Part shown: positions 1-32,000 of the stretch, piece by piece
How positions within the stretch are numbered: position 1 is the first letter of the stretch
Layout of the letters: every line of letters starts with the position of its first letter
Assembly (NCBI GenBank): GCA_965247805.1
Contig: OZ252034.1
Coordinates: forward strand, 3,372,192 to 3,404,191
DNA from: Pyrinomonadaceae bacterium
Lineage (GTDB): Bacteria; Acidobacteriota; Blastocatellia; Pyrinomonadales; Pyrinomonadaceae
Direction of reading: 5' to 3'
Length of the DNA: 32,000 bases
Notes under the pieces: model-generated
Database searches by the model: none
Seen by the model: only the letters and a program-made list of their open reading frames with translations
What the model was told of the DNA's origin: nothing
Program-made: the position numbers and the translations under genes

Positions 1-33
1 AGAAATTTAAGCCGCTTTTTTTATGTATTTAAG

Positions 34-108
34 GGCAGAAACCCGCGCGTGAGCAAGGGTGTTTCAAAGTGAGTATTTTGCACCCTTGCTCACGCGCGGG
101 TTTCTGCC
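34..108. repeat. Palindromic element family 1, copy 1 (75 bp, 28-bp perfect arms)
   Basis: Read directly. GGCAGAAACCCGCGCGTGAGCAAGGGTG at 34-61 is the exact reverse complement of 81-108, with a 19-nt loop. A related copy lies at 18698-18775. Confidence 0.9.
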
Positions 109-740
109 TCAATTTCCCAATCTTTGATCAATTCATAAACCAAACTGACCGGCAAACCGACGACGTTCCAGTAATCGCCTTCGATTTTTTCAATAAACAA
201 AGCGGCTTGCGCTTGAACTGCATAAGCACCGGCTTTGTCGAGAGGTTCGCCTTTTTCGGCGAGAAAATTAATTTCCGCGTCAGACATTTCGACGAATTTA
301 ACGCGAGTTTTTTGAATTCCAACAACTGATCTAAATTTAGAAGTTAAACCATCCGCTGCCGCAGATGGTTCTGACTTGATGATTGCCACGCCGGTTAAGA
401 CTTCGTGCCAATTGCCAGAAAGCGTTTTTAACATTCGTTTAGCGTCGGTTAAATCCGCCGGTTTGCCGAGAATTTGACTGTCAATAACGACGGTTGTATC
501 AGCACCTAAAACAATTGCGTCCGAATATTTTGCGGCGACGGTTTCGGCTTTTTCGCGGGCTAATCTTTGGACGTAATCTTCCGGTTTTTCGCCCGGAAAT
601 TCGGTTTCGTCAATGTCGGCGGAGTCTTTGGTAAATTCCCATCCGACCGAAGTCAAAATTTCGGCGCGGCGCGGACTGCCCGAAGCGAGAATCAATTTTG
701 GAAGTTTCATAATTTCGTGGTTTAATTTTAGATGTCGCAA
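90..740 (-). CDS. maf: Maf-like nucleoside triphosphate pyrophosphatase (septum formation inhibitor family)
   Basis: 216-aa ORF. The N-terminal [14 protein letters not shown] motif and the length are typical of Maf/YhdE. The last codons (..EAETRA) and the TGA stop lie inside the right arm of the palindrome at 34-108. Confidence 0.85.
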
Positions 741-787
741 GCATTTAGATTACAACGAACATTGAACGACCGACAAACGACCGGATT

Positions 788-1267
788 ATGAATGAATTGT
801 TTCGCGCATTGCCGGCGCTGATTAAACAATTTGACGACAACGAAAACGTGCGCGAAGCGGTGACGTTTGCCGCGTGGCGCAAGATTGCGGGCGAATCTCT
901 GTCGCCGCACGCGATTCCGCTGAACTTAAATCAAAAACATCTGACGATTGCCGTTTCGAGCGAAATGTGGAAAAAACATCTGCAAAGTCTGAGCGGGCAG
1001 ATGATTTTCAAAATAAATTCGGTGTTGGGGCAGGCAATCGTGACGTTTATCGAATTTCGCGTGGACGAAAAAACGATTGAAACCGCCCGCGCCAAAAACA
1101 ACAAACCGACGCTTTCCGACGAAGAATTAGAGGAACTCGCGCTCAACGAAGTCACACCGAAAATGCGCCGTGCGGCTGATTCAATTAAAGATGACAATCT
1201 GCGCTACCAATTTTTACTGGCGGCGGGAAGCTGTTTGGCGCGGAAGAAGAACTTTTTAAAGAAATAA
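788..1267 (+). CDS. DUF721 (DciA-like) domain protein
   Basis: 159-aa ORF. The AWRKIAGE...HLTIAVSS..W pattern matches DUF721 as recalled; no search was run. Confidence 0.55.
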   Translation: MNELFRALPALIKQFDDNENVREAVTFAAWRKIAGESLSPHAIPLNLNQKHLTIAVSSEMWKKHLQSLSGQMIFKINSVLGQAIVTFIEFRVDEKTIETARAKNNKPTLSDEELEELALNEVTPKMRRAADSIKDDNLRYQFLLAAGSCLARKKNFLKK

Positions 1268-1269
1268 TT

Positions 1270-1551
1270 ATGGACGTTAGAGAAGTAGCAAAACTGGCAC
1301 ATCTTGAAATTTCGGACGAAGAAGTCGCGCTTTACACGCCGCAGATGGCGAATATTGTCGCGTATGTCGAGCAGTTAAACGAACTCGATATTTCAAACGT
1401 CGAACCGATGCTCGGCGGATTAACGGCGGAAGGCGAAGCGACGAACACGCGCCGCGAAGACGTTCCGCACGAATCTTTGGGACAGAAAAACGCGCTCAAA
1501 GAAGCTCCGTCGGCAGTCGAAGGACATTTCCAAGTTCCGAAAGTTTTATGA
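1270..1551 (+). CDS. gatC: Asp/Glu-tRNA amidotransferase subunit C
   Basis: 93-aa ORF. VAKLAHLEISDEEV...YVEQLNELD..VEPM is a typical GatC pattern, and gatA lies downstream. Confidence 0.9.
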   Translation: MDVREVAKLAHLEISDEEVALYTPQMANIVAYVEQLNELDISNVEPMLGGLTAEGEATNTRREDVPHESLGQKNALKEAPSAVEGHFQVPKVL

Positions 1552-2015
1552 AAATAATGATGAACGGTCAATGGTTAATGGTTAATTGGCGAAAGTCTTC
1601 TGGTTTTTGCCTTTTGTCTTTTGCCTTTTGTCTTGCTTCGTGTGGAAGCGTTCCGAATCTGGAAGAGCCGCAATGCACTGATTCGCGGCTGGTCGTGAAG
1701 GAATTTTATTCGTATCATTTCGGCAACGATATGAAATTTTCGCCGGAGAATCTGAAACCGTTGGAGAAATTTATCACGCCGGAATATTTCCGGTCTTTGC
1801 AGAGTTTGCAGACGGAAAACGATATTTTCACGACGAATAATATGGATTTTCCAAAAACATTTCGCGTCGGCAAATGCGAAATTGTCGAACCGGCGAAAAC
1901 AAATATGCAGGTTTTGCTGCTTTGGAAAGACGATACGCGAACCGAACAAAAATCAATTAACGTCGAAGTCATTAAACAAAACGACAAATGGCTGATTAAT
2001 AAAATTTTGAACTAA
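1548..2015 (+). CDS. Putative lipoprotein of unknown function, located between gatC and gatA
   Basis: 155-aa ORF. Its ATG overlaps the gatC stop (ATGA). A hydrophobic stretch is followed by a lipobox-like L-A-S-C (FCLASCGS). The true start may be an internal Met at 1557, 1560 or 1578. Confidence 0.6.
   Translation: MKIMMNGQWLMVNWRKSSGFCLLSFAFCLASCGSVPNLEEPQCTDSRLVVKEFYSYHFGNDMKFSPENLKPLEKFITPEYFRSLQSLQTENDIFTTNNMDFPKTFRVGKCEIVEPAKTNMQVLLLWKDDTRTEQKSINVEVIKQNDKWLINKILN
1570..1632. repeat. Heptamer tandem arrays in the 5' end of the lipoprotein gene
   Basis: AATGGTT occurs twice plus a variant at 1570-1590. TTTTGCC/TTTTGTC alternates four times at 1605-1632. Read directly. Confidence 0.75.
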
Positions 2016-2018
2016 ATT

Positions 2019-3413
2019 ATGTCAATTCGAGAAAACATCGAAAAAACTTTAGATAACGCCGAAAAATTGAACAGCGAATTGAACTCATTTCTGTCAATCG
2101 AGCGCGAATATGCGGCGCAGCGTGCGGACGAAGTGGAAAAAGATTCGGGCGAAAAATCTCTGCGCGGTATGGCGATTGCGCTCAAAGACAACATTTGCAC
2201 AAAGGATTTGCAGACGACTTGCGGCTCGCGGATTCTCAATAATTACAAGGCGCAATACGATGCAACCGCCGCGAAAAAATTAAATGACGCAGGCGCGATT
2301 ATTGTCGGGAAGACGAATATGGACGAATTTGCGATGGGTTCGTCAAACGAATCTTCGGCGTTTGGCAATGTCAAAAATCCGTGGGATTTGGAGCGCGTTC
2401 CGGGCGGAAGTTCGGGCGGTTCTGCCGTCGCGGTTGCGTCGGGCGTGGTTCGTGCAAGTTTGGGTTCGGAAACCGGCGGTTCGGTTCGGCAGCCCGCGTC
2501 TCTGTGCGGTGTCGTCGGACTCAAACCGACTTACGGGCGAATTTCGCGTTTCGGGCTGGTTGCATTTGCTTCGTCGCTCGATAATATCGGGATTTTCGGT
2601 CAAACGTCGAAAGATGTCGCCGACGTTTTGGGCGTGATCGCCGGACGCGACGCGAACGATTCGACGACGGCTGACGTTGCTGTTCCGAATTACCACGAAA
2701 CTTTGAATAATGACATAAAAGGCAAAAAAATCGGTGTTCCGCGTGAATTATTCGGTGAAGGTCTGCAAGAGGAGGTGAGTGAAGCGGTTGAAAAATCTAT
2801 CGAAAATTACCGCTCGCTTGGTGCTGAAATCGTTGATGTCGAATTGCCCTACGCGAAATACGGCATCGCGGTTTATTACATTATTGCAACGGCTGAGGCT
2901 TCGTCAAATCTGGCGCGTTTCGACGGTGTGCGCTACGGTTTTCGGACGGAAGGCGCACACAGTTTGCGCGAAAATTATTTCAAAACCCGTGAAGAAGGGT
3001 TCGGCGCGGAAGTCAAACGCCGCATTATGCTTGGAACTTACGTTTTATCGAGCGGTTATTACGACGCTTATTACTCAAAAGCGCAAAAGGTTCGCGCCCT
3101 CGTCAAACGCGATTATCAAACGGCTTTTGAAAAATGCGATGCGATTCTGACACCGACTTCGCCAACGACCGCCTTTAAAATCGGTGAAAAATCAGACGAT
3201 CCGCTGGCGATGTATTTGAATGACGTTTACACGGTTTCGGCAAACTTGGCGGGCGTTCCGGGCATTTCGATTCCCTGCGGATTATCAGGCGAAGGATTGC
3301 CAATCGGCACACAGCTTGTCGGCAATTTCTGGTCGGAAGGCGTTTTGCTGAATCTCGCTAATATCTACGAAAAAGAATTTCCGCTCGGCGCAAAACCGAA
3401 AGTTTTTGTGTAA
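2019..3413 (+). CDS. gatA: Glutamyl-tRNA(Gln) amidotransferase subunit A
   Basis: 464-aa ORF with the amidase signature [14 protein letters not shown] and the KDNI..TTCGS motif. Confidence 0.95.
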
Positions 3414-3416
3414 TTC

Positions 3417-3537
3417 AAGTCAGAACAGTGAGCGGTAGCGACCTGTTGATCGCGGCTTTTAAAGTATCCGTTAATTGTTTAATTGAGAATACAGATTGAA
3501 AAGATTAACAGGTCGCTACCGCTCGCTGTTCTGACTT
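3417..3537. repeat. Palindromic element family 2, copy A (121 bp, 31-bp arms, core GAGCGGTAGCGAC)
   Basis: AAGTCAGAACAGTGAGCGGTAGCGACCTGTT at 3417-3447 matches the reverse complement of 3507-3537 with one mismatch. It fills the gap between the convergent gatA and GGDEF-EAL genes. Confidence 0.85.
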
Positions 3538-3539
3538 TT

Positions 3540-5762
3540 TCAGTTCGCTAATCTCAAGTATGAAAATTCGCGGTTTTGAGCAATTATCGTCGGATTATTG
3601 TTCGGGATAATGTTTTGCCAGCGTTGGCTGTCGTCCACGATGATCTGCGCTTCTTCAACCGGCACGGGACGCGAGAAAAGATAGCCTTGCCCATTGTCAC
3701 AACCTAAAATTCTTAGTTGGTGAAGCTGATGAATCGTCTCGATGCCTTCGGCGACGACATCCAGATTCAAGGTTTTCGCCAGCGCGATAATCGTGCGGAC
3801 AATCTCGCCGTTTTCGCTGCCGTCTTCCATCGAACTGACGAACGAACGATCAACTTTGAGCGTGTCAATCGGAAAGCGGTGCAGATAACTCAAGGAAGAG
3901 TAACCCGTCCCGAAATCGTCTATCGAAAGTTTGATGCCGAGTGCGCGAATGTTTTTGAGCATCGTAATCGTGTTTTCGGCGTTTTCCATAATTGCGCTTT
4001 CCGTAATTTCCATTTTCAGACACGCCGGATTGACTTGCGTTTCGACGAGAATTTTGCGAATTTGCTCGACTAAATCCGGCTGGGCAAAATGTTTGCCCGA
4101 AAGATTGACGCTCATTATTAAATTTTTATTGAGCGGGGAACGAGCTTGCCATTTGACTAATTGTTCGCAGGTTTTTCGCAAAATCCAGAGTGTCAAAGGC
4201 ACGATCAAACCCGTGTCTTCCGCAACCGGAATAAATTCAATTGGCGCAACAATTCCGCGCTGCGGATGATTCCAACGCATCAACGCTTCAAATCCCATCA
4301 AACTCATCGTTGCCAGATCAATCATCGGCTGGTAATAAACGAGCAGTTCGTCACGTTCGACGGCGTGGCGTAAATCCGTTTCCATTTGCAGCAGATTGAC
4401 GGCGCGAAGGTGCATTGTTTGATCAAAAACAACGTAATCTTTGCTATTTTTCTTTGCCGAATACATTGCAATATCGGCATCACGCAAAATCTCTTCAGCG
4501 TCTTTATAAGTCTGACTGTTAAGCGCGATACCGATGCTGAAATTTGTAAAAACCTGTCTTCCGTTAACCGAAAACGGTGCGGCAACCTTGCGCCTGATTA
4601 AGTCGGCGACCTGCACTGCATCGTCGCTCATCTCGATATTGTTTAAGATAACGGCAAATTCGTCACCGCCGAACCGCGCTACCAAACCGCCTTTCTGCAT
4701 TATTGATGACAGACGCTTGGCAACTTGCAGAATCAGACGGTCGCCCGCCGTATGTCCGAGACTGTCGTTAATTGTTTTGAAGCGGTTGAGGTCCAAAAAT
4801 AATATGGCAAATTTCGTATTCGGTTTTTGCTGCGATGTTTCCAACAAAGATTTGAGTGATTCGATAAAAAAATTGCGATTCGGAAGTCCGGTCAAACTGT
4901 CGTGATAAGCGGCGTGGCGAAAAAGTTCGCGGCTCTCTCTAAGTGCGAGTCCGGTTTTTTCCTGATCGGTGATGTAATGCTGAAGTTCGATGATGTGATT
5001 TTCGGCTTCTTCAGCGCGTTCGCGTTCGGACTGCTCGGCTTTCGCGGCGGTTTCCTTAATGTCGTTCAAATAGTGGCGGTAAGTCGAATAGATTATTGCC
5101 GAAATTGCAAATGTCGCCATCACCAGAAAAGGGTCAACCCGCTGAAAGGATTTAATGACAAGTCCGGCACACGATGCTCCGGCAACATAAAAAATCAACG
5201 TATTGAAACAGTTTTTATACCAGATTTTCCAGAACGATTTACTGTCTTCGGCGCAGATCAGCGAAACGACCAGTGAATTCATTAAAAACTGTGCGACCGC
5301 CATTACGCAGAGCATTTTGACAAAATTCGTCGGTGTTCCGTTAGCAGTTACATCGCCGATAGAATCGAATATATGTCTGAGAATAAATACAGTTACAAAA
5401 GTCGTGACCGCTGAAATCGCACCGTTTAAAAACAATGTCTTTGTACGAAAATGAACACCTTTTCGCTTTAGATTTAACGAATTAAAAATTGATTCGAGAA
5501 CGGCGAGAACAATTCCGACTTCGCCGCCGTAAGTCAGCAGCGCGATAAAAACCAATGTGTCTGAAACCGTTAAATAGAGATTTGTGCGCGGAATCTGAAT
5601 TTGCAGATAAGAACTAAAAAATACCGTAAATATTGTAAATGCGATTAATCCGCTATCAAATTGGCTGAAAGGAATCTGGAATGCGGAGTGTCCGAAAATC
5701 AATAGTCCGACGGCTAAAGTGATCCAGGTTGGGAGTTCGATTGTTTTCGCCTTTTTCGTCAT
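3540..5762 (-). CDS. Membrane-anchored GGDEF-EAL c-di-GMP turnover protein, paralog 1
   Basis: 740-aa ORF. About 8 predicted hydrophobic helices at the N-terminus, then a charged coiled-coil linker, then RFGGDEF, EALMRW and DDFGTGYSSL motifs. Confidence 0.9.
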   Translation of the reverse strand: MTKKAKTIELPTWITLAVGLLIFGHSAFQIPFSQFDSGLIAFTIFTVFFSSYLQIQIPRTNLYLTVSDTLVFIALLTYGGEVGIVLAVLESIFNSLNLKRKGVHFRTKTLFLNGAISAVTTFVTVFILRHIFDSIGDVTANGTPTNFVKMLCVMAVAQFLMNSLVVSLICAEDSKSFWKIWYKNCFNTLIFYVAGASCAGLVIKSFQRVDPFLVMATFAISAIIYSTYRHYLNDIKETAAKAEQSERERAEEAENHIIELQHYITDQEKTGLALRESRELFRHAAYHDSLTGLPNRNFFIESLKSLLETSQQKPNTKFAILFLDLNRFKTINDSLGHTAGDRLILQVAKRLSSIMQKGGLVARFGGDEFAVILNNIEMSDDAVQVADLIRRKVAAPFSVNGRQVFTNFSIGIALNSQTYKDAEEILRDADIAMYSAKKNSKDYVVFDQTMHLRAVNLLQMETDLRHAVERDELLVYYQPMIDLATMSLMGFEALMRWNHPQRGIVAPIEFIPVAEDTGLIVPLTLWILRKTCEQLVKWQARSPLNKNLIMSVNLSGKHFAQPDLVEQIRKILVETQVNPACLKMEITESAIMENAENTITMLKNIRALGIKLSIDDFGTGYSSLSYLHRFPIDTLKVDRSFVSSMEDGSENGEIVRTIIALAKTLNLDVVAEGIETIHQLHQLRILGCDNGQGYLFSRPVPVEEAQIIVDDSQRWQNIIPNNNPTIIAQNREFSYLRLAN
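3645..3929. repeat. Near-identical tract shared with 6162-6446
   Basis: Manual alignment shows a 129-nt perfectly identical block (3711-3839), flanking identical blocks, one 18-nt divergent patch and four further mismatches. The rest of the two genes is clearly diverged. Confidence 0.85.
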
Positions 5763-6044
5763 TATTAACCCTTGTTATGAAGTCAAAAGTCCGGCTGTCA
5801 AAAATTATTTTTTGTTAAATGCTTTTTAATCTTTTGATATTGCTGAGATTCTCCGGCTCAGAGTGCGATGGTCATACTTATATCAGCAATTTTCGTGCCA
5901 TTTAAGACAGTCAACTTTAACATCTTGATTAAAAAACATTTATAAAATTTTCGCGGCTGACTAAGATTGTGAACCTTTCGCAAATTTACGGACAATTCAT
6001 TCAAAATGACCGAATTTTTATTAATTTGACCTGAAATGAAAATG

Positions 6045-6076
6045 ACCTTCGGAGAATTATTTAGCCAACCGAAGGT
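6045..6076 (-). terminator. Possible hairpin terminator at the stop codon of paralog 2
   Basis: ACCTTCGG (6045-6052) pairs with CCGAAGGT (6069-6076). On the minus strand a T-rich run (TCATTTTCATTTC) follows. Confidence 0.35.
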
Positions 6077-8282
6077 GTGTAAATTCGCGGTTTTGTGCGA
6101 GCGTCGCCGGATTATTGTTCGGAATAACATTTTGCCAGCGCATTTTATCTTCGACAATAAGCTGCGCTTCTTCAACCGGCACGGGACGCGAGAAAAGATA
6201 GCCTTGCCCGTATTCGCAGCCGAGAATTCTTAGTTGGTGAAGCTGATGAATCGTCTCGATGCCTTCGGCGACGACATCCAGATTCAAGGTTTTCGCCAGC
6301 GCGATAATCGTGCGGACAATCTCGCCGTTTTCGCTGCCGTCTTCCATCGAACTGACAAATGAACGGTCAACTTTAAGCGTGTCAATCGGAAAGCGGTGCA
6401 GATAACTCAAGGAAGAGTAACCCGTCCCGAAATCGTCTATCGAAAGCTGTACACCGATTTGTTTGAGACGCTTGAGCATCGAAATCGCCTGTTCAGGATT
6501 GTCCATCACCGCACTTTCCGTAATTTCCAGTTTCAAACATTGCGGCGGCATTTCGGTTTTAATCGTGATTTCCTGAATTCGTTCGACGAGATCGCTGTGA
6601 ACAAAATGTTTGCCCGAAAGATTAACGCTCAGGAATAAAGGCTTTTGTGCCGGATCAAGTCTTTGCAGACGAACGATTTCACGACAAGATTCTTCTAAAA
6701 TCCAATAAGTAATCGCCACGACTAGCCCGGTTTCTTCGGCGACGGGAATAAATTCACTCGGCGGAATCAAACCTCTCTGCGGATGATTCCAGCGAATCAG
6801 AGTTTCAAACCCGTTCAATTCCATTGTGTCGAGCGCGATGATCGGCTGGTAGAATGCACAGAGTTCGCGGCGTTCGATAGCGTAGCGCAAATCGGTTTCG
6901 ATTTGAAGCAGTGTGACGGCGCGAGTGTGCATCGTTTGATTGAAAATCTCGTAGTTTCGCTTGTTGTCCTTAGCGTAATACATCGCAATATCGGCATCGC
7001 GCAGGACTTCTTCGGCTTCGCCATAATTGATGTTGCCAAACGAAATGCCGATGCTCGTATTGATAAAAACTTCCCTGCCGCCGATGTTGAACGGTGAAGA
7101 AAATTTGTAGTTGATGAGTTGCGCGAAACTGACGACATCATCGGTATTTTTGACGTTAGTCAGAATAATCCCAAATTCGTCACCGCCGAAACGTGCCAGT
7201 AAATCTTCGTCCTTAATTAATTCATTCAATCTTTTACCGACGCATTGAATCAGATTATTGCCGATAGAATGTCCGAGACTTTCATTGACGGTCTTGAAGC
7301 GGTTAAGGTCTAAAAACAGCACCGCAAAATTGAACGCGGGATTTTGTTTGTGCTTTTCGAGTTGAAATTTGAGTGTTTCGATAAATGAGTTGCGGTTCGG
7401 CAGTCCGGTCAAATTATCGTGAAAAGCGGCGTGACGAAAACGGTCTTTGCTGACGCGTAAGGCATCGCTGATTTTATTTTGATCGGTAATATGCCGCTGA
7501 AGTTCGACGATGTGATTTTCAGCTTGTTCGGCGCGGTCGCGTTCGGCTTGTTCGGCTTTCGCAGCGGTTTCCCGCATATCGTTAATGTAACGCTTGTAGG
7601 TCATACAGATCAACCCGAAAATTCCGACGACGATGGCGAATAAAAATAAATTGACCTGTGTCAGAGCCTTGACTGCGGCACCCGCAAGAAAGGCGGCGAC
7701 AAAAAACATTAACAGCGCACTTAGTGAATACTCAGCCCAAACACGCAAGACAGTTTTTTCCGATTTAATGGCACTGTAAGCCGTGATTCCAACTGAAGTA
7801 ACGGCAAACTGTAGGCTTGCCATTACAATCAACAGCAATACTAATCGCGTATTATTACCGGTTTCAAGCACGGTATCTACCGAGTTGAACAGATACGCGA
7901 TGACAAACGCCGTCGCGTATGTTGCAGTCGCTGCGACAAAAACATTTGAAAGAATAGTTTTTGTCTTTATTTCAATTGACTGCCGACGGATACTCAGCGA
8001 AGCATAAAGTGACTCTAAAGCCGCTAACAAAACTGCGACTTGTACGCCGTAAACTAATAGTGAAAGAAAAATCAGTGCATCGGAAATTGTGATATGAATC
8101 TCAGTGCGCGGCAATTTGATGCGTAAATACGAACTCAAAAAAATCGTTACAACGGAAAATGCAATCAGCCCGTCATCAATTTTCCCGACCGGAAATCGGT
8201 AAATCGCCCAACCTGACACGGTTAGTCCAATCGGTAAAACAACCGACAAATACAGATTAATATTTCTTTCTTTTTTCTCCAC
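6057..8282 (-). CDS. Membrane-anchored GGDEF-EAL c-di-GMP turnover protein, paralog 2
   Basis: 741-aa ORF with the same architecture as 3540-5762. Motifs are RFGGDEF, ETLIRW (an EAL variant) and DDFGTGYSSL. Confidence 0.9.
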   Translation of the reverse strand: MEKKERNINLYLSVVLPIGLTVSGWAIYRFPVGKIDDGLIAFSVVTIFLSSYLRIKLPRTEIHITISDALIFLSLLVYGVQVAVLLAALESLYASLSIRRQSIEIKTKTILSNVFVAATATYATAFVIAYLFNSVDTVLETGNNTRLVLLLIVMASLQFAVTSVGITAYSAIKSEKTVLRVWAEYSLSALLMFFVAAFLAGAAVKALTQVNLFLFAIVVGIFGLICMTYKRYINDMRETAAKAEQAERDRAEQAENHIVELQRHITDQNKISDALRVSKDRFRHAAFHDNLTGLPNRNSFIETLKFQLEKHKQNPAFNFAVLFLDLNRFKTVNESLGHSIGNNLIQCVGKRLNELIKDEDLLARFGGDEFGIILTNVKNTDDVVSFAQLINYKFSSPFNIGGREVFINTSIGISFGNINYGEAEEVLRDADIAMYYAKDNKRNYEIFNQTMHTRAVTLLQIETDLRYAIERRELCAFYQPIIALDTMELNGFETLIRWNHPQRGLIPPSEFIPVAEETGLVVAITYWILEESCREIVRLQRLDPAQKPLFLSVNLSGKHFVHSDLVERIQEITIKTEMPPQCLKLEITESAVMDNPEQAISMLKRLKQIGVQLSIDDFGTGYSSLSYLHRFPIDTLKVDRSFVSSMEDGSENGEIVRTIIALAKTLNLDVVAEGIETIHQLHQLRILGCEYGQGYLFSRPVPVEEAQLIVEDKMRWQNVIPNNNPATLAQNREFTHLRLAK
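6162..6446. repeat. Near-identical tract shared with 3645-3929
   Basis: See 3645-3929. It encodes the identical peptide LSIDDFGTGYSSLSYLHRFPIDTLKVDRSFVSSMEDGSENGEIVRTIIALAKTLNLDVVAEGIETIHQLHQLRILGC in both genes. Confidence 0.85.
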
Positions 8283-8502
8283 TCAGTTAGTCGGAAAACA
8301 GTAGAACTTATTCAGACGTAGTTTAATTATCTAACGTAAAAAGGAAGCGCAGCTTGAAGGGCAGTATTAAGCCACCTAGTATTATATGCTAAAAGTCGTA
8401 AAATATCCAAGAAATTTATTATCACCGTGTTTACTGGGATTTTCGGCAATAAAGAGCAAAAATCCGCAAACGTGCAAGAGTGTATTTTTTTAATTCACAT
8501 AA

Positions 8503-8534
8503 AAAAGCGGCGGAAAATATTTTCCGCCGCTTTT
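8503..8534 (-). terminator. Bidirectional intrinsic terminator downstream of ptrB
   Basis: Perfect palindrome AAAAGCGGCGGAAAAT/ATTTTCCGCCGCTTTT: a GC-rich stem flanked by an A-run and a T-run, 23 nt from the ptrB stop. Confidence 0.65.
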
Positions 8535-8556
8535 ATTATTTTTAATGCTAAAAGTT

Positions 8557-10686
8557 TTACTTCGTGATTCCGACTTGGCTCAAAGCGTAAGCGTATTCAA
8601 ATGCAACTTCTTTCAAACGGTCGTATCTGCCGCTTGAACCGCCGTGTCCCGCGCCCATATTTGTTTTGAGCAGGACGATGTTGTCGTCAGTTTTCATTTC
8701 CCGGACTTTCGCGGCGAATTTCGCGCCTTCCCAATACGGAACCTGCGAATCGTTCAGCGAAACTTCGACGAGCATATTCGGGTAATTCTGCGCTTTGACA
8801 TTATCGTAAGGCGAGTATTGAACCATATAATCCCACGCCGCTTTTTCATTCGGATTGCCCCATTCGATCCATTCTTCGGTCGTTAAAGGCAAACTCGCAT
8901 CGAGCATCGTGTTCATCACGTCAACGAACGGAACCTGCGCGATTGCCGCGTGAAAAGTTTCCGGCGACATATTAACGACTCCGCCCATTAGCAGTCCGCC
9001 CGCGCTGCCGCCTTGAATAACCATTCGGTCAGCCGACGTGTATTTATTCGCTTCGAGCCATTTTGCCGAATCAATAAAATCGTGAAAGGTGTTTAATTTC
9101 TTAAACATTCGACCTTCCTGCCGCCATTTTTCGCCGAGTTCCGAACCGCCGCGAATATGCGCGACGGCATATATCATTCCGCGATCCAAAAGACTAAGCC
9201 GCGCCGTTGAGAAACTCGGTGTCATCGAAATTCCGTAACTTCCGTAAGCGTAAAGTAGCATTGGCACAGAACCGTCGAGCTTCGTGCCTTTTTTCCAGAC
9301 AATCGAGATCGGAACTTTCACGCCGTCACGCGCAACCGCCCATAAACGCTTGGTTTCATACTGCGTTTTGTCGTAGCCTGACGGAATTTCCTGCTGTTTG
9401 ATGAGTTCGCTTTTGCGCGTTTTGAAATCGTATTCGTAGGTCGAATTCGGCGTAATCATCGAAGCGTAATTGTATCGAATAATCGGCGTGTCATATTCAG
9501 GATTTGTTGACACGCCCATTGTGTAAACGTCTTCGGGCGTAGCAATCCGCGCCGCCGCCCGCTTCGTTTTCAAATCCATTACCTTGAGATATTCCAAACC
9601 GTTTTCGCGTTCGGAAATGACTGCGTAATCCTTAAAGAAATTAACGTCGTCAATTTTGACCGCCGGATTATGCGCCACAAAATCCTTCCAATTATTTTCG
9701 CCCGGATCATTGAGCGGAGCGCGGACGATCTTAAAGTTTTCCGCGTCTTTGTTGGTGATGATGTAAAATTCACCGTTGTTGAAATCGGCGGAATATTCGT
9801 GACCTTCGCGGCGCGGCGAAACGATTTTCCATTCGCCAAGCGGATTGTCAGCCGGCAAATAACGATACTCGCGCGAAGTTTTGGCTTGCGAACCTAAAAG
9901 CAGCATCTTTTTGTCGCGCGAACGTCCGATACCGATATTGAAAAGCAAGTCCTTTTCTTCAAACAACAAATCGTTTTTGTCCGTGCCGACCGTGTGCCGC
10001 CAAAATTTATCGGAACGCTTTGACACGGCATCTTCCTGCACGACAAACAGATATTTGCCGTCGTTTGACCATTCGGTCGAAGTCGCACGCTCGATTTTAT
10101 CAGGCAAAATTTTGCCGGTTCGTAAATCTTTAATTTGCAGAGTGTATTGACGATAGCCGGTCGTGTCAGTCGAAAACGCAAGCAGATTGCCGTCGTCCGA
10201 AACGTCGAAATCGCCGATGGCAAAATATTTAAAGCCCGTCGCCATCGCATTTTGATCGAGGAGAACTTCCGCGTCTTTGCCGTCCTTGGTTTTGCTCCGC
10301 AGATAAGTCGGGTATTGTTTCCCTTCCTCGGTGCGCGTAAAATACCAGTAATTGCCGAGTTTATAAGGAACGCTCAAATCGGTTTGCTTGATGCGACCGA
10401 TCATTTCCTTGTAAAGATTGTCGGCGAACGGCTGATGCGGCTTCATAAAACTTTCGGTATAAGCATTTTCAGCGTTCAAATAATCCAGAATTTCAGGATT
10501 TTTCTTCTCGTTTCGATCACGCAGCCACGCGTAATTATCGGTAATTTCGTAGCCGTGAATCTTTAAAACTTTTGGGTCTTTTTTTGCAACTGGTGGTTTC
10601 ATATCGGTTTGGGCAACAATTACTGTATTGCCGATGCATATAATTATGCCGACAAAAACGGCAAACACAAAAAGCACACGTTTCAT
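8557..10686 (-). CDS. ptrB: Oligopeptidase B (S9A prolyl oligopeptidase family), secreted or periplasmic
   Basis: 709-aa ORF with a signal peptide. YAWLRD motif, catalytic GGSAGGLL, and a C-terminal GHGG.SGR motif. It is collinear with E. coli PtrB as recalled. Confidence 0.85.
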   Translation of the reverse strand: MKRVLFVFAVFVGIIICIGNTVIVAQTDMKPPVAKKDPKVLKIHGYEITDNYAWLRDRNEKKNPEILDYLNAENAYTESFMKPHQPFADNLYKEMIGRIKQTDLSVPYKLGNYWYFTRTEEGKQYPTYLRSKTKDGKDAEVLLDQNAMATGFKYFAIGDFDVSDDGNLLAFSTDTTGYRQYTLQIKDLRTGKILPDKIERATSTEWSNDGKYLFVVQEDAVSKRSDKFWRHTVGTDKNDLLFEEKDLLFNIGIGRSRDKKMLLLGSQAKTSREYRYLPADNPLGEWKIVSPRREGHEYSADFNNGEFYIITNKDAENFKIVRAPLNDPGENNWKDFVAHNPAVKIDDVNFFKDYAVISERENGLEYLKVMDLKTKRAAARIATPEDVYTMGVSTNPEYDTPIIRYNYASMITPNSTYEYDFKTRKSELIKQQEIPSGYDKTQYETKRLWAVARDGVKVPISIVWKKGTKLDGSVPMLLYAYGSYGISMTPSFSTARLSLLDRGMIYAVAHIRGGSELGEKWRQEGRMFKKLNTFHDFIDSAKWLEANKYTSADRMVIQGGSAGGLLMGGVVNMSPETFHAAIAQVPFVDVMNTMLDASLPLTTEEWIEWGNPNEKAAWDYMVQYSPYDNVKAQNYPNMLVEVSLNDSQVPYWEGAKFAAKVREMKTDDNIVLLKTNMGAGHGGSSGRYDRLKEVAFEYAYALSQVGITK

Positions 10687-10820
10687 CTTCTTTTGGAACT
10701 CCTTGAATTTTTAGTTTGGAAACTTTGATTTCTACGAGTTATTTTAGACTTTTGTTTCTGAATGCACAAAAGTAAAGCCAAATTACAATATTTTAACTGA
10801 AGTCCAAATTGCCGATTAAT

Positions 10821-10859
10821 CTATCAGTTATCAGCTATTACCAATCAGCCATTCCGAAT
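10821..10859. repeat. ATCAG-rich motif ending ATTCCGAAT, copy 1
   Basis: CTATCAGTTATCAGCTATTACCAATCAGCCATTCCGAAT. Its first 10 nt recur inverted at 10881-10891. A related copy lies at 12256-12303. Confidence 0.6.
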
Positions 10860-11022
10860 CGTTTATAATTTTACTCTGGATTAACTGATAGAATTAGAAC
10901 GAAAACGCACCGCTTACAACTTTTCGCCTTTTTTTTCGTAATTTATAAAAAAGTTTGTTAACACTTTTTCCAAACGCCGCGTCTTTAATACCGGCAAGCA
11001 ATTAAAAAGCCGATTTATACTT

Positions 11023-11089
11023 TTGATGAACGGCGAATCCGTTTGATATTCGTTCATTTTCATTCATACTTTTAATCGCCGTTCATCAA
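11023..11089 (+). promoter_or_regulatory. 14-bp perfect inverted repeat immediately upstream of the ECF sigma gene start
   Basis: TTGATGAACGGCGA (11023-11036) pairs with TCGCCGTTCATCAA (11076-11089). It ends 4 nt before the TTG at 11094. Function unknown. Confidence 0.3.
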
Positions 11090-11093
11090 TTTT

Positions 11094-11663
11094 TTGAAAC
11101 TAATGCCCGACAGCGAAATGACTGCCAATATGTTTCTTTTCACGACTGCCACCGCCACGCAAAAAGTGTCCGTGCAGGCGCAGATTGTCGAGCGCATTTT
11201 GGCGGGCGACGAAGAAGCGTTCGGCGAGCTTTATAAAATGTATGCCGCGATGGTTCACGGAATTGTTTTAGCGCGTGTGCCGCGTGATGAAGTCGCCGAC
11301 ATCGTGCAGGAAGTTTTTTTGTCGGCGTATAAAAATTTGAAAACTTTGCGCGATAAAACTGCCGTCGGCGCGTGGCTGGCGATGATCGCAAGAAATCGCG
11401 CCGCCGAATTTTACCGAAACGCACGTCCGACCGAAGAACTTTCGGAAGATTTGCGCCAAAAGGATAATCGCAACACGGAAGCGCGGGAAATTTTAAGGGC
11501 AATCCGCAGTTTGCCCGAAACTTACCGCGAAACGCTGGTTTTACGGCTCGTCGAAGGAATGACCGGGCAAGAAATCGCCGAACAAACCGGATTAACGCCC
11601 GAATCGGTCAGAGTAAATCTGCATCGCGGAATGAAATTGTTAAAGGAAAAACTCGGAATCTAA
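11094..11663 (+). CDS. ECF-type RNA polymerase sigma-70 factor
   Basis: 189-aa ORF. Region 2 (DIVQEVFLSAYKNL) and region 4 HTH (LVEGMTGQEIAEQTGLTPESVRVNLHRG) are present. The start is uncertain: TTG at 11094 or ATG at 11103, 11118 or 11130. Confidence 0.85.
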   Translation: MKLMPDSEMTANMFLFTTATATQKVSVQAQIVERILAGDEEAFGELYKMYAAMVHGIVLARVPRDEVADIVQEVFLSAYKNLKTLRDKTAVGAWLAMIARNRAAEFYRNARPTEELSEDLRQKDNRNTEAREILRAIRSLPETYRETLVLRLVEGMTGQEIAEQTGLTPESVRVNLHRGMKLLKEKLGI

Positions 11664-11668
11664 AGTTT

Positions 11669-12256
11669 ATGAAAGAAGATTATTTGTGGGACAAAACAGG
11701 CGAAGACGCGGAAATCGAAAAGCTGGAAAATGCTTTAATGGCATTTCGTTACACCGAAACCGCGCCGCCCGAACTTCCCGCCAAAGTTTTTGTGATCGAA
11801 CGCGAAAAACCGCGCCGATTTTTCCAATTTGGCTTTGCATTCGCGGCGTTCGCGTCAGTCGTCGTGATTTTATTCGCGGTTTGGTTTCAAGTTTCAAGCA
11901 GTAAAATCGCCGTTGTTGAAAATGTTTCGGAACTTAATGAACCGAAAGACGCTGAGAAAATTGACGTTATAAATCCCGAAATTGTGCCTGTTAAAGCAAT
12001 TGATAGTGAGAAGCGTTTCAGCAAACCGAATGTTGTAAAAATTCGCCAAACGGTCGCGCCGATCAATCGCGTAAACAAATTTGTCGCTCGAAATAACAAA
12101 GTAAAACCACCGACCGAAACACTGACTGCCGAAGAAAAATACGCTTATGACCAATTGATGCTCGCGCTTTCGGTGACGAGTTCGAGTTTACAAATCGTTA
12201 AAGACAAAGTTGAAGGAATTGAAGAAAAGAACGCCGTTTTAGACACGGCAAAATAG
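11669..12256 (+). CDS. Putative anti-sigma factor (single-pass membrane protein)
   Basis: 195-aa ORF starting 5 nt after the sigma gene, with one TM helix (FFQFGFAFAAFASVVVILFAVWF). The call rests on position only; no zinc-binding anti-sigma motif was seen. Confidence 0.5.
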   Translation: MKEDYLWDKTGEDAEIEKLENALMAFRYTETAPPELPAKVFVIEREKPRRFFQFGFAFAAFASVVVILFAVWFQVSSSKIAVVENVSELNEPKDAEKIDVINPEIVPVKAIDSEKRFSKPNVVKIRQTVAPINRVNKFVARNNKVKPPTETLTAEEKYAYDQLMLALSVTSSSLQIVKDKVEGIEEKNAVLDTAK

Positions 12257-12303
12257 CTGTCAGTTATCAGTTTTCAGCTATCAGTTATCAGTTATTCCGA
12301 ATT
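12256..12303. repeat. ATCAG-rich motif ending ATTCCGAAT, copy 2
   Basis: GCTGTCAGTTATCAGTTTTCAGCTATCAGTTATCAGTTATTCCGAAT, between the anti-sigma stop and the DUF4252 gene. Confidence 0.6.
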
Positions 12304-12330
12304 TAACCAAAATTTTTAGGAGAAATTATT

Positions 12331-12897
12331 ATGAAATCATTGAGCAATTATTTGTTAAAATTTACATTTTTCACGCTTTTTGCGCTGTCGGCAATCGCGG
12401 CAAACGCGCAGGACGCACGGCTTCGTTTTGAAAAATTAAACGGCTTGGAAACAAAGGCGCGTGATGTCGTCGAAGTCAATATCGAAGGCAAACTGCTCGA
12501 TCTGGCGCGGCGCGTAATGATGAAATCAAAGGACGCGGACGCACAAAAAGTCAGTGAAGCGATTAAAGATTTAAAGGGAATTTACGTTCGCGTTTATAAT
12601 TTCGAGAACGAAAATGAATATAACATCACCGACGTTGACGAGATTCGACTTCAGCTTCAAAATCCGGGTTGGGAACGCCTCGCCAATGTCCGCAGTAAGA
12701 AAAACAACCAGAAAGTTGATGTTTACACGATGTTTCAGGGAGACGTGATGAGCGGTTTGGCAGTCGTCGTTTCGGAATCGAAAAGTATCGCACTCGTCAA
12801 CGTCATCGGTCCGATTGACATTGATCTGCTGATGGAACTGAGCGGCAAAATGAATATTCCGAAAATTGACATCGAAAACGAACCGAAAAACAAATAG
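12331..12897 (+). CDS. DUF4252-like secreted protein
   Basis: 188-aa ORF with a signal peptide and an AGGAG RBS. Its length and its position after an ECF/anti-sigma pair fit DUF4252 operons as recalled. Confidence 0.6.
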   Translation: MKSLSNYLLKFTFFTLFALSAIAANAQDARLRFEKLNGLETKARDVVEVNIEGKLLDLARRVMMKSKDADAQKVSEAIKDLKGIYVRVYNFENENEYNITDVDEIRLQLQNPGWERLANVRSKKNNQKVDVYTMFQGDVMSGLAVVVSESKSIALVNVIGPIDIDLLMELSGKMNIPKIDIENEPKNK

Positions 12898-12909
12898 GAG
12901 GCGAAGGCA

Positions 12910-13461
12910 ATGAAAATAAAAAAACAGATTTTAGTCGCGGCGATTTTTCTCTTTCTGGCTTTCGCTCTGAACGCGCCGACGGCAAGCGCAAAAGGCGGTG
13001 AATACGCCAAAATCGTCAAACATCTAAAGACCAAATACCACGCCAAAAAAGTTAAAATTCCGTTTATGTTTCTGGCACGATTGGCGGTCAACATCGTCCG
13101 CCCGGCAGGTGTCAAAAGTTTCAGCGTGACGCTTTTTGAAGACCTTAAATTTTCCAAAGAAACGCTCGACGCGGAAATGCAGACGGCGATGCGCGATTCG
13201 TTCGGCGCGGAATGGAGTCCGATCTTGCGCGTCCGTTCGCGCACCGGCGAACAGGTTTATATGTATATGCGCGAGGCAGGTAGCAACGTCAAAATCTCGC
13301 TCGTCACGATAGACAAACAACAAGCCGCCGTCATTCGCGCAACAATCAATCCCGACAAACTTGCCGAATTTATGGACAACCCGCAAATTTTCGGCATTTC
13401 GCTCGACGACGGCAATAAAACCGAAACGCCGAAACCAATCGAAACGCCCAAGGAAAACTAA
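12910..13461 (+). CDS. Second DUF4252-like secreted protein
   Basis: 183-aa ORF with a signal peptide and a GGAGG RBS. Its size and context resemble the preceding gene. Confidence 0.5.
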   Translation: MKIKKQILVAAIFLFLAFALNAPTASAKGGEYAKIVKHLKTKYHAKKVKIPFMFLARLAVNIVRPAGVKSFSVTLFEDLKFSKETLDAEMQTAMRDSFGAEWSPILRVRSRTGEQVYMYMREAGSNVKISLVTIDKQQAAVIRATINPDKLAEFMDNPQIFGISLDDGNKTETPKPIETPKEN

Positions 13462-13466
13462 TAAAC

Positions 13467-13520
13467 GGAACGCGAACTTTAGTTCGCCAATCAGCGGCGG
13501 CGAACTAAAGTTCGCGTTCC
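13467..13520 (+). terminator. 22-bp perfect hairpin closing the ECF operon
   Basis: GGAACGCGAACTTTAGTTCGCC (13467-13488) is the exact reverse complement of 13499-13520, with a 10-nt loop. No clear T-run follows, so it may be a palindromic repeat rather than a classic terminator. Confidence 0.5.
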
Positions 13521-13732
13521 ATTTAACCAAACTCAAACTTGCCTTGACTTTTCCCCGCCGCAAAATTCATAATTCAAATACAGTCTTTCGGCTTCCCCTA
13601 ACATAATTTTACATATTGATTTACCAAAACGCGGTGTTTCCAAATATTCTATCGCCGCGCTCGAATAGTCCTTTATTTCGCAATCATACTGATTGAAATT
13701 TGCTCGAAAATAAATTTGGAGGACAACTGTAA

Positions 13733-14782
13733 GTGTTAAAAAATAAACTGTTTTTAGTGATCGCGCTGGTTTTGATTTCCGGCGTTTTGTCGGTTAGTGC
13801 GAAGACTTCCGACGCGGTAAGAGTAACTTTGAATTTTGAAAAAACGATGTTCGCGTATGACGAAAGCGTTCCGGTCAATGTTTCGTTCACGAACGAAGGC
13901 AAATCGAGCGTCAGAATCCTGCGATGGCTGACACCATTTGACGGCGTGAAAGACAATCTGTTCGTTGTCACGGTCAACGGCAAACCTGTTCAATACATCG
14001 GCGCGGATTATAAACGTCCGGCACCGACCGAGAAGGATTATGTTACAATCAACACGGGTGAAACATTCAATTCAACGGTTGATCTGGCGGGTTATTACGA
14101 CTTGTCGGAAACGGGTTATTACCAGGTAAATTACGGCATCGAATCGGCAAACGCTTTTTCGGCGCAGACGAGTTTGCTCAAACAAGCCGATTCGTTAAAA
14201 TCGGACACCGCGCAGACCTACATCGAAGGACGCGAACCCGCGCAGTTTCAAAATATCGCCGACGCGGTTTCAGGTTCGACAAGTTATACAGGTTGTTCGA
14301 GTTCGCGTCAATCTTCGCTGTTGACGGCGCGAAGCAACGCTTCGACCTACGCCGCCAATTCGTTTAATTACCTGAACGCCGGAACAGTCGGGGCGCGTTA
14401 CACGACTTGGTTCGGGACTTACAGTGCGACACGTTACTCAACGGTTCGCAGTCATTATTCAAACATTCGCAGCGCAATGGACACGGCAAGCGTTACATTC
14501 AACTGCACCTGCACCGACAGCGCGTATGCCTACGTTTATCCGACTCAGCCATATACGATTTACCTGTGCAACGCATTCTGGAGCGCACCTTCGACCGGAA
14601 CTGATTCCAAAGCCGGAACGCTCGTTCACGAAATGAGTCACTTCAATATAGTCGCGTCAACCGACGATTGGGCTTACGGTCAAACCGCCGCCAAAAATCT
14701 GGCAAGAACCAACACGACGAGAGCCGTTGACAACGCTGACAGCCACGAATATTTCGCGGAAAACACTCCGGCACAACCTTAA
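13733..14782 (+). CDS. Secreted M35-like aspzincin metalloprotease (peptidyl-Lys metalloendopeptidase family)
   Basis: 349-aa ORF with a GTG start after GGAGGA and a signal peptide. HEMSH (HExxH) is followed by DDWAYG (GTxDxxYG-type third-ligand Asp motif), and the C-terminal domain is Cys-rich. Confidence 0.8.
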   Translation: MLKNKLFLVIALVLISGVLSVSAKTSDAVRVTLNFEKTMFAYDESVPVNVSFTNEGKSSVRILRWLTPFDGVKDNLFVVTVNGKPVQYIGADYKRPAPTEKDYVTINTGETFNSTVDLAGYYDLSETGYYQVNYGIESANAFSAQTSLLKQADSLKSDTAQTYIEGREPAQFQNIADAVSGSTSYTGCSSSRQSSLLTARSNASTYAANSFNYLNAGTVGARYTTWFGTYSATRYSTVRSHYSNIRSAMDTASVTFNCTCTDSAYAYVYPTQPYTIYLCNAFWSAPSTGTDSKAGTLVHEMSHFNIVASTDDWAYGQTAAKNLARTNTTRAVDNADSHEYFAENTPAQP

Positions 14783-14804
14783 ATTTTTATAATTTTTTAC
14801 AAAT

Positions 14805-14838
14805 AAAAAGGCAGAAGATTAATTTCTCCTGCCTTTTT
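14805..14838. terminator. Bidirectional terminator between convergent genes
   Basis: AAAAA-GGCAGAAG-loop-CTCCTGCC-TTTTT: an 8-bp stem with one mismatch, flanked by an A-run and a T-run. Confidence 0.55.
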
Positions 14839-15466
14839 ATTCATCAATTTTTTCTGAAATAATTTGAAATAATCTCTCGCAATGCGGCGCGGCTTCACGA
14901 ACTTTTTGCGGATTGATAATTTCTAAAAGTTTCGCTCCGTGTTTAGTTTTATGATATTCACCTTTCTGAGTGTTTTTTGTAGCATTTGCTAAATGATTTT
15001 CAACATCTGATTTTTTGATCTTTTCGACATTAGCATTTTTTGTAAGCGCATTACGGTTAAAATTCTGCCCGTAAAACTCAGCTAATTTGTCTTTGTCGGC
15101 AAAAAACCACGACTCCATCAAATGCACCATTAAATGACATTGATTTTCTTCTGCTTCTTGCAGATGCCATAGCGGATTTTGCTTTTGCAGAAAAGATTTC
15201 GGCGTTTCGTCTTCATCAATCGGCGCGTCGGAATCAAGCAGAAACAAAACGAAAGTGTTTTGATATTCCCTTTTGCCGTCAAGAAACTTCTTAAAAGTTT
15301 CAAATTTCGAGCCATAAGTTATCGGGCGAAGCGTCATATTTTTGCTTTTGGCTTTATCAACCAACTCACGAAAAAAACTATTGAAACCTTGCCGAAGCGT
15401 GATGTCAGTGTTTTTGCCTTTGTGTTTGGTGTCGCCTTCGATGTAGATTCTGATTTCTTTCACCAT
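14837..15466 (-). CDS. DUF4276/RloB-like small protein with TOPRIM-like E...DxD motifs (putative nuclease partner)
   Basis: ORF of 209 aa from the ATG at 15466 (MVKEIRIYIEGD..); the tracked ORF extends to 15496. YIEGD, and later FLLDSDAP, resemble the TOPRIM Glu and DxD. ATGGTGA overlaps the upstream ATPase stop. The family name is from memory. Confidence 0.7.
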   Translation of the reverse strand: MVKEIRIYIEGDTKHKGKNTDITLRQGFNSFFRELVDKAKSKNMTLRPITYGSKFETFKKFLDGKREYQNTFVLFLLDSDAPIDEDETPKSFLQKQNPLWHLQEAEENQCHLMVHLMESWFFADKDKLAEFYGQNFNRNALTKNANVEKIKKSDVENHLANATKNTQKGEYHKTKHGAKLLEIINPQKVREAAPHCERLFQIISEKIDE

Positions 15467-16668
15467 CGCGTCCCGCCGATTTCTCCTTTCAGCCACAAAT
15501 CACCGAGTGAATATTCATCAAGCCACGCTTTCAATCTATCTTTTTCCAGACGCTTGAAGTGCGTTCCGTCCTCGTCTTTTTCGCAAACCAAAACGGCTTC
15601 GGGAATTTCGGAAAAAGCGGAAACGAGAATGTCCGAATGTGTCGTGACAATAAGCTGCGTTCGCTGCGAAGCCTCGATCATCAATTCGGCAATCGTCGGC
15701 AGAATATCAGGATGCAAACCCGTTTCCGGTTCTTCGATACAAATCAACGGTGGCGGCGCGGGATGACAAAGAATCGCCAGCAAACACAGATAACGCAAAG
15801 TCCCGTCCGAAAGACGTTTTGCAGAAATCGCCGTCTTGAGATTTTTTTCAACAAGATAAAATTGTAAATAATCACCTACATTTCTAACTTCATAATCATT
15901 TACATTTGGATAAAATCTTCTTAAATTTTCTATGATTTTGCTCTTTATTTCACCTTTTTTCTTTAGGTTATTCAAAATATGTGAAAGATTATTTCCATCT
16001 TCTTCCAGAAATTCATCCAAAATGTCGGGAGATTTAGGAGTTCTCAAATCAGAAGAACGGTTTGTATTTAAGTCTGAATAAATTTTAAAATCAGCTAAAA
16101 TTGTTCCCAAAATAGAAACTTCATAGAAATTAGCAAAATCCCTAACTTGCGAGAAAACTGACTCTCCTAAAGGTAATTTTCCAGATAAAATGTTTCGATA
16201 ATCTTTTTGTGGAGACACCTCATACAAACCATTAAGTGAGCTAAAATAATCTATTACATTTTCTGAGTTTTCAAATCTTTTATGTTCCTCTTGAAGGGAT
16301 TCTCTGATTACCGATACTTTGAAGTTGATTTCAGCAAATTCAAGTTTATAACGAAGTGATGGAGGGGTTTGTGAATATTCACTTCTAACAATTCCATTAA
16401 TTATTAATTCAATTGCTGTAAAATCCTCGCTTTCCTTTCCTTTCCAAATCCATTCGCTAATTCCGCCGTTTTTACTAATAAAAGTTGCCAAGCCTTTATC
16501 TTGTGGAAGCGAACGCAAAAGTTTTATGACATCAATTAAATTCGATTTGCCCGAAGCGTTTTGACCGATGATTATATTAAGAGGCTCAAGCTCGATTTCT
16601 TCGCCTTTGTCGCCGAAGGAAAGAATGTTTCGCAATTTGATTTTTTCGATTAAGCGTTTGCCTTCCAT
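15460..16668 (-). CDS. ABC/AAA_21-type ATPase (OLD/AriA/AbiLi-like)
   Basis: 402-aa ORF. Walker A GQNASGKSN, ABC signature LSDGT, Walker B LICIEEPETGLHP, H-loop TTHSD. A long insert of about 215 aa separates Walker A from the signature motif. Confidence 0.85.
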   Translation of the reverse strand: MEGKRLIEKIKLRNILSFGDKGEEIELEPLNIIIGQNASGKSNLIDVIKLLRSLPQDKGLATFISKNGGISEWIWKGKESEDFTAIELIINGIVRSEYSQTPPSLRYKLEFAEINFKVSVIRESLQEEHKRFENSENVIDYFSSLNGLYEVSPQKDYRNILSGKLPLGESVFSQVRDFANFYEVSILGTILADFKIYSDLNTNRSSDLRTPKSPDILDEFLEEDGNNLSHILNNLKKKGEIKSKIIENLRRFYPNVNDYEVRNVGDYLQFYLVEKNLKTAISAKRLSDGTLRYLCLLAILCHPAPPPLICIEEPETGLHPDILPTIAELMIEASQRTQLIVTTHSDILVSAFSEIPEAVLVCEKDEDGTHFKRLEKDRLKAWLDEYSLGDLWLKGEIGGTRW

Positions 16669-16710
16669 ATCGTTTCAGATTATAACTCAACTTTTGAAAT
16701 TTGCGATTTT

Positions 16711-16912
16711 GTCGCTGAAAGCGACCGACAATATAGCGTAGGGTGAAACCCTACGTCAGTTTAATCAATGACGCACTCGCTAAAGGCGAGCAACAAATTT
16801 GCGGCGCATTGTTCGACACCTTCAGCGTCGGAATATATTTTCGATTGACATAGGGTTCTCGCTCATTTCATTCGCTTCACCCTATGCTATATTATTGGTC
16901 GCCGTTGGCGAC
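16711..16912. mobile_element. 202-bp MITE-like element with 37-bp imperfect terminal inverted repeats and nested hairpins
   Basis: GTCGCTGAAAGCGACCGACAATATAGCGTAGGGTGAA (16711-16747) aligns with the reverse complement of 16876-16912. Each end is itself a small hairpin (GTCGC-TGAAA-GCGAC and GTCGCC-GTT-GGCGAC). There is no coding capacity. Confidence 0.5.
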
Positions 16913-16935
16913 TTTAGACAGATAATCCCCGCATA

Positions 16936-17013
16936 AAAAGTAAAAAAGCAAAAGTTAAAGAATCGCTTCCTTACTTTTGCCTTTTTACTTTTACCTTTTG
17001 CCTTTTTACTTTT
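16936..17013. repeat. 20/21-nt tandem repeat plus inverted copy at the 3' end of gltA (probable terminator hairpin)
   Basis: ACTTTTGCCTTTTTACTTTT (16973-16992) is repeated at 16993-17013. An inverted copy, AAAAGTAAAAAAGCAAAAGT, lies at 16936-16955. The gltA stop (17012-17014) sits in the second unit. Confidence 0.6.
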
Positions 17014-18151
17014 ACCTTTCTTCAATCGGAACATATTTCAAATCGCGTGCGCCGATGTATTCGGCACGCGGACGAATGAGTTTGTTGTTGCCGTATTGCT
17101 CTAAAATATGTCCCGTCCAACCGGAAATGCGCGAAACGGCGAAGATCGGCGTGTATTGGTCGAGCGGAATATCCATCAGGTAATATGCCGAAGCCGAATA
17201 GAAATCGACGTTCGGGTGCATTCCTTTTTTCTCCAACATCGCCTTTTCGATTTTTTGCGACATATTGAACCATTTCATTTCGCCGCGTTTTTCGCCCAAC
17301 TGTTTTGAGAATTTGCGAAGCCACGTCGCGCGCGGGTCTTCGGTTTTATAGACGGCGTGACCGATGCCCATAATTTTGCGTTTTTCTTCGAGAGCTTTGT
17401 CGAGCCACGAATCAATATTTTCTTCGCTGCCGATTTCCTTGAGCATTTTCATCACATTCGTATTCGCGCCGCCGTGCAGCGGTCCGGCGAGTGCCGCGAT
17501 TCCGCCCGTGACCGCGCCGTAGATGTCGGCAAGCGTTCCGGCAATCACGCGCGTCGTGAACGTCGAAGCGTTCAGTTCGTGGTCGGCGTGCAGAATTAAC
17601 GCGATGTCGAAAATTTTAGCTTCGTCGGCTTCCGGTTTTTCGCCCGTGAACATATAGAGGAAATTTTCAGCGATGCTCAAACTGTCGTCCGGCGCGATTG
17701 GTTCTTTGCCGGTGCGAATGCGTTCCCACGCGGCGACGACTGTGCCAATCTGTGCAGTTAATTTAACGGCAGTTTTGACGGCAGTTTCGCGGTCGGTTCC
17801 GTGTCCGTTTTTGTCGTAAAATCCAAGTGCGGAAACGCTCGTGCGGAGAACGTCCATCGGATTCGCGTCCTTCGGAAAGGTTTTCATCATCTCGACGAGT
17901 TCCGCCGGAATGTCGCTGTTCGCCTGAAATTGCGCTTTCAAATCTTCGAGTTCCGCTTTTTTCGGCAGACGACCGTTCCAAAGTAAAAATATGACTTCTT
18001 CAAACGTCGAATTCTCGGCTAAATCGTGAATATCATAGCCTTGATAAATTAAAATTCCCTGTTCGCCGTTGACATCGCCGATTGCGCTCTGCGCGGCAAC
18101 TACGCCTCGTAATCCGGCGGTCGCGGCGGTTGATTCTGTTGCTGTACTCAT
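17012..18151 (-). CDS. gltA: Citrate synthase (about 380-aa type; a 2-methylcitrate synthase is not excluded)
   Basis: 379-aa ORF with GPLHGGAN and GIGHAVYKTEDPR motifs typical of citrate synthase. Confidence 0.88.
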   Translation of the reverse strand: MSTATESTAATAGLRGVVAAQSAIGDVNGEQGILIYQGYDIHDLAENSTFEEVIFLLWNGRLPKKAELEDLKAQFQANSDIPAELVEMMKTFPKDANPMDVLRTSVSALGFYDKNGHGTDRETAVKTAVKLTAQIGTVVAAWERIRTGKEPIAPDDSLSIAENFLYMFTGEKPEADEAKIFDIALILHADHELNASTFTTRVIAGTLADIYGAVTGGIAALAGPLHGGANTNVMKMLKEIGSEENIDSWLDKALEEKRKIMGIGHAVYKTEDPRATWLRKFSKQLGEKRGEMKWFNMSQKIEKAMLEKKGMHPNVDFYSASAYYLMDIPLDQYTPIFAVSRISGWTGHILEQYGNNKLIRPRAEYIGARDLKYVPIEER

Positions 18152-18244
18152 AAGTGTAAATATTCCTTGTAACTATAGGATTTTTTATAGTTTAAATTTA
18201 TCAAATGGTCTGATAAGTTACAAGTTTGAAAAAATCTTAGTTTA

Positions 18245-19117
18245 TCAAGCTATAACCTTAATTTTTTGACCGACTTCGGCTTGCAGAATATCTGCCGCCG
18301 AATCTTTAAAAGCGACGATTTCTAAAAACTCCGCGCTTCCGAAAATCATAAAGATTTCGGACTTTTCAGCTTCGGCAAAATAATTTTGCAGTTTTTCGAT
18401 TTTCTTTTCGCCGATCTCCAACTCGAATTTTGCGGGTAAATATTCAGCTTTCAAATTTGTGATGAGATTGCCGAAACGATCAATGTGAATAATTTGCGCC
18501 TCGATTTCGGTTTCGGAGAATTTGCGCGGGTTTGCTTCTTCAAATCTTTTGTAATCAGTTATTTCCCTGCCGAATTCGTTTGGTTTTACACCGTTTGAAA
18601 GATGTGCGGCGACGGGTGCGAAAACGTCCCGTCCGTGAAAAGTCGCGGATACTTTGCCGGCGAAAAATTGTTTGTTCGTCAATTCATAAACATTACAGGC
18701 AGAAGTCCGCGCGTGAGCAGGGGCGTTTTTTGATTCGCCGTCATTTATGCCCTTGCTCACGCGCGGACTTCTGCCTTCGTTGAAGACAAAACTCAGCAGA
18801 CCGTTGTCCGGCGCGATGAAAAAATATTCGTCCGTTTCCACCAAAATCGCGCGTCTGTTTGAGCCGACTCCGGGATCAACGACGGCGACGTAAATTGTTT
18901 GCAGCGGGAAATTTCGATAACAGGCGCGGAGCGTAAAACTCGCGGAGTTTATATTTTGCGGCTCGATTTCGTGCGTAATATCAACAATCTGCGCGGTCGG
19001 ATTAATTGACAGAATCGCGCCTTTCATCGCCGCGACAAAATAATCCTTCGTTCCAAAGTCAGTCAGTAAAGCAATTATTTGTGCTGATTTCGGTTCTTCC
19101 CTTAATTTATTGGTCAT
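18245..19117 (-). CDS. SAM hydrolase / SAM-dependent halogenase-like protein (DUF62 family) carrying an in-frame repeat insertion
   Basis: The ORF is taken from ATG 19117 (MTNKLRE..); the tracked ORF extends to a TTG at 19222. LLTDFGTKDYFVAAMKG, DPGVGS and TFHGRDVFAPVAA motifs are present. Confidence 0.8.
   Translation of the reverse strand: MTNKLREEPKSAQIIALLTDFGTKDYFVAAMKGAILSINPTAQIVDITHEIEPQNINSASFTLRACYRNFPLQTIYVAVVDPGVGSNRRAILVETDEYFFIAPDNGLLSFVFNEGRSPRVSKGINDGESKNAPAHARTSACNVYELTNKQFFAGKVSATFHGRDVFAPVAAHLSNGVKPNEFGREITDYKRFEEANPRKFSETEIEAQIIHIDRFGNLITNLKAEYLPAKFELEIGEKKIEKLQNYFAEAEKSEIFMIFGSAEFLEIVAFKDSAADILQAEVGQKIKVIA
18698..18775. repeat. Palindromic element family 1, copy 2 (78 bp), inside a CDS
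   Basis: GGCAGAAGTCCGCGCGTGAGCAGGGGC (18698-) pairs with GCCCTTGCTCACGCGCGGACTTCTGCC (-18775). It begins on a codon boundary and spans exactly 26 codons, encoding GRSPRVSKGINDGESKNAPAHARTSA. Confidence 0.9.
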
Positions 19118-19238
19118 TCCAAAAAAATATCCACGAAACCCGGCAAAGTCAAAAAGGAGGAAAAATCTTTGCCTGTTTTCGTGGATATTAGAGACGCGAA
19201 AATTAACAGATGATCGCGCCAAAGATTAGTTGCCAACT

Positions 19239-20279
19239 CTAACGAATCTGCGTTTCGTAAGTTGATTTAATGCGAAGCTGCTGCGCTTTATTCAGGCGAA
19301 TTTCTTTGCCGCGTTCGACGACGACCGCGCCGACTCCGAAAGCTGCGCCGACTCCTGCGCCGACGGCTAATCCGACCGGACCGCCGACGACGACACCGAC
19401 CAGTGCGCCGGTTCCGGTTGCCGCGCCGACCTTGACCGAATCGCTTTTGATCGAACTTTTACCTTCGACCGTGCCTTCCGTCACTTGTTTGACGTTATCG
19501 CCTTTGACCGGCAAAACTTCCGTCAGAATCGCGTTGAAATTGCTCCAGCGTCCTTCCGTCAAAACGATGCGGTCAAACGAGAGCAGCATCTCCGAACGGC
19601 GTTTTATTCTGCCGGGTTTTTGAATTTTAGAAACTCGACCTTCGATCATCGCGCCATTTAATTCCATCGGCGAAACGATTTTTCCGGTGAATTTGTCGCC
19701 TTCCTTGCTGCGTTCCGTGCCGAGTTCGTCCGTCAATTCGACAATCAATTCGGTGTCCGTCGGAATAACAATAATCGCATCATTCGTCGGAACATAACTG
19801 ACATCGTTCGTTTTTGTCTGAACCGTCGGGGTCTGTTCGATTGTATTATTGGTGTTTTCCGAAACCGTGTTATCGGTATCCGGCGTTGTTGTCGCGGTGT
19901 TGCCCGTGTTGATTGTCCCGCGTTTTTTCAGTTCGGTCGGCAGCGTTGCATCGAACGAACGCTTTTCAAATCCGGTGTTGTAACCGATTTCAAAACCTTG
20001 CTGATAACCGTCGCGGTAATCTTCGACCACGCCGTAATCTTTGTTATAAGCGCGGTCGGCTTTGGTATATTCGCTGTGGCGCGTATAGCTTTTTGCCGTG
20101 TTGTCAATGACATCGCGGTAGCCAGCCATATAACCGTCCGAATAGCCGGTGCGATAACCGCGTTGCAAAGCGATTTTGCCGTCTTGGGCGTTCGTGGTCT
20201 GAATCGGAAAAGTTAGGAAAGATAAAAAACTCAGGGAAAAAATCAGGGCAAAGCTCGTAAAAGTTCTGTTTAGCTTCAT
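19239..20279 (-). CDS. Secreted hypothetical protein with Tyr/Gly-rich repeats, a Thr/Asn-rich linker and a C-terminal glycine zipper
   Basis: 346-aa ORF with a GGAGG RBS and a signal peptide. GY.DGY.AGY and DGYQQGFEIGYNTGF repeats, and the C-terminal GAATGTGALVGVVVGGPVGLAVGAGVGAAFGVGAVVV. Confidence 0.6.
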   Translation of the reverse strand: MKLNRTFTSFALIFSLSFLSFLTFPIQTTNAQDGKIALQRGYRTGYSDGYMAGYRDVIDNTAKSYTRHSEYTKADRAYNKDYGVVEDYRDGYQQGFEIGYNTGFEKRSFDATLPTELKKRGTINTGNTATTTPDTDNTVSENTNNTIEQTPTVQTKTNDVSYVPTNDAIIVIPTDTELIVELTDELGTERSKEGDKFTGKIVSPMELNGAMIEGRVSKIQKPGRIKRRSEMLLSFDRIVLTEGRWSNFNAILTEVLPVKGDNVKQVTEGTVEGKSSIKSDSVKVGAATGTGALVGVVVGGPVGLAVGAGVGAAFGVGAVVVERGKEIRLNKAQQLRIKSTYETQIR

Positions 20280-20545
20280 TTGACCTCCATATCAAAAAAC
20301 AAGAAATGTTTTGTCCGCTATGATTTATACACTATAACTTAAGAAATTACAAGAAGAATTTTAAAATTAATTTCCAAACGTCCGGCTGTTTAAAAGAAGT
20401 CTCTGATTTGATATTCTTAACTGACAAAATTGCAGTATTTAGCATCTGTTTGTGGTGGAGAGTTAAAATTTTTCCGGTTGTCTTCGGGCAACTTCAAAAT
20501 TAGAAGTAATTTCCCTTTCAAAAGATGCCAGAGCGATTTTATAAA

Positions 20546-20616
20546 TCAGAACAAGAAGCGGTAGCGACTTGTGTAACCTACGCGATTTCACCCGTCACTA
20601 TCTTTCCGGGTTCTGA
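20546..20616. repeat. Degenerate copy of palindromic element family 2 (copy C)
   Basis: The left end TCAGAACAAGAAGCGGTAGCGACTTGTG resembles copy A. The right end ..GTCACTATCTTTCCGGGTTCTGA is only partly complementary. Confidence 0.35.
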
Positions 20617-20643
20617 ATTATTACAATTTTTATCGAGGAATCT

Positions 20644-21984
20644 ATGAAAACACTATTTTTTATCCTAATTTTTTCGCTTGCCGCCGTCGGAATCACCGCG
20701 CAGGCGCGGAAAGTTTTCCCGTATCAATATAAAGTTGACGATTTGCCGAACGGTTTGCGCGTCGTCACCGTGCCGACCGATTATCCGAATCTGGTCGCGC
20801 TTTACACGGTCGTCGGCGCAGGTTCGCGCAACGAGGTCGAAGACAAAAAGAGCGGTTACGCGCATTTTTTCGAGCATCTGATGTTTCGCGGCAGTGAAAA
20901 TTATCCGCCCGGATCGTTTGACGAAATTATGAAACGCGCCGGCGCGTCGTCGAACGCCTACACGACCGACGACCGCACGGTTTATCACGAAACCTTTGCC
21001 AAAGAAGATTTAGAAGAGATTCTGAAACTCGAAGCCGACCGTTTCCAAAAATTAAAATTCACCGAAGAAAAATTCAAGACCGAAGCGGGCGCGGTTTTAG
21101 GTGAATATAATAAAAACAGCGCGTCGCCGTTCAGCAAAATGAACGAAGTATTGCGCGAAACGGCTTTCAAAGATCACACTTACAGCCATACGACGATGGG
21201 CTACGTCGCCGACATCAAAGATTATCCGAATCAATACGATTACGCCTTCCAGTTTTTCAAACGCTTTTATCGTCCCGAAAATACGACAATCATCGTTGTC
21301 GGTGATGTCAAACAGGCGGAAGTTTTGGGACTCGTCAAAAAATATTACGGCGATTGGAACAAGGGCGATTATGTCAATAAAATCACCGCCGAAAAACCGC
21401 AGAATGCGCCGCGCAAAAAGCATATAGACTGGGACTCGCAAACGCTGCCGATTATTGAAATCGCATATCGCGCACCGGCTTTTTCCGAAACTGAAAAAGA
21501 CAAAGCCGCGCTCGATCTGCTCTCGATCATCGCATTCGGTGAAAATTCCGACATCTATCAGAAACTCGTTTTGCAGGAGCAGAAAACCGTTTTCGTCACC
21601 GCCGGAGCCGACGATCACATTGATCCCGAACTTTTCACGGCTTACGCGCAAGTCAAGGACGTGAAAGATATGGACTACGTTCAGGGCGAGATTTTGAAAA
21701 CCTACAAACGCTACACGACCGAACTCGTCCCGCAAACACAATTGGACCAAACTCGTTCGCGTCTGCGTTACGGTTTTGTCCTCGGAATGAACAGCAACGA
21801 CGCGATTGCCGGAACGCTCGCGCAATACATCGGCTTGAGCCGTTCGCCCGACACGATTGACAAAGTTTTCGCGCTTTACGATTCGATCACGCCCGAAGAC
21901 ATTCGCAAATACGCCGCGAAATATTTCACCGACAACAATCAGACGATTGTCACTTTAGCCACGAAAAAAGGAGACGCAAAATAA
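20644..21984 (+). CDS. M16 (pitrilysin/insulinase) family zinc peptidase, catalytic subunit
   Basis: 446-aa ORF with a signal peptide and the inverted zinc motif HFFEH (HxxEH). Confidence 0.85.
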   Translation: MKTLFFILIFSLAAVGITAQARKVFPYQYKVDDLPNGLRVVTVPTDYPNLVALYTVVGAGSRNEVEDKKSGYAHFFEHLMFRGSENYPPGSFDEIMKRAGASSNAYTTDDRTVYHETFAKEDLEEILKLEADRFQKLKFTEEKFKTEAGAVLGEYNKNSASPFSKMNEVLRETAFKDHTYSHTTMGYVADIKDYPNQYDYAFQFFKRFYRPENTTIIVVGDVKQAEVLGLVKKYYGDWNKGDYVNKITAEKPQNAPRKKHIDWDSQTLPIIEIAYRAPAFSETEKDKAALDLLSIIAFGENSDIYQKLVLQEQKTVFVTAGADDHIDPELFTAYAQVKDVKDMDYVQGEILKTYKRYTTELVPQTQLDQTRSRLRYGFVLGMNSNDAIAGTLAQYIGLSRSPDTIDKVFALYDSITPEDIRKYAAKYFTDNNQTIVTLATKKGDAK

Positions 21985-23546
21985 TGCCAAATTCCAGATT
22001 CCAAATTCCAAATTACTTTGCGCCTTTGCGCCTTTGCGCCTTTGCGGGATTAATCTTCGTTCTGACATTCTCGGCGATTGCCCAAAAAACCAAAAAACCG
22101 CCCGTCAAAAATATGAATTCAAACATCGAGACAGTTCTGCAACCGGGCAAATCGCCGCTCGTTTCGCTTCGCATCCAATTTTTAACAGGTTCCGTTGACG
22201 ATCCGAACGGCAAAGAAGGCGTTGCCGCGCTGACTGCCGCGATGATTGCTCAAGGCGGCTCGAAAAACCTGACTTTCGATCAGATTACCGAGCAGTTTTA
22301 TCCGATGGCGGCAGGTTTCGGCGCACAGACCGACAAGGAAATGACGACGTTTGTCGGGCAGACGCACGTTGATAATCTGCCGAAATATTACTCGATAATT
22401 CGCCAAATGCTGCTCGAACCCGGATTTCGTGAGGACGATTTCACGCGCCTCAAGGCGGACGCGATCAATTATCTAAAAACCGGATTGCGCGAAAACAACG
22501 ACGAAGAACTCGGCAAAGAACGCCTTTACAACATCATTTACGCGGGAACGGCTTACGAAAACAATACCGTCGGGAAAATTTCGTCGCTCGAAAAACTGAC
22601 GATTCAGGATGTCAAAGATTTTTACGCCGCAAATTATTCGCAAGGCAATCTCGTCATCGGACTTTCGGGCGGTTTCGACACGAAATTTTCGAGCGCGATG
22701 CTCAAAGATTTTCAGCAATTACCGAAAGGCGGCAAAAAGATGCGAAAACTCGCTGCACCGCAATTAGAAGACGGAATGAAGATTGACATCGTGAAACGCG
22801 AAACCCGCGCGACGGCGATTTCGCTCGGATTTCCGATTGACGTTAATCGTTCATTCGGTAAGGATTATGCCGCGCTCGCGCTCGTCGCTTCGTATTTCGG
22901 TCAGCATCGCTCGTCAAACAGCTATCTTTACGGTCGTCTACGCGAAGTTCGCGGTCTGAATTACGGCGATTACGCCTACATCGAATATTTTCCGCGCGGA
23001 ATGTTTCAGTTTGAACCCGATCCGAACATCGCCCGCAAAATGCAGATTTTCCAAATGTGGATTCGTCCCGTCGAACCGCAAAATGGCAATTTCGCGCTCC
23101 GTGCCGCGCTTTACGAATACGACAAACTGGTCAAAAACGGTTTAGACCAAAAGACGTTTGAAGAGTCGCGCAACTTTTTGACGAAATACGTCAACATTTT
23201 AACGCAGACAAAAGATGCCGAACTCGGCTACGCGCTCGACAGCAAATTTTACGGAATCGGCAATTACAACCAGTATATGAAGGATAATCTGGCGAAACTG
23301 ACACTCGCCGATGTCAATAACGCCATCAAAACCTATCTTTCAACCGAAAAAATGCGCGTCGTGATGATAACCAAAGACGCGGAATCTTTGCGCGACGAAA
23401 TCGTCAAAAATAAACCCGCCAAAATCAATTATGCCGCCCCAAAACCAAAAGAAATCACCGACGAAGACAAAATCATCGAAACTTATCCAATTAAAGTTAA
23501 GCCAAACGATGTGACGATTACGCCGGTTGATAAAGTGTTTGAATAG
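21984..23546 (+). CDS. M16 family peptidase-like protein lacking HxxEH (non-catalytic partner)
   Basis: 520-aa ORF with a TAATG overlap with the upstream M16 gene. It has M16-like length and context, but the equivalent N-terminal region has no HxxEH. Confidence 0.75.
   Translation: MPNSRFQIPNYFAPLRLCAFAGLIFVLTFSAIAQKTKKPPVKNMNSNIETVLQPGKSPLVSLRIQFLTGSVDDPNGKEGVAALTAAMIAQGGSKNLTFDQITEQFYPMAAGFGAQTDKEMTTFVGQTHVDNLPKYYSIIRQMLLEPGFREDDFTRLKADAINYLKTGLRENNDEELGKERLYNIIYAGTAYENNTVGKISSLEKLTIQDVKDFYAANYSQGNLVIGLSGGFDTKFSSAMLKDFQQLPKGGKKMRKLAAPQLEDGMKIDIVKRETRATAISLGFPIDVNRSFGKDYAALALVASYFGQHRSSNSYLYGRLREVRGLNYGDYAYIEYFPRGMFQFEPDPNIARKMQIFQMWIRPVEPQNGNFALRAALYEYDKLVKNGLDQKTFEESRNFLTKYVNILTQTKDAELGYALDSKFYGIGNYNQYMKDNLAKLTLADVNNAIKTYLSTEKMRVVMITKDAESLRDEIVKNKPAKINYAAPKPKEITDEDKIIETYPIKVKPNDVTITPVDKVFE
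21987..22046. repeat. Heptamer x4 followed by octamer x4 tandem arrays covering codons 2-21
   Basis: CCAAATT/CCAGATT/CCAAATT/CCAAATT at 21987-22014. ACTTTGCG/CCTTTGCG x3 at 22015-22046. Confidence 0.85.
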
Positions 23547-23547
23547 A

Positions 23548-23605
23548 AATTTCAAAACCGTTGATAGGACTTATATTTTTAAGTCTTATCAACGGTTTTG
23601 AAATT
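23548..23605 (+). terminator. 25-bp hairpin after the M16 pair
   Basis: AATTTCAAAACCGTTGATAGGACTT matches the reverse complement of AAGTCTTATCAACGGTTTTGAAATT with one mismatch, and a T-rich loop lies between them. Confidence 0.5.
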
Positions 23606-23617
23606 AATAAAATAAAT

Positions 23618-24079
23618 ATGGAAGAAAAACCAATTGAAGTTTTATCGTCTCACGAAAGCGGAGTCAGAAGTATAATTGCCTCAGCGAAAGGGCAAACTTA
23701 TCAGGCATTACATTCTCTCGAAGAAGCACAAAATATTTCGGATGGAGTTGTAATTTTCGAAGGTGACTACGGCGGAACAATTTACTTAACTTGTCCGGCT
23801 GACAAAGTAAAATGCTCGGTAGAAACATTGAAACAATTGCTTGCAGACATTGATGATTGTATTTGGAATAATCCTCACGGCGCAAAAGTCCTTTACGAAC
23901 GTCATCAAATAGGTTCAGGTATTGCAGGCGGAATGGGCGGCGGCATTGTAACGGACGGTGTTTGGATTCACAAAGAACTTACCGAAAAAGATTTGCACGA
24001 AAAAATTGAAGCTGTTTTAAAAGGACAAAATTCAAAATTGCAAATGCCTGAGAAGACATCAGAGTCAATGAATTCCTAA
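23618..24079 (+). CDS. Hypothetical acidic cytoplasmic protein
   Basis: ORF from the ATG at 23618 (MEEKPIEV..). The tracked TTG start at 23561 lies inside the upstream hairpin. No recognisable motif, and GC is lower than in the flanks. Confidence 0.45.
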   Translation: MEEKPIEVLSSHESGVRSIIASAKGQTYQALHSLEEAQNISDGVVIFEGDYGGTIYLTCPADKVKCSVETLKQLLADIDDCIWNNPHGAKVLYERHQIGSGIAGGMGGGIVTDGVWIHKELTEKDLHEKIEAVLKGQNSKLQMPEKTSESMNS

Positions 24080-24116
24080 ACGGCAAAACCAAAATTGCCG
24101 ACAATAACGAATGGGA

Positions 24117-24186
24117 TCAATTTTGCGGTGAATAAATTATGACACAAAACAAAACTGTTTCAGTTGAAGGAATTCGCGCTAATTTG
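24117..24186 (+). repeat. Left direct repeat: duplicated 5' end of the aminotransferase gene
   Basis: TTATGACACAAAACAAAACTGTTTCAGTTGAAGGAATTCGCGCTAATTT differs from TTATGTCACAAAACAAAACTCTTTCAGTTGAAGAAATTCGCGCTAATTT at 24922-24970 at 3 of about 49 positions. Weaker similarity extends upstream. Confidence 0.85.
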
Positions 24187-24225
24187 TTGACTTTTGGTAT
24201 GACCGATGGTATTACTATTTTATGA
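24139..24225 (+). pseudogene. 28-codon relic of the aminotransferase N-terminus, now a leader ORF coupled to the antitoxin
   Basis: Encodes MTQNKTVSVEGIRANLLTFGMTDGITIL*. The first 15 aa match MSQNKTLSVEEIRAN of the intact gene at 12 of 15 positions. Its TGA overlaps the antitoxin ATG (ATGA at 24222-24225). Confidence 0.6.
24187..24215 (+). promoter_or_regulatory. Candidate sigma-70 promoter for the toxin-antitoxin cassette
   Basis: TTGACT (24187-24192), a 17-nt spacer, then TATTAC (24210-24215). This would leave a very short leader before the ATG at 24222. Based on consensus similarity only. Confidence 0.3.
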
Positions 24226-24464
24226 GTGTTGCAAAAGTAACTATTTCTATCGAATCGGGCTTGCTTAATAAGGTTGATTATCTTGTCAAAGAGCGTGTTT
24301 TTTCTAATCGCAGCCAAGCAATTCAGTCGGCGGTGGCGGAAAAAATTTCAAAATTGAACAGCAATCGTCTGGCGCGTGAGTGTGCGAAATTAGACAAGGC
24401 GGAAGAACAATCGCTGGCTGATTTGGGTTTGGCAAATGAGGCGGACGAATGGCTCGAATATTAA
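24222..24464 (+). CDS. Ribbon-helix-helix (CopG-like) antitoxin
   Basis: 80-aa ORF. The N-terminal KVTISIESGLLNKVDYLV..RSQAIQSAV pattern fits RHH. It overlaps the downstream toxin gene by 16 nt. Confidence 0.8.
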   Translation: MSVAKVTISIESGLLNKVDYLVKERVFSNRSQAIQSAVAEKISKLNSNRLARECAKLDKAEEQSLADLGLANEADEWLEY

Positions 24465-24787
24465 GAGGCGACATAGTTTGGGCAAGCCTCGATCCGACAA
24501 TCGGACACGAACAATCAGGTTCGCGTCCGGTTCTTGTTTTGAGTCAGGATGTTTTCAACGAGCGTTCGGGAACGGTCATCGCGGTCGTTCTGACCAGCCA
24601 AAAACCGAACGCGGGTTTTCCGTTGACATTTGAACTTTCCGATCCGAAATTGCCGAAACAATCTTGGGTAAAAATCAGTCAAATCCGCGTGTTGTCAACC
24701 GAGCGTTTGGGCAAAAAAATCGGTAAAGCATCAAACGAAGAATTGGAAGCCGTGATCGAAGGGTTGAATGAAATCATCGGCGGATAA
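24449..24787 (+). CDS. mazF: MazF/PemK family endoribonuclease toxin
   Basis: 112-aa ORF. RGDIVWASLDPTIGHEQSGSRPVLVLS is a typical PemK/MazF N-terminus. Confidence 0.9.
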   Translation: MARILRGDIVWASLDPTIGHEQSGSRPVLVLSQDVFNERSGTVIAVVLTSQKPNAGFPLTFELSDPKLPKQSWVKISQIRVLSTERLGKKIGKASNEELEAVIEGLNEIIGG

Positions 24788-24825
24788 AATTTGGATTAAA
24801 GAATTTCGCGTTGGTATTAAAAATT

Positions 24826-24903
24826 AGTATATTGAGCGGTAGCGAACATCGTTGCACTCAAAATTGATTGAAGTGTGACAGACTCGCTACCGCTCACTAT
24901 ACT
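24826..24903. repeat. Palindromic element family 2, copy B (78 bp)
   Basis: AGTATATTGAGCGGTAGCGA at the left end pairs with TCGCTACCGCTCACTATACT at the right end. It shares the GAGCGGTAGCGA core with copy A and sits 6 nt from the right direct repeat. Confidence 0.8.
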
Positions 24904-24909
24904 GATTTG

Positions 24910-24970
24910 TCAATTAAGATTTTATGTCACAAAACAAAACTCTTTCAGTTGAAGAAATTCGCGCTAATTT
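24910..24970 (+). repeat. Right direct repeat (native 5' end of the aminotransferase gene)
   Basis: See 24117-24186. Confidence 0.85.
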
Positions 24971-26153
24971 TCCGGCTTTGAATCGCGTTCATAAAGGTTT
25001 TTCGGTGGCTTATTTTGATGGTCCGGGCGGGACACAGGTTCCGCGTCAGGTTGTCGAGGCGATGACGGATTATCTTTACAATCATAATGCCAATTCGCAT
25101 TGGGCGTTTCCGACGAGTGTTGAAACGGACGCGATAATTGCGGATTCGCGCCTCGCGTTGGCGGATTATTTGAATGCTTCGGCGGATGAAATCGCGTTCG
25201 GGCAGAATATGACTTCGCTGACGTTTCATCTGGCGCGTGCGCTTGGCAGAGATTTTAACGCGGGCGACGAGATTATTGTCACCGAACTCGATCATCACGC
25301 GAATGTTGATACATGGCGTTCGCTTGAAAAAGAGCGCGGCGTGAAGTTTCGAGTTGTGCCGATGGATATTGAGAGCGGAACTTTGGAGTTTTCAGAACTC
25401 GAAAATCTTTTGAATGCGAAGGCGAAACTCTTGGCAATCGGCGCGGCTTCCAATGCGATTGGGACGATTTCGGATGTCAAAAAGGCTTGTGCGCTGGCGA
25501 AGGAAAATAACACTTTGAGCTTTGTTGACGCAGTTCATTATGCGGCGCACGAACTCGTTGACGTGCAGGATTTCGGCTGTGATTTTTTGGCGTGTTCGGC
25601 GTATAAATTTTACGGTCCGCACATCGGCGTTCTTTACGGACGGCGCGAACTGCTCGAAAAAATTGATTCCCCGAAACTCAAACCGTCGCCGAACAACGCG
25701 CCGGATCGAGTTGAAACCGGCACGCAAAGCCACGAATCAATCGCCGGGGCAGGCGCGTGTATCAATTTTCTCGCTTCACTTTCGACTGGCGAAACACGGC
25801 GCGAAAAACTGCAAAACACCTTCGCCGAAATTCATTCGCGCAAAATGGATTTGTTCAAAAATTTGTGGGAAGGTTTATCGGCGATTGACGGAGTAACGCT
25901 TTATGGACAAAACGCGGAAGCGCGGCGCACACCGACAATCGCTTTTACCGTCAAAAATGTAAATTCACAAACCGTTTCGGAAAAACTTGCGACACGCGGA
26001 ATTTTCACTTCAAACGGCGATTTTTACGCGACGACCGTGGTTGAAAAACTCGGTTTAGCCAACGACGGTTTAGTTCGCGCCGGCTGTGCCTGTTACACGA
26101 CGATTGAAGAAGTTGAAAGATTAGTGGAAGGCGTGCGAAGCATCGCAAAGTAA
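24924..26153 (+). CDS. Class-V aminotransferase-fold PLP enzyme (cysteine desulfurase-like)
   Basis: 409-aa ORF. The HHAN motif and the SAYKFYGP PLP-lysine context are typical of the Csd/SufS-like family. Confidence 0.8.
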   Translation: MSQNKTLSVEEIRANFPALNRVHKGFSVAYFDGPGGTQVPRQVVEAMTDYLYNHNANSHWAFPTSVETDAIIADSRLALADYLNASADEIAFGQNMTSLTFHLARALGRDFNAGDEIIVTELDHHANVDTWRSLEKERGVKFRVVPMDIESGTLEFSELENLLNAKAKLLAIGAASNAIGTISDVKKACALAKENNTLSFVDAVHYAAHELVDVQDFGCDFLACSAYKFYGPHIGVLYGRRELLEKIDSPKLKPSPNNAPDRVETGTQSHESIAGAGACINFLASLSTGETRREKLQNTFAEIHSRKMDLFKNLWEGLSAIDGVTLYGQNAEARRTPTIAFTVKNVNSQTVSEKLATRGIFTSNGDFYATTVVEKLGLANDGLVRAGCACYTTIEEVERLVEGVRSIAK

Positions 26154-26280
26154 CGCCGTCCGTCCCGGCGGCTGTCGGGTAGGCATCTTGCCTACCCGTT
26201 TTTCTTAGAGTTTTTTGCACGTTGCGGAGAGGTGCGGGCGGGACGCGCCGCACGACTGCCGCCGGGACGGACGGCGTTAC
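26150..26280. repeat. 131-bp GC-rich element with perfect 23-bp terminal inverted repeats
   Basis: GTAACGCCGTCCGTCCCGGCGGC (26150-26172) is the exact reverse complement of 26258-26280. It spans almost the entire gap between the convergent genes and includes the aminotransferase stop codon. Confidence 0.85.
26176..26203 (+). terminator. Intrinsic terminator of the aminotransferase gene
   Basis: CGGGTAGGCA-TCT-TGCCTACCCG followed by TTTTT. Confidence 0.8.
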
Positions 26281-26283
26281 GTT

Positions 26284-28938
26284 TTAAAAACTCTTGCGGA
26301 AAAGATACGACGCACGGATGAAAAACGTCCGGCTGTTGCGTTCAAATCGCGGTTCGAGTTGTCCCGTAAATGGGCTGAAACCGTTGTAATTGAACGTGTC
26401 GTTATAGCCGACATAAAACGCTTTTCCCGGACTCGGATTCCAGCCGAACAAAAATTGTCCGTTCGTGCCGCGTGACAAAGTATCGTAATCGAGCCGTAAA
26501 CGCGTGAAAACAAAGCGCGAAAATTGATACGTCGAACGCAGCGAAAAGATGTTCGTGTCAAAAGCTACCTGTTTGTTGTCACTGCGGCGCAGACGGCTTT
26601 TCGTGTAATCGAGTGAAAATCTCAGTGGATCGGTCGGTTTGTATTCAAAACCGATGTTCGCGTCAAATTGCCAGCCTTTGCCCGGATCGAGTCCCGGTTC
26701 GGATGGCGGTTCAGGTGCATCACCGACCGGATTAGCCTGATAAATCGCCAAAACTCTCAGATACTCGCGGTAATCAGGACTGCTCAAATACGCCCGGTAA
26801 GCGGGACTAACACGCAAAAACTTGCCGCCGCCGCCAAAATCAAAGTCGTAGGCGTTGAAGACCGAACCCAGAAAACCGTACGCTGAAAAGCGTTTACCAA
26901 AACTTTTATTGATATTGAAACTAATATACGGCTGCTTCGTCGAGCGTTCGGGTGCGCCGAAAAACGCGCCGCTGACGTTTCGCGCCGGATTGCGTTTAAA
27001 GCCGAATTCTTCTTCAAATAATCTTTCGTAACCTAGACCGACTTCGGCGTAAATAAACATATTTCCCTGCAAACTCGCGTTGATGTTTGTGCCGATAATC
27101 GCGTCCTGTGAACGCGCCTTCCAGTCATAATTGATTCGCGCAAACTGATTCCAATTAAGGCGAATGATTGTCGCCTTCGGATTGGATTTCGTGCTGAAAC
27201 GATTGGCGATTAGGAAAGTATTCGTGTTCGTGCGCCGCGTAAAACCGGCATCGGCACGATAATCCCGCGTCCGTCCAGATGCTTCAATCGTCCAGCCGTT
27301 TGTCTCTTTGGTGTGGTCGAGATTGAAATAGTAACCGAATCCGTTGCCCGTGCGATACGGTGCAACGACCGCCCGCGAAAGGTCTGGATTAAAAAGAAAA
27401 TTTGAATCAAAGAAGGTTTTCCGCGAATGCGTGCCGAGTGCCTGAAACGTCAAGACGGTGCTTGGATTTAGCTTGAATGTTCCGTCAAATCCGCCGACGA
27501 AGTTGCGGTTTTTCGGGAAGATTCGCGCCGTTCCGAAAAATCCGATGTTGTTGTTCGCGCCGAAATCACGTTTGACGCGCAGCACACTGAACAGCGCGTT
27601 TTTATCAACGAATTCCTCGATGCGGCAGCGTTGATTCGGATTCGTCAAACGCTGCTGTTGGCAAATCGCCAGATTGGTGCGCTCGTCTTCCGAGTAATTT
27701 CCGGGCGCGTTGTCGGACGCGGCGAGAAAACCGAATGAGGTTTTATTTATCTTGCCCGTTAATTTGACGGCAACATCCGGGTCAACAATCGTCCGTGAAT
27801 AAAAAGGCGAGAGCGGCGATTCAAAAATCTCTTTGCCTTCGAGAAAGAACGGGCGTTTTTCATCAAAGAAAATCGGGAAACGCTGGTTTGCCGAAACGAC
27901 CGGCGCGTCGGCTTCGATCTCGGCGTAATCAGGATTGACCGCCGCATCGAGCGTGACGTTCGGCGTAATTGTGTATTTGAGATTGACACCGATGTCTTTT
28001 TTGATCGGATCATTGACAAACTTGCCGGGTTCGCGGATTCCATTCGGATTAAAAACGCGGTCGTAAGCACCGATTGGATTAAAACCGGCTAACGGAATCG
28101 TCGTTTTGCGGCTGCCGGTTTCGGAAAGCGTCACGCTCGGCACGATTTCCAAAGTGCGCTCGAATTTTACTTCGTCGAGTCCGGTGATTTTTCCGTGTTT
28201 GATTAAAAATCCCGAAACATCGCGGTCGTCCGGCATCCACTGGTCAAATTCGTCATTGAATCGGTCAATGTTGCGGGCGACGTTGAAACCCCACAATTTG
28301 CCTTTTCCGGCGGCGTAACGCAGAGATTTGAACGGGATTTTGACTTCGACCGACCAACCCCAATCTTCAATGACACCTTTCGATTCCATCACGATGTCAA
28401 CCGAAAAATCCGCACCTTGTCCTTCCGTAAAAATTCCGTCCTGCTGAATTCCGAGCGGATTAAAGCCCAAAACGTAGGCGCGGCGTTGGTCGTTATAGGT
28501 ATCGAGCCACATTCGCACGTTGTCTTCATTAAAAACTTCATCGCGTTTGGCGACCGTCGCACGGATTTTGTCCTTGTCGTCCCAACACTTAAAGGCGACG
28601 TAGAGATTTTTCTCGTCATACATCACATACGCTTCGGTCGGTTTTGACGGCGCGGTGTTGTTGCCCGGACTCGTTTGATAAAAGTCTTTAAAGACGGCGG
28701 CTTGTTTCCAACTTTCTTCGTCCGGTTTGCCATCAATCACCGGCGGCGTTCCGGTTTTGGGAATTTTCATCGGACGCGCTTTTTCGGGCGGCACAATGAC
28801 TTTTGATTTGTTTGTCGAACTTGTTTTCTCTGTTTTGCCGGAATCGTTGGTATTGTTTGTATTGGCTGAATTTTCGGTCTGCGCCGATAGATATATTGTA
28901 AAAATTAAAATTGCAAAAACTGCTCCTAGGGCTTTCAT
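26284..28938 (-). CDS. Outer-membrane protein with an N-terminal CBM9-like domain and a DUF5916-like beta-barrel
   Basis: 884-aa ORF with a GAGGTG RBS and a signal peptide. PPVIDGK..W..A..F.DFYQ..P motif, an aromatic-rich C-terminal region, and a terminal Phe (..FRKSF). The family name is from memory. Confidence 0.6.
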   Translation of the reverse strand: MKALGAVFAILIFTIYLSAQTENSANTNNTNDSGKTEKTSSTNKSKVIVPPEKARPMKIPKTGTPPVIDGKPDEESWKQAAVFKDFYQTSPGNNTAPSKPTEAYVMYDEKNLYVAFKCWDDKDKIRATVAKRDEVFNEDNVRMWLDTYNDQRRAYVLGFNPLGIQQDGIFTEGQGADFSVDIVMESKGVIEDWGWSVEVKIPFKSLRYAAGKGKLWGFNVARNIDRFNDEFDQWMPDDRDVSGFLIKHGKITGLDEVKFERTLEIVPSVTLSETGSRKTTIPLAGFNPIGAYDRVFNPNGIREPGKFVNDPIKKDIGVNLKYTITPNVTLDAAVNPDYAEIEADAPVVSANQRFPIFFDEKRPFFLEGKEIFESPLSPFYSRTIVDPDVAVKLTGKINKTSFGFLAASDNAPGNYSEDERTNLAICQQQRLTNPNQRCRIEEFVDKNALFSVLRVKRDFGANNNIGFFGTARIFPKNRNFVGGFDGTFKLNPSTVLTFQALGTHSRKTFFDSNFLFNPDLSRAVVAPYRTGNGFGYYFNLDHTKETNGWTIEASGRTRDYRADAGFTRRTNTNTFLIANRFSTKSNPKATIIRLNWNQFARINYDWKARSQDAIIGTNINASLQGNMFIYAEVGLGYERLFEEEFGFKRNPARNVSGAFFGAPERSTKQPYISFNINKSFGKRFSAYGFLGSVFNAYDFDFGGGGKFLRVSPAYRAYLSSPDYREYLRVLAIYQANPVGDAPEPPSEPGLDPGKGWQFDANIGFEYKPTDPLRFSLDYTKSRLRRSDNKQVAFDTNIFSLRSTYQFSRFVFTRLRLDYDTLSRGTNGQFLFGWNPSPGKAFYVGYNDTFNYNGFSPFTGQLEPRFERNSRTFFIRASYLFRKSF

Positions 28939-29197
28939 ACTGCACCTCTTATTGTTTATGAAAAGAAAATAAAAATTCGGGAATGATCTATATAAAGAAA
29001 GTTATTTTCCTTCGACTAAAACGGTTGATAAATCAAAAAGTTTCAATTAATTATGCAGGTAAACCTGCTAAATAGAATAAAGTTCAGCGTTTAGCAGACA
29101 GTCTTCGACCGTCGTTGATTATTGATATGAACGAACGCGATCGAAAGATCAATTGCTAAATGATAAAGTTGTTTTCTAATCTTAAAATTTTCTGAAT

Positions 29198-31114
29198 TTA
29201 ATTGGATTTCAAATTGTTTGCGCTGCGGACAATAATATTTCCGTCGGCGACCGTAAAATTATAATTTGCGCTGCCATTTCCGATGCGCCAGACGGACGAA
29301 TCTTCGGAAACATCGGCGGTTTTGATTCTTGACGGCGCGATTCCTTTCAGATCAACCGATTCGGTGTTGGCGCGAATCGTCGCTGATGCGTCGTCCGGCA
29401 AATTCAAAATAATGCTGCCGTCAGTCGTGGTTGCCGTGATTTTTTGAAAATCGCCTTCGAGATTCATATCGCCGTCCGCCGTCAGCGATTCGATTTCGCC
29501 TTTGAAACCGATCACGCGAATTCTGCCGTCGGCGGCGGCGATTTTGAGTTTTCCGTCAACGTCGCGGACATTGATTGATTCATCCGAGCCTTTCAGATCA
29601 ATCTCGCCCGAAACATTTTCGAGGCGAATTTCACGGTCGGTACGAATCCACAAATTCGACTTTTTTGGCACGAAAACCTCCACGCGCAGACGTTCCGCGC
29701 CGCCGAAATAATCTTCATTCGACGAATCTTTGCCGCCGTTGATTCTGATTTTTACTTCGGAATCGGAATGATCCGCCGTAAATTCGAGAGGTTTTTGAGT
29801 GCGTCTTTTCGAGATTCGGGTAATCGAATATTGAACTTCGGATTTGTCCCAGCCGCGCACGCTAACCGCGCAGTTTTTCGCGTCAACCGAGACTTTCGGC
29901 GTGCCTTTAACGGTAAATGTTTCGTCCTTTTTCTCGATCACGGGTGCGCCGGGAAGAAAGTCGGCATCCGCCAGACGCGCCATTGTTTCCCGCTGTATTT
30001 TCATTGATTCGTCAATTTTCGCCTGAATTTCGGCGGTGTTGAGTTTAGCGAGTTCGGGACGGATTTTGTCCATTTCCTTCTGCGCGTCCGCCATTTCCCT
30101 TTGCGCGTCCTTCATCTGCTTTGCCGCATCTTTTTGCGATTCTTTAACGGCTTTATTGATGTCTTTGTTTATCTTATTGGTGTTAACCAAACTTTCGCTG
30201 TCGCTGTCATCGTCGGAATCCCAATCTTTTTCGTCATCTTCCTTGCTTTTTTGCGGCAAAAGATTGGTTGAAGGATTGACATTTTTACCGTCGTTTTTGC
30301 GCTTGATGAACAATCCGCCGTTGACGCTGTTGAGCCGAATCTGCACTTCGCCGCTGCCGATTTTGCCGTATAAATCCTTGCCGACATACTGACCTTTGCG
30401 AACCGGCAGACCGAAATCGTTAACGATGCTGCCGTTGACCGTATCAGCTTTGACGGTCGCGTCGGCATCGGACGGAATTGTCAAATTAACTTTTCCGTTG
30501 ACCGTTTCGAGCGTGATTTTGCTCGACGACTGCAACTGGTCAAAGTTCGCTTCGACATTGCCGTTGACGGTTGAAAGATTTGCCGTCCCGCGTAAATTAT
30601 TGGCGATAACCGTTCCGTTGACGGTTGAAGCTTTGGTCAAATTATTGGAATTTGTAATGCTGACCGAACCGTTGACCGTTTCGATTTCGTCTAAAATCGC
30701 GTTTTTCGGGACAGTCAAATGATATTCGACCGACAATCTGCCATAGTTTTTCCAGCCGCGATTACCACCGTCGTTTTTCCAACTGTCGTAGTTTGTTTCG
30801 ATCTTCAAGAAATCTTTTTGCGCGTCAATTTGAATTTCGACTTCCGATAATTTACTTTTGTCGTCGGCGGTTTTGACGGCTTCGAGTTTAACTTCATTGC
30901 GCTCCCAAGTATCAATCGTGATCGAACCGTTGACGTTTGAAACGCTGACTCTGCCGTTCGCGCTGAGTGGATAAGTTTGCTCGAAACGCTCGGTTTCGTC
31001 CATCTGAAAGATTTTCGCCGATTCCGTATTCGTATAATTATTTCTTTGCACGGGACTCGTCGCATCGTTTGAAAAAACCATTCCCGCAAGTACTAAAGAT
31101 ATTAACCAGGACAT
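29198..31114 (-). CDS. Exported protein with two DUF4097-type (putative adhesin) beta-rich modules separated by an acidic coiled-coil linker
   Basis: Start taken at ATG 31114 (MSWLISLVLAG.., with GGAGAA 8 nt upstream); the tracked ORF extends to 31210. V(N/D)G.(I/V) repeats recur throughout, and the central linker is DDEKDWDSDDDSDSE...KDAQREMADAQKEMDK. Confidence 0.7.
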   Translation of the reverse strand: MSWLISLVLAGMVFSNDATSPVQRNNYTNTESAKIFQMDETERFEQTYPLSANGRVSVSNVNGSITIDTWERNEVKLEAVKTADDKSKLSEVEIQIDAQKDFLKIETNYDSWKNDGGNRGWKNYGRLSVEYHLTVPKNAILDEIETVNGSVSITNSNNLTKASTVNGTVIANNLRGTANLSTVNGNVEANFDQLQSSSKITLETVNGKVNLTIPSDADATVKADTVNGSIVNDFGLPVRKGQYVGKDLYGKIGSGEVQIRLNSVNGGLFIKRKNDGKNVNPSTNLLPQKSKEDDEKDWDSDDDSDSESLVNTNKINKDINKAVKESQKDAAKQMKDAQREMADAQKEMDKIRPELAKLNTAEIQAKIDESMKIQRETMARLADADFLPGAPVIEKKDETFTVKGTPKVSVDAKNCAVSVRGWDKSEVQYSITRISKRRTQKPLEFTADHSDSEVKIRINGGKDSSNEDYFGGAERLRVEVFVPKKSNLWIRTDREIRLENVSGEIDLKGSDESINVRDVDGKLKIAAADGRIRVIGFKGEIESLTADGDMNLEGDFQKITATTTDGSIILNLPDDASATIRANTESVDLKGIAPSRIKTADVSEDSSVWRIGNGSANYNFTVADGNIIVRSANNLKSN

Positions 31115-31416
31115 AATTGCTGTTCTCCTCTGTTCGAGTTTTTTATGAATAATTCGGGAATTTTTCCCTTGTCTGAATTGAAAACACCGCGCCCTTTTGG
31201 TTTGTGACAACTTTCTTAATTTTTTTCAAAAAAGTTTTTAAAACTTTCTTTTTCATTTTCGTATGTTAAGATTTTAAACTTGTAAGACGTAACGGAAATA
31301 GCTAATTGAAACGAAAACGGACAACAGTTGAAGAACGTCGGACATCTGACGAATTTACATCTTTAGCGAGATTTAATAGTTTTACACGTTTAGTTACACT
31401 GTAACTGGAGACAAAA

Positions 31417-32000
31417 ATGAATTTGAAACAGACGCGATTGCATATTTTGCATGAGGCTGAAAATTTAGCCCCCAAAGCCAAAACCGGCGTTTCTCTCCAT
31501 TGTCATACGCAATATTCCCAGGAGATGCTCGATTTCATTCCGCACTACGCGGAAAAACTTCCGATTATAAATTTTTTCTGGCAGAGGGAACGCAAGGGTT
31601 ATTTTGAACGTGAAGGTCGGGAACTCGATTTTTCGACGAGTTACTGGTCGCCGCCGATGTCGCCGCACGACGTTTACGACATCGAGAAAAAGCAGATGAA
31701 CGATGCCGGTCTGGATGCAATTATTTCAATTTCAGATCACGACAGCATTAACGGCAGCCTGCTAATCGGCGAACGGCAGGAAAACGCGAAAGCCCCGATT
31801 TCGCTGGAATGGACGGTGCCGTTTGAATACGGATTTTTCCACGTCGGCGTGCATAATCTGCCGAAGGAAAACGCCGTCGAATTGACGAAAACGCTGATTG
31901 ATTATAGTTTTAGCGAAAATCCGACGAACGAGCGTCTGCACGAGCTTTTTGCGATGCTCCGCGATATTCCGCAGGTTTTGGTGATCTTAAATCATCCGCT
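31417..32000 (+). CDS. PHP-domain-like metal-dependent phosphoesterase (partial, runs off the window)
   Basis: Absent from the ORF track because no stop lies within the window. My translation from ATG 31417 (GGAG 7 nt upstream) is MNLKQTRLHILHEAENLAPKAKTGVSLHCHTQYS...ISISDHDS...FHVGVHN...VILNHP, open to 32000. The His/Asp motifs resemble PHP. Confidence 0.5.
   Translation, partial: MNLKQTRLHILHEAENLAPKAKTGVSLHCHTQYSQEMLDFIPHYAEKLPIINFFWQRERKGYFEREGRELDFSTSYWSPPMSPHDVYDIEKKQMNDAGLDAIISISDHDSINGSLLIGERQENAKAPISLEWTVPFEYGFFHVGVHNLPKENAVELTKTLIDYSFSENPTNERLHELFAMLRDIPQVLVILNHP

Follow-up and report, generated by a model that had tools for sequence, protein, structure and literature searches.

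Between a gene for an M35 peptidase and the gene for citrate synthase, a Pyrinomonadaceae genome carries two overlapping genes, one for an ABC-type ATPase and one for a small protein with a DUF4276 domain, and the question that this locus raises is whether the pair is an immune module of an uncharacterised kind, as a first-pass annotation had proposed, a member of a system that is already known, or something that serves the cell in a way other than defence. The reading preferred here, to which a probability of about 0.7 is given, is that the pair is a stand-alone member of HEC-01, a two-gene candidate anti-phage family and split relative of the OLD, Gabija and PARIS logic, for which a mechanism can be proposed by analogy. 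The pair does not represent a novel type of system, because it has already been catalogued as HEC-01. All coordinates refer to the window, that is the whole 32-kb stretch of DNA that was analysed, in which the following features make up the pair and its border towards the peptidase gene.

15460-16668, minus strand: ATPase gene, an open reading frame of 402 aa; HEC-01A-type ABC/SMC-head ATPase by Pfam, PADLOC, AF2 fold match and motif conservation
14837-15466, minus strand: DUF4276 gene, an open reading frame of 209 aa counted from ATG; HEC-01B-type DUF4276 protein, a Toprim-like putative metal-dependent nuclease by Pfam, PADLOC, AF2 and conservation
15460-15466, minus strand: ATGGTGA overlap of 7 nt between the ATPase stop codon and the nuclease start codon, read from the sequence
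14802-14841, no strand: bidirectional terminator-like hairpin (inverted repeat I7) between the convergent nuclease and M35 genes

Both reading frames lie on the minus strand at the positions first given for them; the mechanically called frame of the DUF4276 gene begins at an upstream GTG and has 219 aa. The ATGGTGA overlap had been described as well and is seen at 15466-15460, where it predicts translational coupling of the ATPase and nuclease genes. On the other side of the small gene, where a terminator had been claimed, the hairpin has arms of 17 nt (14802-14818 and 14825-14841) that are 94% complementary and enclose a 6-nt loop, and the A and T runs alongside provide T runs on both strands, although the hairpin is not among the calls of a simple terminator scan of the window. 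Pfam identifies the flanking genes as those of an M35 aspzincin peptidase and of citrate synthase, unrelated neighbours of a housekeeping type. Genes of MADS/Hma systems, such as those for a helicase or a methyltransferase, are absent from the window, and no plasmid, phage or integrative-element genes were found near the pair, which is chromosomal, syntenic and single-copy. With a GC content of 0.373, as opposed to 0.497 for the M35 gene, 0.508 for citrate synthase and 0.454 for the whole window, the pair is more AT-rich than its neighbours overall, as had been noted, but mostly in one part of it: the low GC is concentrated in an insert of the ATPase (GC 0.298, GC3 0.19), while the C-terminal core of the same protein has 0.492.

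The ATPase carries in the expected order all motifs of an ABC/SMC-type enzyme, namely Walker A (GQNASGKSN, aa 35-43), an LSGGQ-like signature (LSDGT, aa 286-290), the segment LICIEEPETGLHP (aa 308-320, Walker B at 308-315) and the His-switch (TTHSD, aa 342-346). The positions of these motifs are mostly 88-100% conserved among 75 homologues, a few only 52-83%, and the complete motif set that had been recognised in the 402-aa protein is thereby borne out; only the distance between Walker A and signature, put at about 215 aa before, has to be corrected to about 242 aa. Pfam reports AAA_21 (1.4e-36) and AAA_15 (4e-17), the two families that had been anticipated, together with SMC_N (2.7e-11) and AAA_23. 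A Foldseek search with its AF2 model finds the ABC heads of PtuA, Rad50 and SMC at E about 1e-6, with TM-scores to PtuA of only 0.3-0.4; the N- and C-terminal core strands of the model are of low confidence. The PADLOC model HEC-01A (PDLC04177) aligns with aa 5-402 over profile positions 3-393 of 393 (E 2.7e-145, 482 bits).

For the small protein, DUF4276 is the sole Pfam match (1.9e-21, 77.6 bits at a cut-off of 30.2), in agreement with the assignment first given to it, and the PADLOC model HEC-01B (PDLC04201) covers aa 1-207 with positions 1-200 of 202 (E 1.3e-63, 212 bits). A PADLOC comparison, which the first-pass annotation had recommended, thus yields full-length matches of both proteins to the two HEC-01 models. 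Whether the DUF4276 protein is also a Toprim-like protein is a question of motifs and topology, in addition to published assignments, and these together suggest that it is. In the AF2 model (pLDDT 92.9), strands alternate with helices (b1 4-10, b2 45-51, b3 71-78, b4 110-113), and the key residues, judged by conservation over 75 sequences, are E10, G52, D78, D80, E118, D124 and K173. E10 of the motif YIEGD (aa 8-12) closes strand b1 and is 97% conserved, with D in the remainder, as is expected of the Toprim Glu; G52 follows right after b2, is 96% conserved and takes the place of the Toprim Gly; and D78-x-D80 of the motif LLDSDAP (aa 75-81) lies at the end of b3 like the Toprim DxD, D78 being 100% conserved and position 80 always acidic (D in 15/75, E in 60/75). 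The two motifs had been interpreted from the start as a TOPRIM-like Glu plus DxD arrangement, and the order Glu, Gly, DxD is the same as that by which Toprim domains have been defined (PMC6755086). The helix that comes next after b4 contains the invariant E118, the helical tail contains K173, and E10, D78/D80, E118 and K173 parallel E400, D455/D457, E508 and K562 of the Burkholderia OLD nuclease.

Searches at the level of fold and profile give less. With a significance mark of E 0.001, the best PDB match of the small-protein model in Foldseek has E 0.088, followed by GajA with 0.17 and Thermus OLD with 0.44 (probability 0.63), and there was nothing significant in BFVD. An hmmsearch of the PDB sequences with the DUF4276 alignment gave chance-level matches only, such as spermidine synthase with E 0.32, and hhalign found no meaningful alignment between the DUF4276 alignments (Neff 2.6 and 4.3) and that of the P2 Old Toprim domain, which is shallow (Neff 1.6): the search for Old Toprim homologues gave only 5 proteins, and the viral scan only close relatives. 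From the profile matches that had been foreseen for the small protein, DUF4276 has therefore been obtained, but neither Pfam Toprim_OLD nor RloB nor a match to PDB sequences. The published assignments point to Toprim nonetheless: in HEC-01, a TOPRIM protein with the metal site of Burkholderia OLD has been described as the partner of an ABC ATPase (Payne et al., bioRxiv 10.1101/2024.01.29.577857), and DUF4276/Mad4 has been counted with the Toprim nucleases whose partners are AAA15/21 ATPases (PARIS paper PMC11464382; Menshen paper PMC12065111).

The name HEC-01 stands for Hma-embedded candidate 01, since the family was first defined by its embedding in Hma (helicase-methylase-ATPase) systems, and in that work the representative put to the test in E. 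coli did not protect against any of the phages used (Payne et al., bioRxiv 10.1101/2024.01.29.577857). Another representative, which came from a cold seep and was cloned alone, gave E. coli B protection from one or more of the phages T4, T5 and T7 (PMC12881386). In the related pair Mad3-Mad4, deletion of either gene weakens MADS defence, and the MADS methylase gene mad5 could be deleted only together with mad2 or mad3, which also favours the preferred reading. PADLOC lists the pairing by name as a candidate, so it is already recognised, and the two tests of HEC-01 had a mixed outcome. Its description as uncharacterised applies to the mechanism, but not to the pairing itself, which is catalogued in PADLOC and in the literature. 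The core of the earlier proposal, a split OLD-like module of ATPase and TOPRIM-like protein with a DUF4276 effector, is the reading on which Pfam, PADLOC, the cited papers and the gene pairing in related genomes agree.

This pairing is strict. In 80/80 nearest related loci of other genomes, the ATPase gene lies immediately upstream of the DUF4276 gene, adjacent and co-directional as here and as is required for HEC-01 genes, and the co-occurrence of homologous pairs, which had been singled out as worth checking, is thereby established. The same 7-nt overlap register recurs in nearly all of these loci (ATGGTAA in 37, ATGGTGA in 6, plus variants with GTG, TTG or CTG). Conservation of the two genes as a unit contrasts with the variability of one segment of the ATPase.

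15844-16488, minus strand: hypervariable AT-rich insert of the ATPase, aa 61-275, recognised by identity drop, GC and DNA break

Divergence within the insert is greatest at 16090-16446 (about aa 75-193). When 119 close homologues are compared, the median identity is 29% in the insert as opposed to 88% in the core, and in comparison with a single related locus (L002) the insert is 29% identical, the N-terminal core 95% and the C-terminal core 89%. At the level of DNA, identity to L002 drops from 85-93% to 23-48% within 16446-16090, with a sharp boundary on the N-terminal side. When the insert is used as a BLASTP query, alleles from distant phyla rank ahead of close relatives, and its similarity departs from the core phylogeny; the nuclease, 83% identical to that of L002, follows the ATPase core and not the insert. 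The ATPase is therefore a mosaic with an insert that is cassette-like in its hypervariability. Such a pattern is what would be expected of a diversifying sensor, and the insert may well have this role. A diversity-generating retroelement was considered as source of the variation and rejected, since the window has no reverse transcriptase or template repeat and the divergence resembles segment replacement with indels.

The genomic surroundings are not those that the first-pass annotation had expected of the family, which was an enrichment in mobile or defence contexts. Across the 80 related loci the neighbours are metabolic and housekeeping genes, no defence islands, Hma/MADS embedding or adjoining integrases or transposases were found there, and a scan of viral contigs for DUF4276 relatives found none. 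The pair lies beside citrate synthase in 9 Acidobacteriota loci, a position that is conserved in Pyrinomonadaceae-like relatives, and in 16 cyanobacterial loci it adjoins mutS, co-directionally and on either side. An adjacency to MutS in two Acidobacteriota loci was discarded, because the "MutS" reading frames there, 94-97 aa long, are spurious fragments. The idea that the pair was acquired horizontally in recent times was rejected as well, the AT-richness being localised and the locus syntenic in relatives; the lineage-specific insertion at this locus is the M35 peptidase gene, not the pair. A conserved syntenic position in Pyrinomonadaceae-like genomes is unusual for defence genes with their fast turnover, and it counts against the defence reading.

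It would instead suit a housekeeping module for DNA maintenance or repair that is inherited vertically and acts on the cell's own DNA, similar to RecF (an SMC-like ABC ATPase) and RecR (Toprim). The places beside citrate synthase and mutS, the metabolic neighbours and the lack of viral copies in the scan all favour such a role, as does the one negative phage assay (Payne et al.), but a cassette-like hypervariable domain between near-identical cores is not what is expected of a housekeeping enzyme. The family was moreover discovered within defence systems, the PADLOC defence models match far better than any repair family, the cold-seep representative does protect against phage (PMC12881386), and 1.84 billion proteins yield only some 2,230 clusters of the family at 50% identity, a patchy distribution. 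A repair function is for these reasons unlikely.

An explanation that is just as improbable takes the pair as an accessory or orphaned sub-module that needs a methylation system of the Hma/MADS type and that, alone, is inactive or serves a partner elsewhere in the genome. The definition of HEC-01 by Hma embedding and the inactivity of the stand-alone representative of Payne et al. speak for it, and so does the behaviour of Mad3 and Mad4, which act within the eight-gene MADS operon, where deletion of mad3 or mad4 weakens defence. However, the Hma embedding by which HEC-01 was discovered is found neither in the 32-kb window nor as a recurrent feature of the 80 related pairs, and the same holds for MADS genes, including the mandatory MAD6-8 and methyltransferase, none of which is in the window. 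The ATPase is also no MAD3 equivalog, reaching 116.3 bits with NCBIfam NF047739 (cut-off 420) over aa 204-393 only, and 88.8 bits with PADLOC mad3 versus 482 with HEC-01A, and the small protein has no PADLOC mad4 match. Because the reading frames are intact, with catalytic residues that are conserved across phyla, the two genes probably function as a pair, and the cold-seep HEC-01 did protect when cloned alone (PMC12881386). Still less probable is a selfish addiction module of the toxin-antitoxin kind, with the nuclease as toxin, the ATPase as neutraliser and maintenance by post-segregational killing instead of a benefit to the host, for although the tight, translationally coupled operon with a putative nuclease formally resembles type II/IV systems and AAA_21 bears the Pfam name "putative AbiEii toxin, Type IV TA system", the chromosomal, syntenic, single-copy context without plasmid, phage or integrative-element genes does not fit, the hypervariability of one domain of the ATPase would be unexplained, and the difference from abortive-infection defence is largely semantic.

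Upstream of the ATPase gene, towards citrate synthase, lie three further features that may concern the expression of the pair.

16711-16912, minus strand: structured inverted-repeat (MITE-like) element of 202 bp, 42 nt upstream of the ATPase ATG, recognised by arms, folding and copies
16759-16730, minus strand: promoter-like site inside the element
16679-16684, minus strand: TATAAT hexamer, 10 nt upstream of the ATPase ATG, without Shine-Dalgarno sequence

The arms of the element (16711-16747 and 16876-16912) have 37 nt each and are 81% complementary, its folding has a z-score of -9, and compensatory changes occur in 23/51 predicted pairs. Orthologous copies lie 44 nt upstream of the ATPase in three related loci (L002, L003 and L142) and are 89-92% identical, in comparison to 58-78% for third codon positions of the flanking genes. 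About 50 related copies were found in unrelated metagenome contigs, besides a second copy in L002, and full-length copies are intergenic in 12/15 cases. Short, non-coding, with terminal inverted repeats and dispersed, the element is a member of a multi-copy, structured, MITE-like family, and a search of the window and the element against Rfam gave no credible family. A 202-bp TIR element had been reported as the boundary of the pair on this side; the element is real, but it does not bound a recent insertion, since it is conserved upstream of the pair in relatives. It possibly supplies promoter or leader functions. The TATAAT hexamer does not vary between the window, L002 and L003, and may serve as the -10 box of a transcript that is almost leaderless.

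A more far-reaching idea combines the insert with the upstream element, and it is put forward tentatively, as something rather doubtful. The insert of about 200 aa would be an exchangeable specificity cassette from an AT-rich allele pool that recombines into a vertically inherited, chromosomally fixed locus, and the MITE-like element would be a domesticated promoter or regulatory RNA. If both parts were true, a "core-genome" immune locus would alter its sensing by cassette replacement and not by gain or loss of the whole system. In type I restriction systems, the HsdS subunit likewise has conserved flanks around a hypervariable specificity segment of lower GC that is swapped by recombination. 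The likeness between HsdS target-recognition domains and the HEC-01A insert is an analogy only, without sequence or structural relation, and the role of the insert in specificity is putative.

For the preferred reading of the pair as a stand-alone HEC-01 system, the best mechanistic template is PARIS, in which a nuclease is sequestered, a trigger sensed and the nuclease released. By this analogy, the ATPase would bind the nuclease in a stoichiometric complex and keep it inactive. The hypervariable insert would be the surface that senses a phage-derived or other foreign trigger, and binding of the trigger, coupled to ATP binding or hydrolysis, would release or activate the nuclease. The nuclease might then cut nucleic acid, either host tRNA as PARIS AriB does or the invading DNA as do OLD and Gabija, and this cleavage would abort or restrict the infection. 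Defence activity of this particular locus is likewise a prediction.

Nothing in the locus is categorically new, as modules of ABC ATPase and DUF4276 protein are already in PADLOC and in published OLD-/PARIS-like phylogenies. Its value is that of a clean, stand-alone and chromosomally fixed example of the HEC-01 family. What is new are the observations on the 80/80 pairing with its housekeeping context, the synteny with citrate synthase, the mosaic ATPase and the conserved MITE-like element. A core that is 88% identical, with a nuclease that is conserved also, around an insert that is 29% identical points to the probable seat of specificity, and the related alleles are natural sets for swap work. 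Independently of this, the conserved structured repeat in front of the ATPase gene offers a minor clue to the regulation of such loci.

Among the known systems, no solved structures come closer to the ATPase model than those of the retron/Septu protein PtuA (E about 1e-6, probability 1.0), but the partner of PtuA is the HNH nuclease PtuB and not a DUF4276 protein. AbiL is split in the same way, into the ATPase AbiLi and the RloB-like Toprim protein AbiLii, and PADLOC models of AbiLi match the ATPase with 1.4e-26, whereas no AbiLii/RloB model matches the small protein. In OLD nucleases and Gabija GajA, an ABC ATPase and an acidic site of Toprim type also occur together, but in one fused polypeptide; the OLD family (classes 1-3) is characterised by this single chain and by Toprim_OLD (PF20469), whereas here there are two reading frames, DUF4276 only, and no UvrD-like or GajB partner. 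PARIS is again a split two-gene system, of the ABC ATPase AriA and the DUF4435 Toprim tRNase AriB, and the sensor surfaces of its ATPase are little conserved, in contrast to the effector parts (PMC11464382). It differs in the effector, DUF4435 instead of DUF4276, without any DUF4435/AriB match of the small protein in Pfam or PADLOC; the AriA models match the ATPase with 1.2e-36, far below HEC-01A; and phages or satellites often carry PARIS, whereas the scan of viral contigs gave no DUF4276 relatives. Mad3-Mad4 of the MADS system of Pseudomonas aeruginosa shares also the type of partner, as Mad3 is likewise an AAA_15/21 ABC ATPase, Mad4 is a DUF4276 homologue (PMC12065111), and the two have been listed as a pair of ABC ATPase and TOPRIM protein (PMC11464382). 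HEC-01 finally has the same architecture throughout, an ABC ATPase gene followed by that of a small TOPRIM-like protein, both with full-length profile matches here, and the pair described differs from the embedded form in that it stands alone among housekeeping genes.

The two-gene pair proposed in the first-pass annotation is real, as both minus-strand reading frames were recovered together with the sequence ATGGTGA, in which the stop codon of the ATPase gene is overlapped by the ATG of the small protein. This ATG at 15466 is most plausibly the start codon, hence a small protein of 209 aa. The ATPase motifs have the order expected for an ABC ATPase, and they are all present, as are YIEGD and LLDSDAP in the small protein; only the distance from Walker A to the signature motif, given before as about 215 aa, is slightly larger (about 242 aa). 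Also the flanking genes, which code for an M35 peptidase of the aspzincin type and for citrate synthase, and the terminator-side hairpin are as described.

Features of the pair and its borders (window coordinates or residues)
15460-16668, minus strand: ATPase reading frame, 402 aa
14837-15496, minus strand: small-protein reading frame, full extent of the call
ATPase aa 35-43: Walker A, GQNASGKSN
ATPase aa 286-290: signature motif, LSDGT
ATPase aa 308-320: Walker B, LICIEEPETGLHP
ATPase aa 342-346: His-switch, TTHSD
Small protein aa 8-12: YIEGD
Small protein aa 75-81: LLDSDAP
14802-14841: hairpin with 17-nt arms, between the pair and the convergent M35 peptidase gene
16711-16912: inverted-repeat element, 202 bp, with 37-nt inverted arms

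In Pfam, the ATPase matched AAA_21 (1.4e-36), AAA_15 (4e-17) and SMC_N, and the small protein DUF4276 (1.9e-21; 77.6 bits, cut-off 30.2), so that the earlier DUF4276 assignment was correct. In the PADLOC library, the two proteins match end to end the components of the candidate defence system HEC-01, namely HEC-01A (PDLC04177, E 2.7e-145) and HEC-01B (PDLC04201, E 1.3e-63). The ATPase matches of AriA from PARIS (1.2e-36), AbiLi (1.4e-26), mad3 (1.3e-25), and Old and GajA (about 1e-15) lie far below HEC-01A, and the small protein matched no model of any system besides HEC-01 in that library. With the NCBIfam MAD3 equivalog, the ATPase reaches 116 bits at a cut-off of 420.

The structure of the small protein, modelled with high confidence from a 34-sequence alignment (pLDDT 92.9), has the order strand 4-10, helices, strand 45-51, helix, strand 71-78, helix, strand 110-113 and a helical tail; strand 1 ends at E10, strand 2 is followed by G52, and strand 3 ends at D78-x-D80. 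In this predicted fold the residues thus stand in the Glu/Gly/DxD order that defines Toprim domains (PMC6755086). Among 75 sequences from several phyla, E10 and K173 are conserved to 97%, G11, D78, E118, W120 and D124 to 100%, and position 80 is D or E without exception. E118 in the first helix past the sheet and K173 within the helical tail would parallel E508 and K562 of Burkholderia OLD, judged by position and not by superposition. The best Foldseek match in the PDB (E 0.088) is below significance, as are GajA (0.17) and Thermus OLD (0.44), and no match was obtained in a fold search of a viral structure library, a profile search of PDB sequences, or an hhalign comparison with a shallow P2 Old alignment. 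The Toprim kinship is supported by motifs and topology, and two published analyses agree, but the independent fold and profile searches are non-significant. Two cysteines, C110 (60/75) and C196 (69/75), are invariant in the closer 34-sequence set and each adjoins a frequently conserved histidine (QCH..., PHC...; aa 110-111, 195-196); a metal site is conceivable here, or a disulphide that ties the helical tail to the core of the Toprim fold, and the cited papers mention neither.

Apparently the most informative new point is the mosaic nature of the ATPase, the model of which is of moderate quality (pLDDT 72) and matches PtuA, Rad50 and SMC heads (E about 1e-6). Against the related locus L002, identity is 83% for the small protein; for the ATPase it is 95% in the N-terminal 60 aa and 89% in the C-terminal 127 aa, but only 29% in the insert between them (aa 61-275). 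On the DNA level, identity to L002 is mostly 75-93% across the element, the two core segments of the ATPase gene and the gene for the nuclease, with a few 60-nt bins at 68-73%, and drops sharply to 23-48% at 16446-16090 before about 60% is regained by 15850. Among 119 close homologues, median identity to the window ATPase is 88% for the core and 29% for the insert, conservation at aa 81-200 is 4-26%, and even where two cores are at least 95% identical, the median identity of their inserts is 45%. A BLASTP query made up of just the insert retrieved first a few alleles of the same type (P0127 to P0132) and then alleles from distant phyla, not core-similar neighbours such as L002, and insert similarity is thus incongruent with the core phylogeny. 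The pair is indeed AT-rich (GC 0.373, window 0.454), but this is mainly a property of the insert (GC 0.298, GC3 0.19; C-terminal core 0.492), which is likewise AT-rich in Acidobacteriota relatives. The pattern is consistent with a domain for specificity or sensing that was replaced by recombination, and as the nuclease tracks the core and not the insert, the latter may be turned towards something outside the complex. The same logic has been reported for AriA pores by the PARIS authors (PMC11464382).

Among 1.84 billion representatives, the DUF4276 family forms about 2,230 clusters when grouped at 50% identity, the best 150 of which are all stand-alone proteins, mostly of about 200 aa. A scan with one genome per species gave at least 552 stretches encoding relatives, and the best 80 loci, from Acidobacteriota, cyanobacteria, Longimicrobium, Dehalococcoidia, Planctomycetota and others, all have an ATPase homologue directly upstream, in nearly all cases with the 7-nt overlap register (ATGGTAA in 37/80, ATGGTGA in 6/80, otherwise start-codon variants). 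Homologous pairs thus co-occur, but an enrichment in defence islands was not found for these 80 loci, and the genomic setting is not defence-like. Transporters and metabolic enzymes are the commonest neighbour Pfam families, no PADLOC family matched more than three of the 123 immediate neighbours in the 80 loci, and a scan of viral contigs gave no DUF4276 relatives. The window encodes Maf, DciA, an amidase, two GGDEF-EAL proteins, prolyl oligopeptidase, an ECF sigma factor with DUF4252 genes, citrate synthase, a SAM hydroxide adenosyltransferase, M16 peptidases and the like. The GGDEF-EAL genes are tandem paralogues (3540-5762 and 6057-8282, minus strand; about 740 aa each) with N-terminal membrane or sensor regions, one with a weak heliorhodopsin-like match (E 1.8e-4, below the Pfam cut-off).

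In Pyrinomonadaceae-like relatives the pair occupies the same site, between citrate synthase and the operon of the DUF4252 and sigma-factor genes. The M35 gene (13733-14782, plus strand) is missing in L002, where that operon directly follows the DUF4276 gene; relative to L002, it is the M35 gene and not the pair that is the lineage-specific insertion in the window. A co-directional mutS directly adjoins the pair upstream or downstream in 16 loci from cyanobacteria (L013, L024, L034, L038, L048, L051, L055, L061, L063, L064, L071, L073, L076, L077 and others), which could reflect an integration hotspot or a functional tie to mismatch repair. Two Nostocales loci (L038:10703-11947; L071 around 2029-2403) have a second, different ABC ATPase adjoining the HEC-01-like pair, with a PDC-M07A/NsnB-like PADLOC match (E down to 1e-181). 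Synteny and mutS adjacency would suit a housekeeping role like that of RecF/RecR, which is nevertheless improbable in view of the hypervariable ATPase cassette and the published phage protection.

The inverted-repeat element, regarded before as a module boundary, is present but multi-copy and not private to the pair. Its 16-nt arm core recurs in many metagenome contigs, and about 50 of the 120 stretches among the matches listed (L092-L211) align to it, mostly in intergenic positions; only L142 among these 120 has the element-ATPase arrangement of the window, and L133 has a more distant ATPase-DUF4276 pair without element similarity.

Element copies in relatives
L002:8579-8791 and 6463-6665 (second copy, 2 kb off)
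L003:5359-5583
L142:526-738

The window, L002, L003 and L142 have orthologous copies in front of the ATPase gene, with 42-44 nt between the element and the ATG. These copies are 89-92% identical versus 58-78% at third codon positions of flanking conserved genes, which suggests constraint; the more distant L004 and L019 also have a related upstream element. The element holds four to five small hairpins, the pairing of which is kept by compensatory changes (23/51 predicted pairs in a 16-copy alignment), with two conserved G-U pairs on the ATPase-sense strand, and Rfam had no match for it. There is a promoter-like site within the proximal arm and a conserved TATAAT 10 nt before the ATPase ATG, and a Shine-Dalgarno sequence is absent. 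The element may serve as promoter or leader, and the copies together may represent a MITE/REP-like or structured-RNA family, not described before, from Acidobacteriota of soil. Nearby, an exact 21-bp tandem duplication (CTTTTGCCTTTTTACTTTTAC, twice, 16974-17015) overlaps the last citrate synthase codons and the downstream region and pairs with 16936-16959 in an A/T-rich inverted repeat (92-95% complementary); this feature (16936-17015) may act as terminator for citrate synthase or may have arisen by slippage. In L002, citrate synthase and the element are separated by a DUF433 gene (8174-8479) that is absent in the window; proteins of this family are often antitoxin-like partners.

The pairing of an ATPase with DUF4276, thought before to be uncharacterised, is in fact recognised, named and partly tested. 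HEC-01 is a 'Hma-embedded candidate' of Payne et al., an ABC ATPase with a TOPRIM partner, the predicted metal site of which aligns with that of Burkholderia OLD; in E. coli, the representative they chose was not protective (bioRxiv 10.1101/2024.01.29.577857). In a later study, E. coli B with an HEC-01 from a cold seep is reported to be protected against at least one of T4, T5 or T7 (Nat Commun 2026, PMC12881386). DUF4276 is placed in the Toprim superfamily in the Menshen paper (PMC12065111), and the PARIS paper includes 'MADS3-4' (AAA15/21 and DUF4276) among ABC ATPase-TOPRIM systems (PMC11464382). In MADS, defence is weaker once mad3 or mad4 is deleted, and a deletion of the methylase gene mad5 was possible only along with that of mad2 or mad3. 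That the pair depends on an absent Hma or MADS partner is improbable, and a purely selfish, toxin-antitoxin-like module is less likely still.

The ABC ATPase and the small protein with Toprim motifs are invariably co-encoded and translationally coupled, with the catalytic residues of both kept across phyla and one ATPase domain hypervariable. Like in the case of PARIS and OLD/Gabija, the ATPase would keep the nuclease inactive in a complex, the insert would detect a foreign trigger, and an ATP-dependent rearrangement would free or activate the nuclease, which would then cut host tRNA or invading DNA. The pair is probably (about 70%) an HEC-01-type defence module working broadly by such a sequester-sense-activate scheme. 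The insert, with its cassette-like character, and the conserved repeat, with its structure, each give a modest new lead, and the pair itself, as a further member of a known candidate kind, is no surprise to the specialist.

Follow-up and report, generated by a model that had tools for sequence, protein, structure and literature searches.

A mazEF module between two copies of an aminotransferase gene start in a Pyrinomonadaceae bacterium, consistent with recombinational cassette insertion at a hotspot

Results

The window, the whole 32,000-nucleotide stretch analyzed here, carries an intact gene for a cysteine desulfurase-like class-V aminotransferase, referred to below as AT5 (24924..26153, + strand; Aminotran_5, 2.1e-72; TIGR01976, 437 bits vs a cut-off of 352). 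The start of this gene is present twice. BLAST and Smith-Waterman comparisons revealed a 49-nt direct repeat (24137-24185 and 24922-24970, both +) with 3 mismatches and 94% identity, and its core, ATG...AATTT (24139-24185 vs 24924-24970), was matched in none of 100 dinucleotide-preserving shuffles. The right copy forms the start of the intact open reading frame (ORF), while the left, orphan copy corresponds to AT5 positions -2 to +47 in its ancestral context. An initial annotation of this DNA had described a duplication of about the first 47 nt of the aminotransferase coding sequence with 3 mismatches, which was confirmed. The upstream extension it proposed (24117-24138 vs about 24905-24921) did not hold, as identity just 5' of position -2 is only about 11/19. 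The repeat is the AT5 start itself rather than a common regulatory motif.

The repeat copies enclose a self-contained mazEF module together with a single palindromic element of a dispersed family, and the promoter, ribbon-helix-helix (RHH) antitoxin, MazF toxin and palindrome were all found as first described. A sigma70-like promoter, TTGACT-N17-TATTAC (24187..24215, +), ends 6 nt 5' of the mazE ATG; it was missed by a strict consensus scan because the last -10 base is C. All mazEF copies compared retain this promoter, where cassette homology ends on the left, and a GGTAT...GGTAT direct repeat within it is a candidate operator. The mazE-type antitoxin gene (24222..24464, +) encodes 80 aa with an RHH N-terminus, which matched RHH_8 slightly below the Pfam cut-off (E 2.8e-5, 24.6 bits vs 25.4) and NikR-type RHH in NCBIfam; the protein shares 88% amino acid identity with the L001 copy. 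Overlapping it by 16 nt, the toxin gene (24449..24787, +) encodes a 112-aa MazF/PemK endoribonuclease with a full-length match to PF02452 (E 5.4e-31, 107.5 bits vs a cut-off of 23.1) and a match to NCBIfam MazF (E 1.7e-16) that falls under the equivalog cut-off. By its predicted parts, mazEF is an ordinary self-contained type II module with its own promoter, an RHH antitoxin and a predicted MazF RNase. As in known mazEF/pemIK systems, a PemK/MazF-fold toxin follows an overlapping small antitoxin gene under its own promoter. The module differs in its RHH-type antitoxin, the MazE of E. coli being AbrB-type, and in the mazE transcript, which from the promoter position would be leaderless or near-leaderless; it is otherwise usual.

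Close homologues of the toxin, with 80-95% identity, number more than 8000 in Acidobacteriota. Exact-sequence look-ups with the AT5 and MazF proteins, and with a 100%-identical entry (P0001), yielded no record. The module is highly mobile, being present in many genomic contexts. Across ten mazEF loci compared, homology was limited to the promoter-to-stop stretch and the insert ends differed. The suggestion that mazEF and the palindrome form one unit is contradicted by these copies, which share only promoter to stop. A third AT5-start remnant, which would imply a short duplication of mazEF's own, was sought in AAGAATTTCGCG after the mazF stop (24799-24810) and rejected, with a score of 19 against a shuffle-null median of 18.

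The palindrome (24821..24908) belongs to a REP/MITE-like family, here called family 2, and has 25-nt arms (24821-24845 and 24884-24908) with a predicted RNA fold of -52 kcal/mol (z -7.4). It ends 13 nt from the right repeat, not 6 nt as initially reported. An orthologous copy is found in L161 (4233-4326) and a member of the same subfamily in L007 (about 9144-9240). Sequence comparison located two further family-2 elements in the window, one with no cassette near it (3417..3537) and one partial, 5' of M16 peptidase genes (20543..20640); cassette-free copies also occur in L002 and L039. Like other REP/MITE-like palindromes, family 2 has conserved inverted termini of about 25-35 nt, a variable loop and an intergenic location, and recurs several times per 32 kb as well as in related genomes. 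No Rfam family matched in the window, this palindrome included. Judged by this distribution, the element is an independent dispersed repeat and not a mobilizing agent. Its right arm contains GTGACA-N17-TATACT (24875..24903, +), which has 10/12 consensus matches, was the top score in the scan and faces AT5 20 nt 5' of its ATG, which makes it a candidate for a new promoter of AT5. Transcription of AT5 now probably comes from read-through or starts at this promoter-like site.

The ancestral arrangement could be traced through relatives, most of which are represented by metagenome assemblies. A remnant of a zinc-ribbon gene, the last 25 codons and stop of a 66-aa gene, was detected by tblastn at 24058..24135 (+) with residues 42-66 of the L004 protein (64% identity, E 7.6e-9). 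This zinc-ribbon end and the AT5 start are collinear with L081 1884-2005 at 82% identity. L081, L004 and L082 are empty sites, in which the zinc-ribbon gene, 3 nt and AT5 follow one another with one repeat copy, so that the duplication is not common to all relatives and the initially proposed insertion at the aminotransferase 5' end is supported. The comparison shows, at sequence level, an ancestral order of M16 peptidase, zinc-ribbon gene and AT5, and identifies the left repeat as the original AT5 start, orphaned and still joined to the zinc-ribbon 3' remnant. On the same comparison, positions 24186 to 24923 consist of added DNA, after which comes a replacement gene start, and AT5 survives the insertion because its first 47 bases were duplicated. 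The empty site had been expected to show a single repeat copy, as it does, with the upstream hypothetical gene as the ancestral neighbor, a place that the remnant at 24058-24135 assigns to the zinc-ribbon gene. That hypothetical gene (23618..24079, +; 153 aa from ATG) is lineage-specific and replaces the 5' part of the zinc-ribbon gene. It had no Pfam, NCBIfam or PADLOC match and was not found in any relative compared; its slot holds an unrelated 149-aa gene in L161 and the intact zinc-ribbon gene in L081. A neighbor-joining tree of AT5 was star-like and gave no order of events.

The closest arrangement occurs in L161, which is about 90% identical. Window 24137-24908 is collinear with L161 3564-4325 at 90% identity, the flanking genes are 88-92% identical, and the same orphan-mazEF junction is followed in L161 by a two-gene HNH cassette between the palindrome and AT5. 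The junction of the orphan with GTTGACT is also found in L161 and L162. In the window, GTCAATTAAGATTTT (24909..24923, +) preserves part of the HNH cassette's left flank, as homology with L162 runs to window position 24922. The alignments thus show an HNH cassette kept in L161, L162 and L007 and lost from the window. The interval had first been taken for a single insertion of about 720 bp; because L161 carries the extra HNH cassette, it is instead a remodelled array that once included that cassette.

Other relatives carry related structures in the same slot. In L006, the HNH cassette alone lies within its own 88-nt duplication of the AT5 start (209-284 vs 1047-1134), and the orphan and attached copies differ by a 12-nt indel; L007 retains a decayed AT5 orphan. 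The junction within AT5 falls at nt 47 in the window and L161, at nt 88 in L006 and at about nt 78 in L007. The left boundary of the repeat lies at -2/-4 in the window and L161 and at about -1 in L006, at most about 5 nt from the ATG in both AT5 events. The slot is empty in L081, L004 and L082; it holds mazEF in the window and L001, mazEF plus HNH in L161, HNH in L006, L007 and L176, and other genes in L003, L008 and L011. The two orphans occupy different native AT5 contexts, of zinc-ribbon type in the window and with an L001/L003-like 5'UTR in L161, and the upstream neighbor of AT5 differs in nearly every relative. These patterns suggest that the AT5 start is a recurrent landing site, with recombination both adding and removing small cassettes.

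Comparison of the four repeat copies in the window and L161 gave 3-6 differences over 49 positions and a common GC(T/C)AATTT tail, which other orthologues lack; together, these place the duplication close to the split of the window from L161. In comparison with L001, the window genes have dS values of 0.92 for mazE, 0.51 for mazF and 0.74 for AT5. Measured against these values the repeat had seemed too conserved, as if by gene conversion or selection; this reading was discarded because L161 shows the duplication to be young relative to the L001 split.

No integrase or transposase was detected by Pfam scan among window ORFs of at least 100 aa, in agreement with the initial annotation, and no integrase was found in the 32-kb window or in the flanks of the relatives examined. 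The insert holds only mazE, mazF and the palindrome, with no integrase of its own. Neither intI nor attI was found in the window, where the neighbors are housekeeping genes, and inspection by eye of the insert ends and duplicated targets yielded no convincing terminal inverted repeats or shared core motif. Smith-Waterman comparison against a shuffle null and BLAST detected no attC or attC remnant beside the window mazEF or the HNH copies at the AT5 locus. Among mazEF and HNH surroundings, attC-like sequence was confined to L171-L174, L176 and L008, with a marginal match 3' of the L165 mazEF. The two-gene HNH module is itself a cassette between attC-like repeats of about 115 nt (GCCCAAC...GTTGGGC) in L174, whose array has 7 such repeats, and in L171-173. 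In L008, attC-bearing cassettes lie directly 5' of AT5, and L176 also carries them in the M16-AT5 slot. Since attC cassettes reach this slot and HNH occurs as an integron cassette, an integron integrase may contribute to its variability.

Similar duplications were found at other loci. In L083, 142 nt of a gene start are duplicated around a gene for a 309-aa protein; in L170, 44 nt of a gene start around mazEF; and in L043, 50 nt comprising a 5S rRNA 3' end and terminator around two toxin-antitoxin (TA) pairs. Repeat lengths across events (44, 49, 50, about 88 and 142 nt) show no characteristic value. The L170 mismatches are unevenly placed, with 7 in the first 15 nt and 4 in the next 44 (Fisher p 0.003). 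A flanking repeat of 24-31 nt in L165/L167 (E 0.026) was too weak to count, and other direct repeats in the scan were set aside as protein-internal sequences, tandem paralogues, a CRISPR array (L016) or REP-like elements. Literature searches on TA cassettes between long direct repeats brought up no directly relevant work.

Discussion

We lean toward the view that the locus is a scar left where homology-anchored recombination inserted cassette DNA at a hotspot, namely the 5' end of AT5. DNA from a related strain, carrying one or more cassettes upstream of its own AT5, would have been anchored through homologous pairing within AT5, and an illegitimate joint would have linked its non-homologous end to the interior of the resident gene, at nt 47 in the window and nt 88 in L006. 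Such homology-facilitated illegitimate recombination (HFIR), or equivalently the Campbell-type integration of a circularized gene-start fragment, would push the resident start upstream as an orphan, with the cassette and the working start coming from the incoming DNA. The resulting repeat-cassette-gene structure could then spread by ordinary homologous recombination with the orphan as its left arm. Excision of the insert by repeat-repeat recombination would be counter-selected when the cargo is a toxin-antitoxin pair; TA modules may be typical survivors between long direct repeats for the same reason, namely that excision would trigger toxin killing. Because upstream neighbors differ among nearly all relatives, the repeat boundary coincides with the limit of inter-strain homology. 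A repeat starting at this limit is predicted by a donor/recipient model but not by a random staggered cut. None of the relatives showed a donor arrangement with the same flanks, and the identical junction within different upstream contexts in the window and L161 would also fit repeated site-specific insertion.

Of the two origins first proposed, a long target duplication or a recombination event, recombination is the better option and target duplication is less favored. For the latter, a staggered break 44-142 nt wide would have captured a free cassette and been filled in, the break coming perhaps from a transposase acting in trans or from nicks followed by end joining. We regard this as unlikely, although variable repeats of 44-142 nt surround small inserts at several unrelated loci, the repeat copies are alike, and the native upstream context of the orphan is also predicted. 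Elements of the IS1549/IS1634 group make long direct repeats of variable length, tens to hundreds of base pairs, resembling those found here; they carry inverted-repeat ends and a transposase, whereas this cassette has neither terminal inverted repeats nor conserved ends, the mazEF homology running from promoter to stop only, and the window encodes no transposase. A staggered break would also leave to coincidence that both independent AT5 events have a repeat beginning no more than about 5 nt from the ATG, and it sits poorly with the non-uniform L170 mismatches and the 12-nt indel between the L006 copies.

A recombinase encoded elsewhere might instead have integrated, site-specifically, an element bearing a replacement gene start; it could be an integron integrase using a secondary site or a tyrosine integrase whose attB lies in the gene 5' end. 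This explanation would account for the window and L161 having the same orphan-mazEF junction although their upstream DNA differs, and for the repeated use of AT5. TA modules are typical cargo of chromosomal integrons, and the likeness to integron cassettes and CALIN arrays extends to the HNH module, a bona fide attC-array cassette in L174 and L171-173, and to the attC cassettes 5' of AT5 in L008 and in the same slot in L176. It is nevertheless improbable: mazEF and the HNH copies at AT5 lack an attC or remnant, the window has no intI or attI, and, to our knowledge, integron recombination makes no target duplication. The junction moreover varies with the cassette (nt 47 vs nt 88), the duplicated targets AT5, L083, L170 and L043 have no core motif evident by eye, and no integrase was seen in the window or the flanks examined. 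A precedent exists in dusA-specific integrase islands, which insert in the 5' end of a gene and restore its start (PMC4482086). As at AT5, a conserved housekeeping-type target receives a new 5' end between flanking direct repeats; those islands are kilobases long with their own tyrosine integrase and a fixed attB core, whereas the inserts here are 0.6-1.5 kb, with no integrase and variable junctions.

The initial annotation also suggested that the palindrome at the 3' boundary of the cassette may have been involved in mobilizing it; as part of the unit, the palindrome would act as a MITE-like or attC-like end. Family-2 elements do adjoin cassettes in the window, L161 and L007, yet this role is very doubtful, since the same family occupies cassette-free sites here and in other genomes, is absent from L006, is replaced by an unrelated palindrome at the L001 mazEF and lacks attC ends (RYYYAAC...GTTRRRY). 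Its placement is likewise inconsistent: in the window and L161 it follows mazEF on the right, and in L007, which has no mazEF there, it lies left of an HNH cassette.

Nor is the left copy at all likely to be functional, whether as leader peptide, translational coupler or selected regulatory duplicate. A 28-codon ORF running from the orphan start (24139..24225, +) has a TGA stop overlapping the mazE ATG, and the repeat seemed over-conserved relative to window-L001 divergence (dS 0.5-0.9). However, the L161 orphan has ATA in place of the ATG start and an in-frame TAA, the corresponding L006 relic ORF stops 32 nt 5' of the antitoxin gene, and a young duplication explains the apparent conservation; the window ORF is probably a non-functional relic. 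An assembly artefact joining strain variants, conceivable given the many metagenome assemblies compared, is scarcely credible: the copies have 3 mismatches, reads must contain the junction sequence, L161 and L162 add two independent assemblies with the same junction, and L006 and L083 show analogous structures.

The nearest parallel to homology-anchored insertion lies in T6SS effector-immunity arrays and Rhs/CDI orphans, for which the same mechanism has been proposed (PMC5361080). In both settings, where HFIR is a proposed mechanism, a conserved gene segment serves as anchor and older material is displaced, orphan anchor fragments persist as direct repeats (here in the window, L161, L006 and L007), and the slot content varies between strains, including in our case empty sites. 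The arrays displace variable 3' ends downstream, whereas here the 5' end is duplicated and cassettes pile up upstream, and the cargo consists of TA-type modules functionally unrelated to the anchor gene. The architecture is thus a 5'-end mirror image of the Rhs, CDI and T6SS orphan arrays.

More speculatively, and with little likelihood in our estimation, Blastocatellia/Pyrinomonadaceae might have a dedicated cassette-insertion pathway that places modules into gene ends, duplicates 44-142 nt and regenerates the interrupted gene. Its cargo would be small self-promoted modules (TA pairs, HNH pairs and single genes), and it might be linked to chromosomal integrons, as the same modules also circulate as attC cassettes. 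If so, gene starts such as that of AT5 would be specific landing pads and not accidental recombination scars.

Empty sites, common junctions and independent events together trace the turnover of TA and nuclease cassettes at the 5' end of a housekeeping-type gene that stays intact, in a soil phylum that has received little study. The M16-AT5 slot, which in some relatives also holds attC-type integron cassettes, offers a concrete locus for studying such turnover. These findings suggest homology-anchored illegitimate recombination as a general means by which Acidobacteriota acquire genes.

Results

The gene AT5 (24924-26153, plus strand) encodes a cysteine desulfurase-like class-V aminotransferase (TIGR01976, 437 bits; cut-off 352). 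The 47-nt string that begins at its start codon is present at exactly two places in the window, 24139-24185 and 24924-24970, with three differences, and none of 100 dinucleotide-preserving shuffles produced a match to it. Alignment adds 2 nt on the 5' side, giving a 49-nt repeat with a left, orphan copy at 24137-24185 and a right, gene-attached copy at 24922-24970. The duplication of the gene start around mazEF described in the initial annotation is therefore real. Its proposed extension to about 20 nt upstream of the start codon is not supported, as the similarity there (about 11/19) is not meaningful given the AT-rich DNA; the repeat thus begins essentially at the AT5 start codon.

The annotated contents of the repeat-bounded interval are all present: a sigma70-like promoter (TTGACT-N17-TATTAC, 24187-24215), an 80-aa ribbon-helix-helix-type antitoxin ORF (24222-24464), a MazF/PemK toxin gene (24449-24787; Pfam E 5.4e-31) and a strong palindrome (24821-24908; RNA fold -52 kcal/mol, z -7.4). 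The mazEF module itself is ordinary. As previously stated, no integrase or transposase is found among window ORFs of at least 100 aa. A 28-codon relic ORF runs from the orphan start, and its TGA overlaps the mazE ATG. Directly after the mazF stop, AAGAATTTCGCG (24799-24810) matches AT5 nt 30-41 at 11 of 12 positions; it was considered as the remnant of a short duplication from mazEF's own insertion into the orphan and rejected, being not significant against the shuffle null.

A scan of species-representative genomes with AT5 assigns the window to Pyrinomonadaceae (Acidobacteriota, Blastocatellia), the best protein identity being 87%. The metagenome contig L081, whose AT5 is 86% identical to that of the window, carries an M16 peptidase gene, a 66-aa zinc-ribbon gene (ZnR), AT5 and an opposite-strand DUF5916 outer-membrane-type gene, in that order, and its flanks around the AT5 region are those of the window. 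Only 3 nt separate the ZnR stop from the AT5 ATG, and the repeat sequence is single-copy. The empty site anticipated by the initial annotation therefore exists; the gene directly before AT5 is ZnR, here and at the same junction in the comparison loci L004 and L082, instead of the hypothetical gene that had been expected. The last 25 ZnR codons are kept in the window at 24058-24135, directly 5' of the left repeat (tblastn E 7.6e-9). Given this remnant and the collinearity with L081 over the ZnR 3' end and the AT5 start, the left copy is the original AT5 start in its native context, and the added DNA is 24186-24923 plus the right copy. The place of the 5' part of ZnR has been taken by the lineage-specific hypothetical gene at 23618-24079. 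At the other end of AT5, a GC-rich palindrome with 31-nt arms (26147-26283) lies between the convergent AT5 and DUF5916 gene ends.

MazF homologues pointed to L161 and L162, both of them JGI metagenome contigs. In the M16 genes and AT5, L161 and the window share 88-92% identity, and L161 positions 3564-4325 are collinear with 24137-24908 at 90% identity, from the orphan through mazEF to the palindrome end. The junction between GCGCTAATTT and GTTGACTTTTGG is identical in the window, L161 and L162. The L161 orphan is decayed, with ATG changed to ATA and GAAGAA to GAATAA, an in-frame stop. Between palindrome and AT5, L161 holds a second two-gene unit, which encodes an 80-aa protein and a 147-aa HNH endonuclease (PF01844, E 3e-12; PtuB-like in PADLOC). 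In L161 and L162, the left flank of this HNH unit is homologous to the 15 nt that separate the window palindrome from the AT5 ATG (GTCAATTAAGATTTT), the L162 homology extending up to window position 24922. The interval had been interpreted as a single insert of about 720 bp, which is wrong; given the homology of GTCAATTAAGATTTT, the simplest derivation would be from an array like that of L161, with the HNH unit deleted between two ATTT microhomologies.

Synonymous divergence from L001, the nearest species-representative genome, was 0.92 for mazE, 0.51 for mazF, 0.74 for AT5 and 1.27 for the OMP gene; by these values, the cassette family is as old as the species compared. In L001, mazEF lies directly 5' of AT5, intergenic and upstream of a native 5' UTR common to the comparison locus L003, without a duplication and with a palindrome differing from that of the window. 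This is the kind of arrangement expected of a donor. Judged by L001 alone, the 94%-identical repeat seemed anomalously well conserved, an impression resolved by the four copies of the window and L161. These differ pairwise at 3-6 of 49 sites, left and right copies do not cluster, and all four share a GC(T/C)AATTT tail that is missing from other AT5 orthologues. The duplication accordingly arose in the common window/L161 lineage, near their split, with neutral drift since.

Similar events recur at the AT5 start. In L006, a locus with an 80% identical AT5, the HNH unit alone lies between that gene's own start duplication (209-284 and 1047-1134), in which nt 22-88 at 90% identity and the ATGACC start are homologous and a 12-nt indel separates the copies; the junction is at nt 88 of AT5. 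The HNH unit of L006 is present in L007 too, where a family-2 palindrome and a decayed piece of AT5 (nt 54-76; score 31, null maximum 25) come before it, and in L176 the unit likewise abuts AT5. The gene directly 5' of AT5 differs in almost every relative and includes ZnR, HEAT-like, GNAT-like, dihydroorotase-like and several hypothetical genes. A neighbour-joining tree of AT5 is star-like and gives no order of events; neither the window and L001 nor L006 and L007 are sisters. The AT5 start is a synteny breakpoint and an insertion hotspot. In the relative L016, a CRISPR-like array (1528-2332; repeat TCAATCCGCTTTAGACGCGAAGTTCTCCTCAAT) lies about 8 kb 5' of AT5.

Homology among ten mazEF copies in different contexts starts at the -35 box TTGACT and ends at the mazF stop, and the flanks are unrelated. 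The family-2 palindrome also occurs away from any cassette (window 3417-3537 and 20543, L002, L039 and other loci), is absent from L006, and lies right of mazEF in the window and L161 and left of the HNH unit in L007, where mazEF is lacking. For these reasons it is an independent REP/MITE-like repeat. The best promoter-like site of the region lies within it, facing AT5 (GTGACA-N17-TATACT, 24875-24903), and this candidate may now contribute to AT5 transcription. Other repeats of the window include family-1 palindromes with GGCAGAAACCCGCGCGTGAGCAAGGG arms at two intergenic sites (34-108 and 18697-18776), short tandem 14-nt repeats of the CTTTTGCCTTTTGT type at two distant sites (1583-1648 and 16967-17018), and tandem GGDEF-EAL paralogues of 740 and 741 aa (3540-5762 and 6057-8282, minus strand) with 71-88% nucleotide identity in stretches at a constant 2517-nt offset. 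An AAA_21 ATPase and DUF4276 pair (14837-16668, minus strand) matches the PADLOC candidate defence system HEC-01 (HEC-01A, E 3.5e-145; HEC-01B, E 1.5e-63).

The HNH unit also has an integron connection. In the retrieved locus L174 (287-4874), it belongs to a chromosomal integron-type array with seven attC-like repeats of about 115 nt (canonical attC ends GCCCAAC...GTTGGGC, spacing 550-1000 nt), among small cassettes including a PIN TA pair. L171-173 carry attC sites of this type on both sides of the unit (L171: 2594-3500), and no integrase was found within the retrieved array stretch of L174 and L171-173. The M16-AT5 slot also holds attC sites of this family, in L176 (1191-1310, following a 273-aa gene) and in L008 (9730-9999, split by a palindromic MITE of about 150 nt, its GTT core lying 11 nt before the AT5 ATG), so integron-type cassettes have also been deposited at this hotspot. 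An integron integrase probably contributes to the variability of the slot. At the AT5 locus of the window, L161, L006 and L007, neither mazEF nor the HNH unit has a detectable attC or attC remnant beside it, and integron recombination is not known to duplicate its target; the duplication is therefore not attributed to such an integrase.

An unbiased self-comparison of 1.7 Mb of retrieved loci, plus cassette contexts, for inserts with long direct repeats revealed three further cases. In L083, the repeat is 142 nt long (2264-2404 and 3541-3682; 89%) and spans -24 to +117 of a metalloenzyme/sulfatase-like gene; between its copies is a 309-aa gene of unassigned function that has its own terminators, and a YefM/YoeB-like pair is located just 5' of this region. 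L170 comes from a complete Pyrinomonadaceae chromosome and has another mazEF, in a restriction-modification/TA island, between 44-nt copies (2675-2718 and 3381-3424; 93%) of a minus-strand gene's 5' end (MTTKEILLEQFTAAYDENG...); their first 15 nt are far more diverged than the remainder (Fisher p 0.003). In L043, two TA pairs at the 3' end of a 5S rRNA gene, confirmed by Rfam, are flanked by 50 nt (3923-3972 and 5439-5488) comprising its last 13 nt and terminator. Repeat lengths vary, and no common core among the duplicated targets was evident by eye.

Discussion

With modest confidence, we favour homology-anchored recombination as the origin of the AT5 duplication. The orphan retains the recipient's native upstream DNA, and foreign DNA precedes the gene-attached copy. 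Two AT5 events that arose independently both have a repeat beginning no more than about 5 nt from the ATG, exactly at the start of inter-strain homology, since upstream neighbours differ between strains; the other boundary varies (nt 47 or nt 88). At other loci, repeats of 44-142 nt lie at gene ends. The AT5 duplication locus itself shows no recombinase, terminal inverted repeats or attC. Homology-anchored recombination accounts for all of these observations. Incoming DNA from a relative with one or more cassettes upstream of its own AT5 would pair inside AT5, and its non-homologous end would be joined illegitimately within the resident gene. The same product would result if a circularised fragment that includes the gene start integrated in Campbell fashion. 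Once made, the repeat-cassette-gene structure could be passed on by ordinary homologous recombination, the orphan acting as left arm, which would explain why the window and L161 orphans lie in two different native AT5 upstream contexts. Loss by repeat-by-repeat excision would be possible and counter-selected where the cargo is a TA system.

The initial annotation had offered insertion with a long target duplication or a recombination event; insertion stands and recombination is the better option, while the single insert and the role of the palindrome fall away. A true long target duplication following a staggered break is unlikely. A site-specific recombinase acting in trans, in favour of which the identical junction in two contexts and the integron link speak, is quite unlikely. 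Mobilisation by the palindrome is very improbable, given its cassette-free copies, its absence from L006 and its varying side. We give equally little credence to the left copy as a functional leader, because the ATA and in-frame stop of L161 show a lack of conservation of the 28-codon ORF, which is better seen as a scar than as a leader peptide. An assembly artefact is next to negligible.

Homology-anchored illegitimate joining has been proposed to explain how T6SS effector-immunity modules are sequentially displaced, and also to underlie Rhs/CDI orphan arrays (PMC5361080). The mechanism proposed here is alike, but the AT5 case is its mirror image, at the 5' end of the gene. It is a new variant of a known displacement-type recombination and not a new kind of element, and its interest lies in recurrent cassette turnover that duplicates a gene start, at the AT5 locus and at similar loci in Blastocatellia.
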